Shown: in pieces, positions 1 to 64,000 of the stretch
How the letters are laid out: every line of letters starts with the position of its first letter
Position numbering within the stretch: the first letter of the stretch is position 1
Source of the DNA: Escherichia phage ALITA
Sequence record: PP359570
Length of the DNA stretch: 64,000 nt
Direction: 5' to 3' (one strand)
Made by a program: the position numbers and the translations under genes
Notes under the pieces: model-generated
Told to the model about the DNA's origin: nothing
Database searches by the model: none
What the model saw: the letters and a program-made list of their open reading frames with translations, nothing else

Positions 1-582
1 ACGTGAGCTACTAAAACTACGTTTCGACGAAGAATAACTTTTCGAAGACTTACTATAAGAGCTAATAGGGCTTGAGTAAGACTTACGAGCAGAGTAATCA
101 CTATTCACTTTTGTTGTTGACGGGCGTGAATACGTTTGTACACTTTGCTGCTTAATTGTGTTTTGTTTAGTGGTTGTATATTTATTTCCTTGTTTATCAT
201 AAAAACTATGCTTTTGTGTTGTATATGCTTTACTGTTAGTTGTAGGAGCAGCGTTGTTATTAATAATTGTTGTACTGCTACCACCATCTCTATAACCGCC
301 ACCGCCACTATTACCACTCAACATATGACCAAGAAGCATACCTGTAGCAAACTCACCTACACCAGAAGAACCACTGCCGCCTCCTTGCACAACAACTGTT
401 GAAGGTTGTGCAGGTGCTGCTTGAACAACTTGAGGTGCAGGTTGATTTACATATTGTTCATCTACCATCTGATTTGGTGTTTGTTGGTAACGTTGATTTT
501 GTACATTTTCAGAATCATCACAACCTACCAGCAATGCACTACCTAATACAACTGCAACAATAAAAGATTTAATGTTTTTCAT
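1..582 (-). CDS. putative lipoprotein (partial; gene runs past the window start)
   Basis: ATG at about 580-582 on minus strand; N-terminus MKNIKSFIVAVVLGSALLVGC = signal peptide plus lipobox L-V-G-C; Gly/Ser/Thr-rich low-complexity body; reading frame open to position 1. Confidence 0.5.
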   Translation of the reverse strand, partial: MKNIKSFIVAVVLGSALLVGCDDSENVQNQRYQQTPNQMVDEQYVNQPAPQVVQAAPAQPSTVVVQGGGSGSSGVGEFATGMLLGHMLSGNSGGGGYRDGGSSTTIINNNAAPTTNSKAYTTQKHSFYDKQGNKYTTTKQNTIKQQSVQTYSRPSTTKVNSDYSARKSYSSPISSYSKSSKSYSSSKRSFSSSR

Positions 583-775
583 TTGTAACCCTCTCATTTA
601 AAGTCTCAACACAATTTTTAAAATCCCTAGAGAAACAATACATCTGTTCTCCGTTCCTGTTGATAGTAATTGTATGGTTATCAATATATGTTGTCAAGAT
701 AAAAATCAAACAAAACAACCCTAGAGCAAAACAAATATTTTCAAACAGAATCCAAAGAACACGTAAAACCACCAT
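569..775 (-). CDS. hypothetical small hydrophobic protein
   Basis: 68-aa track ORF with a hydrophobic stretch; no recognisable motif. Confidence 0.25.
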   Translation of the reverse strand: MVVLRVLWILFENICFALGLFCLIFILTTYIDNHTITINRNGEQMYCFSRDFKNCVETLNERVTNEKH

Positions 776-814
776 CAGATCACCTCAACAAAGCCCCCGA
801 AGGGGCTTAATGAA

Positions 815-1792
815 TTAAGCAACAGTCTGGTCTTCTTTTTCAGGGAAGATTAAACTTGCAATAACACCCAACCCAAGAGTACCTAACACAATATACATAC
901 TGATCGTCGGATCAATGTGTGCTGGCAGGAAACTCACTTTTGCGTGCAGAGTTTCTGCAAACGGATGATACATCAGTTTTACACCCACAAACACCAGGAC
1001 TACGATAACTGCTTTCTCCAGATGAACCAAATACTTCAGTGCAACACTAAGAACAAAGAACAGAGCACGTAAACCTAAGATTGCACAAAGCATCGAAGAG
1101 AACACCAGCAGAGGTTCTTGTGTCACTGCAATTACTGCTGGAACAGAGTCTACTGCAAAGATTACGTCTACCATTTCCATTACAAACACACAAACCAGAG
1201 CCGGAGTTGCTACACGAACACCATTTTTGATTGTGAAGAACTTCTCACCATCCATCTGATCAGATACAGGGAACAGCTTACGAACAATACGAGTAGCCCA
1301 GTGTTTAGAGTAATCAATTTCTGCATCATTATCCCCAGCGAATACCATTTTAGCCGCACAGAAAAGGATGACAGCACCGAAGAAGATATTAACATACCAG
1401 CCCAAACTCAACAAGTAAGTACCTACTGCTACAAACACACCTCGGAAGACAATTGCACCTGCAATACCCCAAAGTAGAATCTTGTGCTGCAAGTGTGTGC
1501 TTTTAATACCAAAACTTGCGAAGACTGCCACAAATACTACTAAGTTATCTACAGAAAGAGATTTCTCCAACACATAACCACTCAAGAACAAGCTCGCAAA
1601 ATCAGCACCGTGTTGGAAGTATACAAAACCATAGTAGGCTAATGATACCCCAATCCAGAAAATTGACCAGCCAATTGCAGATTTAAATGAGATCTCTTTG
1701 TTTTCTCTGTGTCCAAAGAAGTCAATACAAATCGACAAGACTAAAATACCCACTAAAACAACCACATCAATAATTGGGAAACCCAGTTGCAT
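815..1792 (-). CDS. TerC-family integral membrane protein
   Basis: 325 aa, multiple TM helices, TerC-like LEKSLSVDNLVVF motif; AGAGGAG RBS upstream of ATG. Confidence 0.75.
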   Translation of the reverse strand: MQLGFPIIDVVVLVGILVLSICIDFFGHRENKEISFKSAIGWSIFWIGVSLAYYGFVYFQHGADFASLFLSGYVLEKSLSVDNLVVFVAVFASFGIKSTHLQHKILLWGIAGAIVFRGVFVAVGTYLLSLGWYVNIFFGAVILFCAAKMVFAGDNDAEIDYSKHWATRIVRKLFPVSDQMDGEKFFTIKNGVRVATPALVCVFVMEMVDVIFAVDSVPAVIAVTQEPLLVFSSMLCAILGLRALFFVLSVALKYLVHLEKAVIVVLVFVGVKLMYHPFAETLHAKVSFLPAHIDPTISMYIVLGTLGLGVIASLIFPEKEDQTVA

Positions 1793-1869
1793 TCTTTTCT
1801 CCTCTTTAATGCGGAGGACAATCCTCCGCTCTATGTCTTATACTATAAACTGTTTTTAAAGAAAGTCAA

Positions 1870-2118
1870 CTAGTTCAGTTCTGTAATTTTAAGTTTATCT
1901 TCTTTGTTAATGATAGGGAAAGCTACAGCATCACCTACGTCATCAATAAAGCAAATAGCAATACCACCTTCCACTTTGCTAATCTGACCATTAAAGGCAT
2001 GATACGGGGCAGGAACTTGATCTCCATCTTCAAGGAGAATAGCCTCGTAAACCTTGCCGATAGTACAATCACGAGTGTTTCTAAATTTTTCAAGCACTTC
2101 AACATTTACTTTACGCAT
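1870..2118 (-). CDS. hypothetical protein
   Basis: 82-aa ORF co-oriented and tightly packed with neighbours. Confidence 0.45.
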   Translation of the reverse strand: MRKVNVEVLEKFRNTRDCTIGKVYEAILLEDGDQVPAPYHAFNGQISKVEGGIAICFIDDVGDAVAFPIINKEDKLKITELN

Positions 2119-2132
2119 ATAAAAATCCTCTC

Positions 2133-2339
2133 TTATTTGTTAGATTGAAAGATACCACGAAGTACCGCAAGAATGAACGTCACACAGACTACACTCCAAA
2201 ACGTTACAGGAACATGATGCCAGTCTAAACCGATAATGTCAATCATATAGTTGTATGCTAAAAGCAGTAGCCAACTAGGGATTAACACAATCAAGAACAC
2301 AACAATAAAACAACCTAATACTGCTAAAACACCTGCCAT
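2133..2339 (-). CDS. small membrane protein
   Basis: 68 aa with two predicted TM helices. Confidence 0.45.
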   Translation of the reverse strand: MAGVLAVLGCFIVVFLIVLIPSWLLLLAYNYMIDIIGLDWHHVPVTFWSVVCVTFILAVLRGIFQSNK

Positions 2340-2348
2340 ACTTTCTCC

Positions 2349-3065
2349 TTATTTCAGTTTGTAAACAATTACATTTAAACCTTTGTTCACTAGAGTTTCT
2401 TCGATCATAAGTTTTACAATATTCCAAGAACCTCCAGCCAAACCACAACCAAGCATTGGTAAACCTACAATTTTACCGCCTGAAGATACAACATCGTCTC
2501 CCATACTATCTAACGCATTGTAGATAGCTTCATAATTCAGGTCACGCTTACCTTCCTCACGACGACTATAACCATATTGTCCATATAAATTATAAATTGT
2601 CAAATTGTTTTCTGTATATTTGGTAAACGTACCTAATTTTTTATAATCACCACGTTTAGTGGCACAATCTGCTTTAAACGCACCAGGCCACTTGCTTTTA
2701 ATTTTTGGTGCAATACCACTACCCATAGTGCAAAAACAGTTACAGCAGTGTGCTATAGCGTCTATATCGCCTCTCTCGGCTGCTGCTAAAAGATCACCGT
2801 ATACCTCAATGATACCTGCCGGATAACTTGTTACAATTTCATCTTCCCAATACATTTTCTCTACACCACCGATCAGTGCAAAGTTTTGTGTAATGCGATC
2901 ATCAATATAGTTAAGACCTGAAACATACACAGCGTATTCATCCTGTGCTGTAATACCTTGCACACGAATTCTTAAGACACCATCTTTATCTGTTGCTACA
3001 CGCCCAAAATCTTTTTCTGTAATATTGGTGATAGGATCTCCGAAAGTCATTACTTTATTAGACAT
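2349..3065 (-). CDS. macro-domain protein (TARG1/OARD1-like ADP-ribose-processing fold)
   Basis: Start moved to internal MSNKV (ATG about 3063-3065) just after the stop of the upstream gene; motif IAHCCNCFCTMGSGIAPKIKSKW resembles the AHC..(D)C.MGAGIA signature of TARG1-type macrodomains. Confidence 0.55.
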   Translation of the reverse strand: MSNKVMTFGDPITNITEKDFGRVATDKDGVLRIRVQGITAQDEYAVYVSGLNYIDDRITQNFALIGGVEKMYWEDEIVTSYPAGIIEVYGDLLAAAERGDIDAIAHCCNCFCTMGSGIAPKIKSKWPGAFKADCATKRGDYKKLGTFTKYTENNLTIYNLYGQYGYSRREEGKRDLNYEAIYNALDSMGDDVVSSGGKIVGLPMLGCGLAGGSWNIVKLMIEETLVNKGLNVIVYKLK

Positions 3066-3915
3066 AATAATCCCCTTTAACATTAGGTTTGTTGATAATG
3101 TTGCTTTCAAAAAATTGACGTAGGAAATCAAAGTTCTCTTTGTATTTTTCAATGTTATTGTAACCTTCTGCAAGGCAACCAAAGAACAGTTGTTCTACAT
3201 AATACAAAGGAAGTTGTGAAAGTGCAATTTTAAAATCAACTTCGCTTTGACTCATTAGATACTTAATAGGACGAACCAAACATTTAGCATCAGCTTCTTG
3301 CTTAATCATTTTAATAAAAGCTGCCAGATTATTGATATAGTTGAAGTTAAGTGCAGCTTCGGTGTTGGCTTCTGTACCTTCATACTTTGCAAAGTACAGG
3401 AAAAACGTATCGTTTTCAACACCTTCTTTGTCTAAAATTTCAATAAGTTTTTCTTCGTGTGTTCCTGTAATATTAACATCATCAATGAAAATCAGAGTTT
3501 TATTACCCCAGAAATCACGATTGATAGAGAAAGTGTCACCATCGATCAAAGCCTTACGATCTTCTTTGCTAAGAAATCCATAATCATTGATATAGCTCAC
3601 TTTACGATGAACGATATCCCACTCCACTGGTTTACCACCTTTGATAGAGATTAGGTAGTTGAGGTGATCTACAAAATGTTCAGATAACACTGTAGCTGCA
3701 TTTTTCACATAGTTATATGGAGATGGAATAACAACAAAACTTTCATTTACCAGTCGTTCTTCATACTTAGAAAAGAAACTTTCAGCCAGAATGCGCCCCA
3801 TTCTTTTTGCTGCCTGGTTACTACCAAACTTTAGTTTGGAATAATCTGCAATGTTAAATTTTGCTTCCTTCAGGTTAGTAAAAGTATTAGCAAAATGTTG
3901 AATTTGATTACGCAT
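3058..3915 (-). CDS. phosphoribosyltransferase (type I PRTase)-like protein
   Basis: KTLIFIDDVNITGTHEE matches the PRPP-binding loop (hydrophobic x4-DD-x-TG-T); stop abuts the macro-domain gene start. Confidence 0.45.
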   Translation of the reverse strand: MRNQIQHFANTFTNLKEAKFNIADYSKLKFGSNQAAKRMGRILAESFFSKYEERLVNESFVVIPSPYNYVKNAATVLSEHFVDHLNYLISIKGGKPVEWDIVHRKVSYINDYGFLSKEDRKALIDGDTFSINRDFWGNKTLIFIDDVNITGTHEEKLIEILDKEGVENDTFFLYFAKYEGTEANTEAALNFNYINNLAAFIKMIKQEADAKCLVRPIKYLMSQSEVDFKIALSQLPLYYVEQLFFGCLAEGYNNIEKYKENFDFLRQFFESNIINKPNVKGDYYV

Positions 3916-4564
3916 TAATAAGTTCCTCTTTTTTAAGTTTAGCCAACAAGTCTTCTGGATTAATAATATGACAGAACTTCATCCCTATGTCAACAGCTTT
4001 TCCATCATAAATCAAACTATCTCCAACGTGTAAAATCTCTTCTGGTGCGAGATCAAACGTCACCATTTCATCAAAAGAGAGTTTAAAAAACCTAGGATCT
4101 GGTTTACACAAGCAAAACTCGTCAGAAAAATGCATAAAGTCAAATGGTAATTTTGTTAAGCCAGAATATACAGCTAAGAAACTACCTGGTACAAAATTAG
4201 TATTGCTCTTAATACTCAAAGAGTAGGTTGAACTTAGCTCTTCCAACTTCTTGCAAAGTTCAGGATTCAATGTTGGAGGATGTTTTATAAACATTGCCAA
4301 ACAATCTCTTTTTAACCCATCCACTTTATCAAGATCAATGTTCAAACGAGTAGAAAGTGTTACCCAAGCATCCTTAGACGTTCCACAAATGCCTTTTTCT
4401 GCTTTTAAATCCAAGAAAGTTTTTACCTCTTTGTATACGGTAGCTGCTTCTGCCTCAGAGCAAGAGGCATACTCGGCAATAACCTTGTTGCGCTCTTCTG
4501 CATACAAAGGGTTAGCAGTAATAAGAGTATTCCATACATCAAAAGAAATATGCTTAACAGTCAT
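3908..4564 (-). CDS. HAD-superfamily hydrolase/phosphatase-like protein
   Basis: Start at MTVKH (ATG about 4562-4564, GGAGG RBS); HAD motif I-like ISFDVWNTL and motif IV-like HVGDSLIYDG; overlaps PRTase-like gene start. Confidence 0.55.
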   Translation of the reverse strand: MTVKHISFDVWNTLITANPLYAEERNKVIAEYASCSEAEAATVYKEVKTFLDLKAEKGICGTSKDAWVTLSTRLNIDLDKVDGLKRDCLAMFIKHPPTLNPELCKKLEELSSTYSLSIKSNTNFVPGSFLAVYSGLTKLPFDFMHFSDEFCLCKPDPRFFKLSFDEMVTFDLAPEEILHVGDSLIYDGKAVDIGMKFCHIINPEDLLAKLKKEELINA

Positions 4565-4566
4565 TT

Positions 4567-4722
4567 TTAATCCTCCGTCCAAAAGAATATCATCTGCTTA
4601 ATTTTATTGATTTCTTGATGTAGTAACTTTCCAGCATGTGATTGATCTTTAATATTGACAGCAAGAATTTCAAGTTCCGTTAGTTTTTCTTGGATAGCTT
4701 TATATTCATCATCTGTAAGCAT
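4567..4722 (-). CDS. hypothetical small protein (51 aa)
   Basis: Unlisted short ORF MLTDDEYKAIQEK... filling the gap, RBS-like AAAGGGGA upstream; coordinates approximate. Confidence 0.3.
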   Translation of the reverse strand: MLTDDEYKAIQEKLTELEILAVNIKDQSHAGKLLHQEINKIKQMIFFWTED

Positions 4723-4733
4723 TTTCTTCCCCT

Positions 4734-4925
4734 TTAGAATGGTAATCTTTGTATGTCACTTATCCCCACACCAAGAAGTCTAGCAATATCCTTATCTAAA
4801 AGCAACTCTTTTTGTTCTAAAATGTTAATCAGATCTCCTAATACTTCTTTAATGTCACGATCATTTTTAGCAACGTGACCACCTGCTGTATCAACTTTAT
4901 CTTTAAAAACAAAGTAATGATCCAT
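4734..4925 (-). CDS. hypothetical protein
   Basis: Track ORF 4734..4937; start moved to MDHYF which has a GGAGGG RBS. Confidence 0.4.
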   Translation of the reverse strand: MDHYFVFKDKVDTAGGHVAKNDRDIKEVLGDLINILEQKELLLDKDIARLLGVGISDIQRLPF

Positions 4926-4942
4926 AATACCCTCCATATAAA

Positions 4943-4967
4943 TAAAGGAGGCTTTCGCCTCCTTTTA
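4943..4967 (-). terminator. rho-independent terminator hairpin (GGAGGC-GAAA-GCCTCC plus T-run)
   Basis: Perfect GC-rich inverted repeat followed by TTTATTTAT on minus strand, directly downstream of the ATPase gene. Confidence 0.55.
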
Positions 4968-4971
4968 TCAC

Positions 4972-6132
4972 TTAGTAAGAACGACCACCAAACACATACT
5001 CTGTGTAGTTTTTACGTTCTTTGTTTTTAATAACAACTTCAATGTTGTTGCCTTTATCATCGGTGAACACAAAGTGATAACCGTCACCACCCATTGTACG
5101 GATGTGTTTTTCATCATACGTCAGCAAGATACGGTCTACACCCCAGTAGTAGTCACCTTCTTCATCTTTGTCTTCTACTGTAACGACCCCTTCCATTTCA
5201 GGAAGATGCTCTTCTCCTAGCTTATGGTCTACAGCTACAACATAACGATTACCGCTAAACAAACCCTGTGCTGTCATACCGTCAATATCGGTATCTGCCG
5301 AAACATCTCCTGTACGATCTACACCGTTAACTTTCAGGAGTTTAACTTCTTTTGCAGCATAGCGGTGTTCAGTAATACTGATACCCATTAATGCAAGTGC
5401 ATCAGAGAATTTGTCATTAGGGTAACGGTTAAGTTCTTCTACTAGTGACTGAACAATATCAAAGTTCAAGTCCACGGAAAGATTATAAAGCGTTTCAAAA
5501 TCTGGTAAAAAGGCTTTGTTCTCCAGATTTTTAGCCAGATAGTCATCCATAGTAGCTTTAGGTAGTTTCTTATAGCTAAAACTGTAGAAAATACGGCTAG
5601 GACGATTACGCAAAAATTCTGATACATAACCATCATTTTTAGTCAATACAAACAGCTTGTCATAGCCACCTACACCATCCAGCAGAGTAAGCAAACCATC
5701 CTGTGCATCTTTTTCAGCATACAGTTTATCAAATTCATCGATCATAATCATCACAGGTTGTGTGATTTTAGACATAAAATTGATAAAGCCTTCGCCATTA
5801 AAAGCACTACCGATAGAAATAGTAGGAATACCCATTTCACGAAGAGCAGAAGACAGCATTTTAGCTTGCAAAGTTTTACCACTACCCTTCGTACCCTCAA
5901 GGAGAACACCTGTGTTTTTACCTTTGCGGCTAAGGAACGTCTTGATAATACGTTCTGATTTATCATCAGTATCACCGTATGTTACTGAAGGGACTTCCAT
6001 ATCGTTTTTAGGATACAGGAAGAACTCACCACTTTGAGTAACACCTACACCAAAAGTTCCTGCTGGAATTTCTTCAATATCTGTACCAGATTTCTGACGC
6101 AGGAAGATTTGATTGCCGAATACTGTAAACAT
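4972..6132 (-). CDS. P-loop NTPase (AAA-like ATPase), paralog A
   Basis: Walker A GTKGSGKT, Walker B-like MIMIDEFDK; N-terminal ~250 aa paralogous to 21127..22254. Confidence 0.6.
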   Translation of the reverse strand: MFTVFGNQIFLRQKSGTDIEEIPAGTFGVGVTQSGEFFLYPKNDMEVPSVTYGDTDDKSERIIKTFLSRKGKNTGVLLEGTKGSGKTLQAKMLSSALREMGIPTISIGSAFNGEGFINFMSKITQPVMIMIDEFDKLYAEKDAQDGLLTLLDGVGGYDKLFVLTKNDGYVSEFLRNRPSRIFYSFSYKKLPKATMDDYLAKNLENKAFLPDFETLYNLSVDLNFDIVQSLVEELNRYPNDKFSDALALMGISITEHRYAAKEVKLLKVNGVDRTGDVSADTDIDGMTAQGLFSGNRYVVAVDHKLGEEHLPEMEGVVTVEDKDEEGDYYWGVDRILLTYDEKHIRTMGGDGYHFVFTDDKGNNIEVVIKNKERKNYTEYVFGGRSY

Positions 6133-6152
6133 AGTTTTCTCCTCTATTTAAT

Positions 6153-6623
6153 TTAGTCAGATTCCCAAATGTTGTCTTTCTTAACCCACATTCGTTGATT
6201 ATCTGAACCTCTATAACGTTTCGTTGTTGGTTGATTCATATCATACTTACCATCTATCACTATGTCAACCAGTTTTTTAATTTTCTCTGGAATTTCTTCA
6301 AAAAGATATCCTGTATATAAGACAATATCTTTTTTGTTTCCAAAACAATCTCTTACCTTCTCAAGAACATACTCTACAGTGTCAATGTTCTCTTTGTCAA
6401 GAGGTTCACCACCTAAAACTGTTAATCCTTTAATGAAAGGTCGAGATAAATCTTCCAAGATAAGATCTAATGTTTCAGTAGTGAACTCTTGTCCGTAGTT
6501 ATACGACCAGGCTTTCTGGTTAAAGCAGCCACGGCAACCGTGGCTACAACCGCTCACCCACAAAGAGCATCTTACACCATCACCGTTGAGCATGTCAACA
6601 GGTTCATATCCGGCGTAATTCAA
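6153..6623 (-). CDS. nrdG: anaerobic ribonucleotide reductase activating protein (radical SAM)
   Basis: 156 aa, Cys cluster CSLWVSGCSHGCRGC, immediately downstream of and overlapping nrdD. Confidence 0.8.
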   Translation of the reverse strand: MNYAGYEPVDMLNGDGVRCSLWVSGCSHGCRGCFNQKAWSYNYGQEFTTETLDLILEDLSRPFIKGLTVLGGEPLDKENIDTVEYVLEKVRDCFGNKKDIVLYTGYLFEEIPEKIKKLVDIVIDGKYDMNQPTTKRYRGSDNQRMWVKKDNIWESD

Positions 6624-8419
6624 AAATGTTTCTCCCTTTCTAGTACCTCTTGCATTTTACCTTTATTATAAGGGCGAGAGTTAGGGGCAGAAAGGTATCC
6701 TGACACTCTTCTGATTACAGATATAGATTCTTCCTCATGATTGCCACAACTTGGACACTCGAAGCCTTTAGCTGTTGCCTTAAATTCACCATGAAAACCA
6801 CATTTGAAACACTGATCTACAGGTTGGTTCACGCCAAAATAAGGAATTTTGTTGTAGGCATAATCTACAAGAGTTTCCAGTGCTTGCAAGTTATTTTTAA
6901 GGTTTGGTGTTTCTACATAACCTATGTTCCCACCGTTACTGATTTGTGCAAAACCTTCCTCATAATCCCACTTTTGGAACGGGGTAGTGTGCATCCACAC
7001 AGGTTGATGGAAAGAGTTTGTCAAGTAGTCACGATCAATAGAACCAGGATAGCGATCATTTAATGCTTTGGCAAATTTATAGCACAAGGATTCTGCTGGT
7101 GTTCCATACAAACTAAAAGCTAAACCAGAACGTTCTTTAAATGTGCCACAGATATCCTTCATATATTGAAGGATGTTTTTACCCATTGCTTTTGGATTGG
7201 TGTTACCTGGGTATAAAATCTCCATAGCTTCTGCTAAACCTACATAACCGATACTAATAGAGGCATAACCACCTTCAAATAGTTTACCAATCTCTTCATT
7301 AGCTTCTAGTCGAGCTAAAGCCCCTTCCATAAACAATGTAGGGTTTTGAGATGCTTTGGTATGTCTAATACGGTTAACACGTAGCATATGTGCCTTATAC
7401 GCCACCTCCATATGTTGTTCCAACAGTTCAGTAAATAAGATGCCCTTTTCACGGGACTCTGCTGCAATGATAGGTAAGTTTAAAGAAACTACGCCTAAGT
7501 TGAAACGACCATCATATTTTTCACCTTGCTCTGTTGCATAGTATGACAAGAAGCTACGGCAACCCATGCTTGTGACGCGACCATCTGAAGATCCTGTAAC
7601 TTCTTTATTTAAAGGTACAGAGATAAAATCAGGATAAATGCGTTCAGCACAACACTCCATTGCCAGTTGCTTCAAATCATAGTTTGGATCGCCAGCTTTC
7701 ATGTTAACACCATCTTCCAAGAAGAAGATAACTTTAGGAAACACAGGAGTTACCCTATCTTTTCCCAATCCTTGTTTGTGCACCATTAGGTAGTTTTTAG
7801 TGATCATTCTACCAAAAGCAGAGGTATCCAAACCTAAACTAATTGTTATAAAAGGTGACTGACCATTTACACTCATTAGAGTGTTCACCTGGTAGATTAA
7901 AGTTTGCATTGCATCATAGACCTGTTTATCTACCATACGCATAGCAATATCATAATCGCCAACATCGGCATATATTTTATTAAAACTTGCTTTAACGTAT
8001 TGACTAAGCCCAGTATCAACATGTGCACAAGTTTGTCCACCATATTGGCTAGAAGCTACTGCTTGAATAATTTGAGTTAGGACAGTAGTCGCTACACCGA
8101 TAGATTTTGGTTTTTCAATATGTGCATTACCAATACGGAAACCGTTCTCAAGCATATCTTGGTAATTTACCAGGCAACAATTAGTTAAAGGTGAGAGTAA
8201 ATAATCTAAATCGTGAATGTGACCATACCCACTTTTATGCCATTCTGCCAGATCTTCCGGTAAAATATGGGTCATTGCCATGTGCTTGCTTAGGATACCT
8301 GCTAGTAAGTCTCGGTGAGTATTAACAATCATTGCAGGTTTGTTTGCATTTTCACGAGTAAATTCTTCGGATGTTTGTTCGAGGAATCCGATTACATCCT
8401 CATATAGTTTTTGGGTCAT
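6620..8419 (-). CDS. nrdD: anaerobic ribonucleoside-triphosphate reductase
   Basis: ~600 aa; C-terminal glycine-radical motif RRVSGYLS and Zn-ribbon Cys pairs (CFKCGF...CPSCG); start set at MTQKL with GGAGG RBS; uninterrupted (no intron). Confidence 0.85.
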   Translation of the reverse strand: MTQKLYEDVIGFLEQTSEEFTRENANKPAMIVNTHRDLLAGILSKHMAMTHILPEDLAEWHKSGYGHIHDLDYLLSPLTNCCLVNYQDMLENGFRIGNAHIEKPKSIGVATTVLTQIIQAVASSQYGGQTCAHVDTGLSQYVKASFNKIYADVGDYDIAMRMVDKQVYDAMQTLIYQVNTLMSVNGQSPFITISLGLDTSAFGRMITKNYLMVHKQGLGKDRVTPVFPKVIFFLEDGVNMKAGDPNYDLKQLAMECCAERIYPDFISVPLNKEVTGSSDGRVTSMGCRSFLSYYATEQGEKYDGRFNLGVVSLNLPIIAAESREKGILFTELLEQHMEVAYKAHMLRVNRIRHTKASQNPTLFMEGALARLEANEEIGKLFEGGYASISIGYVGLAEAMEILYPGNTNPKAMGKNILQYMKDICGTFKERSGLAFSLYGTPAESLCYKFAKALNDRYPGSIDRDYLTNSFHQPVWMHTTPFQKWDYEEGFAQISNGGNIGYVETPNLKNNLQALETLVDYAYNKIPYFGVNQPVDQCFKCGFHGEFKATAKGFECPSCGNHEEESISVIRRVSGYLSAPNSRPYNKGKMQEVLEREKHF

Positions 8420-8435
8420 TAATCCTCCGTGGAAA

Positions 8436-8462
8436 ATAAAAGCCAGCATTAAGCTGGCTTTA
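8436..8462 (-). terminator. rho-independent terminator-like hairpin
   Basis: AGCCAGC-TTAA-GCTGGCT stem-loop followed by TTTTATTTT on minus strand, between the 316-aa gene and the nrdD RBS. Confidence 0.45.
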
Positions 8463-8508
8463 GGGTGGATCTTTATTTTAAATCTTTTTCGTAAGATTGT
8501 CCTTGATC

Positions 8509-9459
8509 TTAGTCAAGGTTTTTGGTAATACGTGTACAACCATCAGAAGTCAAACCGTCAACTTGAGTTTCCCAAGTGCCATGAATATTTCGGAACAATG
8601 TTGTTACACCTTTTGGTTCATTAATAATGATTGCCATAACAAGTTTAGGATCGATAACAGACATAATCTTTTCCTCAATACCCTCTGTAATAACATTATT
8701 ACGCACAATATTAATTACATCTTCTTGTACAGAAAGGGTACTTACGTTCTTAAGAGTATATACCTGCTGCGTAGTGTAAATGATACGAACATAACTTACA
8801 GAACGAGTAGGCACAGGTTTACGCGGTCGGCGAAAACGTGGTTTTGGTGAAGATTCAGTCTTACTTTCATTTTTTGAATAATACTCCTCAAACAGTTTAG
8901 TAAATGTTTTTACATCAACTACAAACCGATCTTTCCTATATGGAGAATTCTTATGTGCACCATTAATACCACTGTTTTCATCGAAGAAAGTAATGTTTTC
9001 TTCAGTTGAATATGTTAGATAATGGTCTGCATCTTTCCAATGTGGTTGTGGACAATGCGGATTACAAACGGAAAGCAGATAACTAATATCTTCTTCCGTT
9101 GCACTAGTATCCAGGAAACACGTATTATGCACAGTCAGTTCTACTTTTGCAACCATATCCATTTCTTTATCCTCGTTGGCAAGATATTCAGTACGAATAA
9201 TCTCCAGAAAACCTTCAGGTGTTACTTCCATAAATGTGTATTCAGGGTGAAGTTCCATATATTCAAATCCACAACCATCTAATTGCTGTAGGAAGTTAGG
9301 ATAGAAGAACAAATCATTAACACTGTGAATCAGATCATTGATTTCTGCTTCAGTTGTGTAACCAAAACTCTTGTGAATTGCTTCGTTAAGAATATGCAGG
9401 ATACCCATCTCTTCTGCTGCTTTTTTAACTTCCAGTTTATTAGCGTAAAATGCAATCAT
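8509..9459 (-). CDS. hypothetical protein with basic KPRFRRPRKP segment
   Basis: 316-aa ORF in operon context; no recognisable catalytic motif. Confidence 0.5.
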   Translation of the reverse strand: MIAFYANKLEVKKAAEEMGILHILNEAIHKSFGYTTEAEINDLIHSVNDLFFYPNFLQQLDGCGFEYMELHPEYTFMEVTPEGFLEIIRTEYLANEDKEMDMVAKVELTVHNTCFLDTSATEEDISYLLSVCNPHCPQPHWKDADHYLTYSTEENITFFDENSGINGAHKNSPYRKDRFVVDVKTFTKLFEEYYSKNESKTESSPKPRFRRPRKPVPTRSVSYVRIIYTTQQVYTLKNVSTLSVQEDVINIVRNNVITEGIEEKIMSVIDPKLVMAIIINEPKGVTTLFRNIHGTWETQVDGLTSDGCTRITKNLD

Positions 9460-9476
9460 TATGTTCTCCTTCTAAA

Positions 9477-9911
9477 TTAGTTTAAAATTTCTTTTGCAAT
9501 GGTAGAAGCAAGTTTTCCATCATATTGATTCGGATACTCTGCTTTAAGGTGTTTCATCATATCTGGCATTTTCTTGCCTGTCAAGGCAAATTCTTCAGCA
9601 ATAGCTCGAAGATCATCTTCAGATAGCATTTCTGGCAAATATTTTTCCAGAGTGGTGATATCACGCATAGCTCGCTCACACTTGCTAATGGAGGCATTAA
9701 CTTTCTTAAGCGAGTCTAGTTCCTCTTTAGCGTGTGCAATACCAATCTTAACAATGTTAATCATAATATCGTCTTCTGATTTGTTTAGATTTGCCTTTTG
9801 AGTACGAGCAAGGTCAAACTCACCAATAATATTAGTTAACAAAGCAAAAGCACCTTTATCGGTTGTACGTGCTAAGATACGATCTGCTTTCATTTGTGTC
9901 ACAATAGACAT
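9477..9911 (-). CDS. GatB/YqeY-domain protein
   Basis: 144 aa, all-helical; C-terminal ...DGKLASTIAKEIL resembles the GatB/YqeY C-terminal signature. Confidence 0.5.
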   Translation of the reverse strand: MSIVTQMKADRILARTTDKGAFALLTNIIGEFDLARTQKANLNKSEDDIMINIVKIGIAHAKEELDSLKKVNASISKCERAMRDITTLEKYLPEMLSEDDLRAIAEEFALTGKKMPDMMKHLKAEYPNQYDGKLASTIAKEILN

Positions 9912-9923
9912 TCTATTCTCCTC

Positions 9924-10496
9924 TTATTTGCTAATGCTTTGAATCTTATTTACAACACGGTTTATTGCCAGTGAAGCCCTAGGCTCCGCAATACCTGTTG
10001 CATAGATATAAGGATGACCTCTTGGAGACTCCCTCATACCGAATGAACCTAATTCTAAACCATATTTATCCTCTACGTCAACCCCAATATTAGTGGGTAC
10101 TAAATATGTTTTAACTCCATAATAAGTAGAGAAGAAACAGCGCATAGCGTTAGCATACTCTTCAATTGTAGCATCAGGGTAGAACTCAATCAACTCCAAT
10201 TTCAAGAAAATATTGAAATGAGTGTCATCTAAATTTTCTTCTGTACGGTAACATGGTGTTAGTGCCATATAAGGATTACCTGCTGCAAATTCAAAACCAT
10301 CCTTCTCCATTTGCAGGAAAGATTGTTCTGCACTGGCTACATAGTATTTACCGTTAGGATGCCCTAATGGGCGATCCTCTTTATTTTCTGGTAGTGTGTA
10401 CGCCAGTATATCAGCATCCACGAGATATGGAACTTCCAACATTTGTGCAAACCGACCATAGTAATCAATAGCTTGAGCTATTACTTCAACATTCAT
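9924..10496 (-). CDS. minimal class II (IIb, AspRS/AsnRS/LysRS-type) aminoacyl-tRNA-synthetase-like catalytic core
   Basis: Motif-2-like TPCYRTEENLDDTHFNIFLKLELIEFY (compare c-FRxE...H-PEFT-lE-Y), preceding YYVASAEQSFLQ (compare fyaLpqSPQlfKQ) and EVPYL motif-1-like; only 190 aa, no anticodon-binding domain. Confidence 0.45.
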   Translation of the reverse strand: MNVEVIAQAIDYYGRFAQMLEVPYLVDADILAYTLPENKEDRPLGHPNGKYYVASAEQSFLQMEKDGFEFAAGNPYMALTPCYRTEENLDDTHFNIFLKLELIEFYPDATIEEYANAMRCFFSTYYGVKTYLVPTNIGVDVEDKYGLELGSFGMRESPRGHPYIYATGIAEPRASLAINRVVNKIQSISK

Positions 10497-10744
10497 GAGC
10501 GACCTCCATTGCGGAATGCACGTTTAGTAATGTTCGACATAGTGATCAAATCTTGAAGCGTCATATCAGGAAAATGCTGTTCAAGAACACCTTCAACAGC
10601 GCCTACAATATCTGATAACTCAATAAGTTGCATCAGCTTGCAATCTTGATCAATAGCATCCTGAAGTTCATAAAGCTCTTCTTGAATTTTAGCAATAGAA
10701 CCATATTCCTCTTTGCTAATCTCCTTCAAATGATACCCTGCCAC
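10493..10744 (-). CDS. hypothetical protein (possible MazG-like all-alpha NTP pyrophosphohydrolase)
   Basis: 83 aa; EE..E...E.LSDIVGAVEGVLE pattern is reminiscent of MazG-type EExxE motifs; weak. Confidence 0.35.
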   Translation of the reverse strand: MAGYHLKEISKEEYGSIAKIQEELYELQDAIDQDCKLMQLIELSDIVGAVEGVLEQHFPDMTLQDLITMSNITKRAFRNGGRS

Positions 10745-10754
10745 TTTAACCCCC

Positions 10755-13529
10755 TTAGTTTACCAGTTTATTTATATCTGGTAAAAGATTTATTTCACCT
10801 AAGAAATCACCTTCACCTTCCTCTAGCCAACTCTCATATGCTTGTGCATGATTATAGTTACCATCAAAAGAATCTGCAACAAATTTTTCTACAGTTTTTC
10901 GAGATGTGCCAGCACCAAATACACCAAGTTTAATACCATTGATCGGTAAAGTGGTGCTTGTGGGTACTTTCTCTGTTGCAACACGGTTGATATCTATAAT
11001 CTCCTGTACGGTTGTGTTCCATTGTAAGCATTTAACACAACGGGTATGCGCTACATACAGTAGGTTTCGCTCTGCCTCTTCCAGTCCTACCCATTCACCA
11101 GTCTTTTTATCATAGTTGGAAGGAAAATCATTAGCAACAATAACCTGATCCCACTCCAAACCTTTAGACTTGTGTGCTGTAGTCAGTGTGACTTTTGCTG
11201 TAGGAGAATTTCTATGCGTTCTAAGTGTATGTGCTATAGTGTTTGCCTTACCAGAAACTACGATGTTTAACAAGCGTTTAGCATCTGGATCAGCCTCTGC
11301 ACACTCAACAAATTCATCCCAGTCTGCGTAAGGTAATACAGTTTCATGTTTTACTTTCTCAATATCTCCTCTCCGAAGAGCATTAACACTATCTACCATA
11401 GAGATAAAATCCCTGGTATCTACGTTAATAATAATTTCTTCCCCATCTGCAATACGATCCATTGCCTCCATAAGCAAGGTTAAATTCTTGCGAAAGATGA
11501 TAGTGTAAGGTTTTGTATAGTCTACAACATCTGATTTGTAGCTACCTACTACAGTATCAAAGCCTTTACCAACCAAAGGATGACGCAAAGGTTCTTTATC
11601 GCTTAAAATCATATTGGCAATGTTTGCCACTTTGGGGCCAAAACGGAAGCAAGCAGTTAATGGAAGTTCTGCCCCATACTTAGCTGTTTCAATCATCATA
11701 TTAGAGCTACCTCTAAATTGATAAATGCAGTTGTGGCTAAGAATTTCATTGCCAAAGAAGTTAGCAGTATCCTCTACTTCAATATCATAATAGATACCCT
11801 CACTATCTACAATGTCCACAATCTCTTCTGCCGTTACAGTATCACCATCTTTTACCAACACAGACATGCCTTTAAACAAACCCGCTGCCGGAATTAAGTT
11901 ATATTTGGCACTGTTCACAGAGGACATGCATTCTTTTAAAGATGCAAACGGAACTATTTCAAGGATCTTTTGTGCAAAACTCAATGCTTCACGATAAGAA
12001 TTGAAATATTTACGTACACGGTAACGACCTTCCAATTTAGCAGCACTTACGCTTACACCTGCTTTAATCAGTGAAGAATAGATCGGCATTTCACTTTCTG
12101 TCCACTCAAAACTAACTTGTGTTCCTTTACAACCTTGTGCTCGCAAAGTCACTGTTAGCATTTTTCTTTCATCTACTGCACAATTGATGCTGTGCCAGTG
12201 TGGATAAGCAAAATGATAATCTTTATCCTCTAAAAGTTTAAAACCATTTTGTCCGAATTGTTCAAAGATGTTATTGATCCTTTCTTGATTAATGCCGCGT
12301 GAACTTGCTTCAAATACACAAGTAGGAATGCCATATTGTAAACTGTAAGCCATTTCTTTTTCCATAGCAGCTTCACGGTTTTCAACAATATCCAACACCC
12401 ATAATTTCTGTGCTTTTTCAGAACGTGTACGTTGCCCCAGTTTAGAAAAACCTTCTTTATCATCGAATTTGTTAGTGATCCCTACTCGGAAACCTAAATC
12501 TTTCCTCCACATTAGGTATACCACCATCTGATCATCTTTCAGAACATAGGATGAAGCCCAAATACGATGGTTATGTGTCATATCTAAAGTTTTACCTGTG
12601 GCAGTAATAATATTCCTACCTTTTGTACGTGTAGATAAAGTCTTATTTGTTACTTTTCTAAATGTAACTTTACCATTAGAATAAGACTCTACCTTATCAC
12701 CGATTTGCAGGTCTTTCATTGTAACCTGACCATTCTCGGTATTAAGTACCGTGTTTTCCGACACACATTGGAATTCATCGCCCACTACCACAATTTGTTT
12801 TGCAGATTTAGCATTTCGCAGAATAGACAAGAATGCAGGGTTAACATCCTGGAATTCATCACCAAAAATAATATCATAACCAAGATCAGCACCAGACAAT
12901 TCAAACAATTTTACATAGGTGTCATGCGTCATTAAAGTATCTGTGTTAGGATCGATGCGCTCTCGCCACAATTGTTTTGCATACTTAACTACTTCTGTAA
13001 TTAGTTTGTGTTCGTTAATACCTTTTCTTTTAATATCTGCAAGATGTACACTAGGAAAATGTTTACGGCTGATAAAAGGATCATCCGAAAATTCAAACTT
13101 ACCTACGGTTTGCTTGATCATTAAACCGATCATAGCACGAGTTAAAAGTGTTTTACCTCGTTTATCAATAAGATTATTAATCTTAAATTTCTTTGCTATC
13201 TCACTACCTGTACCTGCAACGTTAACATACTGTCCTTCTGGTCGTGACAGTTTTGCACGTAAACGATGATCCAGGAATTGATAGCAAATAGAATGCAATG
13301 TACGGCATTCTACATTTAGTGGCATCTTACGTCGTGCTTCTTCTGCCATGCTTTTATTGAAAGCTAAGTAAAGAATGCGATCTTCTGTACTGTTAGCCAG
13401 CAAATAAAGTGTTGACGTTTTGCCTGATCCAGATTTAGCTTGGATAGTTAAAAAGCGATGGTCTGGAAAAGCCTCCTTAATAGCTGTTTGCTCTTCTGTT
13501 GGAGTGAAGCTCAACTCTTTCTTAGCCAT
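10755..13529 (-). CDS. UvrD/PcrA-like SF1 DNA helicase, interrupted by an in-frame intein
   Basis: Walker A AKSGSGKTST, motif II GDEFQD; motif III split as VVVGDEFQ / CIYQFRGSS by a 346-aa insertion; start set at MAKKE with GAGAGG RBS. Confidence 0.8.
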   Translation of the reverse strand: MAKKELSFTPTEEQTAIKEAFPDHRFLTIQAKSGSGKTSTLYLLANSTEDRILYLAFNKSMAEEARRKMPLNVECRTLHSICYQFLDHRLRAKLSRPEGQYVNVAGTGSEIAKKFKINNLIDKRGKTLLTRAMIGLMIKQTVGKFEFSDDPFISRKHFPSVHLADIKRKGINEHKLITEVVKYAKQLWRERIDPNTDTLMTHDTYVKLFELSGADLGYDIIFGDEFQDVNPAFLSILRNAKSAKQIVVVGDEFQCVSENTVLNTENGQVTMKDLQIGDKVESYSNGKVTFRKVTNKTLSTRTKGRNIITATGKTLDMTHNHRIWASSYVLKDDQMVVYLMWRKDLGFRVGITNKFDDKEGFSKLGQRTRSEKAQKLWVLDIVENREAAMEKEMAYSLQYGIPTCVFEASSRGINQERINNIFEQFGQNGFKLLEDKDYHFAYPHWHSINCAVDERKMLTVTLRAQGCKGTQVSFEWTESEMPIYSSLIKAGVSVSAAKLEGRYRVRKYFNSYREALSFAQKILEIVPFASLKECMSSVNSAKYNLIPAAGLFKGMSVLVKDGDTVTAEEIVDIVDSEGIYYDIEVEDTANFFGNEILSHNCIYQFRGSSNMMIETAKYGAELPLTACFRFGPKVANIANMILSDKEPLRHPLVGKGFDTVVGSYKSDVVDYTKPYTIIFRKNLTLLMEAMDRIADGEEIIINVDTRDFISMVDSVNALRRGDIEKVKHETVLPYADWDEFVECAEADPDAKRLLNIVVSGKANTIAHTLRTHRNSPTAKVTLTTAHKSKGLEWDQVIVANDFPSNYDKKTGEWVGLEEAERNLLYVAHTRCVKCLQWNTTVQEIIDINRVATEKVPTSTTLPINGIKLGVFGAGTSRKTVEKFVADSFDGNYNHAQAYESWLEEGEGDFLGEINLLPDINKLVN
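11730..12767 (-). mobile_element. intein (346 aa) within helicase motif III
   Basis: Begins with Cys (CVSENTVL...), ends ...SHN followed by Cys; block-B-like TxxH (THNH); excision would restore contiguous GDEFQ-CIYQFRGS; size suggests an embedded homing-endonuclease domain. Confidence 0.7.
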
Positions 13530-13530
13530 T

Positions 13531-14007
13531 TCAACCTCTCTTAATTTGTTTAACAAGCATAGGAACAAAGTCTCGTTTTAAAATTTGTTCAATAATATGA
13601 TCAGGTAGCTGTTGGAAATTATAATTAAAAGCTACTGTCTCACCTTTAGGCGTTTCTACCCGCACATATAACATGTTACGAAGTTTATCAACTTGTGCTG
13701 TATATTCTAAACCATGTAATTGATGTAATGCAAACATCAAATCATCAGTTTCAGTTTGGAATCTATCCCTTCCCTGCATCAAGGACAAGGAAAAAGGTAG
13801 ATTTTCCCTAAGAGCCACCTTCTTAGGAACTAGTGAAGGAAAATACTCACCAATAACTTCCTGTGTAAGCTGGATACACTCTTTTTCAAGTTGGTTTTGT
13901 TCCTTAAGTTCACAAACACTTTTTTGTAAAGTGTTAACCTCTTTTTGCAAAGCTGCTAGTTGAGCACTTAACTTTCTTTTTTGATTACGACCAAAACGTT
14001 TAGACAT
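13531..14007 (-). CDS. hypothetical protein
   Basis: 158-aa ORF, coiled-coil-like N-terminus. Confidence 0.5.
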   Translation of the reverse strand: MSKRFGRNQKRKLSAQLAALQKEVNTLQKSVCELKEQNQLEKECIQLTQEVIGEYFPSLVPKKVALRENLPFSLSLMQGRDRFQTETDDLMFALHQLHGLEYTAQVDKLRNMLYVRVETPKGETVAFNYNFQQLPDHIIEQILKRDFVPMLVKQIKRG

Positions 14008-14015
14008 ATTTCCCC

Positions 14016-14531
14016 CTAGTAAAACCCTTTAACAATCTGTATTAACTCGGCACAACGGTTGACCAACTTTTCCTCATACAATACACGTTGTGGCATATGT
14101 TGTATAATATACTCCATTTGCTCATGCCATGTCCACTTTTCTTTTTTGTCTGGGATAACATCACTAGCACGAGAATTATCTTTTAATGTTTGTATAATCC
14201 AATTGCTTGGAAAGTGCTCTCCACCTTTCTTAAATGGTTTATAGTGGCCTAGAGTGAATTGAGAATCCCCTGTTAGAGCACCCAATTTATTTAGATGGAT
14301 AATCAAACTACGAAACACGTAGTATTCATAGATGTTATCCACCGTATAGCAAGCATAATATTTCAAGATGCCCTTATCTCGCGGATACTTACCAACATCC
14401 AGATTACACCAGTTGACATTTTCTGGATCATAGTTGTGTTCCTTAAGCCATATTTCTCTTTCATCAAAGTCTGGGTATATTACCGCCCTGCTTACAGAGT
14501 CAACAAGTGGAGATTGAGCATCAAAAAACAT
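14016..14531 (-). CDS. hypothetical protein
   Basis: 171-aa ORF. Confidence 0.5.
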   Translation of the reverse strand: MFFDAQSPLVDSVSRAVIYPDFDEREIWLKEHNYDPENVNWCNLDVGKYPRDKGILKYYACYTVDNIYEYYVFRSLIIHLNKLGALTGDSQFTLGHYKPFKKGGEHFPSNWIIQTLKDNSRASDVIPDKKEKWTWHEQMEYIIQHMPQRVLYEEKLVNRCAELIQIVKGFY

Positions 14532-14552
14532 TATATTTTCCTTATTGGTTTA

Positions 14553-14918
14553 TTAAACGTTTTCTAAATCTTTTAAGGCATTACCCAACGTTAGAACAAT
14601 AACATCGTTTGCTGCCTCTTCCCCATTGATATTGGTGAAATTTGGTGTGACAAAAGTAACCATATAAAACTCGTCCACCTGGAAGACAGCAATAACACCA
14701 TCCATCTTAACATCTTGACGAAAGGAAAAACCAATCATCTTCTCTTGCAAAGGCATATCCCCTTCCTTCATTACTGCCAGGGAGTTTTCAGGAATGTTAT
14801 ATTTATCTGCTCCGATGTAGATGTACGTAATGTTATCTTTATCGTGATGATACAGGGTTGCTTTTTCCATATCTAAACCTGACAGATCAAATACGTTAAT
14901 TTCTTGTGTAGTCTTCAT
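14553..14918 (-). CDS. hypothetical protein
   Basis: Start moved to MKTTQE (GGGAGG RBS) to resolve overlap with upstream ORF. Confidence 0.45.
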   Translation of the reverse strand: MKTTQEINVFDLSGLDMEKATLYHHDKDNITYIYIGADKYNIPENSLAVMKEGDMPLQEKMIGFSFRQDVKMDGVIAVFQVDEFYMVTFVTPNFTNINGEEAANDVIVLTLGNALKDLENV

Positions 14919-15282
14919 AAATATCCTCCCAAATCCAATAATCATCTGTGTAAGTAGGATGCCTTTTATCCCACTCTGTTCTAGCCCAAGCAACCGCTGC
15001 TACCAACACATCACCATGACAAGGTTGAGGTGAGCAGAAGCAAACTAAATCTTTCCCTTCTAATTCTAACAAATCTTCAAGAGTGATTTTACCACAACGA
15101 ATTTGCTCCCACAACCACTCTTTATATCTTTGTATAGTTGATCCTCGTGGTTCATCATCCTTTAACTTAAAAGGATTTGCAAACTTTGAGGCTTTTAACC
15201 CCATATGAGGCATAGCTCTGCCAATGTACACTGCACCTTCAGGTATTACTTTACCTAAATGGTAGAAATTTAATACTTTCAT
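14896..15282 (-). CDS. DUF4326-like protein
   Basis: VYIGR...ANPF...CFCSPQPCHGDVL pattern resembles DUF4326; start moved to MKVLNF. Confidence 0.4.
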   Translation of the reverse strand: MKVLNFYHLGKVIPEGAVYIGRAMPHMGLKASKFANPFKLKDDEPRGSTIQRYKEWLWEQIRCGKITLEDLLELEGKDLVCFCSPQPCHGDVLVAAVAWARTEWDKRHPTYTDDYWIWEDIYEDYTRN

Positions 15283-15283
15283 A

Positions 15284-15634
15284 TTAACCCAAACACATCT
15301 GTGCAATCAAGCCCTGTATAAATTTATTAGCTTCTTTACTGTCGTAATCAGTTTCTTCTGGATATCCATCTTCATCGTACACAACTGTACCTTCAATATA
15401 CCCTGCCTCAATTAAGGCACGGATCATATCAAATTGCCAGCATGAGTTACCAAATGGACGTTTACCATTAAAACACTCTTCTTCTCTCCATAACGTAGAG
15501 AGTAGTTGTCGGAAATATTCCCGTACAGTGACAGTACCAAGATCTGAATCCTCAAACATAACATCCAGGGCATCAGGATTGCTTTTCTCTACATAAGGAA
15601 TATATTTAACACCATTAATAGTTACATCAAGCAT
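15284..15634 (-). CDS. hypothetical protein
   Basis: 116-aa acidic ORF. Confidence 0.5.
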   Translation of the reverse strand: MLDVTINGVKYIPYVEKSNPDALDVMFEDSDLGTVTVREYFRQLLSTLWREEECFNGKRPFGNSCWQFDMIRALIEAGYIEGTVVYDEDGYPEETDYDSKEANKFIQGLIAQMCLG

Positions 15635-15997
15635 TTATTTCTCCTTATCATCATATTCTAGGAACATATCTGCACGATATGCTTTACGCTCTTCAAACTT
15701 AGCAGGATCTACAACAATAAGCAATACAAGGTTAACATCTAAATACTTCTTAACAAATAGAAATAAATCTTTTCCACAGTTAAAACCTACACCAGTATAG
15801 GCATCCCCATATTGATCTACTGATTTAATCTTCTTACTAACCGTACATTCTATGCTATTCTTTTCTTCTTGGTATAAGGCTTTCCCACCCCAATATGTAA
15901 AGAATTTAGTACCGTCAGCACCAAGTTTAAAACCTTCTGTTGCATGCCCAGCAAATGAAAGTAAACATAACCAAGTGATCATCAGGTACTTTAGCAT
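15635..15997 (-). CDS. putative secreted protein
   Basis: Start at MLKYLMITWLCLLSFAGHA (signal-peptide-like). Confidence 0.45.
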   Translation of the reverse strand: MLKYLMITWLCLLSFAGHATEGFKLGADGTKFFTYWGGKALYQEEKNSIECTVSKKIKSVDQYGDAYTGVGFNCGKDLFLFVKKYLDVNLVLLIVVDPAKFEERKAYRADMFLEYDDKEK

Positions 15998-15998
15998 T

Positions 15999-16481
15999 TT
16001 AACCACCCAATTGCAAATGTTTAGAAAGAACAATATCCCACTGATCACCACAACCGTTATCTATGCGGAACATAATGTACGTATCATCTTCTTCTACAAC
16101 ATATAACACCTCATAGGAATTACAACAGCCTTCCCAATTTTTAACAGCCTCTGGTGTGTCATGTGTAAAAATTTCATTACCATCATACGACCAAAACAAA
16201 GGGGTGAGGTTTTCGAACGTCAGTGAAGTAGGGTTCACTTCATCTTTAACTGCTTCCTCATACTCCTTATGCGTTTGTACTGCTTTAGTTAGTGTACTCA
16301 TGTCTATCTCCTTTTCTCCTTCTTGACTATGGAGGATAGCGAACTCTCTAAACTCCACTTCACGCCATGTTTTTAGGTAGTGCTTTATAATTTTATCAAC
16401 ATCTGCCTGTTCAACATTACTTTTCAAGCAATAGTAATCATGGTCTTCGCCCATTCTACCCCATATGCTATACCTTGTCAT
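15999..16481 (-). CDS. hypothetical protein
   Basis: 160-aa ORF. Confidence 0.5.
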   Translation of the reverse strand: MTRYSIWGRMGEDHDYYCLKSNVEQADVDKIIKHYLKTWREVEFREFAILHSQEGEKEIDMSTLTKAVQTHKEYEEAVKDEVNPTSLTFENLTPLFWSYDGNEIFTHDTPEAVKNWEGCCNSYEVLYVVEEDDTYIMFRIDNGCGDQWDIVLSKHLQLGG

Positions 16482-16749
16482 CTGATTGATCCTTTACATT
16501 GCTCTTGGTATACACAGGAATAACATCGTGTTGATCTTTATTACTTTCATCTGTTAAAGCCCAAAACAACTTACCTGCTGGATGTTTAAAGATATAGGCA
16601 ATAGGTTCCTCTTCCTGTGCTTCTTTGCTACGGATACCATCCCTCCAGGCAAGCCAAGTGTAGATCATCACTTCTTGACGTTCTTCTTCGTTAGGCCACA
16701 TATGTGGTGGGAAGGTTTTATCAAACCATTGCTTAAATTCTTCGGTCAT
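16468..16749 (-). CDS. hypothetical protein
   Basis: 93-aa ORF. Confidence 0.45.
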   Translation of the reverse strand: MTEEFKQWFDKTFPPHMWPNEEERQEVMIYTWLAWRDGIRSKEAQEEEPIAYIFKHPAGKLFWALTDESNKDQHDVIPVYTKSNVKDQSDDKV

Positions 16750-16759
16750 AATCTACTCC

Positions 16760-16924
16760 TTAGCGTACAAAGTTAACTTCTGCTTCTTTCAGCTTTGACA
16801 CTTCTACATAACCACCATGATCATCTTTAATCCATTCTTTTCCTTTACGGATGATAACAGGGTATGTAGAGTGAGTAAGTTTAGGTACAGATCTTTTTGT
16901 TTTAGTGATAGAAATGTTTTGCAT
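16760..16924 (-). CDS. hypothetical small basic protein (54 aa)
   Basis: Unlisted ORF MQNISITKTKRSVPK... with perfect AAGGAG RBS; coordinates approximate. Confidence 0.4.
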   Translation of the reverse strand: MQNISITKTKRSVPKLTHSTYPVIIRKGKEWIKDDHGGYVEVSKLKEAEVNFVR

Positions 16925-16984
16925 AGTAGTCTCCTTAGTAAATTTTACATAGAGTCTAGATTATTTAGTAGATAGAGTCAATAA

Positions 16985-17251
16985 CTAATTACTGTTAGAT
17001 CTGTATTCTGTCTTCCATTCGCAATGGTAAACTTCAACAGGTTCTAACTTCCAGTGTTCAGGAACTAATTCAGGGCAATATCTACAAAAGAGAAATAGAT
17101 AGATAATTAAGACAGGTATTAAATAGTAAAATGGTATACGATCATAACCATACTTACGAGATAACATGTAGACATATAGATAGGGTATAACAATTAATCC
17201 TATAACTATAAGTAAGAAGAGAAGTATAAACCTTAGTGTAGTAACATCCAT
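16985..17251 (-). CDS. small membrane protein
   Basis: 88 aa with two hydrophobic helices. Confidence 0.4.
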   Translation of the reverse strand: MDVTTLRFILLFLLIVIGLIVIPYLYVYMLSRKYGYDRIPFYYLIPVLIIYLFLFCRYCPELVPEHWKLEPVEVYHCEWKTEYRSNSN

Positions 17252-17415
17252 AGTATTCTCCTATACAGTAATATACTCTGTTCCTGCCCCTCCATGAGTG
17301 ACAGGAACAATATCTATAGAGAATACTAACTCGCTTCGCTCGTCACCTTTCAGGTTTAGGGTAGCATGTTTTTCTGAAAAAGTCAATACTCTCCACAAAA
17401 CTTTACAAAATACTT

Positions 17416-17688
17416 TTACATAGGTACAACAGAGTCTGTTTTGAAGTCGTACATATGATTTACACCTGTGATTTTTGACATAGAGATTGCACGTTTAGCA
17501 CCTGCAATTACCTGGTCTGTCTTCTTAATCTCTTCACGGAAATTACGTACAGTTAGAGAGAAGAAACGATGATCCATCCATTGACGATTCACACGATCAC
17601 GCTTGAAGTGACGGAAATCTTCAATCTGTTTATTGCGCAATCGGCGCAGTACATGCAATAATTTATAGTAAGGGTGTTTATTTTTCAT
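17416..17688 (-). CDS. hypothetical basic protein
   Basis: 90-aa ORF. Confidence 0.4.
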   Translation of the reverse strand: MKNKHPYYKLLHVLRRLRNKQIEDFRHFKRDRVNRQWMDHRFFSLTVRNFREEIKKTDQVIAGAKRAISMSKITGVNHMYDFKTDSVVPM

Positions 17689-17691
17689 AAT

Positions 17692-18120
17692 TTATTCTCC
17701 AAATCGAAAATCGTCAATATCATCAAACCATACACAATGGCGAGTCCTTTCTTTTTCTGTTGCAGACATTGTTTCAACAGCTTTAGGACTAAGCACAACA
17801 GGAATGTAACGAACAGGTCGTTCATAATAGTAGCCATACTTTTCTGTATTAGCTGCCTCAAAGACTTTACGGCGTTCTTCAAGATCTTCTATGGTGAATC
17901 CTACCATATAACCATCATGTTTGCTACCCCATCCTTCCTCACTTTCAACAATCGGGATATAAAAGCCGTTACGCGTCCCTGACGCTGGTTCTTCTTGAGC
18001 CTGAAGGCAAGCCTCCCATCCTGCTTTAAAGACGTTATAGAGCGATTTACGCACGTTATGAGTGCCGCTTTCGCTTGCTGGATAGAGTTCATTAAATTTA
18101 TCTTGGATTTGTTGCGTCAT
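17692..18120 (-). CDS. hypothetical protein
   Basis: 142-aa ORF. Confidence 0.5.
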   Translation of the reverse strand: MTQQIQDKFNELYPASESGTHNVRKSLYNVFKAGWEACLQAQEEPASGTRNGFYIPIVESEEGWGSKHDGYMVGFTIEDLEERRKVFEAANTEKYGYYYERPVRYIPVVLSPKAVETMSATEKERTRHCVWFDDIDDFRFGE

Positions 18121-18263
18121 ACTCGCCCCTTAGTGATTATTTGACCAGCTAAACAAATAGCTTGCAGTACAGTAAAGAAGTAGCCTAATTTTACACTACC
18201 TAATACCCAGAATGCAATGTTTGCAAACAAACAGAAAGCAATATTAAGTCTAAAGAATAACAT

Positions 18264-18530
18264 TTAATCCCCTTCGTATTTAGGTAAAGGCATATATGCC
18301 ACAATAGGAGGGTAATCAAAGTGAAAATGATGGTTCACCACAATAATCTTACCAGACATACTTTTATGCACTTCACAATACCCTTTTCCACCATCTTCCA
18401 TTACCACCACATACTCACCTAGTGGGATATCGTATGGATCTTCTACTTTTACCCATTCTGTCATTTTGTAAACTCCTCGTAGTAAGGTAAAGCCTTGATC
18501 AGTTGTTCTGAAGTGCCATTTTGCACCCAC
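18264..18530 (-). CDS. hypothetical protein
   Basis: 88-aa ORF. Confidence 0.45.
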   Translation of the reverse strand: MGAKWHFRTTDQGFTLLRGVYKMTEWVKVEDPYDIPLGEYVVVMEDGGKGYCEVHKSMSGKIIVVNHHFHFDYPPIVAYMPLPKYEGD

Positions 18531-18596
18531 GTAACACCATTGTCAACAGAAACATACCCTTTTTTGTCAATAAATTTACGCAGACAGCCAGTGAAC

Positions 18597-18776
18597 TTAT
18601 TTTTGTAGATCATTTCTTCTTTCCTTTTTGATTACAGCCCCATCACTCCCTTGCCAAACTTCCGATCTGAATTCCATCTCAAACCACTCACCACCGCAAA
18701 AACGGCTATGTTCAACACGTCTATCTTCCTTCATTGCTTCTTTAGCTTCGATAGAAGTTAGTTCGATGTTTTGCAT
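18597..18776 (-). CDS. hypothetical small protein
   Basis: Start at MQNIEL with AAAGGAG RBS (the longer track ORF has an implausible N-terminus). Confidence 0.4.
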   Translation of the reverse strand: MQNIELTSIEAKEAMKEDRRVEHSRFCGGEWFEMEFRSEVWQGSDGAVIKKERRNDLQK

Positions 18777-18894
18777 TTGTTTTTCTCCTTTCATTTGGTA
18801 TGCGCTAATCTTAACAAAATAAAAATGTATGTCAATACTTGATTTGAAATTAGTTTCTGGTACTCTGTGTGTATCGTAACAAAAGAGGTTAGAT
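18777..18894. promoter_or_regulatory. divergent intergenic control region at the strand switch
   Basis: AT-rich 118-bp gap between leftward and rightward gene blocks; promoter boxes not resolved. Confidence 0.35.
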
Positions 18895-19185
18895 ATGAAC
18901 ATCACACTAGCAACTAAGAATATTACAGAAACTTTTGATGGTTTTGGCATTATTATTGCTGTTCATGGGCATAACGAAAAATGGTTAGCCTCTTTTGAAG
19001 AGGACAAAGAACGCAATGTACGTTTGAATGCACCAATCAAAGTTTTACACCAGGTAGGTGAGAATAAGAAACAATGGAGATCATACAAAGAGTGGAACAT
19101 TACGAACGAGTTAATACACAAACTTGACAAAGTGATAAACATGTTCGACAATGCACCAAGCAGTGCAAAACGTGTTTTACTATAA
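18895..19185 (+). CDS. hypothetical protein
   Basis: 96-aa ORF. Confidence 0.5.
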   Translation: MNITLATKNITETFDGFGIIIAVHGHNEKWLASFEEDKERNVRLNAPIKVLHQVGENKKQWRSYKEWNITNELIHKLDKVINMFDNAPSSAKRVLL

Positions 19186-19196
19186 AGGAGAGTGAT

Positions 19197-19550
19197 ATGA
19201 AAATTGTACACGATGAAATTCAATTTGAAGACAGTGATCTTCTTGATCTGGATGTGACACTAAGTAAACTGATCTACAACGCACTTTCTGCATATCGTGC
19301 AAAAGTGATAGCCACAAACAATGTTAAAATTCCTAGTGGGTTACTTCGTCGGATGTACCCACACGCTAAAGGTGACTATCTACCTTATATGGAAGAACGA
19401 GCAGCAGAACACTGGTTAGAAATTCTTGAAAAAATGGAGTCCTCTTTTAAAGATTCAACTCCACCGGAAGAAGTTAATGAAAAACAACGGCAAGAGCGTT
19501 TAGAAGGTCGTATTTTGTTTGCTAAGTATTTCCATAATTTGTGGAGCTAA
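19197..19550 (+). CDS. hypothetical protein
   Basis: 117-aa ORF. Confidence 0.5.
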   Translation: MKIVHDEIQFEDSDLLDLDVTLSKLIYNALSAYRAKVIATNNVKIPSGLLRRMYPHAKGDYLPYMEERAAEHWLEILEKMESSFKDSTPPEEVNEKQRQERLEGRILFAKYFHNLWS

Positions 19551-19626
19551 ACATATCTGGTAAAATCACTTATATGTTCTTAGTATACTTGTGTAAAGAA
19601 GTTATCGGTCTAATTAAGGGGAAGAT

Positions 19627-19878
19627 ATGATTCAGTTTCAAAAAGGTCAAAAGATGACAGTTCACAATGCAGAGGAAATGGAATTTGCACTTAAACTTCT
19701 CGAAAATGCTGGGTTTGTGTGGATCAACGGTGGAGAGAAGCCTACAGCTTGGCTTCCACATGAGAAAATAGCCAACCACACCTTTCCTGATAGTATCAAT
19801 TGGCATTCTGATGGTAAGATTTGCCGTGGAAGTTACCCAACAGGTGTTGAGTGGACTATTAAATTAGGAGGGCTTTAA
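19627..19878 (+). CDS. hypothetical protein
   Basis: 83-aa ORF with GGGGAAG RBS. Confidence 0.5.
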   Translation: MIQFQKGQKMTVHNAEEMEFALKLLENAGFVWINGGEKPTAWLPHEKIANHTFPDSINWHSDGKICRGSYPTGVEWTIKLGGL

Positions 19879-19879
19879 T

Positions 19880-20218
19880 ATGTTTAGTAAAGAAATGAGA
19901 GAAGTAATTGCCACTTTGGTAGTTGATCATGGTGTTGAAGTTGAGCGTCACGTTTGGAACGATGAACCTCCTTTCTTCGATTTGGCATCACGAGCTAAAA
20001 GTCATATGCACCTGCTGGAAGACGGTAATGAGTTTGTTCTCCGTATGCGTTATGATCGAGAGTTTCGAATTCCGCTTGACACTGAACCAGATGGTGTAGT
20101 AATGTGGTTGGCAGAACATTTCGCATACGATGCACTACATGGAAGAAGTTTTGGTAATGAGCGTTGGGATGCCATTTGTCGTAAGCATAATATTGAACCA
20201 GAGTACGGGAGTATGTAA
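19880..20218 (+). CDS. hypothetical protein
   Basis: 112-aa ORF. Confidence 0.5.
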   Translation: MFSKEMREVIATLVVDHGVEVERHVWNDEPPFFDLASRAKSHMHLLEDGNEFVLRMRYDREFRIPLDTEPDGVVMWLAEHFAYDALHGRSFGNERWDAICRKHNIEPEYGSM

Positions 20219-20469
20219 TGTTAAGTATCAAACCTAAAATGATAACGGAAGATGAAGCAGACTTTATTTTCAAATGTGGACGTGTATGGAGAGAATTCAC
20301 AAAAGGAAATGAAGTGGTTGTTGTTGTCGAACACAAGATATCTATCCAGGATCTGTTTGGACAATATGTTGATGTTATTAAATTAGGTATTGACAAGGGT
20401 TTAGTTGAGGTGTTAACATTAGATCAAGTTGAAGCAGAGCACCTCGATAAAGTAGTGGTTGAATTTTAA
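20218..20469 (+). CDS. hypothetical protein
   Basis: 83-aa ORF, ATGT overlap with upstream gene. Confidence 0.5.
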   Translation: MLSIKPKMITEDEADFIFKCGRVWREFTKGNEVVVVVEHKISIQDLFGQYVDVIKLGIDKGLVEVLTLDQVEAEHLDKVVVEF

Positions 20470-20489
20470 AATACAGACGGGAGAAAGGT

Positions 20490-20663
20490 ATGAGTTTCTT
20501 TGTTACAGTATTTATGGCTATCTGGATTGTAGTCTCACTCGTTCTTTTCCTGGTGGGTTGTCTGGAAGAGATTAAGAAAGCGGTTATTTGCGGTTTCTTT
20601 GGCTTTATTATCTCTCCTGCCTGGATGTGGTTCTTCATTATGATTGGTTTCCTTAAAAGGTAA
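20490..20663 (+). CDS. small membrane protein (57 aa)
   Basis: Unlisted ORF MSFFVTVFMAIWIVVSLVLFLVGC...; GGGAGAAAGG RBS. Confidence 0.4.
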   Translation: MSFFVTVFMAIWIVVSLVLFLVGCLEEIKKAVICGFFGFIISPAWMWFFIMIGFLKR

Positions 20664-20677
20664 GTGAGGAATAAAGA

Positions 20678-21115
20678 ATGAGTAAAACAAACGCAATTGC
20701 AGATAAAGCAACGGATGTACTTCTGAACATGGTTAACGTCACTATTCAAACAATGAGTGATGTTGTAGAGTTTGGAAAACAACAAATTCCAGAAGTAATC
20801 CATCAATTATTAGTGTGGAAAGCAGTATCCGCAGGTTTATGGCAACTTTTTAGTATTTGCTTTATGTTTATTACTTTTATTGCTGTGCGGAACCTCGTAA
20901 AAGCAATTAAAGATAAAGAATGCCTGTGGTCACGAGATCGCTATGGTGAAGTATCTGCTTTACCTATTGTTGGTCTTGTTGTCTGTGCTTTCTTTTTCTT
21001 TTTAGGATTTGTTATTTTCTTTTCGAATTTTGATTGGCTAAAAATCATTATTGCACCAAAAGTGTATCTGATTGAATTTGCTGCTGATTTAATTCGTTCA
21101 TCTCAACAAAAATAA
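20678..21115 (+). CDS. membrane protein
   Basis: 145 aa with several TM helices. Confidence 0.5.
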   Translation: MSKTNAIADKATDVLLNMVNVTIQTMSDVVEFGKQQIPEVIHQLLVWKAVSAGLWQLFSICFMFITFIAVRNLVKAIKDKECLWSRDRYGEVSALPIVGLVVCAFFFFLGFVIFFSNFDWLKIIIAPKVYLIEFAADLIRSSQQK

Positions 21116-21126
21116 AAGGGGTTAAA

Positions 21127-22254
21127 ATGAAATACACGATTTATGGTGATATTGTAAGTGTAAATAAAGATATGGGCGTGGAATCTAACTATCTTCCACC
21201 TGGATTCTATACTGTTAGTCGTGATCCCCTTGGCAATTATTTTTTAAGCCGTGGTAATCTAACAGGTGTACCGGATGTTTTGTATGGTGAAACAGAAAAA
21301 CGAGCAAATCACGTTATCCGTACATTCCATCGCCGGAGTGCACAAGGTAAAAACACAGGCTTGCTTCTGACAGGAACTAAGGGCAGTGGTAAAACTATGT
21401 TAGCCAAACTCATTAGTCGTGACCTTGTAGAAGAAGGTATTCCAACTATTATGGTTACTCAAGCCTACAGCGATGCTAATTTCATTGAACTTATTAGCAA
21501 GATCACCGACAAAGCAGTGATTATTTTTGACGAGTTTGATAAAGTATATGAGAAGAAACAAGATCAAGAAGCACTTCTCACTTTGTTAGATGGTACTGGG
21601 AGTGGTAATAAACTGTTTATTCTAACTAAAAACAGTGGTTTTATCTCTGAATTCTTTTTAAATCGTCCTAGTCGTGTGTTTTATAATTTTAATTATGATA
21701 AAATCTCACTAGAAACTATGATTGACTATTTAGATAAAAACTTGGATAACAAAGCACACTTTGATAATTTCCAAAGGCTTTGGGATGTAAGTTTAGAGTT
21801 GTCCTTTGATGTGATCCAAGGTATAGTAGAAGAACTTAATTTCTACCCTGATTTATCCTTTAAAGAATGCATCTCTATGATGGGCGTTTCTTTGGGTGGT
21901 GGTAATAAATGGGATATCAGCAGCGTTGTTATTAATGGAAAACTTCAGAAAGTTAGCTGGGTATCTAGTTGGCATAACTTCACACCTGCAATCTTCTTAG
22001 GTGGCTCGTGCACACTAGACGTGTACTTGTCATCTCCAAGTGATGCAGACTCTAAAGAAGCCCTTGCTAATAGCTCTTACGTGGTTTTTGATGATGAAGG
22101 CGATGCTCGAATTCCATTGAATGCGACAAAAATGAAAGCAGATCTTATTACAGGCGGTAAAATCGTTGTGTTTAGTGATGATCCAGAAGATTCTTTCCGT
22201 ATTGTTCTGGAACCAACTATCACCAATGGTGCAACTTTGGCAAGCGTGTTTTAA
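21127..22254 (+). CDS. P-loop NTPase (AAA-like ATPase), paralog B
   Basis: Walker A GTKGSGKT, Walker B VIIFDEFDK; N-terminal ~250 aa alignable to 4972..6132 product; C-terminus divergent. Confidence 0.6.
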   Translation: MKYTIYGDIVSVNKDMGVESNYLPPGFYTVSRDPLGNYFLSRGNLTGVPDVLYGETEKRANHVIRTFHRRSAQGKNTGLLLTGTKGSGKTMLAKLISRDLVEEGIPTIMVTQAYSDANFIELISKITDKAVIIFDEFDKVYEKKQDQEALLTLLDGTGSGNKLFILTKNSGFISEFFLNRPSRVFYNFNYDKISLETMIDYLDKNLDNKAHFDNFQRLWDVSLELSFDVIQGIVEELNFYPDLSFKECISMMGVSLGGGNKWDISSVVINGKLQKVSWVSSWHNFTPAIFLGGSCTLDVYLSSPSDADSKEALANSSYVVFDDEGDARIPLNATKMKADLITGGKIVVFSDDPEDSFRIVLEPTITNGATLASVF

Positions 22255-22267
22255 GTAAGCCAGCAAA

Positions 22268-22296
22268 TAAAAACCCGCTTCGGCGGGTTTTCTTGT
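22268..22296 (+). terminator. rho-independent terminator (AAACCCGC-TTCG-GCGGGTTT plus T-run)
   Basis: Perfect hairpin followed by TTTCTTGTAT; same sequence recurs near 47227 and, inverted, near 51595. Confidence 0.7.
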
Positions 22297-22328
22297 ATTG
22301 ATACCAGATTTAATAAGAGGAGTAATAG

Positions 22329-23735
22329 ATGCCAGCACCAAAATCATGGGAACAATATAAAGAAGAATTAACACCCCTTGCTAAAAATCACAACATTCAG
22401 ATTCTGGGTTATATTGGTGAATGGAAAGGGAGCAAGACTAAACTTAAGCTATCTTGCTCTGATCATGGGGAGTGGGAAAGTACCATAATCAATAGCTTTA
22501 AAACTAAAGGCGGTAAATGTTGCCCCGATTGCAATGGTCGTAGAAAAGTAACAGAAGAAAAGGAATGTATTTCCCTTGTTGATGTTGCTAAAGAAAGAGG
22601 GTTTACTTTTATAGGTCTTGCCGAAGAGTGGCGAGGTGTGCTAACAAAAATCCGCATAGTTTGCCCTAAACATGGAGAGTGGAACACCACGACCATTAGT
22701 GGTTTTAGGAAGGGACGTGGTTGTCCGGCATGTGCAAGTAATAAGCCGTTAACATGGGAAACAGAATTACCGATCTTGGAAGAGATAGCACAGAAGAAGG
22801 GGTATCAGGTGTTAGGGTACGTGGGAGAATGGAAAGGGATTGATACAAAACTTGATTTGTTGTGTCACTGTGGTAACAGATGGGATACTACAAGTATTAA
22901 CAGTTTTAAACATGATCATGGTTGTCCTTTATGTGGGTATGAGAATACAAGGAAGGCACAAACAATACCCGACGATCAACATATTGCAGATTTCTTTTCT
23001 ACAGGGAAATTTAAGGAAGGCACTATCTTTACCAATACAGGGAAACGTAGTTGTAGTAAAAACAAGGACATTATCTGGATGATCGAATGTCCTGTTTGCT
23101 CTCATGATGAGTATGTGCAAGCAGGTGTATGTGATGGTAAGTTTTATATGACACGTAGCGATCTTAAGGCTGGACACTTGCCCTGCCGCTGTGCAACTAA
23201 CTCTCATTATACAGAAAATCAGATTACCTACAGGGTAAAAAAGGAAGTAGAAGGGAGAGGGTATGTCTGGGTAGGTTGGATCGGTAAACCGTCTATAAGA
23301 CTGGGTAATTTTAAATATCTTTGTCTTGTTCATGGGGAACAAATTGGTAGTGCTTATCGCTTACTATATCAGGATAATGGTTGTCCACAATGTGCAGGTC
23401 ATAGTCAGCAGCAATTGTATGTTAATGTTGTTAAAGATAATGGTATTATAGTTGCTCTTAAGTTTGGTATATCTAAAGATAGTGCTAGGAGATTAAACAT
23501 TCAAAATAGGCGTAATATGTTTTTTATGGAGCGTATTTGTTTATATGATTTTAGTACAGTGAAGCAGTGTAAGGCTGCTGAAAGAGCTATAAAGAAAAAA
23601 TTAAAAACTGGTATCTTAACAGCAAGAGAGTTGAAAGATGGTTATACAGAAACAGTAAGTGTTTCTGATTTGGAAAATCTTCAAAAAATTATTACACAAT
23701 ATGGTGGCAAATTAGTATACAGTAAGGAGGTGTAA
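22329..23735 (+). CDS. tandem zinc-ribbon repeat protein with C-terminal GIY-YIG-like (T5orf172-type) domain
   Basis: About 5 repeats of GY.GEWKG..TKL...C..HGEW.TT.I..FK...GCP.C; C-terminal LYVNVV...ALKFGIS...RR...E resembles GIY / YIG / Arg / Glu arrangement. Confidence 0.45.
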   Translation: MPAPKSWEQYKEELTPLAKNHNIQILGYIGEWKGSKTKLKLSCSDHGEWESTIINSFKTKGGKCCPDCNGRRKVTEEKECISLVDVAKERGFTFIGLAEEWRGVLTKIRIVCPKHGEWNTTTISGFRKGRGCPACASNKPLTWETELPILEEIAQKKGYQVLGYVGEWKGIDTKLDLLCHCGNRWDTTSINSFKHDHGCPLCGYENTRKAQTIPDDQHIADFFSTGKFKEGTIFTNTGKRSCSKNKDIIWMIECPVCSHDEYVQAGVCDGKFYMTRSDLKAGHLPCRCATNSHYTENQITYRVKKEVEGRGYVWVGWIGKPSIRLGNFKYLCLVHGEQIGSAYRLLYQDNGCPQCAGHSQQQLYVNVVKDNGIIVALKFGISKDSARRLNIQNRRNMFFMERICLYDFSTVKQCKAAERAIKKKLKTGILTARELKDGYTETVSVSDLENLQKIITQYGGKLVYSKEV

Positions 23736-24287
23736 ATGCGGATTACTGATAAGTATGTGTTCTTCTTCTCGGCAAAAGATGAATTTAGCAACTGGTATCT
23801 ATCATCTTTTATTGAACCTTTAGCTCCCAAGTATAATAATTCTATTACAAGTTCTGTTGAATTTACTTGTGTGGAACAATATATGATGTGGAGAAAAGCA
23901 TGTTTGTTTTATGATTACAGTATTGCATCTTCTATTTTAACCGGAGATCTAAGATATACAGGAGAAAAAGAACAAGCATATTATAAACGACTAGGCAGAT
24001 TAGTTAAAGATTATGATGAAGATACCTGGGCTTCTTTACGGGAGAAGATTGTCAAGCGTGGTTTGTATCTTAAATACACACAAAATGAAGATCTCAAAAA
24101 TAAACTTATCGCTTACGCAGATAAGGAGTTCGTAGAGGCAAGCCCCTATGATTCTATTTATGGTATCAAAATGGGGATGTGGGATCGGGACGTGGAAAAT
24201 AAGGATTGTTGGAAAGGGCAAAATCTTTTAGGAAAATGGCATACAGACCTTGCTGTTTATCTAAAATCACAATCTGATATTTCCTGA
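23736..24287 (+). CDS. NADAR (YbiA/DUF1768-like) domain protein
   Basis: FFFS..DEFSNWY, EQYMMWRKA, LGRLV, KFVEASPYDSIYGIKMG match conserved NADAR blocks. Confidence 0.55.
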   Translation: MRITDKYVFFFSAKDEFSNWYLSSFIEPLAPKYNNSITSSVEFTCVEQYMMWRKACLFYDYSIASSILTGDLRYTGEKEQAYYKRLGRLVKDYDEDTWASLREKIVKRGLYLKYTQNEDLKNKLIAYADKEFVEASPYDSIYGIKMGMWDRDVENKDCWKGQNLLGKWHTDLAVYLKSQSDIS

Positions 24288-24504
24288 TATTTTGAAAATT
24301 TTTATTTTTATAAAAAGGGGTGTGGGTTTCATGTACGGAAATCCACCCTCTGAATAATATATCCAGAGTAAGTAGTATTCTGTACTCTGTTAATAAAGTA
24401 TTTAATTTGTTTGTTGGATTATGGTGGCTGATCTTTAAAAGGCATACTATCTCTTAACTACTACTTATAACAAAACAGTAAAATCCTTTTTATAAAAGTA
24501 CAAA

Positions 24505-24715
24505 ATTATTTAAAGTTTTTACAGATTTTCGGGTACAAATTTTGAAAATGAAAAGTTCAAGTTTGGTCAAAATTATTTAAAGTTTTTGTACGTATTTCTG
24601 TCCAGATTTTGAAAATGAAAACTTCAATTTTTTAAAAATTCCCCAGTTTATTTAAAGTTTTTTTGCCTTTTTCCGTAGAAAAATCAAAAATGAAAAGTTC
24701 AATTTCGTGTTTTTA
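24505..24715. repeat. three ~70-bp imperfect direct repeats (iteron-like)
   Basis: Each unit contains TATTTAAAGTTTTT ... TTGAAAATGAAAA(G/C)TTCAA; non-coding, AT-rich. Confidence 0.6.
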
Positions 24716-24723
24716 TAGGTGTG

Positions 24724-24840
24724 TTAATGAGAATCATTTTCGTTTGTAAATGAGAATCATTATCATTTAACTATGTAAGTGATAATCATTCTCAGTAAGA
24801 GAATGAGAATCATTAGCAAATGAGAATTTTTCTCATTTAC
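24724..24840. promoter_or_regulatory. cluster of five Fur-box-like palindromic sites (AATGAGAATCATT family)
   Basis: AATGAGAATCATT x3, GTGATAATCATTCTC, and perfect palindrome AAATGAGAA-TTT-TTCTCATTT; core matches part of the GATAATGATAATCATTATC consensus. Confidence 0.45.
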
Positions 24841-25098
24841 AGAATAACGCGCAGGGGCGGTGTTTGTCTCGCGCTCCCGTGTCCCCTCGCCATACAATAA
24901 GAATAGCATAACCAATAACAAAAGCAAGCGATTATTTTTATCTTTACATTTCTTTACAAATTTATTTTAGACGAGCTACCGGCGATCAACCTTCCAACCA
25001 GTGCCCCCTGGTATGTTAGCCCCGCCTTTACGCCGTGGGGTGGCGTTTCCTCTTCTGTATGTAAAACAGTATAAGCCCGATCCCTGGGCTTGTCAAGA

Positions 25099-25365
25099 TT
25101 ATTTTTTGTTTTCTTGCCAGGATAGGACACCTAACCAAAAATACATGTCGCCCCGCGCCCCTGGTGGGATCTTGCTTTCCCCGCCGCCACTGCAAGCCCA
25201 TAAATAACCATCAGCGAACGGATCAAAGTGATCTATCTCTTCCACCTTATGATCGCCCAGGTTGAGAACGGTTTCAACCTTTAAGCCCGTTGCGCTTGCT
25301 ACCTGGTGCACCGTGCCGCCTTGCCAGCCCAGTGAGTGCATGAGATGTAAAGAAGTATTTGTCAT
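25099..25365 (-). CDS. hypothetical protein in GC-rich segment (uncertain)
   Basis: 88-aa ORF with GC-rich, enteric-like codon usage unlike flanking phage DNA; weak RBS; 3' end overlaps a consensus TTGACA-17-TATACT promoter on the same strand. Confidence 0.25.
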   Translation of the reverse strand: MTNTSLHLMHSLGWQGGTVHQVASATGLKVETVLNLGDHKVEEIDHFDPFADGYLWACSGGGESKIPPGARGDMYFWLGVLSWQENKK

Positions 25366-25737
25366 GGTATCGCCCTTTCTTTGTTGTGCGCCCTGGTTGG
25401 CGCGGTAGAAAGATGATAGCCGTTTCCTTCATATATAGCAAGCAAAAAAGAAATGAAAAAAAGATTAAAAAATGGTTGACGTTCCTCACCTGGTAGCGTA
25501 GTATTCATCTTGTCGAGGGGGGCAAGACACAACGACAATAAACAATAGGCGGGTGCAATGCAAGACGGGCAAAGGTGAGGATCTCCACAATCCACCGTCA
25601 CAATAACATTACTTATAAAAGGTTGATAACGATGATCAAGAAAGAAAATAGCTTGACGGTTGGAACGATTAACGCTATCATTCTTGCCGTTCCATTTTGG
25701 ATTGTAGTTGCGGTTATTATTTTCTAAAAAAATATTC

Positions 25738-25793
25738 TTGACAACGTTTTTTAATCTGATAAGATGTATCACATAGGGCGGCAATAGTGCCGC
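25738..25793 (+). promoter_or_regulatory. promoter plus 5' stem-loop cassette (PeSL-like) #1
   Basis: TTGACA, 16-nt spacer, TAAGAT, then CACATAGG-GCGGCA-ATAG-TGCCGC hairpin about 25 nt before the ATG. Confidence 0.6.
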
Positions 25794-25817
25794 TCATAAC
25801 AGAAGAGAGAAATAATC

Positions 25818-26090
25818 ATGGCATCATATAGCGCATCAATGATTGTAAAGGGTATCACTGGTAAACCTATGCGCGGTGGCGGATCTTTCGCTAACATCAA
25901 TATTGATGGACGTTTATCCCTGGACGCAGCGATCACAGTGGCACGGGAAACATTTAAAAAAGAATGTAATTTCAATAAACAAGATTATCTCGGTTTTGCT
26001 ATTGAAAAAACCGCGCGCTTTGTGGATTATAAAAGCCCGAAAATGATCGACACTACACTAAAAGCGCAAGATGTAGCGTTTTTGCTTTAA
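25818..26090 (+). CDS. hypothetical protein
   Basis: 90-aa ORF behind cassette #1. Confidence 0.5.
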   Translation: MASYSASMIVKGITGKPMRGGGSFANINIDGRLSLDAAITVARETFKKECNFNKQDYLGFAIEKTARFVDYKSPKMIDTTLKAQDVAFLL

Positions 26091-26093
26091 GAC

Positions 26094-26154
26094 TTGACAC
26101 TGAAAAATAATTTGATAATATATACCACATAAGGCGGGGAAATGGTTTCCCGCC
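26094..26154 (+). promoter_or_regulatory. PeSL-like cassette #2
   Basis: TTGACA-16-TAATAT then GGCGGGGAAATGGTTTCCCGCC hairpin. Confidence 0.6.
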
Positions 26155-26176
26155 AAATCAAAGAAAGGGTAATGCA

Positions 26177-26539
26177 ATGAGCAAGCAAATCAATACTATC
26201 ATGTTTAATCTGGTATCTTTCCGCGATGACGTGAAAAACCTTTCGCGTGATGCAGTGGATGCACGGATCGAAAGCTATCGCACACAGATCGCAACGTTAC
26301 CGCTGAAACGTGATCAACATGCCGCTAATATGATGCTTGATGCTATGATTAAAAAGATGATTCAATGTGATCTTACCCTGGCTTATGAATATGCTGGCGA
26401 TCTCTTTGTAACATATAGCAAGCCCGTTCCAGGTATGAGCACCACGGAAGAATTGCATGCCTTAAATCTGCGACAAGATGCATGGGATAACATGCGCCGT
26501 GTTATGGTATGGGTAGAAAGCGGTAAAATTTACGAATAA
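26177..26539 (+). CDS. hypothetical protein
   Basis: 120-aa ORF. Confidence 0.5.
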   Translation: MSKQINTIMFNLVSFRDDVKNLSRDAVDARIESYRTQIATLPLKRDQHAANMMLDAMIKKMIQCDLTLAYEYAGDLFVTYSKPVPGMSTTEELHALNLRQDAWDNMRRVMVWVESGKIYE

Positions 26540-26545
26540 AAACGG

Positions 26546-26598
26546 TTGACATTGCACTAAAACCTGATAAGCTATCTTAAAGCGGGAATAGTTCCCGC
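26546..26598 (+). promoter_or_regulatory. PeSL-like cassette #3
   Basis: TTGACA-16-TAAGCT then GCGGGAA-TAG-TTCCCGC hairpin. Confidence 0.55.
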
Positions 26599-26617
26599 TT
26601 ACATAGGATAAAACTTT

Positions 26618-26764
26618 ATGAAACAATATGTAATGAGTATTCACACCAAAAACGGCGCTACTGTTACGACTCCGGCACGGTTTGCACTTGTAAACCGTTG
26701 CAAGAGACTAAAACGAGAGCTAAAAAACAACCGTGCAACGGGCTTTAAACGCTGGGGAGGATAA
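26618..26764 (+). CDS. hypothetical small basic protein (48 aa)
   Basis: Unlisted ORF MKQYVMSIHTK... directly behind cassette #3. Confidence 0.4.
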   Translation: MKQYVMSIHTKNGATVTTPARFALVNRCKRLKRELKNNRATGFKRWGG

Positions 26765-26766
26765 TC

Positions 26767-27027
26767 TTGTTTTTTCTAAAAGTTTTTGATAATGTGATCG
26801 CTTTTGAACATGCTACAACGTTCGACCTGGCGAGATACGCTATCAGGTTTAAAGATAATGTTTATCCCCGTGCTGGCGGCGGTTACACTATTTTTAATCA
26901 TCGCAACGCGCAACTAACTGATATAACTAATCCAGATCCTGGAGTGTATCGGATAGGCTGGCTACCGTCAAAAGATGCGGCAAGCATGTTTAAGGTATGT
27001 AAACTACTAACAGAAGAGGCGAACTAA
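26767..27027 (+). CDS. hypothetical protein (TTG start)
   Basis: Track ORF; GGAGG of the upstream gene end serves as RBS (translational coupling). Confidence 0.4.
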   Translation: MFFLKVFDNVIAFEHATTFDLARYAIRFKDNVYPRAGGGYTIFNHRNAQLTDITNPDPGVYRIGWLPSKDAASMFKVCKLLTEEAN

Positions 27028-27028
27028 C

Positions 27029-27583
27029 ATGGGGCGTGAATATGTGATCCAGTCCTGGGTAAAGCATGATGCTAATGATCCGCGCATAATACCAGATGAC
27101 ATGATCGATCACATGGTAGGGTATAGCGGGGAGCAGATAGGAAATCGAGCGGCAAAGAGCAACGGCAACACCAGGACGCGATCCGTTCGCCCTGGATGGC
27201 TGGCAAATGGTAACGCTGACATTGCAAGCGCCGCAGATCCAAGCGATGACGCTAAAAATAATCCCTTATACAGTATTGATCCGGCTTTTAAGGTGTTGGA
27301 AGAGTATCCCGCTAAATTAGCCGCACTAGATAAAGCATACGAAGAAAAACGGGTGGCATGGACTGTATACAACACCGCTAAAATGGTGCTAGATGCAAAA
27401 TTGATTAAAGCCCAGGAGAAGATCAATAAACTTGTTACCATAGCGCAAGAGGAAGACCAGGACGACCAGGAGGAAGAGGAAGAAATCATGCCTAACCTGG
27501 AAGAGGAAGAGATCCAGCCATACACGCCGACAGAAGAGGAAAAAATACAAGCCTTAAAAAATTATAAAAATTGTATTGTGTAA
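27029..27583 (+). CDS. hypothetical protein with acidic C-terminal tail
   Basis: 184 aa; DQDDQEEEEEIMPNLEEEE tail. Confidence 0.5.
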   Translation: MGREYVIQSWVKHDANDPRIIPDDMIDHMVGYSGEQIGNRAAKSNGNTRTRSVRPGWLANGNADIASAADPSDDAKNNPLYSIDPAFKVLEEYPAKLAALDKAYEEKRVAWTVYNTAKMVLDAKLIKAQEKINKLVTIAQEEDQDDQEEEEEIMPNLEEEEIQPYTPTEEEKIQALKNYKNCIV

Positions 27584-27586
27584 GGC

Positions 27587-27641
27587 TTGACATATGCAAA
27601 CAAGCCCCGTAATATGTACCACATAGAGCGGGGCAACCCCC
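27587..27641 (+). promoter_or_regulatory. PeSL-like cassette (degenerate hairpin)
   Basis: TTGACA-17-TAATAT then CACATAGAGCGGGGCAACCCCC (short GGGG/CCCC stem). Confidence 0.45.
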
Positions 27642-27663
27642 TCAAAGGTGAAATAAAAATCAC

Positions 27664-27691
27664 TTGACAACTGAAATCAGTAAGCTATAAT
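27664..27691 (+). promoter_or_regulatory. consensus sigma70-type promoter (TTGACA-16-TATAAT)
   Basis: Perfect -35 and -10 hexamers about 40 nt upstream of the 27729 ATG; tandem with the preceding cassette. Confidence 0.55.
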
Positions 27692-27728
27692 GCTTATATA
27701 AATTAAAGCGTTACTAAGGAATAAAATC

Positions 27729-35689: not shown

Positions 35690-35960
35690 ATAAGTTATCT
35701 AACTAAATTAAAACTAATTATCTCACTTTTATTTATAACTTACTGTTACTATCTCATTGATAACCTTATATTAAACAACAATAACTAATATAAATCATTA
35801 CTAAGCTAAATATAATCTATCTAACCCTTAAAACTACAATTATAATCTATCTAATTGTTGCACAAAGTAACTATTAAATTGTTAGTAACATTACTAAATA
35901 ATTCACATCCTATCTATTTATGATCTAATCTTTACCTTTCTATCTATTACCTAAATAACC
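35690..35960. repeat. G-depleted tract with reiterated ATCTA / TATCTA motifs
   Basis: About 270 bp with only ~5% G on the plus strand and 10 or more ATCTA-type repeats; non-coding. Confidence 0.5.
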
Positions 35961-36517
35961 ATTTCATACAGTAATTATTCCATATGGTAATCATTTCATA
36001 CAATAATTATAACAAGAAATATAATTCGCAAGCGTATCATTAGCAGCCTATGCCGGACACATAGGCGGCTAATAATAACGCAACTACACACCCCACATAA
36101 TAACCATCAACGATGGTTATTATTTGTGTTTATGTAGCTTGCAACAATTGCAAGCGCAACAATATACATGGTATATTGTATTCCCTTACATTGTTGCGGT
36201 GCGTTATTATTAGCTAATGTTTAGAACATTGGCTATAATATAAGCTGCATATAATAAACTATGCAATAATAAACATGGTGAATAATGACACCGATGATCA
36301 TAATGCGCCACCCTCCAGGGGGCGCTATGTAAACACAAAGAAATCTTTCTTGTCAAGAAAATATTGCCACTATTGCGCAAAATTATTTTTATCTGAATAG
36401 ATGATTTTTCATACTATTGCCCCTATAACATACCTCATTTGTTGAGCCTACTTTCTTAAAAGCGCAATAAATCAGAATTATCTTGATTTTTAGGGCGTTT
36501 TATAGTACAGAAAGTAT

Positions 36518-36536
36518 GCAAATGATAATCATTATC
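36518..36536. promoter_or_regulatory. near-consensus Fur-box-like 19-mer
   Basis: GCAAATGATAATCATTATC matches the consensus GATAATGATAATCATTATC at 17 of 19 positions (16 consecutive). Confidence 0.5.
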
Positions 36537-36702
36537 AGCTATCTTCCACGGGTAGCACTATTTCACGCCAGATCATTTCATTTGGCAAGGTGTATATAGA
36601 TGTTTAGACTTGCCAAGCCATTGATTTACTTAGAATTTATCTGTTTTGTTGTGAGTAATACCTTTCTTACTCAGAAAATAATCAAAAGTCTTATAAGTCA
36701 TT

Positions 36703-36738
36703 GAATGATAATACAAATGATAATTATTCTCATTGATA
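36703..36738. promoter_or_regulatory. tandem degenerate Fur-box-like sites
   Basis: GAATGATAATACAAATGATAATTATTCTCATTGATA. Confidence 0.35.
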
Positions 36739-37093
36739 TTTGAGGGGGACGGTCGGCAGAAATCGGGGGGCGCTGAAAATCGCGTTAAGCACCTCTCGCA
36801 AGCGAGCAGTATTTTGCGGCAAGTTATTGATATTATTGACTTTACGCTTATGAAAAGGGGGTGTGTCGAAATAAATCGGGTATACCGGAAAATTTTTGTG
36901 GCATAGATATTTATTTGTCTATATTATGTACAAAGGGGTGTATTAAAAATAATAGGTATATATAGAATAATTGATAGGGAAATCCTATACTAATCCCTCC
37001 ATTAATGATGTTTCTATGTTGCTGTTATTGTAATAGATGAAAAGACGCTGTATGATGTGTGGCATGAAACGTAAACTTATAAAGGAGTCTGAT

Positions 37094-37463
37094 ATGTGTG
37101 TCCCTCTTAGCAGTCCACTGCTGTTAGAATTTTACAAAGCATGGATGGAAGATCATTCCTCAATGCATCGTGAGAATGTTGGTTTGTGTATTTGCCTTAT
37201 GGATTATCTGGCAACCACTATGTCAAAGAAAAAAAAAACCTACGCAAGAAGATATAGAACATTTCAAGATGGTTCGTAGTAAAACGCTGGAAGAGATGAA
37301 ATTGCAATTCACGTGTGCTGGGCTATCCTCCTTCCTGCCCTTTAATGATGACCTTCTGTGTTATGAAGATGAAGGTAAGAAACATTCTTGCCATACTAAC
37401 CCAGAGAGATTGCAGTGGGTGAAAGATCGTATCGAAGATGCAAATAATGTTTGCATTGGATAG
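37094..37463 (+). pseudogene. frameshifted member of a three-gene paralog family (frameshift at an A10 run, about 37229-37238)
   Basis: Track ORFs 37037..37279 and 37170..37463 are N- and C-terminal halves of one protein alignable to the 39245 and 40237 products; frames join if the A-run were A9. Confidence 0.6.
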
Positions 37464-37533
37464 AAATGCCTGTACACTGTGTTCCATAAGATATGCAATA
37501 TCGCGCATAACAAACTACTAATGAGAGGTGTAA

Positions 37534-37851
37534 ATGAGAACTTTATCTTTGTATATTGATCGTAACTCCATTCGAGAAATGCGAGATGTACAACAGGATT
37601 ATGAATTCTACCCGGAAATTTGTGAACGCTATGAAACTATTCTTAATTCTGTAGAAGACCCAGATACCAGTGAAACAGGTGCTTCCCACTTACTGTGGAT
37701 GTTGAATGAAATTCAGGATGGGTGTAATGATATGTCTGAAACCAAACGCCATCGTTGGCTAGGCTATATTCAGGGTGTTATGGTTATGAAAAACCTTATT
37801 ACAGTTGATGATGAACGTAACGCTACACGCCCCATCTTTAATGGAGCATAA
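37534..37851 (+). CDS. hypothetical protein
   Basis: 105-aa ORF. Confidence 0.5.
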   Translation: MRTLSLYIDRNSIREMRDVQQDYEFYPEICERYETILNSVEDPDTSETGASHLLWMLNEIQDGCNDMSETKRHRWLGYIQGVMVMKNLITVDDERNATRPIFNGA

Positions 37852-37852
37852 C

Positions 37853-38068
37853 ATGAAAAGCATTCAGGTGTGTATTGAAAATAATTGTGGTTATCTGGGG
37901 TTGACACATGTTGCTTTCCCTCTTATGTTAGATGCCGATATCGCTTACAGCGGAGTTGCTTATGTGTCATTCAAGACAATGAGCCAAGTACCTGGCTGGA
38001 AGTGGGAAGTAGTTGATGTTGTTGAAGGAGAAGATTATGTTTTCCTTCCACACGAATATATTGTTTAA
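37853..38068 (+). CDS. hypothetical protein
   Basis: Start at MKSIQV adjacent to upstream stop. Confidence 0.45.
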   Translation: MKSIQVCIENNCGYLGLTHVAFPLMLDADIAYSGVAYVSFKTMSQVPGWKWEVVDVVEGEDYVFLPHEYIV

Positions 38069-38082
38069 AAGAGGAAAAGAAG

Positions 38083-38259
38083 ATGGATAAAGAGACTACT
38101 GTGTACTTAGTAACAAAGAATACCCCAGGCTGGAGCCAATGCAGCACTGTACCTTACAAAATCTGTGCAACATTAGAACTAGCACAACGTGCAGAAGCAG
38201 AAGTGAATGCCATGCAATACAGCTATGGTGAAATCATTCCTTTTACTCTTGAACAATAA
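38083..38259 (+). CDS. hypothetical small protein (58 aa)
   Basis: Unlisted ORF MDKETTVYLV... with AAGAGGAAAAGAAG RBS. Confidence 0.4.
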   Translation: MDKETTVYLVTKNTPGWSQCSTVPYKICATLELAQRAEAEVNAMQYSYGEIIPFTLEQ

Positions 38260-38270
38260 GGAGTTGTGTA

Positions 38271-38723
38271 ATGTTTGAAATTGGTAAAGTGTATCGTTTT
38301 AAAAACCCATCTTATATCCGTAAGTTTGCTAACGTGTCTGAGTGCAATAGCAGGATTGCTTCTTTTTTAGGTGATTCCTATTTTCGTGTATTAGATGTGG
38401 ATGATTGGTATGGTGTCACTGCTTTGCAATCCTTAGCAGGAGAACAAGAAATTATCGCTCAAAATGAAGGAGACTTTCTTCAGTGTTACACGTTGCTTGC
38501 AAAAAGTGAGTTTGAATATTTTGTAGAAGTCTTAGAGGAAGCACCAAAAAGTAAACACGAAGAGAAATACCTGCTTGTAGTGGATGGAGTTCCGATCATG
38601 GAAACCATCTCCCGTGAGGAAGTTGAAAAAGAGGCGAAACGTTACAAGCTGGATCGTACACAGAGTGTAGTTGAAATCTATTCTCTTGTTGGTGTTGCAG
38701 ATATTAGTGTGAACATCGTATAA
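38271..38723 (+). CDS. hypothetical protein
   Basis: 150-aa ORF. Confidence 0.5.
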   Translation: MFEIGKVYRFKNPSYIRKFANVSECNSRIASFLGDSYFRVLDVDDWYGVTALQSLAGEQEIIAQNEGDFLQCYTLLAKSEFEYFVEVLEEAPKSKHEEKYLLVVDGVPIMETISREEVEKEAKRYKLDRTQSVVEIYSLVGVADISVNIV

Positions 38724-38726
38724 TAT

Positions 38727-38939
38727 ATGTGTAATGGCAGATACATTCTTCGTGTATCTGATAAGTCTCCTATGTTTGACTGGCGGGGCTGGTGGCTACT
38801 AGCTCCGATGCAAGGTCTGACAGACGTGGAAAAGGAGGCTTATGTGTATACAAAAGAAGAGATAGAAGATAGTCTTTATTTGACAGATAACATTAAGAAT
38901 GGTATCTTTGAGTGTAAATTGAAAGGAGAGGAAGAATGA
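38727..38939 (+). CDS. hypothetical protein
   Basis: 70-aa ORF. Confidence 0.45.
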   Translation: MCNGRYILRVSDKSPMFDWRGWWLLAPMQGLTDVEKEAYVYTKEEIEDSLYLTDNIKNGIFECKLKGEEE

Positions 38940-39235
38940 CTATTACAGAAAAACTGCGCTGTATTGCGAAGCAAAGTGGAGAAGGTTTATGGTTTCCTAT
39001 TGAGGAAATTATTCAGGACTGTTATGATCAGGCTAAGACTGGCAAATACTCCAAAGCATTTAAACCATCTGTTTTCGGTTTGGATGACTATCCAAAAAAT
39101 GAGCAAGCAAAGAAACGACAAGTTGATTTGATTGATCTTGCTATGGAAGCACTACGAGAGCATGGGCTTAGTAAGGTGTATGCTTTAAACACCAAAGAGG
39201 GTTTTGTAGATTCAGTGATCGTAGACTGGTATTAA
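38936..39235 (+). CDS. hypothetical protein
   Basis: 99-aa ORF, ATGA overlap. Confidence 0.5.
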   Translation: MTITEKLRCIAKQSGEGLWFPIEEIIQDCYDQAKTGKYSKAFKPSVFGLDDYPKNEQAKKRQVDLIDLAMEALREHGLSKVYALNTKEGFVDSVIVDWY

Positions 39236-39244
39236 GGAGAAGCC

Positions 39245-39613
39245 ATGCAAGAGAATAGTAAAGTGTGTAACATGAAAAGCAGCCCCTATTTGCTACAATT
39301 TTATGAGTGGTGGTTAGAACAAGAAGATACAAACTTTAGCAAAAAGCATTATGGTCTTTGCACGTGTCTTGTAGACTTCTTATACAATATTGCTTTGATA
39401 AAAGATGTTGAGAATGTAGCAAAGCTCCAATCCTCTGTACGAGAGGAAATGAAGGAACAATTTAAGAAAGCGGGTTTGAACCATTTACATCCGTTTAATA
39501 CGGATTTCTCGCACTACTTTACGGAAACAGAACTAGGCATTGCACACCTTAATAAAGAACGTGTACAATGGGTGATTGATCGTATTCGTGATATGGAGGA
39601 ATACAATGGTTAA
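39245..39613 (+). CDS. hypothetical protein, paralog family 1
   Basis: SSPYLLQFYEWW...GLCTCLVDFL...NKERVQWVIDRIRD aligns with the 37094 and 40237 products. Confidence 0.55.
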   Translation: MQENSKVCNMKSSPYLLQFYEWWLEQEDTNFSKKHYGLCTCLVDFLYNIALIKDVENVAKLQSSVREEMKEQFKKAGLNHLHPFNTDFSHYFTETELGIAHLNKERVQWVIDRIRDMEEYNG

Positions 39614-39824
39614 GTTTAAAACTTTCTGTGCAATCACTGTTTGTCTTATTCTTGCATACGTGTTATTCTCTAGTATCATTCGTTTAGGTGAGTATATGGC
39701 AAGAGAAGCTCGTGAAAGTGAAGCTAAAAAAGAACAGTGCATCGTGTTAAAGCACCAAAGGGATGCTGAAAAGTTTCTCGCACTTGATTGCAATCGTTAT
39801 GTATCTTATCAAATGTATGAGTAA
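39606..39824 (+). CDS. small membrane-anchored protein, paralog family 2
   Basis: Start at MVKFK (GGAGG RBS); KEQCIVLKHQRDAEKFL similar to KEKCIILKHKKQAEDFL of the 43078 product. Confidence 0.5.
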   Translation: MVKFKTFCAITVCLILAYVLFSSIIRLGEYMAREARESEAKKEQCIVLKHQRDAEKFLALDCNRYVSYQMYE

Positions 39825-39833
39825 GGAGGGTTT

Positions 39834-40058
39834 ATGGTAAAACGTCTGGAATGGGATGCGTGTACTGCTCACGCTTGTCACTGTGATATTGTTGAAGATC
39901 CTAATGGAGAGATGGTGTATTATGAGGATTACGAAGCATTGCACAATGCTGTGATTGCTTTACTGGATGATATTGGCTCACGCTATCCAGGACAACAATT
40001 CACGTGTCCACATATCCAACTATTAGCCGAACTTACGGAGTATCCAAGTGTTCCATAA
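39834..40058 (+). CDS. hypothetical Cys-rich protein, paralog family 3
   Basis: CDIVEDPNGEMVYYEDYEAL similar to CDIVPDPEGDYVLLADYNKL of the 43954 product. Confidence 0.5.
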   Translation: MVKRLEWDACTAHACHCDIVEDPNGEMVYYEDYEALHNAVIALLDDIGSRYPGQQFTCPHIQLLAELTEYPSVP

Positions 40059-40059
40059 T

Positions 40060-40227
40060 ATGGGTGTCCCTGAACAACTGCTCTTTATTGTAGGATTAGT
40101 AGGCTTATTGGCGGCTGGCGCTAAAGCCGCTTCTCACACGCATCACATAATGTTAAGATTTCTATTCCTGCTCCCTTCTATCCTCGTACTACTAGTCATA
40201 CTGATCGATAACATTTTTCACAATTAA
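40060..40227 (+). CDS. hypothetical membrane protein (55 aa)
   Basis: Unlisted ORF with two hydrophobic helices. Confidence 0.3.
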   Translation: MGVPEQLLFIVGLVGLLAAGAKAASHTHHIMLRFLFLLPSILVLLVILIDNIFHN

Positions 40228-40236
40228 GGAGAGGTC

Positions 40237-40821
40237 ATGAGTAAAATTATACCAAGCAGTTATGAATTATTGCAGTTTTATGTATATTATATAGACTGGG
40301 TTAATAGATCGAATGTTAAAGACAATGCGATGTTTAGTAAAAACATCTGTTTAACAGAAAGTATCTTCCGTTACTGGCACACAGGTAGAAAGTGTACACA
40401 CAGTGAAGCTATGCGCATTGTAGGTGAATACCTGGAGCAATTGCAAAAAGCAGAGCTACCTGTCCTTCACCCATTCAATGAATCTAAAGAAGAATTAGAA
40501 CAAGAGTGTAGAGAAGGTAAGTGCCATTTGAATGAAAAACGTATCGAATGGGTGAGGCAACGTTTAGCCGATGCAGGAAAGACTCCTAGTGACTCTGACT
40601 ATACGTGGTATGATGTAGAGGGTTTAGTTCAAGGTTTTGAGGCTTGTGCTATAGATAATACAAACTTTGCCAAAGTTTTATGCGAGGCTTATGACCTGGC
40701 AGATAAAATCCGAAATCACGGATGGAAACAAGAGCATAAAGAATCATATGAACGCCTTGACAAGATTTTCAAACAGATCTATTCTAACCACAAGAAGATG
40801 TTCCAAATGGAGGATGTGTAA
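40237..40821 (+). CDS. hypothetical protein, paralog family 1 (longest member)
   Basis: N-terminal 120 aa alignable to the 39245 product; extra C-terminal domain. Confidence 0.55.
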   Translation: MSKIIPSSYELLQFYVYYIDWVNRSNVKDNAMFSKNICLTESIFRYWHTGRKCTHSEAMRIVGEYLEQLQKAELPVLHPFNESKEELEQECREGKCHLNEKRIEWVRQRLADAGKTPSDSDYTWYDVEGLVQGFEACAIDNTNFAKVLCEAYDLADKIRNHGWKQEHKESYERLDKIFKQIYSNHKKMFQMEDV

Positions 40822-40893
40822 TGAAAGAGATTATTTTGAAGGGCATCGTTACGAAGTTCCAGAATACTGTCTTTGGATAAAACGGGAGGAATA

Positions 40894-41061
40894 ATGCAAA
40901 CATTTTTTATCGACAAGTTCAATAAAAGTATGAACACGTGGATGGCAACATTCACTATGCAATTTGCGTCATTTAAAGAAGCTCAAGAATGGTGCGATCA
41001 ACACAAGGATTTTGATTTTTACTATCAAGTTAATGCAAACCTTTCTCCAGAGGAGAAATAA
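40894..41061 (+). CDS. hypothetical small protein
   Basis: Start at MQTFFI with GGGAGG RBS. Confidence 0.45.
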   Translation: MQTFFIDKFNKSMNTWMATFTMQFASFKEAQEWCDQHKDFDFYYQVNANLSPEEK

Positions 41062-41062
41062 T

Positions 41063-41407
41063 ATGTTGGCTGATATTGAAATCCTTATGTACCGACAAGG
41101 TATGATCAAAATGTGGCTAGATTCTTTTAGCAACATATACTGTACAGTACGATCAGCAGACGAGCGTAAAACGCTTATTTTATCTGCTATTGTTGATAAA
41201 CAACGTTTCTTCAAAGAAATTTTGCAAACAGGCTTCTCCGATGCAGGAGTAGAGATTGCAACGCTTAGTCTTGGAGTGCTGTCTTACTTGGAATCCGTTG
41301 TTTTATATGTCTTCTCTTTAGAGGAAGACTTGCAATTTGAAGCATTAAAACTTATCCTAGATGCTGCAATTGACATAGAACAAAATCGAATTGATTCTTT
41401 TGAATAA
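41063..41407 (+). CDS. hypothetical protein
   Basis: Start at MLADIE with GAGGAG RBS. Confidence 0.45.
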   Translation: MLADIEILMYRQGMIKMWLDSFSNIYCTVRSADERKTLILSAIVDKQRFFKEILQTGFSDAGVEIATLSLGVLSYLESVVLYVFSLEEDLQFEALKLILDAAIDIEQNRIDSFE

Positions 41408-41422
41408 AATAAGGAGAAAACT

Positions 41423-41881
41423 ATGAAAGAGGTTAAACATTATCCACATGGTCGTAGTTTTGTAGCTGTATGGCATGTTCCTGCTCGTAATGAACTATTT
41501 TGTGCATCTTTTCATTACAAAGATGGACAATATTTCACCTATGACGAAACGATGGATGATTTTATCCCAGAGTGCGATCATGGGTATACACCAATGTTCT
41601 TTAAACGTATGAAAGCTCGTTTCTTCGTTACAGATGTTGATGGTGAACCTACTTGGCACATCGAAGAAGATTGGCAAGATTCTGTGGATATTAAAGAAGC
41701 CCCAGAATGGGCTACACTACTGGTACACGTCAAAACCCCTACTCTTGACGTTATGGCGTGGGTTAATCATGATGATACCCATTACCAATACATAAATGGT
41801 AGCACAGAGATTTCTGGTGAGATTATTGGTCGTTGGAAGCCTACGAATCAGGTTGCTATTGTCGGGTATAAGACAGTATAA
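41423..41881 (+). CDS. hypothetical protein
   Basis: 152-aa ORF with AAGGAG RBS. Confidence 0.5.
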   Translation: MKEVKHYPHGRSFVAVWHVPARNELFCASFHYKDGQYFTYDETMDDFIPECDHGYTPMFFKRMKARFFVTDVDGEPTWHIEEDWQDSVDIKEAPEWATLLVHVKTPTLDVMAWVNHDDTHYQYINGSTEISGEIIGRWKPTNQVAIVGYKTV

Positions 41882-41882
41882 T

Positions 41883-42077
41883 ATGAAAAATAATGTAGAT
41901 TGGGATGATTTATCCGATTTTGAAAAATGGTTCTTAGGTAGTGGTTGTTATGCAGATGGGGATCTCGAAAGAGATCCTTCTGGAAACTACACTATGCCAT
42001 TAACCCAAGGTTTTTATGAGTGCTGGTGCGCAGCACAAAACAACGTACTGATTAAGGAGACAACACAATGCAATTAA
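41883..42077 (+). CDS. hypothetical protein
   Basis: Start at MKNNVD. Confidence 0.4.
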   Translation: MKNNVDWDDLSDFEKWFLGSGCYADGDLERDPSGNYTMPLTQGFYECWCAAQNNVLIKETTQCN

Positions 42078-42307
42078 ACATCGGACAACCAATTTTTGAT
42101 GCAGATACTGGTCAATATGCAGTGATTGTTGCTCGTATGAGCGGTGATGACCTTATTGTTTCAGAACTACTCGGATCAGATCCGCAACTGCGCGTAGTAT
42201 GTGACCTATATCTTCGAGACGAAAGTGATCGCATTGCACTGAAAGAAGATGGTATGCTCTACTATACCTGGACTAGAGATCCTGGGGTAACGGAGGTAGA
42301 GGTATAA
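42068..42307 (+). CDS. hypothetical protein
   Basis: 79-aa ORF. Confidence 0.45.
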   Translation: MQLNIGQPIFDADTGQYAVIVARMSGDDLIVSELLGSDPQLRVVCDLYLRDESDRIALKEDGMLYYTWTRDPGVTEVEV

Positions 42308-42606
42308 TGGTAAGGAATAGGGGTTTACATAAAAGAAGACACCTTACTTACTGGCATCGTAAAGTACATGAACCTGTATCAAAGAAAGAATGGCAATATC
42401 TGCCTTATGGGAAGGAGCGAAGAAAGTATCTGTTAGCTCACTTAAGGGTACATGGTTCTCTTCCTGTTAACAGTAAGTGGCAATTGCAAACAGCTTATGA
42501 CGAAGATATGAAATATCTGTTAAAGAGAGGCATTATTTGCCTTGTTAAGATAGGACGATGGAAATCTCGTCAATCTTATATCGTACTTAAACAGGAGAAA
42601 CGATGA
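42307..42606 (+). CDS. hypothetical basic protein
   Basis: 99-aa Lys/Arg-rich ORF. Confidence 0.45.
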   Translation: MVRNRGLHKRRHLTYWHRKVHEPVSKKEWQYLPYGKERRKYLLAHLRVHGSLPVNSKWQLQTAYDEDMKYLLKRGIICLVKIGRWKSRQSYIVLKQEKR

Positions 42607-42854
42607 ATATCAAAGATGTTGTAGCATACGTAGAAGATGAAGTTAAAAACCATACAAGTTTACTGAAAGTAATGGTTGTGGTTAAAGATGGTATTGGACA
42701 AGTAAACGTACAACATGTCTTATCTGACACTGTATATAATGTGTTTGAATGTAAAGAAACACCTCATGGAGTACGTGTGGTTTATATTGATAACAATTTC
42801 AAAGAATGTGTGAGACATACCTTAGAAAATGAACTAAGGATCACAATCTTATGA
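42603..42854 (+). CDS. hypothetical protein
   Basis: 83-aa ORF. Confidence 0.45.
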   Translation: MNIKDVVAYVEDEVKNHTSLLKVMVVVKDGIGQVNVQHVLSDTVYNVFECKETPHGVRVVYIDNNFKECVRHTLENELRITIL

Positions 42855-43024
42855 GTTATTATGTTGTACCTTATGCCAATAAGTGGAGAGTAAGAGAAAC
42901 TTGTTTTCTATTCTCCTGGTGGGCTACGTTCGGAGATGGTTGTGGAAATGATACAGGAAAGCCTGTAGAGTACGACACAAAAGAAGAATGTGAACAGTGG
43001 ATAAAATTAACACAAAGATGTTGA
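42851..43024 (+). CDS. hypothetical small protein (57 aa)
   Basis: Unlisted ORF with ATGA overlap to upstream gene. Confidence 0.3.
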   Translation: MSYYVVPYANKWRVRETCFLFSWWATFGDGCGNDTGKPVEYDTKEECEQWIKLTQRC

Positions 43025-43077
43025 CACGATCTTAACTTCTTGTTAGTATCAATGTGTACTAACGATAAGGAGGGTTT

Positions 43078-43302
43078 ATGAAGTCTGTAAACAAGTTGCA
43101 ACAATTTTTGTTATCAACAGCAATCTTTTTGCTTTTGTTAATTGGTATTCTGTATGGTGCATCTAACTTATACAATCTACATAATGATGTAGAACAGAAT
43201 AAAGAGAAGTGCATCATTCTAAAACACAAGAAACAAGCAGAAGATTTCTTAAAGAATAAGTGTTACAACTACATTGATTATGAGGAGACAAACAATGATT
43301 AA
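43078..43302 (+). CDS. small membrane-anchored protein, paralog family 2
   Basis: AGGAGGG RBS; N-terminal TM helix; paralog of 39606. Confidence 0.5.
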   Translation: MKSVNKLQQFLLSTAIFLLLLIGILYGASNLYNLHNDVEQNKEKCIILKHKKQAEDFLKNKCYNYIDYEETNND

Positions 43303-43537
43303 AGAATTAGGTATGCGAGTATACAGTGAGTGGACTCCAAGCAATGGCCCAGGAGTTGTTGCAGCTAAATGTATCAATGGTCGTATTGAGTACCTGGAAG
43401 GGTATGAAGATAATGAAGAGTTAGTAGATTATGCTAAATCTTTTATTGAAGATGATACAGACTTTATTGTATTATATGATACAGGAGAGTTAGAGTATGG
43501 ATATGATGGAGATGGGGATATCTTTGAACTTCAATAA
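43295..43537 (+). CDS. hypothetical acidic protein
   Basis: Start at MIKELG. Confidence 0.45.
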   Translation: MIKELGMRVYSEWTPSNGPGVVAAKCINGRIEYLEGYEDNEELVDYAKSFIEDDTDFIVLYDTGELEYGYDGDGDIFELQ

Positions 43538-43744
43538 GAGTAGTAAGTAAGGTATAAAGAGTATATAGTTAGTTATAGAGTTAGTAACATTACATATACT
43601 CTTTCCATGTATAACATGGAATATTCTCTACCTCGCTATCGCTCGGTATATAAGATTAGGGTAGCATGTTTTTTACGAAAAGTAAAACTGTTTATACCGA
43701 TTGATAGCAGGTTTTTAATAGATTCTATCTATGAGGAGTAAAAA

Positions 43745-43963
43745 GTGTACAAATTATATAAAGGAAAAGATAAGTTTACGGGTAATACATCTGGTTTCTA
43801 TGTAACACCACGTGGCGTTGCCGTATTTGATTGGATTCCTGGTACTCCAGATCGTGAAATGATCTCTCTTGTAAAACTGTCGGAACAAGAGTACACTTAC
43901 GGTGACATTACAACATTCTATTCTCGTGCAGAAAATCCAAAACTGATCGCGGAGTGGGAATAA
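43745..43963 (+). CDS. hypothetical protein (GTG start)
   Basis: Track ORF; GGAG RBS. Confidence 0.4.
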   Translation: MYKLYKGKDKFTGNTSGFYVTPRGVAVFDWIPGTPDREMISLVKLSEQEYTYGDITTFYSRAENPKLIAEWE

Positions 43964-44226
43964 TGGTTACACGATATGGCTTAGAGGTGTACAGCCAAGG
44001 TGCTGCTGGTCAATGTGATATTGTACCAGATCCAGAAGGAGACTATGTTCTTCTTGCTGATTACAACAAGCTAGAAGAAAGACTTCTGGCTGTGTATGCT
44101 AAAGAGAACAAAACAATCTGTCCTTATTGCAATGGAATGGGTTGGGTGGTTGCAGATGTTGGACAAATGTATGAATGTGTACCTTGTAAAACCACAGGCT
44201 TTATTGAAAAGGATACTGACAAATGA
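43954..44226 (+). CDS. hypothetical Cys-rich protein, paralog family 3
   Basis: Paralog of 39834; extra CPYCNGMGW...CVPCK Zn-ribbon-like tail. Confidence 0.5.
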   Translation: MGIMVTRYGLEVYSQGAAGQCDIVPDPEGDYVLLADYNKLEERLLAVYAKENKTICPYCNGMGWVVADVGQMYECVPCKTTGFIEKDTDK

Positions 44227-44471
44227 CTGTAGCAGATAAAATGAGAGAACTGGCAGAAAACGCAGAACTTAACAAAGCAAAAGAGAGTTTACAAAACGTC
44301 TACGCGTATATTGAAAGAGCAGCTAAAGATGGAGACAGAGAAGCTGCTATATATACGCTTTATCCAACTTTCGTAAAAGTTAGTTTGGATGCTGAAGGTT
44401 TTTCAACTTTTATTGATACAGAAACATCTCATTACGATGAAAACTTTACTCGAATAGTTATTCGATGGTAA
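44223..44471 (+). CDS. hypothetical protein
   Basis: 82-aa ORF. Confidence 0.45.
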   Translation: MTVADKMRELAENAELNKAKESLQNVYAYIERAAKDGDREAAIYTLYPTFVKVSLDAEGFSTFIDTETSHYDENFTRIVIRW

Positions 44472-44576
44472 ATTTCTGATATTTATGCGCCCTGGCTACC
44501 TGGGCGTAATAAATTCAGCTTATATTTGATCCGCGCCTTCGGCGCTTAGGCAAAGCCACGCCACACAGGAGAGTTT

Positions 44577-44987
44577 ATGTTCAAATGGTTAAAAGAGTTT
44601 CTAACATCTTTGGCAGAACCTAAGCAAGATGTTATTAAAAGCTCTATCACAGGAAAACCGCTTGTTATAGTTACAGGCGGTTTTGGTCATGGGTTTTCTC
44701 TTAAACAAACAGATATAGGTTTACAGGGATCTTTGATTAGTTTTAGAATCACCCAACTAGGAGATAATAGACAAACAATCTTAGACCTTTTCAATGGGGA
44801 ATTTGATGACTATTTATCCAAGAGTGGTAAAGAACGTCTGATCGAGCATATAAAACACCGCTATGAGCATGGTGGTTACTACTTAGATACAAAACGTAAT
44901 GCACAAGGTGATCTTGACATAGTTCGTATAGCGTGGGATAATGAATTTAAAACTAAACTTGGTAAACTTCTGGAGGAGTTATGGTAA
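44577..44987 (+). CDS. hypothetical protein
   Basis: 136-aa ORF. Confidence 0.5.
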   Translation: MFKWLKEFLTSLAEPKQDVIKSSITGKPLVIVTGGFGHGFSLKQTDIGLQGSLISFRITQLGDNRQTILDLFNGEFDDYLSKSGKERLIEHIKHRYEHGGYYLDTKRNAQGDLDIVRIAWDNEFKTKLGKLLEELW

Positions 44988-45163
44988 ATATTAAAACAGG
45001 TGATATTGTACGTCTTGCCAGTGAAGAAATGTTAATGACTGTAATGGTATCTACTTATGATACTTGCGAAGTGGTATGGTTTGATGTTAATGAACAACTA
45101 CAGAAAGCTACATTTGATAAACGTATGCTTCGTAAAGTTGAAGAAGTGAAGGAGGAAGAATAA
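44981..45163 (+). CDS. hypothetical protein
   Basis: 60-aa ORF. Confidence 0.4.
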   Translation: MVNIKTGDIVRLASEEMLMTVMVSTYDTCEVVWFDVNEQLQKATFDKRMLRKVEEVKEEE

Positions 45164-45164
45164 T

Positions 45165-45377
45165 ATGACAATGTTGCTTCGTATGTTTGTGTTTCTTATG
45201 TTCTGGATTATCGTTGGTAACGGTATTGTATTTTTGATTTTTCCTGAAGTAATGACAGGTAATGAAAATAAGGCAGTGCCTTACATTATGCTTATCGGTT
45301 ACGGTATTGGTACACTTGGATTACTGTTTGCTGACTGGTTAGTCAATACCTTGTTCTCTAAGTACAGGAACAACTAA
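45165..45377 (+). CDS. small membrane protein
   Basis: 70 aa, two TM helices. Confidence 0.45.
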   Translation: MTMLLRMFVFLMFWIIVGNGIVFLIFPEVMTGNENKAVPYIMLIGYGIGTLGLLFADWLVNTLFSKYRNN

Positions 45378-45378
45378 T

Positions 45379-45651
45379 ATGTCAGAAAAATTACCTAATG
45401 TTTTCTTTTGTTTTGTAGATTGTGTTACACAAGAAATTATAGTTGACGAAGAAGGTATGTTTACTTATTTTGCATCTGAAGAAGAGGCAAAACTATCAGC
45501 TATGAAATGTATAAGCCAACTATCAGTACCTGCTGTCAACAGGTTCGGTATTGCACAGGTGTATAAAACAGTAACAGAGTTTACACCAGATCGAAAACTA
45601 ACTTTTCTTAACGTTCACTTTGTTTGTAAGTTTAGTGAACTACGACATTAA
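45379..45651 (+). CDS. hypothetical protein
   Basis: 90-aa ORF. Confidence 0.45.
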   Translation: MSEKLPNVFFCFVDCVTQEIIVDEEGMFTYFASEEEAKLSAMKCISQLSVPAVNRFGIAQVYKTVTEFTPDRKLTFLNVHFVCKFSELRH

Positions 45652-45664
45652 ATCAGGAGTAAAA

Positions 45665-46264
45665 ATGAAAGAATATTGGAGTGGTGAGAAGGGCTTACTG
45701 AAGCCAGGAATGCTTTTGCGAGTGAAGAACATGTTGATCACACAAGATTACATAATGCCTAACCCTGGAGCATTAGTAGAATTCCTTACTGCGCGAGATC
45801 AACCTGGGGTTGGTGAAATGTGGATTGTAACGTGGATATCTCTCGATGGTAAATTGCGCGTTGCTCCTATTGACCCAAAACACCTAGAATCTCCTTACGC
45901 CAGTATTGATCCTCGGATCATAGATTTGGCTAGAGTTTATAAAGCTCGGACTGGTGTAGAATTAAATGTGGAAATTTTAAATCAATGTATTGACTTCTTA
46001 CCGGAAAAAGTGCATAATGCACAACAAGAAGGCAACGGTTTAGAAGTTGTTCTTCTTAATGATGGGATGTTCTCTGGTTTGGCATCCGTAGATTTTCCAA
46101 TAACATTAAGATTGTTACCTGGAGAATATGTACTGGATGAAGATACTATTGCTATATCCTCTAAGATTTTAGAACTCATTCCAGGTGCAAGGTGTGTTGG
46201 TGATACATCTTCCTTGCTGTTTACCCTGAATGAAGAAGCCATTATAGTTAAAAAGGAGAAGTAA
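45665..46264 (+). CDS. hypothetical protein
   Basis: Start at MKEYWS with AGGAG RBS. Confidence 0.5.
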   Translation: MKEYWSGEKGLLKPGMLLRVKNMLITQDYIMPNPGALVEFLTARDQPGVGEMWIVTWISLDGKLRVAPIDPKHLESPYASIDPRIIDLARVYKARTGVELNVEILNQCIDFLPEKVHNAQQEGNGLEVVLLNDGMFSGLASVDFPITLRLLPGEYVLDEDTIAISSKILELIPGARCVGDTSSLLFTLNEEAIIVKKEK

Positions 46265-46369
46265 ATGATGACGTTTATTGTTGGTGTTGTTGTTGGTTAT
46301 TTTGGTCACAAGTACCAAGATGTTATCATCGCTAAAGTTGACGAAGTAATCGAAAAATTTAAACACTAA
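46265..46369 (+). CDS. hypothetical membrane micro-protein (34 aa)
   Basis: Single hydrophobic helix; speculative. Confidence 0.25.
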   Translation: MMTFIVGVVVGYFGHKYQDVIIAKVDEVIEKFKH

Positions 46370-46420
46370 TTTTTTAAAAGGCTGTACTGCTGTGCAGCCT
46401 ATCTTTCAAAGGAGAGTAAA

Positions 46421-46594
46421 ATGTTCAAAGATACCAATTATAAATGTGTACATTGTGGTAAATCTTTTGGTGATCACAAAGCTAAAACATTCAATTGTCC
46501 ACGAAAAGGGCGGGGTAGCTTTAAAGGTTTTAATCCATCCCACGTTTATTCTCCCAACTACGAGAAACCAGAAGAAGAAAAATTTGTAATCTGA
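46421..46594 (+). CDS. hypothetical Zn-ribbon-like small protein (57 aa)
   Basis: AAAGGAG RBS; CVHCGKSF...FNCPRKG. Confidence 0.4.
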   Translation: MFKDTNYKCVHCGKSFGDHKAKTFNCPRKGRGSFKGFNPSHVYSPNYEKPEEEKFVI

Positions 46595-46603
46595 GGAGGC
46601 AAT

Positions 46604-46891
46604 ATGGAACTAGTGCAAGAAGTTTATGAAAAACTGAAAGAAGAGAATCTTGATTGGCCTGAACATGCTCTTATTGTCGTCAAAGATACTAATGGTGAAA
46701 TAAAATTCTCAAGTGTAAGTGAAGATGATGTTGTTTTAAGTCCTACAGGATATTATATGAGAGGTGTTACGTGTCTATTCAACACCAAAGTGTATCCTGA
46801 AATTAAACTTAGTTACGGTGAACCTGATCATCCAGAAATCGTTACACGTAATGAATATGAAAATTATTATTTTGCTCGTGAAAGCAAATAA
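46604..46891 (+). CDS. hypothetical protein
   Basis: 95-aa ORF with GAGGAGG RBS. Confidence 0.5.
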   Translation: MELVQEVYEKLKEENLDWPEHALIVVKDTNGEIKFSSVSEDDVVLSPTGYYMRGVTCLFNTKVYPEIKLSYGEPDHPEIVTRNEYENYYFARESK

Positions 46892-46899
46892 GGAAAACT

Positions 46900-47223
46900 A
46901 TGCAAAAAATAAACACTGGTTCTCGTCCTAAACAGAAGCAAACAAAAGCAAGGGTATCTTATGTTGACAACTCTTGTTATAATTTCAAAAATGTTAAAGA
47001 AGTTATCATTGATGAAAAAGAAGGTTTGATTCACATTTCATCTGAACGTTTGAAAGGTAGTGTTACTCTTCGTGAGAATGTATCTATACCTATGAAAGTT
47101 GTGGCTACACTCTGTGTTGATAAACCAGATGTTGTTAACTACTATGTGTTCCGTGATAGTTGTATTTCATTACATAACAAGATTTTTAAATCTTCGCACG
47201 TTAAAACAAAACACATTGTATAA
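46900..47223 (+). CDS. hypothetical protein
   Basis: 107-aa ORF with AAGGAAA RBS. Confidence 0.5.
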   Translation: MQKINTGSRPKQKQTKARVSYVDNSCYNFKNVKEVIIDEKEGLIHISSERLKGSVTLRENVSIPMKVVATLCVDKPDVVNYYVFRDSCISLHNKIFKSSHVKTKHIV

Positions 47224-47226
47224 CAC

Positions 47227-47254
47227 ATAAACCCGCTTCGGCGGGTTTTCTTGT
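47227..47254 (+). terminator. rho-independent terminator (AAACCCGC-TTCG-GCGGGTTT plus T-run)
   Basis: Identical hairpin to the one at 22268. Confidence 0.7.
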
Positions 47255-47297
47255 ATGTGTGTTTTTATTTGTCTTAGCATAAACAATAGGAGGTATT

Positions 47298-47519
47298 ATG
47301 TCTGTAGTTGTAGAAGGTAGTATTGGTTTCTTAGTAGATAACCCTCACCCTTTCGTGGTTAAGGTTCATATTCAAGAAAAGGTAAGCAACAATACGTGGT
47401 TGTGCTTGTTAGATAGTAAGATACACTCTTATACAGAGGTTTATCTTCACACTTGGCAAATTGGTACGATAACAGCAGAGGATGAATTGATAATTGAACT
47501 ATATGAACGAGATCTATAG
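47298..47519 (+). CDS. hypothetical protein
   Basis: 73-aa ORF with AGGAGG RBS. Confidence 0.45.
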   Translation: MSVVVEGSIGFLVDNPHPFVVKVHIQEKVSNNTWLCLLDSKIHSYTEVYLHTWQIGTITAEDELIIELYERDL

Positions 47520-47595
47520 ATGACTTTATTAGAGAGTATCGTAGTGTTAATCATCTTTATCATTGTTGTCATAGGATATTTTACAGAAGACTAAA

Positions 47596-47636
47596 ATAAA
47601 GCCCCTAGAATCGCTTCTAGGGGGCTTTTGTTTGCA
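47596..47636. terminator. bidirectional terminator-like hairpin at the convergent junction
   Basis: AAAGCCCCTAGAA-TCGC-TTCTAGGGGGCTTTT, T-run on one side and A-run on the other. Confidence 0.55.
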
Positions 47637-47695
47637 TTAGATAGGGAAACGTATTACTAAAATAAAAAGTGCGTTAGAATGCGTTACAGGAGGTT

Positions 47696-47953
47696 TTAAG
47701 AATGCATAAAATCTTCTTCAGGGCAGGTTGAGAGATAAGAGATGCACGTTGGGACAACAACAACATTATCTTTAAGGTTTGCAACCAAGCCTTTTGTAAT
47801 TCCAGCCACTGCCCCGTTAATATCTGCTTGACGGATACCGAAACCTTGTTGTGCGGATAGATAACAAAATCCCTCACCTTTCTGTTGATTATTATTGAAG
47901 TAATAAACGTAGTGCATCATAAAATGGTCTTTAACGATTTGTTCTGTGGTCAT
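47696..47953 (-). CDS. hypothetical protein
   Basis: 85-aa ORF. Confidence 0.4.
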   Translation of the reverse strand: MTTEQIVKDHFMMHYVYYFNNNQQKGEGFCYLSAQQGFGIRQADINGAVAGITKGLVANLKDNVVVVPTCISYLSTCPEEDFMHS

Positions 47954-47965
47954 AATATTCTCCTA

Positions 47966-47990
47966 TAAGAAAAGGGGCTTTCGCCCCCTT
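47966..47990 (-). terminator. rho-independent terminator (GGGGC-GAAA-GCCCC family)
   Basis: AAAAGGGGCTTTCGCCCCC downstream of the Sir2-like gene on minus strand. Confidence 0.5.
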
Positions 47991-47997
47991 GGTCAAG

Positions 47998-48810
47998 TTA
48001 CTTAGTCAAATGATCTTCTATCATTTTTATGAAAGCAGGATTGCTAAAAGCCTCTGCTGCCTTTTCTCTATAAACAAAGACTCCTCTATCTTCGTAAAGA
48101 AGAGTTTCTTCGTAATTAATTCCTGGGTTAACAACAATCATTTTTGTACCCATATTAAGTGCAGGGAATAATTCCCAATTAAAATTGATAACTTGGTTTG
48201 AACATCCTACTACAACAACCAAATCTTGCATGGTCAAAGTATCAAACAAGTGAGCCATATCTGCATACAAAGGTGCAGCCTCACCAAAAAATACAACATT
48301 AGGCTTCACCCAGTTATAATCATCTATGTTTATACTATTGTAACCAATGTCTACCAGTGTTTTGTAATCTCCAGGATGCATACGGTAAACTACTTCAGGA
48401 AGATACCCGTGCACGTGAATAACAGAATCCCTGTCCACACCTGCTCGCTCTAATAGATCATCAACGTTTGTTGTCAAGTTTACTACTTGGTTAGGATATT
48501 CCTTAAACCACTTTGCTATTTGAATATGTGCAGCATTAGGTTGTACATCTTTAAGCTCAACACGTCTTTTGTTATAAAATTCGTGTGTTTTGGCATACAA
48601 ATCCATACCGTTCTCGTCTACACCACCGACCACTGGAAGATCTGGAGATGTTCTCACACGATAACCTGCTTGGAAAGCTCCAATATCGCAGACCTCTTCT
48701 AAATCATATTCTTCCCACAAGGCACGACCACTATCTGTGTCTGTTCGGAACGTTCGAATCCCACTGTCTGCACTTAAACCTGCGCCACTAACAAAAATTA
48801 CTCTTCGCAT
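47998..48810 (-). CDS. Sir2 (sirtuin)-family protein, NAD-dependent deacylase or ADP-ribosyltransferase-like
   Basis: FVSGAGLSADSGIRTFR (compare GAGIS.eSGIptFR), NVDDLLERAG...HVHG, KPNVVFFGE; no four-Cys Zn module. Confidence 0.7.
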   Translation of the reverse strand: MRRVIFVSGAGLSADSGIRTFRTDTDSGRALWEEYDLEEVCDIGAFQAGYRVRTSPDLPVVGGVDENGMDLYAKTHEFYNKRRVELKDVQPNAAHIQIAKWFKEYPNQVVNLTTNVDDLLERAGVDRDSVIHVHGYLPEVVYRMHPGDYKTLVDIGYNSINIDDYNWVKPNVVFFGEAAPLYADMAHLFDTLTMQDLVVVVGCSNQVINFNWELFPALNMGTKMIVVNPGINYEETLLYEDRGVFVYREKAAEAFSNPAFIKMIEDHLTK

Positions 48811-49367
48811 TCAATATCCTCTTCGTAATCATCATCCCAAGAAGATGCGTCGTAACGCTCTTCCTCTTCGAAATCCCAATTAATTTCTACTCCAAAATCT
48901 AAAAACAATTTAACAATGTTTTCTGTAGAGTAGTATTTATCATAAGCGTTAGCTAGTTCCCAATACTTGTCACTCAATTTTTTATATTTAGGATCATTAT
49001 AATCATAATCTACTTTATAACCATAATCATACATCTCTTGTTCAGCTTTAAGCATAGCTTCTGGTGTAAGAAGATTAGGGAACGGACGATTTCTTTCTTT
49101 TAACTTAGAAACAATCCAGTTTGCAACATTTGCCACTTCACCATCTTGATTATCACCTAAACAACTTGCATAATCTCCATCTTCGTAAGTGCCTAAATCC
49201 CCACAGACCACATGTACAATAGATGAATACGATCCACACGTTTCACAATCTGAAAAAGTGTCTACTGTTGTAATATCAATAGATAAAACTGGTAAAGCCA
49301 TAGCTTCTTTCACACAAGCCTCCTCATATAATAACATATCATCAAAACCCATATATCCTCCACACAA
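48798..49367 (-). CDS. hypothetical acidic protein
   Basis: 189-aa ORF, very acidic C-terminus. Confidence 0.45.
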   Translation of the reverse strand: MCGGYMGFDDMLLYEEACVKEAMALPVLSIDITTVDTFSDCETCGSYSSIVHVVCGDLGTYEDGDYASCLGDNQDGEVANVANWIVSKLKERNRPFPNLLTPEAMLKAEQEMYDYGYKVDYDYNDPKYKKLSDKYWELANAYDKYYSTENIVKLFLDFGVEINWDFEEEERYDASSWDDDYEEDIECEE

Positions 49368-49406
49368 ATAAAGCCCCTGATTGGGGCTTTGGTTAAGTTT
49401 TACGGA

Positions 49407-50015
49407 TTATACCAGACTTTTAAGGTACTTGTCAAGGGCTTCTTGATCACCTTGACAAACATAGCAACGGAAGTCTTGAGCAGAAGGTTCTTTGTCCTCG
49501 TCCCAATCCCAATAAACAGTACCTTTATAACGTGAGCCTGGGAACTCGAAATATGCTGTATGAGTAATATGATGTGGGCCACCCCAAAACTGTATAAAAG
49601 TAAATTGAGGATACGCTGCTTTAACTGTATTTTCAAACCAAGTTTTACGATCTAATGCTTCGTTTATAAAATAAGCATGGCGTTCCATTTCATCCCAGTT
49701 TTTCCAAACGCATTTTTCATCCAGAGAAAAAACAAAATCCTCGCTGTTGAATTCATCTGTATCTTCCAAAATATCATAATCATGTGCACTAGGTATCCAC
49801 CATCCAGCTTCTAATAGTGCTTTCACGGGTACAAAACCTTTTTCAGCATATTGATCAAATTCTTTTACTCTACGTACAGTGCAGTATTCATCTTCACCAC
49901 CAATGTCCAGCAGACAAGCACCTTTGCGTCTTGCTGCAAGACCATGTGTATCAAAAACTACAACACTACCTTCACCATCTTCACGATCTACTTGATATGC
50001 AACTTTTTGAGTCAT
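49407..50015 (-). CDS. hypothetical protein
   Basis: 202-aa Trp/Asp-rich ORF. Confidence 0.5.
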   Translation of the reverse strand: MTQKVAYQVDREDGEGSVVVFDTHGLAARRKGACLLDIGGEDEYCTVRRVKEFDQYAEKGFVPVKALLEAGWWIPSAHDYDILEDTDEFNSEDFVFSLDEKCVWKNWDEMERHAYFINEALDRKTWFENTVKAAYPQFTFIQFWGGPHHITHTAYFEFPGSRYKGTVYWDWDEDKEPSAQDFRCYVCQGDQEALDKYLKSLV

Positions 50016-50138
50016 ATTACCCCCAATGTATATGGGAAATTAACCAAAAGATAAATTCCCAAAAACACCAACCAAGAAAAGTTAATGGAATTATAAAAGC
50101 TATCAGAGCAGTCTTCCAGCCTTTCCACAATGTTTCCA

Positions 50139-51128
50139 CTATTCCTCCATACATTTAAGAATATGTGCAATGACAGGTATAGTCCAACCGTTACCTAACA
50201 TCTTATATGCTTGTGTGTTACTACTCACTTTAAAGTAGTCATCTGGCACACCTTGCAAACGGCAACACTCTTTAACGGTTAACTTTCTATAATGTACGCC
50301 TTCACTCAATTTTTCAAAAGCATCTAAATATCTTCCAGGTGGAATGTAAGCTAATAGTACGTCTTTCGGCACAGTCGTGAGGCAACGAGTTTTTTCACTG
50401 TCCTGAACTTCCAAACAATGTACCAAACGATCAGTTTTAGATGTACTACGTTTGCCATTTTCATTAATTCTACGCCCATATATTGCTGCTGGATAAAAAA
50501 CCAGTTGTCTGCGACTCTTTTCAAAATACTGTTCTATATTACCACCTTTGGCATAATTTGCATCTATGCAATAAGCCTTATCTCTGTCTACAATACTATC
50601 ATCTTCAATGATATCTTGCAACACTTCATTGGTAATATCCCAGGGTTTTATTTCCCAGTTGCACCAGTATAAACGTTGTCTATTCTGTGCCGTGAAATCT
50701 GCGGAGTTAATGAATACGGGATCAACACCTAAGTAACTTGTGATCACGTTTTCCCACTCCACTTTCATCTTAACGTTTTCAAGCATGAACTTAACATTAG
50801 GGTTAAACTTTTTAATATGTTCAAGAATCTCAACATATTCGAAGAATAGCTTAGATCGCGGATCTTGAAAGTTCAAACCCTTACCAGAAGAAGAGAAGCC
50901 TTGACACGGACTACCACCTAACAAAAGATCAATTTCTCCCCACGGGATATCCCATTCTCTCCATTTTGTAACATCACCTAACTGAATAATATCTGGAAAA
51001 TTTGCTTGGCTTTCAGCTATGGCGAATTTGTCTAATTCTGAAGCATAATATGTATCTACGTCAATACCTGCACTTTTTAGCGCAAGCATTCCTCCTGACA
51101 TGCCATCAAAAAGACTTAAAACTTTCAT
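50139..51128 (-). CDS. DNA (cytosine-5)-methyltransferase
   Basis: Motif I LSLFDGMSGG, motif IV GGSPCQGFS, motif VI ENV. Confidence 0.85.
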   Translation of the reverse strand: MKVLSLFDGMSGGMLALKSAGIDVDTYYASELDKFAIAESQANFPDIIQLGDVTKWREWDIPWGEIDLLLGGSPCQGFSSSGKGLNFQDPRSKLFFEYVEILEHIKKFNPNVKFMLENVKMKVEWENVITSYLGVDPVFINSADFTAQNRQRLYWCNWEIKPWDITNEVLQDIIEDDSIVDRDKAYCIDANYAKGGNIEQYFEKSRRQLVFYPAAIYGRRINENGKRSTSKTDRLVHCLEVQDSEKTRCLTTVPKDVLLAYIPPGRYLDAFEKLSEGVHYRKLTVKECCRLQGVPDDYFKVSSNTQAYKMLGNGWTIPVIAHILKCMEE

Positions 51129-51130
51129 TA

Positions 51131-51541
51131 TTACTTCTTCTCCTTAACACTAGCTGGTAATTCTGCCTTGAGGCAGAAGTTTAAACGGTAAGCCTCATTC
51201 TCATTTAAAAGTACAGATTCACACGATAACCAGAACAAGAGATCCTCAATACCAGGGCTGTTAAGCCAACAGTGCAGAAGAGAATGTTGTTCTATATCAA
51301 TGTAATTTAGTAACAAGGCTTGTAAGGCGTAACTAGTTCCTGTCGTTTTTGCTTTTTCAAGGATGATATTGTGTTTACTAACAACTTTCTTCCTAAGACC
51401 AAACCATTTATTAACAACAACAGTCTCTTCTTGTAGTTGTTTTCTTATTTTCTCACATTCTTTAACTACAATCTGCATCTTATCCACTGCTGATTGAAGT
51501 TGTTCTTTTGTTGGGTTTACAAAATAATCACTATAATACAT
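51131..51541 (-). CDS. hypothetical protein
   Basis: 136-aa ORF. Confidence 0.5.
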   Translation of the reverse strand: MYYSDYFVNPTKEQLQSAVDKMQIVVKECEKIRKQLQEETVVVNKWFGLRKKVVSKHNIILEKAKTTGTSYALQALLLNYIDIEQHSLLHCWLNSPGIEDLLFWLSCESVLLNENEAYRLNFCLKAELPASVKEKK

Positions 51542-51594
51542 GCTAAACTCCTCTTCTGTTTTTCTGTAGTTTATTCGAAAAAACTGGTGTTGTC

Positions 51595-51622
51595 AACAAA
51601 AAACCCGCCGAAGCGGGTTTAT
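51595..51622 (-). terminator. rho-independent terminator (AAACCCGC-TTCG-GCGGGTTT plus T7 on minus strand)
   Basis: Same hairpin family as 22268 and 47227, inverted. Confidence 0.65.
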
Positions 51623-51623
51623 A

Positions 51624-51881
51624 TTATTCTACAGGAACTTCTTCACCAAGAGAAACTTCTAAACGGAATGCTTTACTTTCAATACATTCACTACCTTTTA
51701 AGAAATCGAATTGCACTATAGACTGACTTAATAGAATAGATAGAATCACATCGCAATCTTCACTAGGGGCTAGATGTTTGTATTCTTCCTTCAAGGTAAC
51801 ATCATAAAAACATAAGTCCCCTACTCCTAGTTCATCCCATCCTTCCCACGCATCTACAAAGTTAAACTCTAAACCTTTCAT
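51624..51881 (-). CDS. hypothetical protein
   Basis: 85-aa ORF. Confidence 0.45.
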   Translation of the reverse strand: MKGLEFNFVDAWEGWDELGVGDLCFYDVTLKEEYKHLAPSEDCDVILSILLSQSIVQFDFLKGSECIESKAFRLEVSLGEEVPVE

Positions 51882-52402
51882 ACAATCTCCTCGTAATTGT
51901 TATTGTGTTTTACTGTCTCAACATACAATAAAGATTCCATCTGTAATACATTACCAGAAATAATAAACCCATAAGCCATTTCAGATGTGTCTATATCATA
52001 TGCCCCGTCTTCCGGTTTAGCAAAGTGTAAAACTATTTCATCTGGGTTTTCTTCATCCCATAGTTTAGAAATTTTCCGAACCAGAATGTTAGCTAAAATA
52101 GTTGACATTCGGGATAAAGCTGTATCCTCATATCTTTTAAAACCTAGCCAATAGAGGTTAAGAATTTCTACTTCTTCTTGTGTTAAGTTTTTGTCTAAAG
52201 TAATCAGATCTGTAGAGCACGGCGTTTTTGTTGAACCTACTGTTACAAAACCTGGAGTGTTATGAAAAACAATCTTAACTTTATCACGTATAAAGTTTAA
52301 ACCTTGTGCCTCAACTATATATTGTATTGTAGGTACAATATCGTTTGTTACATCAATAAAACTATCTTTAATGACGCTTATATTATTTCTGGACAATACC
52401 AT
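51878..52402 (-). CDS. hypothetical protein
   Basis: 174-aa ORF. Confidence 0.5.
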   Translation of the reverse strand: MVLSRNNISVIKDSFIDVTNDIVPTIQYIVEAQGLNFIRDKVKIVFHNTPGFVTVGSTKTPCSTDLITLDKNLTQEEVEILNLYWLGFKRYEDTALSRMSTILANILVRKISKLWDEENPDEIVLHFAKPEDGAYDIDTSEMAYGFIISGNVLQMESLLYVETVKHNNNYEEIV

Positions 52403-52961
52403 TCTCCTCTAAGATAGGCTTAATAAATTCGAAAATTTGTTTTTTACTTTTACCTCGAATATTAAAACAAGGAACATTAAACTTTTTAGCCAACATCCAA
52501 GCTGTTCTTGTACCACCTAAAGGATCTCCATTTTTATCTGTATTTGCACAAGCCAAAAGAAAACAAGATGGTTTTGGATTCTCAAGATCTCTTCCAAGAA
52601 CTTGGTGGATATTTCTTTGATGTAATTTTTTAGCACCTTGAGATAATCTGTCCCAAGCTGGATGCAATTCTTTTGCATATTGCAAGGTTAAAGCATAGTT
52701 TACACTATCTGGTCTGTCAAGAACAATAACCTCTCCCTCTATTTCATTACCTTTAAACGAGAGCCAAGGGATGTATATTTCTTTCTTTGTATTGTTCCCA
52801 CTATCATATACCCCGCATTCAAATGCGGAATCTGCACCTTCTGCTTTACCAGATCGCAAAATGAACCATGTAGATAGCCATTTTGCAACAGATACCATAG
52901 TATCCCATTCTTCGTCTGTAATATCTCTGCTACCAACACCTGTGTAGAATAAATCGCTCAT
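52383..52961 (-). CDS. Rossmann-like SLOG/DprA-type domain protein (tentative)
   Basis: Start at MSDLFY (GGAGAAAACC RBS); YTGVGSRD...SGKAEGADSA resembles the DprA/SLOG nucleotide-binding core. Confidence 0.35.
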   Translation of the reverse strand: MSDLFYTGVGSRDITDEEWDTMVSVAKWLSTWFILRSGKAEGADSAFECGVYDSGNNTKKEIYIPWLSFKGNEIEGEVIVLDRPDSVNYALTLQYAKELHPAWDRLSQGAKKLHQRNIHQVLGRDLENPKPSCFLLACANTDKNGDPLGGTRTAWMLAKKFNVPCFNIRGKSKKQIFEFIKPILEENGIVQK

Positions 52962-52971
52962 GGTTTTCTCC

Positions 52972-53292
52972 TTAACAAGTAATATTGGGAGTAACAATTG
53001 GATTAACAATTGGAGTGATAGGGTACGTAAACCAAGGGCTTCCAATTTCCCAAGGATTATAAGGTCTACGAGGATCAAATGGAGGAGTTACTTCAGGCTT
53101 TTTCCAAATCTCCGCTAGTTGTTTCTTCCATTTATCCCTTGCTGTCTCATTATCTTCATCCAACTGTTCATCATTATCTTTTATTTCTGGTTTTGGAAAT
53201 AAAAGCTCTTTGACTAACTCAACATCTTCCGTCTCAATAGTAGTTTCTTTCGTAAGTTCTCCTACTGTTTCTTTAATTGTGATTTTATACAT
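52972..53292 (-). CDS. hypothetical protein
   Basis: 106-aa ORF, Pro-rich C-terminus. Confidence 0.45.
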   Translation of the reverse strand: MYKITIKETVGELTKETTIETEDVELVKELLFPKPEIKDNDEQLDEDNETARDKWKKQLAEIWKKPEVTPPFDPRRPYNPWEIGSPWFTYPITPIVNPIVTPNITC

Positions 53293-54038
53293 TAGTCCTC
53301 CTCTAAAGTAGAATAAAATTGTAACGTATTTGAATCATCAAAATATGCAAAGGTTAAATTACCATTGAAGCAAGATCCTGTGTCCATATATACCCTATTA
53401 CTGCTAATCATAGGTTTAGGAACATAAGAATGCCCGTGAAATACATAATCTACTCCTGAAACCCTAGGAAGAAGAATCCCTTCAAGTGCGCAATCTATCA
53501 TATCACGATCCCACATTAAAGATTCTGTGAATCGAGAAACTTGCTCTTTATTCATATTCAAACAAAATGGCAAAACTTCTGTCACTGGTAAATGTTCCAA
53601 AACTGAAGGATACCCACCGTGAATAAAGCCTAGTTTCATATTACGATAATTGACAACAAGTACAACAGGTAAATCTTCTAGCATCAAAGCAAGAGCAGTT
53701 GCACCCTCTTCTCCACACTCGTCTAGAACTGTATGGCCTCCGTTCTGAAACCAACATTCGTAATATCGTCTATCACCTTCTAGCAACCCTTTAATCATCA
53801 TATCTTCATGGTTCCCACGAATACCATAACGATTTAGCTTTCTGGTGAATTCAACAACACAACGAAAATTCTGCTTGCCGCGATCTGTAAGATCTCCTAA
53901 AGATACAACAACATCTTGATCTCGGATACCTAAAGTATTAACACCTTTCTGGTACAAATCAAAGCAACCATGTAAATCACCAATAATAAACAGGTCTTGA
54001 TCATCTTTTACACTAATTTCTTGATATACTAGCATCAA
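53292..54038 (-). CDS. Ser/Thr protein phosphatase (calcineurin-like metallophosphoesterase)
   Basis: GDLHGC, GDLTDRG, GNHE motifs in canonical order. Confidence 0.8.
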   Translation of the reverse strand: MMLVYQEISVKDDQDLFIIGDLHGCFDLYQKGVNTLGIRDQDVVVSLGDLTDRGKQNFRCVVEFTRKLNRYGIRGNHEDMMIKGLLEGDRRYYECWFQNGGHTVLDECGEEGATALALMLEDLPVVLVVNYRNMKLGFIHGGYPSVLEHLPVTEVLPFCLNMNKEQVSRFTESLMWDRDMIDCALEGILLPRVSGVDYVFHGHSYVPKPMISSNRVYMDTGSCFNGNLTFAYFDDSNTLQFYSTLEED

Positions 54039-54361
54039 CTCTCCTCAAAATCCATAAGTATAAAGATATTAACTTTACCTTCTATATTATGTTCTACAAC
54101 AAGATCTGCAAATTCTTTGTAGGCTTTTTCTTCTATTTGTTCAATGTGAGACGCTACATCTTTGTATATAGCGTCACCATCTACTTTAACAAGGAGGAAT
54201 AGAGATCTTACTTCAATCTCTTTATTTTTACGGGGTAGAAAATCGACGGCTTCTTGTATACGCCAGCCGAGATACCCTGGAGTCCTTTGAATATCCTCCA
54301 AATGACTTTCTAAGATTTCCCTTCCTTTGTCTATTAAAGCCTGTTCTGTCGTTATTTTCAT
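54035..54361 (-). CDS. hypothetical protein
   Basis: 108-aa ORF. Confidence 0.45.
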   Translation of the reverse strand: MKITTEQALIDKGREILESHLEDIQRTPGYLGWRIQEAVDFLPRKNKEIEVRSLFLLVKVDGDAIYKDVASHIEQIEEKAYKEFADLVVEHNIEGKVNIFILMDFEES

Positions 54362-54371
54362 CCCCTTCTCC

Positions 54372-54944
54372 TTAATGTGTTAATGAAACTGCGTAACTAA
54401 ACACAGGTTCAGATATTACATCGGCTACAGTAATAAAAACGTCTTCGTCTTGAGTTGTTTCTACACGACATACAGTTACACCATTCACCACGAATTCAAC
54501 GCAATGTGGAATATCTTCACAAACGAAGGTAGTGTAAGTAACACCCAAAGCATCATACAAAGATTTAACAGTGTTTGCAAGTGCCGCAGTTTCTTCTTTT
54601 TCTGAGACAATGAATGCTGTAACAACAAGATTGTTTGCATAGTTTAGACTGTCCTCTATAGCCAATGATTTACAAGGTAGTAATGCAAAATATTTACCTG
54701 GTTTAATCAGACCTGCTTCCCATTGATTCAAAATTGCTTGGGATGGTTTAGTAATATAAAACAGATTTTCACTTGGGTTATCAATATTACTTCTGGCGAT
54801 ACAACGTGAAGGATTATTAATATCAAACACATGATCAAAATCTACACAAACTGGTAAACTGAAAGGTGTGAATTTTTTACCTAATAATCCTACTGCTGAC
54901 AATATGTTTGCTGTGCTTATCTTCCCGTTAAAAGCTAAACGCAT
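54372..54944 (-). CDS. hypothetical protein
   Basis: 190-aa ORF. Confidence 0.5.
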   Translation of the reverse strand: MRLAFNGKISTANILSAVGLLGKKFTPFSLPVCVDFDHVFDINNPSRCIARSNIDNPSENLFYITKPSQAILNQWEAGLIKPGKYFALLPCKSLAIEDSLNYANNLVVTAFIVSEKEETAALANTVKSLYDALGVTYTTFVCEDIPHCVEFVVNGVTVCRVETTQDEDVFITVADVISEPVFSYAVSLTH

Positions 54945-54955
54945 ATTTAACTCCT

Positions 54956-55159
54956 TTAACTAGCAACCGTAACTTCCGAACTTTCTTCTTTCGTACTGTC
55001 TACGATATGCCTGGTGGCAATATACGAGACTTGCCAGTTACCATCTGGTGTAGTCTCAATAAGTACCCTATCTACTTCGAGAAAATGCAAAAATTCAACC
55101 ATCGCTCGCTTCGATAGGAATTGTTTTTTAACAGTCTCCTCAAAAGATTGAACTGCCAT
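54956..55159 (-). CDS. hypothetical protein
   Basis: 67-aa ORF. Confidence 0.4.
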   Translation of the reverse strand: MAVQSFEETVKKQFLSKRAMVEFLHFLEVDRVLIETTPDGNWQVSYIATRHIVDSTKEESSEVTVAS

Positions 55160-55168
55160 GTTTCCTCC

Positions 55169-55831
55169 TTATTTAATATTCAATTTTGCACAAAGACGTT
55201 GTACCGCTTTGGCATCGAACAAACTCCCACGAATAGTTCTCTTTCCTGATTCATTCAGATGTTTTGCAATCGTCATATATGGCGTTTTACAAGCTCTGTA
55301 TGCAACTAAAGAATCTTTTAAAGAAAGCGCAAACTCTTTTGAGCGTTTTGCTTCTTCCGTTTTCGTATAATCTGTTCTTTTGTATTTAGGGTTTGCTGCA
55401 CCAAGAAGCGTTCCCTTCGCTTTTGCTACTTTAAGGCTCTTCTTAACACGATCAGATATTGCACGAGCCTCTTCTTCTGCCAGAACTGCTAAAATATTTA
55501 TTATCATATTTTCAGCGGAGGGCATAGTTGCTATTCGTACATTAATCATCTCTAACAAGGTTGCAACAGAAGCTGTGTTACGTCCAAGACGGTCAACCTT
55601 AGCAACAACAAGTGTAGCACCTGTTTCTTTGCAAAGATTAACAGCTTTTACAAGCTCTCTACGTTGCTTCCAATCGCCTTTACCCGAATAAAACTCTGCA
55701 AAGCTACCTACAATAGTATAATTTTCTTGTGAATCCAGGAAGCGTTGGATATCTGCTTCCTGTGATTCTATACCATACTGGTTGCCTTGTTGTTTCTTCT
55801 TAGAAAGTCGATGATACAGTACAAACTTCAT
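55169..55831 (-). CDS. serine recombinase (resolvase/invertase family)
   Basis: N-terminal YHRLSKKKQ (catalytic Ser context), VAKVDRLGRN resolvase motif, C-terminal HTH-like segment. Confidence 0.7.
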   Translation of the reverse strand: MKFVLYHRLSKKKQQGNQYGIESQEADIQRFLDSQENYTIVGSFAEFYSGKGDWKQRRELVKAVNLCKETGATLVVAKVDRLGRNTASVATLLEMINVRIATMPSAENMIINILAVLAEEEARAISDRVKKSLKVAKAKGTLLGAANPKYKRTDYTKTEEAKRSKEFALSLKDSLVAYRACKTPYMTIAKHLNESGKRTIRGSLFDAKAVQRLCAKLNIK

Positions 55832-55888
55832 AATACCCTCCTGTTCTGTTACAGGAAGTATGCACTACCTTAACGTTAAAGTCAACAG

Positions 55889-56104
55889 TTAAGTAGTGGT
55901 AATATCATCTTCTTGAATATCAGGATCAACTTCTGCAAAGATAGCTTCTACAGGAATTTCTTCACCTGCTATTCTAGAAAGAAGCACTGAACCAATAGCT
56001 TTTGCGTGTTCTTCGGATTCCGCATAAACATTAGTCCCTGTGTCTTTTTTCTTAGTTTCGTTAAAATATACCAGATAGTAATTGTATGCCATTATTCTTC
56101 CCAA
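55889..56104 (-). CDS. hypothetical protein
   Basis: 71-aa ORF. Confidence 0.4.
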   Translation of the reverse strand: MGRIMAYNYYLVYFNETKKKDTGTNVYAESEEHAKAIGSVLLSRIAGEEIPVEAIFAEVDPDIQEDDITTT

Positions 56105-56343
56105 TCGTTGTTACGAGCATTTTCAAGAACCTTGACAACTTCTGCATACTCTACAGCTAAACCAGCACACACTTCAGCTTGTTTTGCAATTGCTTGTTTA
56201 AAGAACATAGCGATTGCAACACTCTGTGTTGTGTGAATGTTATCTGCTTTAGTTGATACGTGAAGATCAAAATCTTCTTCATCAAAGGGGAGTTCCATAG
56301 TAACAATAAATTTCTCGGTCATAAAAATGCTCCTCTTAAACAA
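56092..56343 (-). CDS. hypothetical protein
   Basis: 83-aa ORF. Confidence 0.4.
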   Translation of the reverse strand: MFKRSIFMTEKFIVTMELPFDEEDFDLHVSTKADNIHTTQSVAIAMFFKQAIAKQAEVCAGLAVEYAEVVKVLENARNNDWEE

Positions 56344-56845
56344 AATAGAAAGGTTGAGTTAAACCCAGCCTGTTTTTTGGGTCGTAGACGTACCAAGCAT
56401 ATGCTGTCTTATCAGTACCACCTGCAACAAAAGATGGTCGTTCAGAAAGAACAATCAAATTTGTTGGTGGATTCTGTTTATGGAACTCCCTTCGTTTAAT
56501 AGACTCTAGGAACCCAAGACGCAACAAGTATATGCAAACGTCTGCTTCTTTTAAGCTCTTTTGCAAGAACTCAAGTGCAAGTTTGAATGGGGGATTTGTG
56601 ATTATAATATCCGGCTTAGTATGCCATTCGTGGTTAAAATAATCTTTCCCTTCTTCTAACTCACAATATTCTGATCCTTCTGGAAAATGTTGATAAATTG
56701 CAGCAGCAGCACCTTTACACGGTTCTGCAAAAATAAAACCTTCTTCTTTAAGGTTATTAAAATCTATTACACTAAATAATGCATTTATACATTTTTGTGG
56801 AGTAGGATAGTAATCAGTTGGTGGACGATCATACTTATTTGCCAC
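56336..56845 (-). CDS. small phage-type DNA N6-adenine methyltransferase (Dam-like)
   Basis: DYYPTP and IITNPPF (N/DPP[FY] catalytic motif); 169 aa. Confidence 0.6.
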   Translation of the reverse strand: MANKYDRPPTDYYPTPQKCINALFSVIDFNNLKEEGFIFAEPCKGAAAAIYQHFPEGSEYCELEEGKDYFNHEWHTKPDIIITNPPFKLALEFLQKSLKEADVCIYLLRLGFLESIKRREFHKQNPPTNLIVLSERPSFVAGGTDKTAYAWYVYDPKNRLGLTQPFYFV

Positions 56846-57263
56846 TACTTAAAATCTCCTCTTTTGTGATTTCAGGGTCTTCTTCAAAAACCATAATATC
56901 TCTTAAGAACGTTAATTCTTCCATAGATACTGGTATTGTATCTTCTTCTGTTTTTCGTTTACATAAATCGTCAAGAAAGTTTTTAAAGTTTTCTGACAAA
57001 TCGTAAAATTTCAACAGTTGATAATCACAGGAGGAGATCCTATCTAGTTCTAACATTCTTTCTAAGATATTTTCTGTGTTGCCATACAGCACACGAACTT
57101 CTCCGAAAGGGTTGACTGAATATTGTGAAGTTCTGAACCATCCCTTTTTAGATACAGTGTAACGCTGTTCTGCTAAACTTTCAATAAAATTTTTAGCTCT
57201 TTTACAGTTTTGTTCTAAAGAGTAGTAGGCTTTTTCTACAAAGGTTACAGGTACTGGTAACAT
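56835..57263 (-). CDS. hypothetical protein
   Basis: 142-aa ORF. Confidence 0.45.
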   Translation of the reverse strand: MLPVPVTFVEKAYYSLEQNCKRAKNFIESLAEQRYTVSKKGWFRTSQYSVNPFGEVRVLYGNTENILERMLELDRISSCDYQLLKFYDLSENFKNFLDDLCKRKTEEDTIPVSMEELTFLRDIMVFEEDPEITKEEILSSGK

Positions 57264-57304
57264 ATCTCCTCCTAATAAACCCCCTCAAGGGGGTTTGTGT
57301 TAGA

Positions 57305-57958
57305 TTAATTATCAGAGGATACTTTATCAAGTTTTTCAGAGACTGTCAATACTTTTTCTTGTGATTCTTTCATTTCTGCTAAAATACTTTCAGCTTCATC
57401 ACTATCAGGATCACCAGTCAACAGCATACTAATTAGTTGCTCCTTGCTGAAGTTCAGAATATCTTCCGCTGTTAGCTCCAGTTGTTCTTCGATCTCTTCA
57501 ACAAAAGTTTCACCCCCTGAAAAAGCATCTCGTAGTTTTGCAACTTCCATTGCTTCTTCTGGGGTTGCCCCAGCGTCTAAAGCTGCTAAAGCAAAATCTG
57601 CCCCACTACCAACAGCATAGTAATCTTCAGTTAAAGGATATGCTCGCGTTGGATTATTACCCTCGTGCATATAAATTTTACCGTCTGGGTGAACAACCAA
57701 TGCCACAAACTCTTCATCTTCTTTATCAGGATCGGACTGGATCACCAAACCTGGGATTGTCTCTTGTGCTGCTTGGCATTGTAAGTTTTGTTCGAACCAA
57801 GAAAAGAAAGTCAGGATAGAAGACAGACGTCCTGCACCACCAACAAGGTAGTCCCCAATTTTACGCACTTTCTTGAAATTTAAAGTGTCTACACGACTAC
57901 CTACTGTTACTTTACCGTCAGACAGAATTTTGTTACGTGTTGCAATAATTGTTGTCAT
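57305..57958 (-). CDS. Ntn-hydrolase, HslV/proteasome beta-subunit-like peptidase
   Basis: MTTIIATR N-terminus (Thr nucleophile after Met removal), KKVRK, VGGAG, YAVGSGADFALAAL comparable to HslV blocks; acidic C-terminal extension. Confidence 0.55.
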   Translation of the reverse strand: MTTIIATRNKILSDGKVTVGSRVDTLNFKKVRKIGDYLVGGAGRLSSILTFFSWFEQNLQCQAAQETIPGLVIQSDPDKEDEEFVALVVHPDGKIYMHEGNNPTRAYPLTEDYYAVGSGADFALAALDAGATPEEAMEVAKLRDAFSGGETFVEEIEEQLELTAEDILNFSKEQLISMLLTGDPDSDEAESILAEMKESQEKVLTVSEKLDKVSSDN

Positions 57959-58449
57959 TGTACTTCCTCCTGTAGTGTTTTAAGGACTGCTTTACCACCG
58001 CTTACATATTTACGGAGGTAATCAATAGCTCTTAGTGTTTCTTTATCCACAAGAATTTTATTAGTTCTTGTTAGTGGATGATTTAGTAAATCACTGCAAT
58101 TTCTTACTAACATAGATTTCTTGTGAAAAATACTGCTAAGAAAAAGAAGTTTAGAATCTTCTTCATCAATCAGGAGTAATTCTGAATTAGACCCAGCTAC
58201 ATTTATTATACACTCAAACAAGCCTTCTTGACTATCAGATAATTCCTGGTAATATTTAGTTAGCCAATCCTCGCCTTTTAACCAACTAAAAAACATCTGA
58301 ACTTTTTGTAAAGTTGTCATGTTCTCTAAACGAAGAGATATTTCTTTTTCAATCTTGTCAATATAAATCTGTCTAAACTCATTCGGCTTAACTAAGCCAG
58401 CTTGATAGCATTCATCAATACCATTGCGATCAATCTCAATTAGCGTCAT
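57955..58449 (-). CDS. hypothetical protein
   Basis: 164-aa ORF. Confidence 0.5.
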   Translation of the reverse strand: MTLIEIDRNGIDECYQAGLVKPNEFRQIYIDKIEKEISLRLENMTTLQKVQMFFSWLKGEDWLTKYYQELSDSQEGLFECIINVAGSNSELLLIDEEDSKLLFLSSIFHKKSMLVRNCSDLLNHPLTRTNKILVDKETLRAIDYLRKYVSGGKAVLKTLQEEVQ

Positions 58450-58485
58450 TTAACCTCCATAACAGGCATCCTTGCCTTGTAATTA

Positions 58486-59238
58486 TTAGTATACTTCCGT
58501 GATGAACTGAGACAAACGGGAACGTTGGTTATCAGCAGTTGTCATTTCAACATAACCAATAAAATCCACAATAGCTTCCCTTTCTCCTTCTTCATTAATA
58601 GGAACAACACGATCTAACAAATCACCTAACCCGTTAGCTCTTCGTTTAATTGCATATGTTTGATTAACATCGCCCATAATGACAATACGTGTATTAAGAC
58701 CTGCTCGCTCAAGGAGAAGTTTTACTGTATTTGGTGACATAAGTTGAACTTCATCAATAAGAATAATGCTGTTATCCCACGTAGCACCTAGTGCATAGTT
58801 TGGAATATTAAGTTCAATTTTGCCACTTGCAATATCGTTTTCCAATTTATTTGCAGTCATAAACTGTTGGAAAATTCTTTTAGTTGATTCGTAGTGTGCT
58901 GCTAGTTTATCAGTCTTATCTCCAGATAAGAAACCAATTTGATCATCACCTACTTCTGTCGGGTTTTTAAGGAAAATCAACTTTCTGAAGTCACCAGCTT
59001 TAAGCATTTGCAATGCTTTCCATAGTGCTGTTGTCGTTTTTCCTGTTCCTGCTGGGGCATTAACAATGGTTAAATCATTCCAAACCATGCTTCTTACAAT
59101 AGCTTCTTGATTCCCAACAGGGGTAAATTCATCAAGACGGTAATCATCATTTCCTACTGCTTTAGCCGCATAACGACTGGCACGTTTGTCATCATTGGCT
59201 GCTGATTGACGACGAGCCTTTGCGGTTTTATTTCCCAT
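58486..59238 (-). CDS. phoH: PhoH-like ATPase
   Basis: Walker A NAPAGTGKTT, IILIDEVQ Walker B, GDVNQ motif. Confidence 0.85.
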   Translation of the reverse strand: MGNKTAKARRQSAANDDKRASRYAAKAVGNDDYRLDEFTPVGNQEAIVRSMVWNDLTIVNAPAGTGKTTTALWKALQMLKAGDFRKLIFLKNPTEVGDDQIGFLSGDKTDKLAAHYESTKRIFQQFMTANKLENDIASGKIELNIPNYALGATWDNSIILIDEVQLMSPNTVKLLLERAGLNTRIVIMGDVNQTYAIKRRANGLGDLLDRVVPINEEGEREAIVDFIGYVEMTTADNQRSRLSQFITEVY

Positions 59239-59251
59239 GTTTGCACTCCTT

Positions 59252-59276
59252 ATAAAAGGGGCTTTCGCCCCTTTGT
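59252..59276 (-). terminator. rho-independent terminator (AGGGGC-GAAA-GCCCCT plus T-run)
   Basis: Hairpin directly downstream of the lysozyme gene on minus strand. Confidence 0.6.
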
Positions 59277-59777
59277 TTAGTTATAAGCGTCTAATGTTCC
59301 AGTTTTAAGTACCTGAATTACACGCTCTGCGCGATTAGGCGTTTGGCGATACCATTTACTTTTACGTAAATTTATAGAGGCTTGAGTATAATATGAATTA
59401 CTCACTAAAGTCAAGCTATTTTTGAAAGATTCTGCACCTTTCAATCCCATTTGAAATACCATATTGATAATAGCCATTTTACGATTAGGACTTACTTTAT
59501 CGTAAATAGGAGATAATATGGTGCTTGAATGGATCTGTTGTATCGCTTTCTTTACGTCACTCTCAAAGATTTTTCTAGCTTCCGCTTCAGTAATAACCCC
59601 ATTGGTTTTTCTACCTACTAAGTTATCAAGAATGCGTATAGCTTCTGCTTTATCTTTGCGTTTTGTCAGAAGGTGTCCAATACCAACTGTCCAATACCCT
59701 TCGGTATCAGGATACACAGTTAGCTTTAGTCCTTCATCAAAACGTAACATATCAAACACATCAACTACTTTAGCCAT
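59277..59777 (-). CDS. e: T4-type lysozyme (endolysin, muramidase)
   Basis: FDMLRFDEGLKLTVYPDTEGYWTVGIGHLLTK...NMVFQMG...WYRQTPNRAERVI closely parallels T4 lysozyme including catalytic Glu and Asp. Confidence 0.9.
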   Translation of the reverse strand: MAKVVDVFDMLRFDEGLKLTVYPDTEGYWTVGIGHLLTKRKDKAEAIRILDNLVGRKTNGVITEAEARKIFESDVKKAIQQIHSSTILSPIYDKVSPNRKMAIINMVFQMGLKGAESFKNSLTLVSNSYYTQASINLRKSKWYRQTPNRAERVIQVLKTGTLDAYN

Positions 59778-59789
59778 GTTTTCCTTATA

Positions 59790-59933
59790 TCAGTCGCCCT
59801 CCCCATGATCTAACTCTTGAAACAGTAGGTGTTCAGGAGACATTTCACGTTTAGGCTTCGTCTTTTTAGTTTGGGACTTAAGCTCTGTTGCCAAAGCACG
59901 AGAAAAGATCTTACGTTTCTGTTTACCTTTCAT
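59790..59933 (-). CDS. hypothetical small basic protein (47 aa)
   Basis: Unlisted ORF MKGKQKRKIF... between glutaredoxin and lysozyme; GGAG RBS; coordinates approximate. Confidence 0.3.
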   Translation of the reverse strand: MKGKQKRKIFSRALATELKSQTKKTKPKREMSPEHLLFQELDHGEGD

Positions 59934-59937
59934 ATTG

Positions 59938-60204
59938 TTACTCCGCAATCTGAGCCATGAATTCACGTAGTTCAGAAAAACCTCCTACGTGGGTTAGCTG
60001 TTCACCATCTTCCACAAAAATCTGAGGAAATGTACGTGGTAGAACACCTGTTTTCTCTAAGACCAGATTCTGAATCTGATCTAAAGAATAGTCTTCATCT
60101 AAGGTAAGGTATTTAAAATCCTGTTCACGCTGTTCTAGTAGAATCTTAGCGTTAGTGCAGAAAGGACAATTTGGTTTACCGTAGATAATAAAATTCATTT
60201 TCAC
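59938..60204 (-). CDS. glutaredoxin-like protein
   Basis: 88 aa with CPFC active site in a thioredoxin-fold context. Confidence 0.75.
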   Translation of the reverse strand: MKMNFIIYGKPNCPFCTNAKILLEQREQDFKYLTLDEDYSLDQIQNLVLEKTGVLPRTFPQIFVEDGEQLTHVGGFSELREFMAQIAE

Positions 60205-61031
60205 TCCTTGTTTAAAAGTATAGTTAAAGTTCTTACAATACCGCTATCAACACTTCGCGGATTTAAAGTAGGATCTGTTTTTAAATAAGATGTTGCTGGT
60301 CTGACTGCTTTGGAGTTATAGGTTGAAGCAGACACAGGATTAACTGTAACCGATAAATCTATAACAAGAAATATCTTACGTGCAAAGTCATACCAAGAAA
60401 TATAATCTGCACCTGCATAGTGTACAATTTTACTATTTACACCATCTTTTACAAGTTTAAAAATTGTTTCTGCAAGATCAGGTGCATAAGTAGGACACGA
60501 CAAATGATCACATACTACATTAAATTCTTTTTGACCACCGTTGTAGCGTTCCAACATAGTTTTCAAAAAGTTATGTCCAAATTCACTATAAACAGAAGCT
60601 GTTCTGATAATAAGTGCTGTAGGACAAACTGTTTGTACTAAAGTTTCACCTAATTGTTTACTATAACCGTAGGTGTTCAAGGGGTTTGTTTTACTATCTT
60701 CTGTACCAGCAACATGCCCATCAAAAACATAGTCTGTTGAAATATGTACAAACTGTATCAGTAAATCATTACATGCTTTGGCAATGTTTGTTGCACCGTA
60801 TGCATTAACATTTATACAGGTGTTAACATCTTCTTCAGCTTTATCTACTGCCGTGTAAGCCGCACAATTCACAACAACATCAGGCACATGCTGTACAAGA
60901 TTATTCATAACATCTTTAAAGTTGGTAATGTCTACATCACTTGCTTCAATCAAAATAACATCTTCGGGCGCAACTTTTGCCAAAGACTGTCCTAATTGAC
61001 CTTTTGAACCAAAGATTAAAAATTTTGTCAA
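60201..61031 (-). CDS. rmlD: dTDP-4-dehydrorhamnose reductase
   Basis: Rossmann GSKGQLG, VVNCAAYTAVDKAE; last gene of the rml operon. Confidence 0.8.
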   Translation of the reverse strand: MTKFLIFGSKGQLGQSLAKVAPEDVILIEASDVDITNFKDVMNNLVQHVPDVVVNCAAYTAVDKAEEDVNTCINVNAYGATNIAKACNDLLIQFVHISTDYVFDGHVAGTEDSKTNPLNTYGYSKQLGETLVQTVCPTALIIRTASVYSEFGHNFLKTMLERYNGGQKEFNVVCDHLSCPTYAPDLAETIFKLVKDGVNSKIVHYAGADYISWYDFARKIFLVIDLSVTVNPVSASTYNSKAVRPATSYLKTDPTLNPRSVDSGIVRTLTILLNKE

Positions 61032-61582
61032 AGTATGATCTCCTTTAGTGTTTTTGCTTCCTGATCTTTTTGTGACAAGATAGGTTTAAAATTAATATCA
61101 TTAAAGATTAAATCAAAACCCCAATCTATATTGATATCTGGATCATTCCACGCAAGACTACACTCTGAAGTCGGATCGTAATATTCTGTACACTTATATT
61201 CAAAATCAGCAATATCGCTAATCACAACAAAGCCATGAGCGAAACCAGGAGGAATCCAAAATTGTGTTTTATTCTTTTCAGATAAGAGAACACCTACCCA
61301 TTCTCCAAATGTTGGACTACCAACTCTAATATCTACAGCAACATCATAAACTTCACCACGAACACAACGTACTAACTTCCCTTGTGGGTTTTTCTTTTGA
61401 AAATGAAGCCCACGTAGAACTCCTCGGATAGAACGTGAATGGTTATCTTGGACAAAGTTTTGTTTACCTATGTATTGATCATATAAAGCCTGATTAAAAC
61501 TTTCTAAGAAAAAACCACGTTCATCTCCGTAAACGTCAGGTTGAATGATCAACAAATCTTCGATTTTTGTTGCTTGAATCAT
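61028..61582 (-). CDS. rmlC: dTDP-4-dehydrorhamnose 3,5-epimerase
   Basis: 184-aa cupin with ERGFFLESF, RGLHFQ, WIPPGFAHGF motifs. Confidence 0.85.
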   Translation of the reverse strand: MIQATKIEDLLIIQPDVYGDERGFFLESFNQALYDQYIGKQNFVQDNHSRSIRGVLRGLHFQKKNPQGKLVRCVRGEVYDVAVDIRVGSPTFGEWVGVLLSEKNKTQFWIPPGFAHGFVVISDIADFEYKCTEYYDPTSECSLAWNDPDINIDWGFDLIFNDINFKPILSQKDQEAKTLKEIIL

Positions 61583-61594
61583 TTAATCTCCCCT

Positions 61595-62464
61595 TTATTT
61601 TAATTTAAGTAAATACTTGCCGTAGTCTGTTTTACTTAAAACCTCTCCAGAACTTTTTACGGAATCTAAAGTAATCCATTCATTTTTAAAAGCAATCTCT
61701 TCTAGACATGCAACCTTCATACCTTGTTGCTTTTCTATTGCATGAACAAATTGAGATGCTTCCATAAGACTTTCATGTGTTCCTGTATCCAGCCAAGTGA
61801 AACCTCTTCCTAGCTTACAGACACGTAAAGCCTTTTCTTTCCAGTACATCTCATTTATATCTGTGATCTCTAACTCCCCTCTAGCAGAAGGCTTAACGCT
61901 TTTAGCTTTCTGTATAACAGAATTATCGTAAAAGTACAAGCCTGTAATTGCATAGTTGCTTTTTGGTGCTTTTGGTTTTTCTTCAATACTTACCACTGTA
62001 CCTTCAGAATCAAACTCAACAACACCAAATCTTTCAGGATCATTTACGTGATACCCAAAAATATTAGCTCCACCATTCTTTTCAATATGTTCTCTAGCAG
62101 AATCTAAAATGCTACCAAAACTCTGACCAAAGAATAAATTATCACCTAGAACAAGTGCTACAGAATCTTCACCAATAAAGCTCTCACCAATAATAAACGC
62201 TTCTGCTAAACCTTTTGGGCTGTCCTGTATTGCATACTGTAGGGAAACACCAAAAGAAGAACCATCACCTAGAAGATTTACAAAATTAATTTGATCTTCT
62301 GGTGTTGTAATTATTAGTATTTCCCTAATTCCAGAAAGCATTAGGACAGAGAGTGGATAATAAATCATAGGTTTATCGTAAATTGGTAATAGTTGTTTAC
62401 TAACCCCTTTAGTAACTGGGTAAAGTCTTGTTCCACTACCACCCGCTAAGATAATACCTTTCAT
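61595..62464 (-). CDS. rmlA: glucose-1-phosphate thymidylyltransferase
   Basis: [39 protein letters not shown] nearly identical to the canonical RmlA N-terminus. Confidence 0.9.
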
Positions 62465-62472
62465 ACTCCTCC

Positions 62473-63462
62473 TTAAACTTTATTTTCCCACCACTCTTTG
62501 TTATCTACATACCAATCAATGGTTGAATAAAGTTTTTCTTCAAATGTGCCTTTAGCTTTCCACCCTAATTCCTTTTCAATCTTATAAGGATTCACTTCAT
62601 ATCTTAGATCATGTCCAGGTCTATCTGTAACCATCTCAATTAGGCTACAAGCATCTGTTTCAGATGGATACACCGCATCCATATAATCACAAATCATATA
62701 GATTACATCAATATTAGTTCTAGGGTTTCTGCTCCCAATATTATATGTTTCTCCAGATTTGCCTTTAGTTACTACTAGGTGTAATGCTTCTGCGTGATCG
62801 TCAACGTATAACCAGTCTCTTACCTGAAGACCATTGCCATAAACAGGGATTGGTTTATTCATCAAGATATTTGTTATCGTTTTAGGTATTAGTTTTTCTG
62901 GATGATGGTATGCTCCAAAATTATTTGAACAATTTGTTATAACTGTCGGAATACCATAAGTACGATGCCACGCTCTTACCAAATGATCGCTTGCTGCCTT
63001 AGATGCAGCATATGGACTACTTGGCTTATAAGGATTCTGTTCTGTAAACGGATAATCCCCTTCTTCCATATCACCATATACTTCATCTGTTGAAATATGA
63101 TGGAACATTTTAAGATTTGATTTATCTCCCATTAAACGAACAGCTTCTAGGAGATTAAATGTCCCAACAATATTTGAATTTATAAAAACACTCGGTGATG
63201 CTATTGAATTATCTACGTGACTTTCTGCTGCAAGATGCATTATATAATCTGGATTAACATCTGCCACAATCTTAGCAGTTAACTGCGCATTTGTCAAGTC
63301 AACACGACAAAACTTTACATTGGGTGTTTCTGATAAATTTCTAGGGTCTGAAGCGTAACCCCATTTATCTATAACGTAAATATCATTTTTAGTATTTTTA
63401 GCCAGGAAACGAACTACTGCACTTCCAATAAAGCCTAAACCACCTGTTACTAAGTATTTCAT
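62473..63462 (-). CDS. rmlB: dTDP-glucose 4,6-dehydratase
   Basis: [17 protein letters not shown], catalytic YAASKAASD (YxxxK), 329 aa. Confidence 0.9.
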
Positions 63463-63656
63463 TTAGTCTCCTTCCAATTATTCCCTTCAGTAAAAATAAT
63501 ACCTTCATAAAACAACCATCTGGAACCTTTTTCAACAGGAACAGGAATCTCTTCTTCAGTAAAGTTATAAACTTCTCTAGCATCTTCTAAAAGTGATGCA
63601 AATGTTTTTGGACTTACTGTTACGCGAGGAGCATTGATCAGTTGATCTAGCATCAT
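63459..63656 (-). CDS. hypothetical protein
   Basis: Start at MMLDQ with AAGGAGG RBS (track ORF start overlaps upstream gene). Confidence 0.4.
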   Translation of the reverse strand: MMLDQLINAPRVTVSPKTFASLLEDAREVYNFTEEEIPVPVEKGSRWLFYEGIIFTEGNNWKETK

Positions 63657-63669
63657 TCTACTATCCTCC

Positions 63670-63996
63670 TTACCAAACGTGTTGAGAAATAATAGTTTCC
63701 GTTTCAATGTTATATTTTTCAAGAAGTTGTGCGTAGGCTTCTTTTGCATTCTTATTTAGTTGCTCAAGATCTACAGCTATACTTCCTTCGCCACCTTCTA
63801 AATAAATGCCATATATGCAATAAGATTCATCAGCATCATAGAAAGGAGAGATACGGCTTAAATCAAGACCTTCTTGTAAGAACCAATTAAAATCTCCATC
63901 AAATTCTTCTTCAATTCTAGGATCTTCTCCTACAGCCCCTTCCCATTTATTAAAAGGTGCACCCTGTAACATACGCCATGCAATATCAACCCCCAC
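63670..63996 (-). CDS. hypothetical acidic protein
   Basis: 108-aa ORF ending 4 nt from the window edge. Confidence 0.4.
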   Translation of the reverse strand: MGVDIAWRMLQGAPFNKWEGAVGEDPRIEEEFDGDFNWFLQEGLDLSRISPFYDADESYCIYGIYLEGGEGSIAVDLEQLNKNAKEAYAQLLEKYNIETETIISQHVW

Positions 63997-64000
63997 TATC

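Follow-up and report, generated by a model that had tools for sequence, protein, structure and literature searches.

Do three neighbouring phage genes that encode a HAD-superfamily hydrolase, a phosphoribosyltransferase (PRTase)-like protein and a macrodomain constitute a single pathway for processing ADP-ribose, or do they belong to separate functional units? The genes reside in a 64,000-nucleotide stretch of Escherichia phage ALITA (record PP359570; hereafter the window), for which an earlier note had proposed that the macrodomain is coupled to the PRTase and the phosphatase. All three lie on the minus strand, at 4564–3908, 3915–3058 and 3065–2349, respectively. As the earlier note reported, they are co-oriented and their start and stop codons overlap: both junctions are 8-nucleotide ATG...TAA overlaps, ATTAATGCGTAA at 3915–3908 and ATGTCTAA at 3065–3058. 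The two motifs that it named, LIFIDDVNITGTHE and AHCCNC..MGSGIA, are also found in the translations. These are genuine genes rather than chance open reading frames (ORFs), and each has a full-length PHROG match (HAD, 1e-118 to phrog_14393; PRTase, 1e-163; macrodomain, 7e-65). The three-gene region matches phage inny (MN850601.1) with 100% identity, and the HAD, PRTase and macrodomain proteins are roughly 98% identical to phi92 gp187, gp186 and gp185. The phage is a phi92-like Justusliebigvirus, a virulent 147-kb myovirus of E. coli.

The trio was originally viewed as a closed three-gene operon, but it sits inside a longer string of co-oriented genes. The upstream limit of this string is a terminator-like hairpin (4965–4944, minus strand; a 9-bp stem followed by a T-run) downstream of an AAA ATPase gene, and a terminator is annotated at the same place in the record of phage Paula. 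The order from there is two small ORFs, the trio, two further small ORFs and terC, all on the minus strand. The first small ORF (4734–4937, 67 amino acids) is a homologue of phi92 gp189 that is annotated as a putative HTH regulator, although a Pfam search with it gave no significant match, and the second (4567–4722, 51 amino acids) is homologous to gp188. Beyond the trio lie a small predicted membrane protein (2133–2339, 68 amino acids; gp184, phrog_16065), recognized by its hydrophobic sequence, and an 82-residue ORF (1870–2118; gp183, phrog_17459). The membrane protein ORF follows the macrodomain gene in all related phages (the window and loci L029, L030 and L032). The last gene (1792–815; gp182) encodes an integral membrane protein of the TerC/Alx family (Pfam TerC, 1.4e-38; NCBIfam TIGR03718, 322 bits against a cut-off of 246). 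Records of BASEL phages already label the trio as phosphoribosyltransferase, macrodomain and HAD-like, and the BASEL paper itself is silent on the HAD, PRTase and macrodomain genes (PMC8594841).

The macrodomain core comprises residues 86–238 or so of the gp185 homologue (2349–2810, minus strand). It matches Pfam Macro (2e-7, 31.3 bits against a cut-off of 22) and the DarG model of PADLOC/NCBIfam (roughly 1e-13), and its best sequence match in the PDB is SCO6735 (5e3b, 3e-15). Foldseek matches include TARG1 (TMt 0.88), BT1257 (0.85), SCO6735 (0.82) and DarG (0.81), and the ADP-ribose-binding loops MGSGIA and GCGLAGG are conserved in the family. The original TARG1/OARD1-type assignment therefore holds for the class of fold but not for the catalytic residues: the Lys84–Asp125 dyad of TARG1 is replaced by Q163 and A210, and the subtype is that of SCO6735. 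Indeed, N109 and Q163 are retained by every one of 25 phage homologues, and a pairwise HMMER alignment to 5e3b equates them with Asn27 and Gln85 of SCO6735. That protein, which likewise lacks the Lys/Asp dyad, strips thymidine-linked ADP-ribose from DNA, with Asn27 and Gln85 both essential (PMC9411070). SCO6735 of Streptomyces coelicolor (PDB 5E3B) and BT1257 of Bacteroides share the Asn/Gln equivalents, the GCGLAGG loop and the missing dyad with the phage macrodomain, whereas the latter differs from SCO6735 in its phage source, in a Cys at the position equivalent to Val25 and in an N-terminal extension.

Two further comparisons bear on function. BLASTP aligns the phage protein with T4 Tk.4 (30% identity over 139 amino acids, E value of 9e-18), and tblastn with the macrodomain also matches tk.4 loci of T4-like phages. 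The two proteins have the motifs HxCNC..MGSG, YxQ and G(C/A)G..G.W in common, and both are encoded by phages without a cognate toxin. However, Tk.4 (155 amino acids) and most homologues of the window protein are stand-alone domains of 146–195 amino acids, whereas the window protein adds an N-terminal region. In a recent preprint, Tk.4 was named AdfM and its knockout sensitized T4 to DarTG2 (bioRxiv 10.1101/2025.11.20.689424). DarG of DarTG2 resembles the phage protein in its macrodomain (1e-13; TMt of around 0.8), and the two likely share a substrate. The match nevertheless reaches only 48.9 bits against an NCBIfam equivalog cut-off of 250 and covers only positions 4–147 of the 338 in the profile; the phage protein carries Gln in place of the catalytic Lys80 and lacks the C-terminal DarT-binding domain. 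No darT or ART gene occurs in the neighbourhood of the phage macrodomain gene.

Judged by its sequence and predicted structure, the macrodomain is a member of the ALC1-like class, of the SCO6735/BT1257 subtype, and a homologue of T4 Tk.4/AdfM. By analogy it is probably another orphan anti-DarT2 factor. Specifically, it would be an ADP-ribosyl glycohydrolase that removes DarT2-type thymidine-linked ADP-ribose from phage DNA, and would thereby act as an orphan antitoxin mimic. Its identity to Tk.4 and to SCO6735 is only 30%, and its substrate preference could differ.

The N-terminal extension (2811–3065, minus strand), previously put at about 100 amino acids, is closer to 85, although an alternative ATG at 3083 would yield a 244-residue macrodomain protein. 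The extension is lineage-specific and is predicted to be β-rich in a model of low confidence (pLDDT below 50). Among 151 macrodomain homologues it is found only in P0121 and P0122. In the related phage at L029, a separate ORF (9505–10071) with an extension-like N-terminus lies upstream of the macrodomain gene (BLASTP, 29% identity over 108 amino acids, E value of 1e-5). Pfam contains no match for the extension or for this ORF. An initial impression that the C-terminus of the ORF is MazG-like was dropped.

An unlikely alternative, though the likeliest of the rivals considered, is that the macrodomain performs housekeeping for NAD-consuming reactions of the phage itself, acting on O-acyl-ADP-ribose, ADP-ribose-1''-phosphate or protein-linked ADP-ribose. 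The source of ADP-ribose would be a phage Sir2 protein or RNA repair, and many annotations carry a Poa1p-like ‘phosphatase’ reading. The window does contain a Sir2-family gene (47998–48810) whose products the macrodomain could process, although this gene is 45 kb away and unlinked to the macrodomain gene. In Seunavirus GAP31 the macrodomain gene is 1.2 kb from RNA ligase 2. Phage macrodomains have been argued to target mainly soluble ADP-ribose derivatives, and Aravind and colleagues have tied rV5-type sirtuins to RNA repair (PMC9503650). Poa1p structures are also among the Foldseek matches (TMt of roughly 0.72), but the best matches are TARG1, BT1257, DarG and SCO6735. SCO6735 and TARG1 act on protein-linked ADP-ribose too, yet TARG1, DarG and SCO6735 all strip thymidine-linked ADP-ribose from DNA (PMC9411070). 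Moreover, T4 Tk.4, the one phage homologue to have been tested genetically, gave an anti-DarTG2 phenotype (bioRxiv 10.1101/2025.11.20.689424).

The middle gene (3058–3915, minus strand; 285 amino acids, gp186) encodes a type I PRTase-fold protein, and the earlier assignment to this class, with an intact PRPP loop, is confirmed by profile, model and fold search. The protein matches Pfam PRTase_3, ‘PRTase ComF-like’ (PF15610), at 1.3e-41 (143.2 bits against a cut-off of 28.7) over profile positions 14–264 of 264. An alignment of 22 homologues has 57 invariant columns; these include D145, D146, T150, G151, H153 and E154 of the PRPP loop LIFIDDVNITGTHE (DDVxITGTHE), in which T152 is nearly invariant (at least 90% of the homologues). 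A sequence search of the PDB returned only a chance match (a deubiquitinase, E value of 0.09), and a fold search was used for this reason. The AF2 model (pLDDT 90) has a type I PRTase fold, with HGPRT, ComF (7p0h) and PyrR as top Foldseek matches (probability 1.0), and carries an extra C-terminal helical region at residues 185–275 or so. The family comprises 842 cluster representatives, and we found no characterized member in the PDB or in the literature searched.

The earlier note had also considered that the middle protein might fall into an unrelated, ComF-like family, but PRTase_3 is itself a distinct family of PRTases. ComFC is expected to bear an N-terminal zinc finger. Identity with ComFC was rejected on the absence of any Cys from residues 1–200 of gp186 and on its HAD, macrodomain and Ter gene neighbours. 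The likeness to ComFC (Helicobacter pylori ComF, PDB 7P0H; Foldseek TMq 0.40) is confined to the type I fold and a PRPP-type loop, whereas gp186 lacks the Cys-rich zinc finger and comFA context and has a C-terminal helical domain and a HAD partner.

The first gene of the trio (3908–4564, minus strand; 218 amino acids, gp187) gives a borderline match to Pfam Hydrolase (1e-5; 26.3 bits against a cut-off of 26.4). The HAD-type call made previously is nonetheless sound, being supported by a PDB match (2om6, 6e-8), NCBIfam HAD-IA models and intact motifs: FDVWNT with the nucleophilic Asp (motif I), SNT (II), KP (III) and GDSLIYD, a GDxxxxD sequence (IV), all of which are kept across some 38 homologues. 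In canonical HAD phosphatases, the Asp two residues after the nucleophile (Asp+2) is the general acid/base. Although motifs I to IV are those of a canonical HAD phosphatase, this position is occupied by Trp in nearly every homologue, the fused ones included, and by Tyr in one.

The HAD protein is an obligate partner of PRTase_3. Of 42 loci examined, which were drawn from phages, Rhizobiaceae, Bacteroidales, a Peribacteria MAG and Pedococcus, 39 have its gene directly upstream of that for PRTase_3. At least nine cluster representatives are HAD–PRTase_3 fusions in the same order and a further one is PRTase_3–HAD–PRTase_3, which makes at least 10 clusters with a fusion; two of the HAD/PRTase_3 fusions were confirmed by Pfam. 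HAD fusions are common among 150 PRTase_3 representatives, none of which carries a macrodomain, and no Ter domain occurs in the HAD fusions.

The only genes that recur as neighbours across PRTase_3 loci are Ter genes, a context that was missed in the initial reading of the gene neighbourhood. In the window, TerC lies 1 kb downstream of the trio and is the first gene of a phage Ter cluster, which in phi92 continues past the position of window nucleotide 1 with gp178 (TelA), gp173 (vWA-TerF-like) and gp172 (TerD). Bacterial copies occur in canonical Ter islands; for example, one (L026) encodes TelA, TerD, TerC, vWA-TerF, HAD and two PRTase_3 proteins, and another (L022) encodes three TerD proteins, TerY, PP2C, a kinase, HAD and PRTase_3. 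At the level of whole genomes, the occurrence of PRTase_3 in phages nearly coincides with that of TerD (156 and 143 of 50,697 records, respectively), with an almost equal breakdown by organism.

In 2012 (Mol Biosyst 8:3142), Anantharaman, Iyer and Aravind reportedly predicted a two-enzyme Ter ‘biosynthetic module’ of PRTase and HAD that includes PRTase_3. Both the adjacency of PRTase and HAD and the genomic association with TerD, TerC, TelA, TerF and TerY are found here. According to two later papers, Ter biosynthetic modules consist of two or five enzymes with PRTase and HAD always present, their product is predicted to be a pyrimidine-derived ribonucleoside, and the PRTase and HAD module was recognized by computational analysis in 2012, with a description from phages following in 2021 (PMC11994780; PMC7824862). 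We assign gp187 and gp186 to the two-enzyme Ter module because of their obligate adjacency and fusions, a rarity like that of TerD in matching lineages, and the Ter genes of phi92. The Pfam family (143 bits), the HAD-then-PRTase order and the neighbourhood of TerC, TelA, vWA-TerF-like and TerD genes are as in the known module. However, the phage locus lacks TerB, ATP-grasp and TIM-barrel lyase genes, has a macrodomain gene between the pair and terC, and belongs to a virulent E. coli myovirus instead of a bacterium or plasmid. The gene combination had been thought undescribed, which is correct only in part: the PRTase and HAD pair has been known as a Ter module since 2012.

Somewhat less likely than macrodomain housekeeping is a second alternative, in which HAD and PRTase_3 make no Ter-linked metabolite but serve as a pair in counter-defence or auxiliary metabolism that centres on nucleotides. 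Options would be a drain on PRPP or host bases, destruction of a host nucleotide signal by a reversed PRTase reaction and hydrolysis, or an antimetabolite aimed at competitors. No Ter gene occurs nearby in XaC1, RHph_TM2_3B, CcrColossus, L005, L033–L038, L041–L042 or Rhizobiaceae; within 10 kb, Ter genes are missing from every Rhizobiaceae locus and from roughly half of those in phages, and therefore the pair can function without adjacent Ter genes. A gene annotated as NMN adenylyltransferase/Nudix follows the pair in Rhizobium phage RHph_TM2_3B, and the Trp at Asp+2 argues against a plain 5'-nucleotidase. In contrast, the near-identical genomic distribution of PRTase_3 and TerD, the lack of any other recurrent neighbour and the bacterial Ter islands all favour a Ter role. 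PADLOC has no model that matches HAD, PRTase_3, TerC, TerD, vWA-TerF or TelA, and so does not point to any catalogued defence system. In Rhizobiaceae the pair is surrounded by HipA, OmpW, ClpP-like and trehalose genes, which offer no functional clue; a ClpP-like gene lies near the pair in six loci.

The distribution of the trio, the pair and the macrodomain family does not support the coupling that was first proposed. The trio does co-occur in other genomes, but only in Stephanstirmvirinae-type phages, and in most other lineages the HAD–PRTase_3 pair is found without a macrodomain gene. The macrodomain family, for its part, occurs in 2,972 phage records, is some 19 times more widespread than PRTase_3 and is never fused to the pair. 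In GAP31, its gene is kept in the syntenic slot although the HAD, PRTase_3 and Ter genes are missing. We therefore favour, with reasonable though far from full confidence, a composite locus whose two functional units owe their proximity to common descent within this phage group: a Ter-linked HAD/PRTase_3 module and a probable anti-DarT macrodomain. The 8-nucleotide overlap between the PRTase_3 and macrodomain genes, and their adjacency across Justusliebigvirus and Phapecoctavirus, fit co-expression, and the two units may have a functional link of some kind.

If this two-unit model is correct, PRTase_3 would use PRPP to ribosylate a base-like nucleophile, yielding a ribosyl-5'-phosphate. The HAD protein would act on this compound or on its precursor, and the classical reaction would be loss of the 5'-phosphate, leaving a nucleoside-like metabolite; this dephosphorylation step may be wrong because Trp replaces Asp+2 in the subfamily. 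The metabolite, a prediction that dates from 2012, would act with a membrane-associated complex of phage TerC, TelA, vWA-TerF and TerD, which in turn may alter the properties of the envelope or the handling of metals while the phage infects, or may exclude competing phages.

That the trio instead forms one pathway for the processing or salvage of ADP-ribose, directed against ADP-ribosylating toxins or NAD depletion, now seems very unlikely. In such a pathway the macrodomain would liberate ADP-ribose or a derivative, which the PRTase-fold and HAD proteins would then transform further. The overlaps at both junctions do suggest co-translation, the trio is adjacent or nearly so across Justusliebigvirus, Phapecoctavirus and related Klebsiella phages, and all three families handle ribose-phosphate-type ligands. 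However, beyond this one phage group, a macrodomain gene accompanies the pair in none of 20 bacterial loci and in only one of 17 phage loci (14 plus XaC1, RHph_TM2_3B and CcrColossus), namely L031, where it is 6.3 kb away. Other ORFs intervene between the PRTase_3 and macrodomain genes in L029 and L030, and the unit contains no Nudix, PRPP synthetase or Nampt-type gene. The survey of viral NAD–ADP-ribose systems by Aravind and colleagues does not mention a macrodomain–PRTase link (PMC9503650). The fusion data and the independence of the macrodomain also count against a single pathway. Type I PRTases use PRPP as substrate, not ADP-ribose. Phages reportedly encode two NAD+ reconstitution pathways, NARP1 and NARP2 (Osterman et al., 2024). 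The trio resembles these in placing phage-encoded ribose-phosphate chemistry in an anti-defence setting, but it has no Nampt/NadV, Nmnat or PRPP-synthetase-like match; moreover, PRTase_3 is type I rather than type II and its genomic partner is Ter rather than NAD salvage.

We regard as similarly improbable a single small-molecule circuit of the trio and the Ter cluster, wherein a ribosylated metabolite made by the non-canonical HAD and PRTase_3 gates a membrane complex of TerC, TelA and TerD, and the macrodomain hydrolyses or resets that ribosyl conjugate. Here the macrodomain, with its acquired N-terminal domain, would have been recruited instead of, or besides, reversing DarT damage. A role in DNA hypermodification, considered on account of nearby glycosyltransferase and dTDP-sugar genes, was rejected on finding no such linkage in other lineages.

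These results do not overturn current views, and their main outcome is the correction of an unsupported three-enzyme pathway idea. The Ter system is widespread and is tied to resistance to phages, colicins and tellurite, and to our knowledge no molecule has yet been identified as the signal proposed for it. Coliphages of the phi92-like and phAPEC8-like types carry a compact Ter set: HAD, PRTase_3, TerC, TelA, vWA-TerF and TerD. The phage group in which the macrodomain occurs here reportedly shows exceptional sensitivity to restriction-modification systems (PMC8594841). The Asp+2-to-Trp change and the HAD–PRTase_3 fusions provide a concrete biochemical lead. These coliphages are genetically tractable and some are part of BASEL, which makes them convenient for finding the product of PRTase_3 and HAD, and their compact Ter set offers a way to learn how Ter genes benefit a lytic phage.

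The earlier note read three neighbouring genes of the window as a candidate ADP-ribose- or nucleotide-processing module. Open reading frames (ORFs) occur exactly where it placed them, all on the minus strand, and encode a HAD hydrolase (4564-3908), a phosphoribosyltransferase (PRTase)-like protein (3915-3058) and a macrodomain protein (3065-2349), which correspond to gp187, gp186 and gp185 of phage phi92. The overlapping start and stop codons are likewise confirmed, as the HAD/PRTase and PRTase/macrodomain junctions are each an 8-nt ATG...TAA overlap. These genes sit inside a longer same-strand string that starts after a hairpin terminator (4965-4944, also annotated in phage Paula). Two small ORFs come first, then the HAD, PRTase and macrodomain genes, then another two small ORFs and the tellurite-resistance-like gene terC (1792-815, minus strand). 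Over its first 6.2 kb, the window matches Escherichia phage inny (MN850601.1) at 100% identity, and phi92 and some 50 further Justusliebigvirus genomes share about 98% identity with this stretch. Identity to these coliphages is also about 98% for five records labelled 'Campylobacter phage' (MG065639 is one), pointing to mislabelling or contamination.

The assignment of the first protein to the HAD family holds. Its Pfam Hydrolase score of 26.3 bits falls marginally short of the cut-off (26.4), and it is matched by phrog_14393 (1e-118), several NCBIfam HAD-IA models and PDB entry 2om6 (6e-8). Across roughly 38 aligned homologues, the nucleophile Asp and the SNT, KP and GDxxxxD motifs are intact. 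In canonical HAD phosphatases, the Asp two positions after the nucleophile serves as the general acid/base. This position is Trp in almost every homologue and Tyr once, giving a motif I of D-x-W-x-T, and it is likewise Trp in proteins where the HAD domain is fused to the PRTase.

The middle protein was also correctly called a PRTase. It matches Pfam PF15610 (PRTase_3, 'PRTase ComF-like') at 1.3e-41, and 22 homologues with 44-81% identity share 57 invariant columns that include most of DDVxITGTHE and IPSPYNxxxNA. An AlphaFold model (pLDDT 90), with which Foldseek retrieves HGPRTs, Helicobacter pylori ComF and PyrR, identifies gp186 as a predicted type I PRTase that has gained a helical region at its C terminus. 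Unlike ComFC, in which a zinc finger is expected in the N-terminal part, gp186 contains no Cys within residues 1 to ~200. In near-identical phages, the gene is variously annotated as orotate phosphoribosyltransferase, Zot-like toxin, hypothetical protein or phosphoribosyltransferase.

We collected PRTase_3 loci from encoding contigs, from a set with one genome per species (21 loci), from IMG/VR (16 loci) and from GenBank phages, and searched the ORFs of each locus using profiles derived from window and phi92 proteins. The HAD gene lies directly upstream of the PRTase_3 gene in 39 of the 42 loci, which derive from phages and from Rhizobium/Ensifer, Bacteroidales, Pedococcus and a Peribacteria MAG. 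Searching 1.84 billion representatives with a profile gave 842 PRTase_3 clusters, the best 150 of which include at least nine HAD-PRTase_3 fusions in the gene order of the window, one PRTase_3-HAD-PRTase_3 protein and several proteins with two or three PRTase_3 domains in tandem (up to 1,153 amino acids). Single polypeptides combining the two domains are represented by P0260, P0279, P0300, P0302, P0311, P0338, P0349, P0356, P0375 and P0255. No fusion of PRTase_3 to a macrodomain or a Ter domain was found among these best 150 clusters. Judged from gene order and domain architecture, HAD and PRTase_3 belong together.

The wider surroundings of this pair point to the tellurite-resistance-like (Ter) genes. 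The TerC of the window scores above the NCBIfam TerC/Alx cut-off, and phi92 carries TelA (gp178), a vWA-TerF-like protein (gp173) and TerD (gp172) just past the point corresponding to window position 1. When neighbours were clustered without bias, only TerC, TerD, vWA-TerF and TelA recurred with the pair across lineages. Bacterial copies of the pair lie in textbook Ter islands. One of these (L026) holds TelA, TerD, TerC, vWA-TerF, HAD and two PRTase_3 genes, and another (L022) holds three TerD genes, TerY, PP2C, a kinase, HAD and PRTase_3. Among GenBank phage records, TerD occurs in 143 and PRTase_3 in 156, with nearly equal organism breakdowns. As related in PMC11994780, Anantharaman, Iyer and Aravind (2012) described Ter biosynthetic modules of two or five enzymes in which a PRTase and a HAD are always present, and the same source gives the predicted product as a pyrimidine-derived ribonucleoside. 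A passage by the same group places such modules in one jumbo phage and 'certain other related smaller tailed phages' (PMC7824862). The pair in the window has the arrangement attributed to the 2012 paper. Because Ter genes are missing within 10 kb in about half of the phage loci and in all Rhizobiaceae loci, the pair is best regarded as a unit in its own right, with a frequent but not invariable link to Ter.

Where Ter genes are absent, a recurrent neighbour within 2-4 kb of the pair is a ClpP-like serine protease of about 230 amino acids (L011, L012, L017 and L018 from Ensifer/Sinorhizobium, and phage loci L033 and L034); in L017, its gene is immediately downstream of the pair (Pfam CLP_protease 1e-20).

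The macrodomain gene follows a different distribution. Among the 42 loci, it adjoins the pair only in phi92/phAPEC8-type phages. One or two ORFs intervene in L029 and L030, the distance grows to 6.3 kb in L031, and no macrodomain gene lies near the pair in XaC1, Rhizobium phage RHph_TM2_3B, CcrColossus or any bacterial locus. By tblastn, the macrodomain family is present in 2,972 of 50,697 phage records, compared with 156 for PRTase_3. Seunavirus GAP31 carries macrodomain and small membrane-protein genes in the syntenic slot between an AAA ATPase and the endolysin, and this slot contains no HAD, PRTase_3 or Ter genes. Since a published survey (PMC9503650) reports macrodomains in about 40% of medium-sized phages, finding one beside any given gene pair is unremarkable. 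On this distribution, the macrodomain is separate from the HAD-PRTase_3 pair, and the proposed three-enzyme ADP-ribose pathway is unsupported.

Directly after the macrodomain gene lies a gene for a 68-amino-acid protein with apparently two transmembrane helices (gp184; 2133-2339, minus strand). A gene of this type immediately follows the macrodomain gene in the window and in L029, L030 and L032, and GAP31 has a 'conserved membrane protein' at a similar position; the two may form a conserved pair.

The macrodomain call itself is well founded. The protein matches the Pfam macrodomain (2e-7) and DarG models (about 1e-13, far under the equivalog cut-off); its top PDB sequence matches are SCO6735 (5e3b), BT1257 and TARG1, and its top structural matches are TARG1, BT1257, DarG and SCO6735 (TMt 0.81-0.88). 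In contrast to TARG1, gp185 lacks the Lys84/Asp125 dyad, having Gln163 and Ala210 at these positions. Asn27 and Gln85 of SCO6735, shown to be essential (PMC9411070), are equivalent to N109 and Q163 of gp185, which are invariant in 25 phage homologues. The extra N-terminal region noticed earlier is present, although it spans residues 1-85 (2811-3065, minus strand) rather than about 100 amino acids. It has no Pfam match, is modelled at low confidence and is restricted to the phi92 clade and one metagenomic relative. The extension is homologous (E = 1e-5) to the N terminus of a separate 188-amino-acid ORF (9505-10071) just upstream of the short macrodomain gene in the related phage L029, and so the window-type protein is probably the product of a gene fusion. 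In phage records, the macrodomain gene is usually annotated 'phosphatase'.

Several other features of the window were recorded. A UvrD/Rep-type helicase (10755-13568, minus strand) appears to carry an intein, because residues ~267-613 match Intein_splicing and Hint and because the protein has 937 amino acids compared with 578 in its EmilieFrey orthologue. Two paralogous AAA+ ATPases are encoded at 4972-6132 (minus strand; profile E = 1e-243) and 21127-22254 (plus strand; 9e-143); after the second comes a gene whose product has four CapR-homology domains (22329-23735). A DNA- and sugar-modification block (~50139-63462, minus strand) includes C5-cytosine and N6-adenine methyltransferases, a serine recombinase, a calcineurin-like phosphatase (53292-54038, minus strand), PhoH (58486-59238, minus strand) and a four-gene dTDP-rhamnose pathway. 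In phi92, four glycosyltransferases lie downstream of the Ter cluster, beyond the window.

In the mechanism we favour for the pair, PRTase_3 would move phosphoribose from PRPP onto an acceptor, its HAD partner would act on the product or on a precursor, and the resulting metabolite would work together with the phage Ter membrane complex. Replacement of the Asp+2 residue by Trp, with the remaining HAD motifs intact, suggests that the Ter biosynthetic module uses non-canonical chemistry at its 'phosphatase' step, and the HAD reaction would not necessarily be a simple 5′-dephosphorylation.

The macrodomain would act independently of the pair. A rival role for it is to process products of the phage's own Sir2 or of RNA repair. 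The gene for a Sir2-family protein (47998-48810, minus strand; Pfam SIR2 1.3e-22) lies 45 kb away from the macrodomain gene, and this protein may supply O-acyl-ADP-ribose or ADP-ribosyl products. The most likely role of the macrodomain is the removal of thymidine-linked ADP-ribose from DNA, because the characterized members of its class, TARG1, DarG and SCO6735, all catalyse this reaction (PMC9411070). T4 Tk.4 is 30% identical to gp185 (E = 9e-18), and its knockout sensitized T4 to DarTG2; the protein was named AdfM (bioRxiv 10.1101/2025.11.20.689424). As judged from its sequence, the locus brings together one representative of an enzyme module known from computational description and one of an anti-defence family that is common in phages.

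Follow-up and report, generated by a model that had tools for sequence, protein, structure and literature searches.

What does a class II synthetase-like catalytic core of 190 residues do in a large phage, and with which of its neighbors does it work? The locus that raises this question lies at positions 9477 to 10744 of the window, i.e., the 64,000-nucleotide stretch of Escherichia phage ALITA DNA (record PP359570) analyzed here. An earlier note, made from the sequence alone, had read the protein as a class IIb core forming a split amino acid–activating system with an adjacent YqeY-domain protein. The core gene carries the database label “histidyl/seryl tRNA synthetase”; the labels “histidyl tRNA synthetase,” “tRNA amidotransferase,” and “aspartyl/glutamyl-tRNA synthetase” are misleading, and a full-text search of the literature found no paper on the core protein or on its pairing with the partner described below. 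Core-only synthetase paralogs (HisZ, AsnA, EpmA, GluQRS, and the amino acid:carrier protein ligases) have each uncovered unexpected biochemistry, and the core examined here is abundant, essentially confined to phages, and bound to its partner through gene order, translational coupling, and fusion.

A three-gene locus on the minus strand

Open reading frame calling places exactly three genes in 9477–10744, all on the minus strand and encoding proteins of 83, 190, and 144 aa (Table 1). They follow a UvrD-type helicase gene in one minus-strand run, the shared gene cluster that the earlier note had described, with NrdD/NrdG as neighbors of the module. At the junction between the 83- and 190-aa genes, a GGAGG Shine–Dalgarno sequence lies inside the last codons of the partner gene (G-G-R-S), and a partner/core overlap of 4 nt or 1 nt recurs in many distant loci. 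The YqeY gene starts after a 12-nt gap and has its own ribosome-binding site. A hairpin farther downstream is likely the 3′ end of a transcription unit comprising the helicase, 83-aa, 190-aa, YqeY, and 316-aa genes; promoter-like and terminator-like sites in the window are not enriched over shuffled sequences. We found no tRNA genes in the window, and an Rfam scan of it returned no RNA family.

Table 1. Features of the module and related elements in the ALITA window
Feature	Coordinates	Strand	Basis or remarks
83-aa HisE/MazG-like partner subunit (predicted all-α NTP pyrophosphohydrolase superfamily)	10493..10744	-	GTG start; phrog_6408
190-aa minimal SerRS-derived class II catalytic core	9924..10496	-	phrog_4806
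144-aa YqeY/GatB-tail-like protein	9477..9911	-	Pfam YqeY; phrog_1460
ATGA stop/start overlap, partner gene/core gene	10493..10496	-	junction sequence; translational coupling
Terminator-like hairpin, 3′ of the 316-aa gene	8439..8461	-	consensus scan, pattern match only
Second 190-aa family member, catalytic residues replaced	54372..54944	-	core HMM on six-frame translation

The 190-residue protein is a minimal SerRS-derived catalytic core

Searches with the single 190-aa sequence gave nothing usable: Pfam returned no match above cut-off (the best synthetase match being tRNA-synt_2d at E 0.13) and none to Seryl_tRNA_N, NCBIfam returned no match, and phmmer against PDB sequences found FGF noise only. 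Kinship with seryl-tRNA synthetase (SerRS) became apparent only when structure prediction and family profiles were used. Run against PDB sequences, the family profile retrieves SerRS at E 2.5e-5 and, in a global alignment with SerRS catalytic domains, reaches 96% in hhalign (E 2.3e-9, 184 columns); the corresponding hhalign value for E. coli SerRS is 89%, with the alignment beginning at SerRS residue 172. The predicted structure has the antiparallel β-sheet core flanked by helices of the class II fold and resembles the cores of PylRS, SerRS, and PheRS-α (Foldseek E 1e-9). The class II fold and motifs 1 to 3 that the earlier note assigned are borne out by both Foldseek and the family alignment. 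Its class IIb label is unsupported since the nearest relatives are class IIa SerRSs; the closest relatives in sequence and structure are not class IIb cores (AspRS/AsnRS/LysRS, AsnA, and EpmA).

The segments on which that note had relied, EVPYL (residues 21–25), YYVASAEQSFLQ (51–62), CYRTEENLDDTHFNIFLKLELIEFY (82–106), and GIAEPRASL (168–176), are real, and a 42-sequence family alignment speaks against chance. Motif 1 corresponds to V22-P23, the TxE-like loop to S55-A-E57, motif 2 to R84/E86…F97-x-K99-x-E101, the Mg/ATP site to E148..S151, and motif 3 to T167-G-I-A-E-P-R173. The sequence of motif 1, the motif through which class II synthetases form homodimers, is retained. Invariant in the alignment are S55, E57, Q58, F60, A78, T80, P81, C82, R84, F97, K99, E101, D140, E148, G150, S151, G153, T167, P172, R173, and S175; V22-P23 is nearly so, and all of these motif residues, including both class II arginines, align to SerRS motifs. 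Matching segments (core/SerRS) include VPYLVD/VPYLVN, SAEQSF/PTAEVPL, TPCYRxE..F.K.E/TPCFRSE..F.K.E, ELGS/EISS, and TGIAEPR/(S/T)GLAVGR, and no position matched to the ATP, Mg, and amino acid site of SerRS has been lost. Four sets of these invariants, S55/E57, F97/K99/E101, E148/S151, and T167/R173, coincide with SerRS active-site positions whose roles in the serine site we take to be those seen in the T. thermophilus SerRS structures.

What the core has in common with class IIa SerRS is thus motifs 1 to 3, VPYLV, T..P, the TxE-type loop, F-x-K-x-E, the E..S Mg site, and T/S-G-L-A-x-x-R; what it lacks is equally specific. SerRS has about 430 aa, whereas the phage core has about 190 and begins some 10 residues ahead of motif 1. 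Gone are the N-terminal coiled-coil arm for tRNA binding, the C-terminal tail, and several surface hairpins, and the motif-2 loop is six residues shorter. The protein has no tRNA-binding domain and, as the earlier note had stated, no anticodon-binding domain. Measured against a canonical seryl-tRNA synthetase (EC 6.1.1.11), the active-site residues are present, the coiled-coil arm is absent, and scores fall below the thresholds of the curated synthetase models, including Pfam tRNA-synt_2b and NCBIfam serS. The protein is also, as that note had stated, shorter than AsnA and EpmA, to which we add HisZ, PylSc, and the amino acid:carrier protein ligases. This small size is a family trait (162–261 aa in 57/57 close homologs; nearly all 175–200 aa among ∼1600 cluster representatives). 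The 190-aa protein, we conclude, derives from SerRS and represents a minimal class II catalytic core specific to phages; we know of no smaller natural class II core that stands alone and has all three motifs. Its size is close to that of laboratory “urzymes,” and it could inform minimal-synthetase ideas on the origin of class II.

The conserved partner of the core is the 83-residue protein

Across 99 diverse loci from more than 60 lineages, a homolog of the 83-aa protein is encoded on the same strand as the core in 95, lying upstream in 74, downstream in 13, and joined to the core as a fusion in 8, with a median gap between the two of 2 nt. Eight additional fusions occur among 194 cluster representatives, and the fused layout is a single polypeptide comprising the core, a short linker, and the partner; one natural fusion is the 266-aa ORF129L of Microcystis phage MaMV-DC. 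An iterated YqeY HMM, by comparison, places YqeY next to the core in 3 of 84 viral loci, all phi92-type, and in none of the 15 genome loci. The true conserved partner of the core is the 83-aa HisE/MazG-like protein and not YqeY. Unbiased clustering of neighbors turned up no third gene with universal conservation; apart from antisense-ORF artefacts, the larger neighbor clusters were RlaP (12 loci) and DUF4326.

The earlier note had called the upstream gene MazG-like, and Pfam PRA-PH matches in 52 of 71 partner family members agree, with the partner of ALITA itself scoring 14.5 bits, below the cut-off of 21.3. Profile searches rank HisE of the histidine pathway as most similar; the partner profile against PDB sequences gave spurious DegV/FakB matches only. 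The 71 diverse homologs share nine invariant residues (Y4, H5, I9, K19, E22, E23, E26, E42, and D45), of which E22, E23, E26, E42, and D45 spell out the acidic metal-binding signature EExxE…ExxD (71/71 sequences). By this signature, the protein would be of the NTP pyrophosphohydrolase type. An acyl or peptidyl carrier, considered for its “ELSD” segment, was rejected: the family matches PRA-PH/MazG and never carrier families, and the serine (S44) is not invariant in the 71 sequences. Some partners are fused to a cupin-like “HDH” domain, which PHROGs places in a family of unknown function with a weak “cysteine dioxygenase” match and for which we found nothing in Pfam and only FlgE noise in the PDB.

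Distribution and genome context

The core family comprises 1604 clusters at 50% identity and occurs in 272 isolated phages, including those of E. coli, Acinetobacter, Caulobacter, and Microcystis and 0.6-Mb megaphages. A search of 185,579 species genomes yielded only 15 loci, all of them in metagenome bins except for a 775-bp contig in one isolate-labeled assembly. The family is essentially phage-restricted.

tRNA genes lie within 6 kb of the module in 21 of 83 loci as compared with 1 of 60 NrdD control loci, which sample partly different phages (p = 4e-5), and arrays of at least three tRNAs in 12/83 versus 0/60 (p = 0.001). Counted by clusters at 50% identity, 15 of 51 have tRNA genes nearby, and the arrays often include tRNA-Ser genes; three quarters of the loci, ALITA included, have no nearby tRNA gene. 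An RlaP/NrdC.11-type RNA-repair nucleotidyltransferase is encoded 0.3 to 4.7 kb away in 12 loci. Elsewhere, many neighbors are nucleotide-metabolism genes (thymidylate synthase, RNR, and dCMP deaminase), and in T4-like phages, the module sits in the nrdC region. Pfam scans of immediate and tRNA-array neighbors returned mixed auxiliary genes with no decisive signal.

A candidate two-subunit enzyme acting on tRNA ends or nucleotides

We tentatively favor, at a little short of an even chance, a two-subunit enzyme that forms an aminoacyl-adenylate and works on the end of a tRNA or on a nucleotide. The core would join ATP to serine or to another small amino acid like it; the partner, in complex with it, would supply a second nucleoside triphosphate–binding or –hydrolyzing site, and the activated aminoacyl group would pass to a nucleotide-type acceptor. 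For this acceptor, our best guess is the 3′ end of a tRNA or one of its nucleosides, which would make the pair part of a tRNA-maintenance toolkit of large phages; amino acid and acceptor are both read from the alignment and gene context. For a tRNA link speak the enrichment near tRNA genes, the RlaP/NrdC.11-type neighbors, a full-length SerRS encoded close to one fused module, and the adjacent YqeY of phi92-type phages. The missing tRNA-binding appendage, the shortened motif-2 loop, and the acidity of both proteins argue against autonomous tRNA binding. Truncated, core-only paralogs provide precedents for the same kind of mechanism as proposed here: GluQRS (YadB), EpmA (PoxA/GenX), and AsnA make an aminoacyl-adenylate for noncanonical acceptors, namely a nucleoside of tRNA, a lysine of a protein, or ammonia (PMC9437257). 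The idea in the earlier note of a split amino acid–activating system working on a tRNA or non-tRNA substrate remains viable, with a second subunit other than YqeY. We do not think that the pair is a housekeeping synthetase, and it is not evident what an NTP pyrophosphohydrolase would do in a reaction directed at tRNA.

On balance doubtful, in our estimation, is the broader proposition that a class II core of ∼180 residues and a HisE/MazG-type site constitute a previously unrecognized two-subunit enzyme with chemistry new for synthetase paralogs. Such an enzyme might aminoacylate, protect, or repair tRNA 3′ ends against host tRNA-targeting defenses, or it might, during infection, produce a new metabolite, either an aminoacyl-nucleotide or a dinucleoside polyphosphate, with the paralog described below as a regulatory subunit. 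The module could in this way inform how large phages manage tRNA and nucleotide pools under host attack.

The nucleotide-metabolism neighbors, NrdD/NrdG in ALITA among them, mean that a free nucleotide fits equally well as acceptor, and chemistry on free nucleotides that dispenses with tRNA altogether is the first alternative to weigh. Here, the partner would bind an NTP or dNTP or make a monophosphate, and the adenylate would aminoacylate the nucleotide, yielding a new aminoacyl-nucleotide metabolite or a modified precursor, or be attacked by the bound NTP to yield Ap4N, a dinucleoside polyphosphate whose synthesis is a side reaction of SerRS and other class II enzymes. Fusion and tight coupling of core and partner suggest consecutive or joint chemistry, the partner keeps the metal ligands of the NTP pyrophosphohydrolase superfamily, and both proteins have a low pI (median about 5). 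Phages also pair NTP pyrophosphatases with nucleotide-modifying enzymes in T4 gp56/gp42 and MazZ/PurZ; there too, an all-α NTP pyrophosphohydrolase is linked with another enzyme acting on its product, but that enzyme is a hydroxymethylase or an adenylosuccinate synthetase homolog, and the pairs are unfused. However, this scheme leaves the tRNA-array enrichment and the RlaP and YqeY neighbors unexplained, PPi released by an NTP pyrophosphatase would reverse adenylate formation, and we know of no aminoacyl-nucleotide pathway of the proposed type. We regard it as unlikely, if a serious contender.

Those same tRNA arrays, with their tRNA-Ser genes, and the conserved SerRS-type active-site positions would be expected of a genuine minimal SerRS that charges host or phage tRNA-Ser for more translation or to prevent stringent-response signaling during infection, possibly helped by the partner or, in phi92, by YqeY; YqeY-type domains enhance tRNA binding, as do the tail of GatB and, in Deinococcus GlnRS, the C-terminal domain. 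The absence of any tRNA-binding appendage, including the coiled-coil arm for tRNA-Ser recognition, the shortened motif-2 loop, and the acidity of the proteins argue against it, and the conserved NTPase-type residues of the partner would have no role. Moreover, at one locus (L090), a fused module has a full-length SerRS gene only 0.9 kb upstream, which argues that the two are not redundant. In SerRS itself, nothing corresponds to the pairing or fusion with a HisE/MazG-like protein. We consider a minimal SerRS improbable.

Regulation in the manner of HisZ, in which the core would sense an amino acid and ATP and allosterically control the partner as the real enzyme, has a similarly small chance of being right. 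The likeness of the partner to HisE and the presence of a predicted dead core paralog in the same genome speak for it. HisZ, however, no longer has its catalytic residues and associates with HisG, whereas the motif-2 and motif-3 arginines and Mg-site residues are invariant in the phage core family, which argues for catalysis; the core is kin to SerRS rather than to HisRS, and neighbor clustering and Pfam scans revealed no HisG-like gene in any locus.

Very improbable is the model that the earlier note put forward, with core and YqeY as a split system and YqeY as the tRNA-binding subunit. The domain identity holds (Pfam YqeY PF09424, 30.3 bits against a cut-off of 27, E 5e-7; phrog_1460, E 1.5e-36), and in phi92-type phages, as in one Klebsiella phage group, the two genes lie side by side and are transcribed together. 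Co-conservation in related phages had been set beforehand as the test of a functional pair, and the pair fails it, with YqeY adjoining the core only in phi92-type loci and absent from 96 of 99 core loci. The phage database contains 272 records with the core and 151 with YqeY, and most records in one set are missing from the other. Most phAPEC8-type relatives, whose cores are 77 to 82% identical, lack YqeY; Erwinia-phage relatives have a DUF4326 gene in its downstream position; and Caulobacter phage CcrBL9 has 44 kb between its core and YqeY genes. The separate ribosome-binding site of YqeY also contrasts with the overlap of the 83-aa and core genes. YqeY is a lineage-specific add-on, co-transcribed here and outside the conserved module, and at most an accessory.

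Amino acid:carrier protein ligases (e.g., Bll0957, PDB 3mey) likewise have a SerRS-related core without a tRNA-binding domain (PMC9437257) and an ∼80-aa partner encoded next door, but they are ∼300 aa long and their partner is a phosphopantetheinylated carrier, whereas the phage partner is of the predicted NTP pyrophosphohydrolase type and the phage family is phage-restricted. That the phage partner is itself the acceptor, aminoacylated as in these ligases or by EpmA on a residue or prosthetic group (e.g., the invariant K19, or S44 of the “ELSD” segment), is scarcely credible given its HisE/MazG rather than carrier-protein profile matches, invariants that are acidic metal ligands, and the oddity of an enzyme fused to its stoichiometric substrate. 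The family is experimentally accessible in E. coli phages such as phi92 (gp196/gp197) and the BASEL Bas60-type, with bas60_0080/0081 the proteins of Bas60 (PaulScherrer).

A predicted catalytically dead paralog in the same window

A second member of the core family is encoded 44 kb from the active core in the same window. It matches the core family over 175 columns (hhalign, 97%, E 4e-11) and phrog_4806 at E 4e-60; the motif-2 and motif-3 arginines are replaced (R84→S and R173→V), as are E57 (→S), E148 (→T), and S151 (→R). From these substitutions, we take the product to be a catalytically dead paralog, so that noncatalytic use of the core fold occurs in this genome. It may regulate the active core or form heterodimers with it, the latter being a possibility that we envisage for the two-subunit enzyme that we favor. 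SLIMP, an inactive SerRS paralog that heterodimerizes with mitochondrial SerRS (PMC9437257), is a precedent for a dead copy beside an active one, but it is a full-length insect mitochondrial protein, whereas the phage heterodimer is putative. The paralog is kept in 132 phage records, with 54 to 65% identity between genera.

Relationship of the 190-residue core to seryl-tRNA synthetase

The 190-aa protein of the window (hereafter the core) carries all of the motif strings quoted in the earlier note (residues 21–25, 51–62, 82–106, and 168–176), and the class II synthetase fold proposed there is borne out by a confident AlphaFold2 model (pLDDT 94.8, pTM 0.89), by Foldseek, and by family-profile matches to SerRS. 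With the model as query, Foldseek retrieves the catalytic domains of PylRS, SerRS, and PheRS-alpha (E ~1e-9). The accompanying class IIb label does not fit, since the nearest kin is SerRS; AsnA and EpmA (13.4) and AspRS (12.6) score below HisRS/HisZ (16.5), the amino acid:carrier-protein ligase Bll0957 (16.5), and PylRS (16.4). Single-sequence searches with the core were uninformative. The 190-position PHROGs family phrog_4806 matches it (E 3e-71) under the label "histidyl tRNA synthetase," and GenBank names it "putative seryl-tRNA synthetase" or "putative tRNA synthetase."

We gathered 57 homologs, almost all of 175 to 200 residues, and 42 aligned family sequences share 21 invariant residues. 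A PDB search with the family profile retrieves Aquifex SerRS (E 2.5e-5); the profile aligns with E. coli SerRS at 89% probability and globally with two genuine SerRS catalytic domains over 184 columns (96% probability, E 2.3e-9). The alignment equates motif 1 (VPYLVD in the core, VPYLVN in SerRS), T34 and P36 with the TGQLPKF segment of SerRS, the TxE loop (SAEQSF, PTAEVPL), motif 2 (TPCYRxE...F-x-K-x-E, TPCFRSE...F-x-K-x-E), D140 with the Asp of SerRS DLEVW, the E..S site (E148-L-G-S151, E-I-S-S), and motif 3 (T167-G-I-A-E-P-R173, (S/T)-G-L-A-V-G-R). Unlike SerRS, the core lacks the ≈170-residue N-terminal arm, four surface insertions, and the C-terminal tail, and its motif-2 loop is shorter by six residues. 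The core derives from SerRS specifically, and its active-site signature is intact. In T. thermophilus SerRS–adenylate structures, the counterparts of the invariant positions kept by the core bind ATP, Mg2+, and both the amino and the hydroxyl group of serine; for this reason the core is predicted to form an adenylate, probably with serine or another small amino acid like it.

Identity of the conserved partner

To the core the earlier note had coupled the neighboring 144-aa YqeY protein. We searched the ORFs of 99 loci (80 diverse viral loci, each with 6 kb of sequence on either side, four obtained by exact-protein matching and from a phage record, and 15 from species-representative genomes) with iterated HMMs for YqeY and for the family of the 83-aa protein encoded on the other side of the core. 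YqeY is confined to three phi92-type loci. Cultured-phage records number 272 with the core and 151 with YqeY, and are largely different; YqeY is mostly absent from phAPEC8-type relatives with cores 77 to 82% identical, and 44 kb separate core from YqeY in Caulobacter phage CcrBL9. Core and YqeY are thus not co-conserved, which refutes their pairing on the criterion set in the earlier note. The 83-aa family, in contrast to YqeY, occurs on the same strand as the core in 95 of the 99 loci, with a remnant in one more. Of the 95 loci, 74 have it upstream of the core, 13 have it downstream, and 8 have it fused (in the order core, short linker, partner). The two domains are separated by a median of 2 nt, by ≤100 nt in 74 loci, and by 1.4 kb at most. 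Additional fusions in this order are found in 8 of 194 cluster representatives, among them a 266-aa protein from Microcystis phage MaMV-DC that is annotated "putative Seryl-tRNA synthetase." The conserved module therefore consists of the 83-aa and 190-aa proteins.

Across 71 diverse partner sequences, Y4, H5, I9, K19, E22, E23, E26, E42, and D45 are invariant and include EExxE...ExxD, the metal-binding signature of all-alpha NTP pyrophosphohydrolases. When the 71 were scanned one by one against Pfam, 52 matched PRA-PH (HisE; best E 2.8e-5) and six MazG; the window's own protein falls under the curated cut-off. Its AF2 model (pLDDT 90) shows three helices preceded by an extended N-terminal stretch, and an Acinetobacter phage homolog is already annotated as MazG-like. 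The partner is thus likely a member of the all-alpha NTP pyrophosphohydrolase superfamily and a putative enzyme, a HisE/MazG-like subunit obligately linked to the core, at times fused, with its predicted metal ligands intact. Core and partner are both acidic (median pI ~5).

In four jumbo-phage loci the partner carries an N-terminal fusion to a cupin-like domain of ~200 aa (invariant H..HDH..C..H; phrog_4784), which weakly matches a family of phage "cysteine dioxygenase" proteins. A fifth locus has this domain as a gene of its own, directly after the core. In this clade the domain may act as a third component.

Organization of the locus

The window is 98 to 99% identical to phi92-like E. coli myoviruses (Justusliebigvirus, Stephanstirmvirinae). 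A helicase gene opens the cluster and four genes follow; the 190-aa start overlaps the 83-aa stop (ATGA), with GGAGG in the last codons of the 83-aa gene, whereas the 144-aa gene and the 316-aa gene each have a ribosome-binding site of their own, after gaps of 12 to 17 nt. A terminator-like hairpin follows the 316-aa gene, and then nrdD and nrdG.

Features of the window and of comparison loci (L-numbers)
Feature	Sequence	Coordinates	Strand	Remark
UvrD/Rep-type helicase with intein	Window	10755–13568	-	937 aa; first of cluster
83-aa gene (partner)	Window	10493–10744	-	After helicase
190-aa gene (core)	Window	9924–10496	-	After 83-aa gene
144-aa gene (YqeY)	Window	9477–9911	-	After 190-aa gene
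316-aa gene	Window	8509–9459	-	After 144-aa gene
nrdD	Window	6620–8449	-	Single intact ORF, ~600 aa
DUF4326 gene	Window	14896–15306	-	4.4 kb from module
NinI-like Ser/Thr phosphatase	Window	53292–54038		Neighbor of paralog
phrog_15398 protein	Window	54035–54361		Neighbor of paralog
190-aa paralog	Window	54372–54944	-	Catalytic residues replaced
Serine recombinase/DNA-invertase-like gene	Window	55169–55831	-	phrog_125
nrdD of phage VEcB	L085	17451–20020		Annotated as two pieces
DUF4326-family gene	L009	6551–6889		Also in L010, L011
Cupin-like domain	L041	5043–5990
Cupin-like domain	L046	5175–6002
Cupin-like domain	L047	4953–5858
Cupin-like domain	L052	6552–7421
Cupin-like domain	L093	8579–9214
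RlaP-type nucleotidyltransferase	L003	6835–8085
RlaP-type nucleotidyltransferase	L012–L015, L019, L024, L037, L041, L046, L047, L056
RlaP-type nucleotidyltransferase	L102	211–1242
SerRS, 431 aa	L090	5798–7093
Fused core/HisE-like gene	L090	7977–8792
CUA-anticodon tRNA	L055	10956–11030		tRNA-Pyl per ARAGORN
UCA-anticodon tRNA	L165	10769–10865		Called tRNA-SeC
Permuted tmRNA gene	L066	4111–4503		Tag peptide ANDETFGETALAA

The helicase intein (~347 residues, annotated in phage PaulScherrer) has CVSENT as its first residues and LSHN as its last, and the next residue is Cys. The two nrdD pieces of VEcB (98.8% identical) flank a 170-aa ORF, an arrangement suggestive of a mobile element (intron or homing endonuclease) inserted in this phage. 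The 316-aa product, co-transcribed downstream of YqeY, is labeled "ribonucleotide reductase" via phrog_15930; it has zero Pfam matches, and the label looks unsupported. In Erwinia-phage-type relatives, a DUF4326-family gene directly downstream of the core takes the place that YqeY has here.

Distribution and genomic context of the module

An exhaustive profile search recovers 1604 core clusters at 50% identity, 1062 of them at E ≤1e-30. Cultured-phage hosts include Enterobacteria, Acinetobacter, Caulobacter, and Microcystis, and the core is also found in uncultured 630- to 640-kb phages. Among 185,579 species genomes there are 15 core loci, all in metagenome bins (several probably mis-binned viral contigs) except for a 775-bp contig of one isolate-labeled assembly. 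We conclude that the family is large and old and, in essence, restricted to phages.

The module is enriched near tRNA arrays. tRNA genes lie within the flanks of 21 of 83 loci, and 15 of the 51 clusters formed at 50% identity are positive; roughly ten loci have the pair embedded in an array or bordering one. Among 60 control loci centered on phage NrdD, drawn from partly different phages, one has a tRNA gene (Fisher's test, p = 4e-5). Arrays of at least three tRNAs show the same trend (12/83 versus 0/60, p = 0.001). The 64-kb window contains no tRNA genes. Unbiased neighbor clustering reveals no third universal gene beside the module; the associations that recur are all partial. A nucleotidyltransferase of the RNA-repair-associated RlaP/NrdC.11 type (Pol-beta family, PF10127) is found 0.3 to 4.7 kb from the module in 12 loci of distant lineages; a T4-like Acinetobacter phage has it under the name nrdC.11. 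In L090, a probably viral 23-kb contig binned as Nanoarchaeota, a complete SerRS is encoded 0.9 kb upstream of a fused module, so the mini-core is not simply a SerRS substitute. In L002 the module is followed, 2.4 kb further on (3 kb from its start), by a class I synthetase.

The CUA-anticodon tRNA of L055 sits in an array adjoining the module, and the UCA-anticodon tRNA of L165 near phage nrdD; both may point to recoded stop codons in the phages concerned. The tmRNA gene of L066 lies 1.2 kb upstream of the module, in a phage tRNA array.

Proposed function

In our overall model, a leading but tentative reading, the core would make a seryl-type adenylate, would form a complex with the partner, and would pass the aminoacyl group to a nucleotide-type acceptor. 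The tRNA-array, RlaP, SerRS, and YqeY contexts lead us to favor a tRNA end or tRNA nucleoside as acceptor; an NTP pyrophosphohydrolase has no obvious part to play in a tRNA-directed reaction. The main rival, free-nucleotide chemistry yielding an aminoacyl-nucleotide or Ap4N, seems unlikely; nucleotide-metabolism genes neighbor the module (NrdD/NrdG in the window; thymidylate synthase, RNR, and dCMP deaminase elsewhere). A genuine mini-SerRS is improbable, and we place a HisZ-like sensor on the same low footing. The YqeY-based system is very improbable, and transfer to an acceptor protein is scarcely credible.

The 190-aa gene is already catalogued and loosely annotated, and the bare observation is not new; a full-text literature search found no published paper on the protein, its SerRS origin, or its pairing. 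Under SerRS, a 2022 review devoted to synthetase paralogs has just two entries, SLIMP and the amino acid:carrier-protein ligases (PMC9437257). The core belongs among the catalytic-core-only synthetase paralogs, and within that group it is distinguished by its unusually small size, a new partner type, and accessibility in E. coli phages.

A second family member with replaced catalytic residues

The core HMM also matches a second 190-aa ORF of the window. Its product belongs to the family over its whole length (hhalign 97%, E 4e-11; phrog_4806, E 4e-60) but has substitutions in motif 2 (R84→S), motif 3 (R173→V), the TxE loop (E57→S), and the E..S site (E148→T, S151→R). It is kept in 132 phage records (Stephanstirmvirinae) at 54 to 65% identity between genera and is therefore maintained by selection. 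No HisE/MazG-like gene adjoins it. By analogy with SLIMP–SerRS and HisZ, precedents for a non-catalytic synthetase-type partner (PMC9437257), it may act as a non-catalytic dimer partner. Just past it lies the serine recombinase/DNA-invertase-like gene, odd for a strictly lytic myovirus, which might control an invertible segment.

Follow-up and report, generated by a model that had tools for sequence, protein, structure and literature searches.

A class-1 intein in motif III of the UvrD-like helicase of Escherichia phage ALITA, with a putative GIY-YIG-like middle module

Canonical homing inteins, such as PI-SceI, PI-PfuI and TliVMA, carry an endonuclease of the LAGLIDADG type. GIY-YIG nucleases, which are defined by a motif set comprising GIY, YIG, a central Arg and a C-terminal Glu (PMC1564403), have been stated not to be known in inteins (PMC1564403, 2006; PMC2677866, 2009), and a survey from 2025 lists no GIY-YIG domain in them (10.1101/2025.01.02.630785). 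Novikova et al. 2016 (PMC4760082) catalogued sixteen UvrD inteins, and an intein has been described in a UvrD-like helicase of Bacillus phage CampHawk (PMC8785237). A 2024 publication stated that no inteins had been reported in coliphages (PMC11162368), which the coliphage intein described here contradicts.

GenBank already annotates this intein in the sister phages PaulScherrer (MZ501100, bas60_0082), JohannJBalmer (MZ501084) and vB_EcoM_ZYD (PQ110661), under the label "intein-containing UvrD / Rep family helicase precursor". The gene, the site and the intein are the same as those studied here; 3 of 1038 intein nucleotides differ between the window and PaulScherrer. The BASEL paper mentions that inteins were identified during annotation and goes no further (PMC8594841). 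In records and literature we came upon no account of what kind of endonuclease the sister-phage intein carries, of its flanking tract or of its pattern in the population, and a literature search on UvrD inteins and motif III inteins with a homing endonuclease returned nothing. The Novikova and CampHawk inteins also interrupt UvrD-like helicases of SF1, at or close to ATPase motifs, and the CampHawk insert is ~275 aa long, compared with 346 aa here. The intein call is not new; the middle ~220 aa appears to be undescribed, the Novikova and CampHawk inteins having been compared by description.

The window analysed was a 64,000-nucleotide stretch of the phi92-like Escherichia phage ALITA (PP359570). 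On its minus strand, one unbroken ORF of 924 aa runs from an ATG at 13529 to a stop at 10755-10757, and it is 99.5% identical to Escherichia phage Antha and 98.7% identical to phi92 gene 198. Three Pfam families scored above their cut-offs in the helicase, UvrD-helicase (45 bits), UvrD_C (42 bits) and AAA_19 (40 bits), and the signatures of SF1 UvrD/Rep/PcrA helicases were located, including Walker A, motif II DExQ, motif III GDxxQxIYxFRG and the C-terminal UvrD_C motifs. Motif III is the motif that couples ATP and DNA in SF1 helicases, and it is here that the protein is split. Elsewhere in the window, two ORFs of equal length (329 aa) were considered as possible paralogues and rejected as unrelated. 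The gene and its exteins comprise the following features:

10755..13529, minus strand: precursor gene, UvrD/Rep-like SF1 helicase plus intein, counterpart of phi92 gp198 (continuous ORF, Pfam)
12768..13529, minus strand: N-extein, aa 1-254
13413..13439, minus strand: Walker A AKSGSGKTS, in the N-extein
12840..12872, minus strand: motif II IIFGDEFQDVN, in the N-extein
12768..12791, minus strand: first half of motif III, VVVGDEFQ, in the N-extein
10755..11729, minus strand: C-extein, aa 601-924 plus stop, beginning with the +1 Cys
11727..11729, minus strand: +1 Cys codon
11703..11729, minus strand: second half of motif III, CIYQFRGSS, in the C-extein
11037..11063, minus strand: motif VI-like LLYVAHTRC, in the C-extein
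aa 763-833: UvrD_C in the C-extein (Pfam)

The junctions read ...QIVVVGDEFQ(254) / C(255)VSENTVL ... FFGNEILSHN(600) / C(601)IYQFRGSS, exactly the residues at which a sequence-only reading had placed the split, leaving unstated the strand, which is minus. Its description of the insert (346 aa, a Cys start, a block-B TxxH, a His-Asn end with Cys next) was also borne out, and the class-1 catalytic set is complete: C1, T64-x-x-H67 (THNH, block B), H345, N346 and C+1. Profile searches placed Hint and intein_Cterm above cut-off, and blocks A, B and F/G were located:

11730..12767, minus strand: intein, 346 aa, protein aa 255-600
12537..12767, minus strand: N-terminal half of the Hint domain, intein aa 1-77
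12738..12767, minus strand: block A, C1-VSENTVLNT
12555..12587, minus strand: block B, LDM-T64-HN-H67-RIWA
12180..12536, minus strand: middle subdomain 1, intein aa 78-196, putative divergent GIY-YIG-like nuclease
11880..12179, minus strand: middle subdomain 2, intein aa 197-296, small variable alpha/beta module
11730..11879, minus strand: C-terminal half of the Hint domain, intein aa 297-346 (NCBIfam intein_Cterm above cut-off)
11730..11792, minus strand: blocks F/G, YYDIEVEDTANFFGNEILS-H345-N346

On the isolated insert, Pfam Hint scored 29.9 bits (cut-off 29.7); NCBIfam intein_Cterm scored 20-23 bits (cut-off 15.6), Pfam Intein_splicing reached an E-value of 4e-8 and 33.7 bits, slightly under its gathering cut-off of 35.8, and NCBIfam intein_Nterm scored 18-20 bits, under its cut-off of 24.5. 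A Hint fold built from the N- and C-terminal segments can be seen in the predicted structure, which was modelled with AF2 on a 71-sequence alignment (with only 3 sequences aligned, the model was unusable, pLDDT 41). By its termini and blocks, its profile matches and the intein-free alleles described below, the 346-aa insert is a genuine intein. Splicing would begin with an N-S acyl shift at Cys1 of the Hint domain, followed by trans-thioesterification onto the +1 Cys, cyclisation of Asn346 with assistance from His345, and an S-N shift joining the exteins. The predicted products are a helicase of 578 aa in which motif III is intact (Q-C-I-Y, where Q-S-I-Y is usual) and a free 346-aa intein.

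Alleles of the same gene without the intein, present in ~20 near-identical Justusliebigvirus phages, are exactly 1038 nt (346 codons) shorter, with ~98% nucleotide identity, and read GDEYQ-SIYQFRG. Motif III is uninterrupted in seven Justusliebigvirus phages (EmilieFrey, Eryne, Paula, alia, JLBYU50, KKE7M and 92CQ), it is also contiguous in the sister-genus phage phAPEC8, where the same 346 codons are absent, and at the insertion point the intein-free relatives read GDE(Y/F)Q-SIYQFRG. The homolog alignment and related-phage check that the sequence-only reading had suggested thus turned up intein-free alleles with a contiguous motif III, and the native subdomain that it had considered as an alternative gave way to an intein, since near-identical phages and phAPEC8 lack precisely these codons; each testable part of its interpretation held. 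The GenBank mat_peptide of the sister phages is 1041 nt long and takes in the +1 Cys codon, and we set the boundary one codon before it because of the 1038-nt difference between alleles and the canonical mechanism.

The Justusliebigvirus records include ~36-37 intein-plus and ~20 intein-minus alleles, and the two classes also differ in a short tract of extein sequence on either side of the insertion point:

12768..12794, minus strand: upstream co-segregating extein tract, -27..-1 nt from the insertion point
11679..11729, minus strand: downstream co-segregating extein tract, 0..+50 nt

Over -27..+50 there are 24-27 nt differences between intein-plus and intein-minus alleles and 0-4 inside each class, and the tract looks like a co-conversion scar. 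We searched the Justusliebigvirus records for an empty site with intein-type flanks, as precise loss would leave, and found none, nor any recombinant class. The closest neighbours by extein sequence are often opposite in intein state (the window and Eryne, 7 nt apart; KKE7M and M2929, 10 nt), and near-identical inteins are found in diverged exteins (3 versus 27 nt differences for the window and PaulScherrer; 0 versus 14 nt for KKP3264 and M2929). A homing-type pattern is present in its three parts, namely a presence/absence polymorphism at one site, co-varying flanks, and a distribution that does not follow that of the host gene. In a mixed infection, the proposed role of the middle module is to cleave a related phage's helicase allele that lacks the intein, close to the coding sequence of motif III; recombinational repair from the intein-plus genome would then copy the intein together with roughly 27 nt of upstream and 50 nt of downstream extein.

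The first pair of intein-plus alleles, with its 3 versus 27 differences, had suggested that the intein is younger than its host gene and less varied, a reading that was rejected when nine alleles showed higher nucleotide diversity in the intein (2.5%, pS 0.092) than in the exteins (1.4%, pS 0.058). Because intein diversity exceeds extein diversity, the intein is not a recent single arrival. Ordinary phage recombination could be the source of part of the scattered distribution, and the constancy of the tract boundaries is no better explained by repeated homing than by a single ancestral acquisition. The age of the intein in the lineage and the identity of the tract boundaries in all alleles examined are also what would be expected if the intein were real and immobile, with a DNA-binding, regulatory or structural middle module, and if its patchiness arose from homologous recombination and occasional precise loss.

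The evidence from the middle module, which spans ~220 aa between the two Hint halves, bears directly on that alternative. Across the nine alleles the intein has a pN/pS of 0.077, and aa 78-196 show pN = 0 at pS 0.10 over 119 codons, which is unexpected for a non-functional or merely structural insert; by this measure, purifying selection on the middle module is strong. Subdomain 2, in which strands and helices are confidently modelled and a motif, RxRK.F..Y..A..FA, is conserved, accounts for most of the intein's amino-acid polymorphism. Searches of subdomain 2 against Pfam and PDB sequences gave no recurrent match, and it is probably a DNA-binding or specificity module.

An embedded homing endonuclease had been deduced from the size of the insert in the sequence-only reading, and this stands in spirit but not for the usual kinds, as the middle module shows neither a LAGLIDADG nor an HNH signature, by motif or by profile, and matches no Pfam family. 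The middle 220 aa matched nothing in Pfam, NCBIfam or PHROG, either in the window protein or in eight relatives. In Foldseek searches of the model against the PDB the Hint part alone was matched, and LAGLIDADG inteins aligned through that part only (TM-score <0.3 over the whole query); unlike in PI-SceI, PI-PfuI and TliVMA, the middle module here is unrelated to LAGLIDADG.

When individual family members were compared with Pfam, GIY-YIG and its variant T5orf172 were the only families matched by more than one member, and they were matched in register. The best PF01541 match had an E-value of 0.013 and 16.2 bits, below the cut-off of 22.6, and 4 of 36 members matched. An hhalign comparison with GIY-YIG gave P 3.4e-4 over 66 columns (probability 38%), while comparisons with single GIY-YIG sequences or a 5-sequence alignment were not significant and nothing among PDB sequences was matched by a subdomain 1 profile. 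GIY-YIG domains, such as the I-TevI catalytic domain and the UvrC N-terminal domain, are built on a three-stranded sheet flanked by helices (beta-beta-alpha-beta-alpha), and the model appears to share their order of elements, strand-strand-(helix)-strand-helix; Y84 falls on the Tyr of GIY, G96 on the Gly of YIG, and E138, the eighth residue of helix 2, on the catalytic Glu, as it also does in the hhalign register. The division into a nuclease and a DNA-binding module likewise recalls GIY-YIG homing enzymes. Unlike in GIY-YIG domains, the second Tyr is replaced by an invariant Arg, R94 (FRVG for YIG/YVG), a replacement that would favour an intein without mobility; a loop of 10-15 residues precedes the Arg-bearing helix, and no conserved Asn is evident. 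R113 might be taken for the catalytic Arg, an equivalence that the hhalign register does not support; the position of that residue is ambiguous. The module also differs from known GIY-YIG nucleases in sitting in frame inside an intein. Subdomain 1 is most likely a divergent GIY-YIG-like nuclease, with which the fold and profile evidence, each weak, are consistent. We named it "GIY-YIG-like" and did not file it as a member of the superfamily because no profile match was significant.

An exhaustive HMMER search found the module in 1,226 sequence clusters, overturning the impression of a rare element left by a word-indexed search that had returned only two relatives. Among the best 150 of these clusters, all 96 members with readable boundaries have the same insertion site, GDxxQ followed by an insert of the form (C/A)...HN and then (S/C/T)IYxFRG. 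A Cys start, an HN/HQ/HD end and then S/C/T occur in 94/96 of them, HN/HQ/HD being the pattern by which the ends of the family inteins were located. The +1 residue is Ser in 70/96 and in the intein-free alleles, and Cys in this phage. In the 71-sequence family alignment, Cys1 is present in 62/71 and His67 in 64/71; Y84, R94, G96, R113 and W123 are invariant in subdomain 1, E117 and E138 are nearly so, and the window copy retains every family-invariant residue. Some of the same family proteins carry second copies, at motif II and after motif IV, and one viral protein named DNA methyltransferase has a similar overall fold.

Free-standing homing endonucleases that adjoin their targets are familiar in phages from the seg and mob genes of T4. 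In five of six informative cases, free-standing copies of the module stand beside a helicase gene: P0002, P0042, P0047, P0057 and P0062, from uncultured phage-like contigs outside the window, each have a UvrD-like helicase gene without an intein 11-65 nt away. In these copies Cys1, the block-B His and the terminal Asn are gone, and Y84, R94, G96, R113, E117, W123 and E138 remain. Yeast HO endonuclease also stands alone and descends from an intein (PMC3384342). The relatives recall HO and seg/mob in that they retain a Hint scaffold without splicing residues and adjoin the gene invaded by their intein cousins; their nuclease module is not LAGLIDADG. Such splicing-dead relatives next to helicase genes document a transition between inteins and free-standing homing genes in phages.

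Taken together, these data make it likely that the gene encodes a helicase precursor with a class-1 motif III intein whose two-part middle module contains a divergent GIY-YIG domain and serves homing, where we infer splicing, DNA cleavage and GIY-YIG chemistry. A real but immobile intein whose middle module is no nuclease is unlikely: beside the pN of zero noted above, seven invariant polar or aromatic residues are kept across >70 diverse members, splicing-dead copies keep the module beside a helicase as free-standing homing endonucleases do, and the occurrence of the module at several helicase motifs and of its fold in the methyltransferase-named protein fits a site-targeting mobility module.

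A conditional, regulatory intein, with splicing gated by, for example, redox state (Cys1/Cys+1) or DNA damage so as to time helicase activity, is quite improbable as the explanation, even though insertion in motif III should leave the precursor inactive, from general knowledge of SF1 helicases, and Cys1 and Cys+1 could form a disulfide where Ser is usual at +1. A regulatory benefit has been suggested for the concentration of inteins at functional sites (PMC4760082). The life cycle does not need the intein, as ~20 close relatives without it indicate, and regulation would leave the middle module, the free-standing derivatives and the co-segregating tract unexplained; it is also compatible with homing and is not a true alternative to it. 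The reading of the 346 aa as a native subdomain of the helicase or as a Hint/BIL-type insertion that does not splice, for which the original phi92 annotation of just "2 discontinous domains" and the sub-threshold Intein_splicing score might be cited, is almost certainly wrong, being refuted by the ~98%-identical alleles in which just this segment is missing and motif III is unbroken. The class-1 catalytic residues and the +1 nucleophile are also all in place, and nearly all boundary-readable family members have intein-type termini.

Beyond this locus, we tentatively raise the possibility, which we hold with less confidence than the homing intein itself, of a large unrecognised class of in-frame intein homing endonucleases. 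Its members would combine a divergent GIY-YIG-type domain (Y...R-x-G...E) with a variable alpha/beta recognition module, occur in >1,200 clusters, specialise on SF1 motifs II, III and IV, share a similar fold with one viral methyltransferase-named protein, and have been a repeated source of "HO-like" splicing-dead genes. If the nuclease is of GIY-YIG type, it would fill a gap stated in the literature ("GIY-YIG ... not in inteins") and give genome engineering a further class of nucleases with long targets, and if the class of in-frame GIY-YIG inteins is real, phi92-like coliphages would be a ready experimental system. The BASEL phages PaulScherrer, JohannJBalmer and EmilieFrey grow on E. coli K-12, making splicing, the cleavage site and inheritance directly testable, and pairs of intein-plus and intein-minus phi92-like phages are <1% apart outside the 80-nt tract.

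The helicase gene of this phage is an uninterrupted reading frame preceded by a GAGAGG ribosome-binding site, and its product contains the Pfam domains UvrD-helicase, AAA_19 and UvrD_C. Every element that the sequence-only reading had described, from the continuous frame and split motif III to the Cys, TxxH, His-Asn and following Cys residues, is present in it; that reading had omitted the strand, which is minus.

Features of the helicase gene (window coordinates)
10755..13529, minus strand: precursor ORF, uninterrupted, 924 aa, ATG at 13529
11730..12767, minus strand: intein, precursor residues 255-600, splitting VVVGDEFQ / CIYQFRGSS
11727..11729, minus strand: +1 Cys codon, directly after intein N346

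The intein starts with Cys, ends in H345-N346 and contains T64-H-N-H67. Profile support for it appears real yet close to threshold: Pfam Hint scored 29.9 bits (cut-off 29.7) and Intein_splicing 33.7 (35.8), while NCBIfam intein_Cterm scored 20-23 bits (15.6) and intein_Nterm 18-20 (24.5). Comparison with relatives, the refuting check put forward in the sequence-only reading, bore out the view that the insert is an intein and not a native helicase subdomain. Seven Justusliebigvirus phages (Eryne, Paula, alia, JLBYU50, EmilieFrey, KKE7M and 92CQ) have the same gene at 97-99% identity and a length of exactly 1737 nt, which is exactly 1038 nt, or 346 codons, shorter than the ALITA gene. Motif III is unbroken in all seven (GDEYQ-SIYQFRGSQ), and it is also contiguous in phAPEC8 of the sister genus (GDEFQ-SIYQFRGSQ).

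The gene is 99.5% identical to that of Escherichia phage Antha and 98.7% identical to phi92 gene 198, which identifies the window as part of a phi92-like myovirus (Justusliebigvirus, Stephanstirmvirinae). The original phi92 record mentions a helicase with "2 discontinous domains" and nothing more. PaulScherrer and JohannJBalmer (both BASEL phages) and vB_EcoM_ZYD are annotated with an "intein-containing UvrD / Rep family helicase precursor" and mat_peptide features for helicase and intein, so the intein call is already in the public record; on this point the BASEL paper goes no further than stating that inteins could be identified through comparative annotation (PMC8594841). UvrD-family inteins have been reported previously (PMC4760082), including one in phage CampHawk (PMC8785237). 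The intein finding is thus correct but, as stated, already known; what the present analysis adds is a mobility module that is non-canonical and apparently undescribed, together with a natural test system of unusual convenience. The GenBank 'intein' features, at 1041 nt, take in the +1 Cys codon as well (L001:3973-5013 in PaulScherrer, MZ501100; L012:1023-2063 in JohannJBalmer, MZ501084). Because the empty alleles are shorter by 1038 nt, the +1 residue (Cys in the window, Ser where the site is empty) has to be counted with the extein, and these features therefore overshoot the C-terminal boundary by one codon.

The module occupies intein residues ~78-296, where searches of Pfam, NCBIfam and PHROG returned no matches. 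An AlphaFold2 model of the intein, built from a 71-sequence alignment, had a pLDDT of 94.7 and a pTM of 0.91. PI-SceI, PI-PfuI and TliVMA, which carry LAGLIDADG nucleases, aligned to this model through their Hint parts only. Subdomain 1 (residues 78-196) is modeled as strands 81-88 and 92-98, a short helix 111-116, strand 121-128 and helix 131-145, a predicted order that matches the GIY-YIG core. When 36 family members were scanned singly against Pfam, only two families were matched by at least two members, GIY-YIG (4/36, best E 0.013) and T5orf172 (2/36), which we take to be a GIY-YIG relative, and the matches were in register (for example, residues 4-64 on profile positions 1-67 of 78); for subdomain 2 (residues 197-296) the same scan yielded no recurrent family. 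Aligned by hhalign to a profile of 121 UvrC GIY-YIG domains, subdomain 1 matched over 66 columns (template positions 3-73 of 83, P 3.4e-4, probability 38%), with Y84 at the GIY Tyr, R94 at the YIG Tyr, G96 at the Gly and E138 at the catalytic Glu. With the template reversed, P was 0.53, and with 20 column-shuffled templates it was 0.07-0.69; subdomain 2 reached P 0.0046, a sign of how modest the GIY-YIG signal is. It seems probable that the nuclease-like part of the module is GIY-YIG-like; because no curated threshold was reached, we do not assign it to the GIY-YIG family. GIY-YIG domains are stated as not known in inteins within the literature searched (PMC1564403; PMC2677866), and a 2025 survey lists only LAGLIDADG, HNH, VSR-like and endonuclease VII-like intein nucleases (10.1101/2025.01.02.630785).

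Only two relatives of the intein came up in a word-indexed protein search, one at the same site of a UvrD gene on a GC-rich contig with frameshifts and the other a free-standing ORF of 265 aa. On the GC-rich metagenomic contig ERZ25039553 contig_79597 (L005:4997-8107), apparent frameshifts break a UvrD gene with a same-site intein (Cys1, Ser at +1) into four gene calls; they could be assembly errors or signs of a decaying gene. An exhaustive HMMER search with a three-sequence profile of the module recovered 1,226 clusters at E <= 1e-3, 512 of them at E <= 1e-10. Boundaries were readable in 96 of the best 150 clusters, and all 96 lay at helicase motif III in the pattern ...GDxxQ / C...(about 340 aa)...ILSHN / (S/C/T)IYxFRGA; the first residue was Cys in 94, and the +1 residue was Ser in 70, Cys in 25 and Thr in one. 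Relatives checked by Pfam were UvrD-like helicases without exception. Y84, M86, G92, R94, G96, R113 and W123 are invariant in the 71-sequence alignment, E117 and E138 are nearly so, and the ALITA intein keeps them all. Six UvrD-like proteins of 1,800-2,500 aa (P0003, P0004, P0006-P0008 and P0068) carry two or three inteins with the module at different motifs: within motif II or just past it (VDE/C, DEAQDLNK/C), at motif III, or beyond the motif IV region (...LIKHN/C). In BFVD two viral entries resemble the overall fold at a TM-score of about 0.6 across the whole query, one a helicase and the other a protein named adenine-specific DNA methyltransferase (A0A8S5TZY8). The latter scores about 0.57 against the whole intein model and may be a non-helicase host with the same Hint-plus-module architecture.

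Eight relatives of 265-366 aa are free-standing: all have Met in place of Cys1 and lack the terminal Asn, and the block-B His is Gln in six. Y84, R94, G96, R113, W123 and E138 are kept in all eight, and E117 in seven. Among the seven whose genomic neighborhoods were examined, five have an intein-free UvrD-like helicase gene (478-499 aa) 11-65 nt away, on phage-like contigs, one has other neighbors, and one is on a contig too short for judgement. The five, of 265-350 aa, retain the module invariants but no longer have Cys1, the block-B His or the terminal Asn.

Free-standing relatives beside a helicase gene, splicing residues lost
L006:6001-6798: P0002
L019:3340-4392: P0042
L020:1943-2929: P0062
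L022:3001-4002: P0047
L025:3001-4014: P0057

Retention of the module invariants without the splicing residues, beside a helicase gene, indicates that selection maintains the module close to the very gene invaded by its intein form. No other indirect argument speaks as strongly for the module acting on helicase gene DNA, as a putative homing endonuclease, and the set looks like a transition from intein to free-standing homing gene, paralleling yeast HO, likewise free-standing and derived from an intein endonuclease (PMC3384342). On the uncultured phage contig L006, the helicase gene is followed directly downstream by a gene for a canonical GIY-YIG homing endonuclease (Pfam PF01541; 8306-9112, minus strand) and thus has an endonuclease-like gene on either side.

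Records were sorted by intein state and flank type with a 200-nt "spliced junction" query. About 36-37 carry the intein (~36 by split intein-type flanks; 37 full-length carriers), and 20 Justusliebigvirus records have an empty site only 85.5-87% identical to the query; no record matched by the query had an empty site with intein-type flanks. Among nine intein-plus and seven intein-minus alleles, plus/minus pairs differ at 24-27 positions in 85 nt around the site, between -27 and +50, versus 0-4 for same-class pairs. The encoded tract reads QIVVVGDEFQ / CIYQFRGSSNMMIETAKYG in carriers and QVVVVGDEYQ / SIYQFRGSQNMMKETSTYG in empty alleles. Plus/minus pairs diverge outside the tract to the same degree as same-class pairs (1.4%), and the closest extein neighbor is frequently of the opposite class; the ALITA exteins are closest to intein-free Eryne, with 7 differences in 1,652 nt. 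By sequence, the tract resembles what co-conversion with a divergent donor would leave behind, and it might also shield carriers from cutting.

Intein and extein histories were incongruent in some pairs, with 3 intein versus 27 extein differences between ALITA and PaulScherrer and 0 versus 14 between KKP3264 and M2929. The idea that the intein varies less than its host gene was dropped, as diversity in a larger sample was higher in the intein (2.5%, pS 0.092) than in the exteins (1.4%, pS 0.058). Across the nine carriers whole-intein pN/pS was 0.077; residues 78-196 had no amino-acid changes at pS = 0.10, and amino-acid polymorphism fell mostly at residues 197-296, with a few sites in the Hint parts, a pattern not expected of a domain that is decaying or carried along as a passenger.

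The make-up of the insert, its presence and absence alleles, the flanking tract, the selection and the family context are observed; splicing, cleavage and catalytic chemistry belong to the mechanism that we infer. In it the precursor would be translated with motif III split, and because this motif couples ATP hydrolysis to DNA binding in SF1 helicases, the precursor should be inactive. Class-1 splicing would join ...GDEFQ to CIYQFRG..., releasing a 578-aa helicase and free intein; in a mixed infection the free intein would cut an empty helicase allele, and repair would copy the intein along with the -27..+50 tract.

Five 'Campylobacter phage' records (A150, A145, C3, A110a and B15; MG065639, MG065645, MG065656, MG065689 and MG065650) list Campylobacter jejuni as host, and their helicase genes are ~99% identical to those of E. 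coli phi92-like or phAPEC8-like phages; they may have wrong host labels or be coliphage contaminants. Directly downstream of the ALITA helicase lie small genes at 9477..10744 (minus strand; L001:1723-2990 in PaulScherrer), for which sister-phage annotation gives putative aspartyl/glutamyl-tRNA amidotransferase-like, tRNA-synthetase-like and MazG-like pyrophosphohydrolase-fold products, and an anaerobic ribonucleotide reductase gene lies further on, at about 6620..8449. Two ORFs of 329 aa (50139..51128 and 62473..63462, both minus strand) are equal in length and mutually unrelated; visual inspection suggests a cytosine-C5 DNA methyltransferase for one and an enzyme of the dTDP-glucose 4,6-dehydratase type for the other.

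Follow-up and report, generated by a model that had tools for sequence, protein, structure and literature searches.

The closest described relative of the gene studied here is AdfN^Bas60 (anti-DarT factor NADAR), which was named by Johannesman et al. (Nat Commun 2025, PMC11825919) in a study that found NADAR proteins in the phages Bas60, Bas61 and Bas62. AdfN^Bas60 neutralises DarT1 in uninfected E. coli, no phage being needed, and its ectopic expression restores plating of the phages RB69, T5 and Bas25 on DarTG1 hosts (PMC11825919). It is without effect on DarTG2, the thymidine-modifying system, and its companions in the published tree are bacterial NADARs outside both the YbiA-like and the DarT-associated groups (PMC11825919).

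At the structural level, Schuller et al. (Mol Cell 2023, PMC11543638) described the ADP-ribose-contacting residues of the NADAR of P. nicotianae (Pn, PDB 8BAU) together with mutants of the E. coli C7 NADAR. The catalytic roles of Pn E43/K50, of C7 E88/K95 and of Pn E125 are known from the same work (PMC11543638). The co-occurrence of such NAD/ADP-ribose domains in large phages has already been described by Iyer et al. (2022).

Here we compare these systems with a NADAR gene of Escherichia phage ALITA (sequence record PP359570). The window is the whole stretch of DNA that was analysed, 64,000 nucleotides in length, and all positions refer to it.

The NADAR gene and its relatives

The gene and its immediate upstream features are as follows.

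22329-23735, plus strand: upstream gene, homing-endonuclease-like product (four DNA-binding repeats of CapR homology, weak T5orf172 match)
23724-23730, plus strand: Shine-Dalgarno sequence AAGGAGG, 5 nt before the NADAR ATG and within the 3' end of the upstream gene
23736-24287, plus strand: NADAR gene (adfN-type), ATG start, 183 aa, predicted guanine ADP-ribosyl DNA glycohydrolase

The translation holds the blocks FSNWY, EQYMMWRKA, LGR and EASPYDSIYGIK. It matches the Pfam family NADAR (PF08719) with 125.4 bits (E 3.4e-36, gathering score 35.1) over profile positions 9-154 of 163. A first-pass annotation, made from the DNA letters, had called a 183-aa NADAR protein at this place, and the ORF, the quoted motifs and the Pfam score confirm that call. 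Further matches were obtained to NCBIfam TIGR02464 (110 bits, cutoff 73.7), to PHROG 1017, a family without an assigned function (E 6.6e-50), and, in a HMMER alignment, to the 8BAU NADAR (E 6.5e-13). A fold check found the YbiA-like alpha-helical core with its flanking small beta sheets. No short antisense or out-of-frame ORF inside the gene was supported.

The TAA stop of the upstream gene (23733-23735) abuts the NADAR ATG. Because the stop directly precedes the start, the two genes are probably translationally coupled, and they are probably also co-transcribed. A strong terminator-like hairpin at 22270-22291 lies ahead of the pair. The product of the upstream gene matches CapR in four stretches (E 7.2e-47) and PHROG 681, annotated as endonuclease (E 2.3e-92), and its T5orf172 match falls under the cutoff (E 0.0063). 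This CapR/T5orf172 gene may contribute to the mobility of the pair.

Directly 3' of the NADAR gene is approximately 2 kb of gene-poor DNA (24288-26170). An AT-rich part at 24300-24850 (24% GC), with three direct repeats of approximately 70 nt at 24487-24705, is followed by a GC-rich part at 25000-25450 (approximately 52% GC). Related records carry 'repeat_region' features in the equivalent of 24288-26170, and the region might serve as an origin or as a regulatory hub. Matches to the Fur-box-like sequence GATAATGATAATCATTATC with at most 3 mismatches are found at 24723, 24746 and 24799 (cluster 24723-24817), and one with 2 mismatches at 36518 (36518-36536). In the whole window there are seven such matches against 0.03 expected from shuffles, a sequence pattern that suggests iron/Fur-dependent regulation, or Fur titration, by the phage. 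We found no tRNA genes and no Rfam family at its gathering score, the matches downstream of the NADAR gene being just sub-threshold chance matches. Elsewhere in the window, the minus strand of 10755-13529 encodes, by synteny with Bas60, a UvrD/Rep-family helicase interrupted by an intein.

The window stems from a phi92-like myophage of E. coli, of the genus Justusliebigvirus. The first 25 kb of the window are approximately 97% identical to the phi92-like Escherichia myophages vB_EcoM_ZYD, ECGD1, PHB05 and PD06. The 4 kb around the NADAR gene are 93-94% identical to phages PaulScherrer, alia and other members of Justusliebigvirus (Stephanstirmvirinae). A tblastn search with the NADAR protein gave 100% identity to the PHB05 copy and 97.8% to the phi92 copy, and copies of at least 95% identity in 55 phage records. 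Altogether the search hit 717 places in 716 phage records, so that there is essentially one copy per genome. Some 660 further records hold distant NADAR relatives, in large phages of enterobacteria, staphylococci, Listeria, enterococci and Bacillus.

Phage PaulScherrer has locus tags of the form bas60_xxxx, which identify it as Bas60 of the BASEL collection. The window protein is identical at 181 of 183 residues to bas60_0111 of this phage, annotated as 'putative YbiA-like N-glycosidase'. The synteny is kept, as bas60_0111 has the same position after an equivalent CapR/T5orf172 endonuclease-like gene. It is almost certainly the AdfN^Bas60 of PMC11825919, because it is the sole NADAR found in Bas60 and tblastn gives about one NADAR place per genome.

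The guanine de-ADP-ribosylation and the protection against DarT-type toxins that had been proposed from the letters have, for this 181/183-identical AdfN^Bas60, been shown experimentally (PMC11825919). The NADAR gene is thus a counter-defence gene that has already been described, and the proposed function is already published for a near-identical protein.

Active site, proposed reaction and substrates

The contact residues of 8BAU were mapped onto the window protein via the HMMER alignment. Eleven of the 13 residues that contact ADP-ribose in the P. nicotianae NADAR are identical: E43, K50, K75, G78, R79, V81, Y84, W89, R93, E125 and D130 correspond to E47, K54, K84, G87, R88, V90, Y93, W98, R102, E134 and D139, respectively. 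The remaining two, D86 and W133, are replaced conservatively by E95 and Y142, respectively. A set of 44 diverse homologues shows no variation at E47, K54, K84, G87, W98, E134 and D139. The active-site set is present, with E47/K54 at the positions of the catalytic Glu and Lys of the active-site helix (Pn E43/K50 and C7 E88/K95), and with the acidic E134 at the position of Pn E125. On this basis the protein belongs to the 'Glu' type of NADAR, and it is compact, consisting of the core only.

The gene very probably encodes an orphan NADAR ADP-ribosylglycohydrolase of the AdfN^Bas60 type that counters DarT1. In brief, the DarT1 of a DarTG1 host would put ADP-ribose on the guanine N2 amino group of the phage DNA and replication would be blocked. 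The phage NADAR would bind this ADP-ribose, with K54, R88, W98, R102 and D139 holding the diphosphate and E47 and E134 the distal ribose. It would then hydrolyse the ribose-guanine N-glycosidic bond, leaving unmodified DNA on which replication could resume. The enzyme is expected to act free-standing, neither binding DarT1 nor requiring a further phage factor. We infer this residue-level mechanism by transfer from the 8BAU structure and from the mutagenesis of the E. coli C7 NADAR. Presumably the native phage needs the gene in its natural hosts; the published tests were made by ectopic expression (PMC11825919).

Two features are shared with YbiA-type housekeeping N-glycosidases, and as such an enzyme the protein would destroy reactive riboflavin-pathway intermediates during infection and have no part in counter-defence. 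TIGR02464, whose cutoff the protein passes (110 against 73.7 bits), is named for riboflavin-intermediate N-glycosidases, E134 is the Glu typical of YbiA and the general NADAR class and not the Asp of DarG1, and GenBank annotations such as that of bas60_0111 point the same way. However, E. coli YbiA, too, cleaves ADP-ribose from guanine in vitro, so the name of TIGR02464 does not discriminate. The match to YbiA (E 0.037) is far weaker than that to 8BAU (E 6.5e-13), and neither the Bas60 annotation for the syntenic stretch of approximately 66 kb nor the profiled ORFs of the window include a riboflavin gene. Moreover, the near-identical AdfN^Bas60 neutralises DarT1, rescues phages on DarTG1 hosts and is placed in the tree with non-YbiA bacterial NADARs (PMC11825919). 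We therefore consider a housekeeping role of this kind very improbable. The label 'YbiA-like', which the first-pass annotation had also used, is a loose one: the published tree sets AdfN^Bas60 apart from the YbiA-like NADARs.

Other or additional substrates are possible, because the protein passes the TIGR02464 cutoff and carries the Glu of the YbiA class. Besides DarT1 damage, the enzyme might erase cytidine-linked ADP-ribose, ADP-ribose on RNA guanosine, or soluble ADP-ribose-derived immune signals, DarTG1 being one target of several. ADP-ribose linked to cytidine as well as to guanosine was removed by NADARs with this Glu (here E134), but the Asp-type (DarG1) and His-type (T4) enzymes acted on the guanosine-linked form only (PMC12945103). 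Every NADAR family tested reversed guanosine ADP-ribosylation on RNA (PMC11833690), and soluble ADP-ribose derivatives have been proposed as substrates of phage NADARs by Iyer et al. The phenotypes reported for the AdfN^Bas60 clade are, however, all DarT1-specific (PMC11825919). We regard such a broad range as possible but doubtful. It is compatible with the anti-DarT1 explanation, which it would supplement and not replace.

Further genes linked to NAD and ADP-ribose chemistry

The first-pass annotation had also named a macrodomain protein, a DUF4326-like protein and a Sir2-like protein. All three calls hold in Pfam, with 31.3, 77.3 and 81.1 bits, respectively, each above the gathering score of its family. 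These genes and their neighbours are as follows.

815-1792, minus strand: TerC-family membrane protein, 0.5 kb from the PRTase_3-HAD-Macro cluster
2349-3065, minus strand: macrodomain protein, SCO6735/BT1257/T4 Tk.4 class (Pfam Macro PF01661, 31.3 bits, E 2.1e-7, gathering score 22)
3058-3915, minus strand: PRTase_3 ComF-like phosphoribosyltransferase (Pfam), overlapping the macrodomain gene
3908-4564, minus strand: HAD hydrolase (Pfam), overlapping the PRTase_3 gene
14896-15282, minus strand: stand-alone DUF4326 protein, 128 aa (Pfam PF14216, 77.3 bits, E 1.4e-21, gathering score 25)
47998-48810, minus strand: Sir2-family protein, 270 aa (Pfam SIR2 PF02146, 81.1 bits, E 1.3e-22, gathering score 24)
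52383-52961, minus strand: DprA/SLOG-like protein (PHROG 768, E 7.5e-60, no Pfam match)
53292-54035, minus strand: calcineurin-like phosphoesterase (Pfam, E 3.1e-13)

The profile search that had been proposed as a check on NADAR and DUF4326 recovered both families in Pfam above their gathering scores. A chance ORF or a mis-called domain was ruled out, as all four profile matches lie above curated cutoffs and the NADAR fold was confirmed.

The macrodomain gene starts 18 nt further upstream in the Bas60 annotation. The closest solved relatives of its product are SCO6735 of S. coelicolor (PDB 5E3B, E 3.2e-15), BT1257 of B. thetaiotaomicron, human TARG1 (3e-10) and DarG (9e-4). The segments NLYGQYG, CNCF and GCGLAGG align with 5E3B. 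The protein has a Gln at the position of the essential Gln85 of SCO6735, and the conserved Asn and the GCGLAGG loop are kept. The roles of the SCO6735 residues are described in PMC9411070, in which SCO6735 is shown to cleave off ADP-ribose linked to thymidine and to rescue cells from DarT. To T4 Tk.4 the window protein has 30% identity (E 9e-18), and a 2025 preprint identifies Tk.4 as AdfM, the anti-DarTG2 factor of T4. Removal of thymidine-linked ADP-ribose, or countering of DarTG2, has also been reported for PhiKZ gp104.

By its profile match, the Gln, the Asn, the GCGLAGG loop and the homology to Tk.4, the protein falls into the ALC1-like, SCO6735/T4 Tk.4 (AdfM) subclass. These sequence features make it a plausible candidate eraser of thymidine-linked ADP-ribose with an anti-DarT2 role. 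T4 is a precedent for a single phage with both AdfN and AdfM. We rejected the protein as an orthologue of the PhiKZ AdfM, to which the similarity is too weak (24% identity, many gaps, E 0.002); T4 Tk.4 and SCO6735 are the better comparators.

Residues 1-87 of the macrodomain protein form an N-terminal extension of approximately 87 aa without a Pfam match. The extension appears to be largely restricted to phi92-like phages, because 69 of the 2908 matching phage records cover at least 80% of the query, and most of the listed matches start near residue 85-104. The PRTase-HAD pair beside the macrodomain gene recurs in 156 phage records, including phages of Rhizobium and of Caulobacter/Brevundimonas, with jumbo phages of Rhizobium and Caulobacter among them. 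It resembles the module for a 'nucleoside-like metabolite' that the Aravind group has described in Ter systems.

Among 169 homologues of the DUF4326 protein, N5, G21, N36, L74, C81, C83, C88 and H89 are invariant. The Cys/His motif made up of C81, C83, C88 and H89 is invariant in 45 sequences, and the AF2 model of the protein has a pLDDT of 90.7. Iyer et al. (2022) assigned DUF4326 to the rhodanese-phosphatase superfamily and predicted a role for it in processing the terminal phosphates on ADP-ribose derivatives. In agreement with this prediction, one homologue is a bacterial SLOG-DUF4326 fusion, and in viruses homologues are fused to SLOG and NADAR domains.

The Sir2 protein matches PHROG 2162 (E 1.3e-105) and CobB (PDB 1S5P, E 1.5e-18). 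Its segments GAGLSADSGIRTFR and VIHVHG align with CobB, and the CobB-like Rossmann core, the NAD-binding GAGxS, the HG motif and the catalytic His are kept. No zinc-binding Cys was found in the segment aligned to the cysteine region of CobB, and the matches to the NCBIfam CobB models are all below their cutoffs. Because the segment of the CobB zinc module is without Cys, the protein may not be a conventional protein deacylase. Relatives are found in 983 phage records, T5-like and rV5-like phages among them, and Iyer et al. predicted from gene neighbourhoods that such phage sirtuins have a role in RNA repair. The DprA/SLOG-like and calcineurin-like genes lie 3.5-5 kb from the Sir2 gene. ORF83, a DprA-like phage protein, has been reported as an anti-Avs factor.

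NADAR, macrodomain, Sir2 and DUF4326 could be imagined as one coordinated pathway. All four domains are found in the window by Pfam, together with the DprA/SLOG-like protein (52383-52961), and fusions of DUF4326 with SLOG, Macro or NADAR domains are known from other viruses and bacteria. The genes are, however, spread over separate clusters on both strands, at distances of 9-24 kb, and the macrodomain gene has its own operon with the PRTase_3 and HAD hydrolase genes. The numbers of phage records also diverge, being 716 for this type of NADAR, 2908 for Macro, 990 for DUF4326 and 983 for Sir2, and AdfN^Bas60 works by itself in uninfected E. coli (PMC11825919). A single coordinated pathway is distinctly unlikely in our judgement, and no evidence for a specific multi-gene system of the four genes was found in the window. 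A Pfam scan of 19 further window ORFs gave no ADP-ribosyltransferase, Nudix, NadV or NMNAT. NARP3 (PnuC and NadR) was considered and is not relevant to the window.

The first-pass annotation had taken the four genes as a heavy investment of the phage in ADP-ribosylation. As a description this is sound, and it is a known generality of large phages. It stands as far as the four domains are present and homology gives the macrodomain protein good support as an eraser of thymidine-linked ADP-ribose, but the genes are dispersed, and the roles of Sir2 and DUF4326 are contextual predictions from the literature. We offer one wider speculation, which we rate as rather unlikely: the core genes of phi92-like phages might hold a dispersed toolkit against ADP-ribosylation. 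Two orphan DarG-like erasers would be paired in it, namely the Glu-type NADAR, perhaps acting also on cytidine-linked and RNA-linked ADP-ribose, and the candidate SCO6735/Tk.4-class macrodomain protein with its extension of approximately 87 aa in a Ter-type PRTase-HAD-TerC module. The DUF4326 protein, the SLOG-like protein and the zinc-less Sir2 would process released or signalling ADP-ribose derivatives. If true, such a toolkit would be broader than protection against DarTG1.

Significance and comparison with known NADAR classes

With the experimental backing from a near-identical protein, the NADAR gene can be named adfN. In related phages the GenBank labels of this gene are 'hypothetical protein', 'putative YbiA-like N-glycosidase' and even 'GTP cyclohydrolase II'. 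The main value of the finding is in annotation, and the surrounding biology brings no new principle. It should be noted that phi92-like phages with the gene are predicted to be resistant to E. coli carrying DarTG1, which is useful for phage therapy and host-range prediction. Leads are a possible anti-DarT2 function of the macrodomain protein, the PRTase-HAD-Macro operon, the role of the DUF4326 protein and the breadth of substrates accepted by this Glu-type NADAR.

The P. nicotianae NADAR (8BAU) is a structurally characterised guanine-ADP-ribose hydrolase, but it is eukaryotic and without a role in phage defence, and its D86 and W133 are replaced by Glu and Tyr in the window protein. With DarG1 (E. 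coli C7; G. lovleyi 8BAT) the window protein shares the removal of ADP-ribose from guanine N2 and the neutralisation of DarT1, a function taken from AdfN^Bas60. There is no DarT1 ADP-ribosyltransferase gene beside the NADAR gene, which is flanked upstream by the endonuclease-like gene and downstream by approximately 2 kb of gene-poor DNA. Both the basic N-terminal beta1-beta2-alpha1 extension of DarG1 and its catalytic Asp (C7 D171) are absent. A DarG1-type antitoxin of a toxin-antitoxin pair is ruled out by the missing DarT neighbour, the missing extension and the Glu in place of Asp.

E. coli YbiA (2B3W), to which the sequence similarity is marginal (E 0.037), is the product of a housekeeping gene in a LexA-controlled operon and gives cells no protection against DarT1.

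Phage T4 likewise has an orphan NADAR, AdfN^T4 (gp30.3), which takes ADP-ribose off guanine and in this way counters DarTG1. At the position of Pn E125, NADARs of the T4 clade have His, whereas the window protein has Glu134, and AdfN^T4 is fully active solely in the context of a T-even infection, whereas AdfN^Bas60 acts alone (PMC11825919). Pairwise similarity between the window protein and gp30.3 was undetectable (BLASTP E 2.2), and a relationship to T4 AdfN is rejected at the sequence level, a three-sequence MAFFT alignment being meaningless for the T4 protein. The BLASTP result agrees with the published work, in which neither BLAST nor PSI-BLAST found the Bas60 protein when AdfN^T4 was the query (PMC11825919).

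AdfN^Bas60 itself differs from the window protein by A99T and S178T, neither of which is at a conserved or ligand-contacting position. The two proteins agree in 181 of 183 residues, are equal in length and have the same gene neighbour, and are in practice the same gene in sister phages of one genus.
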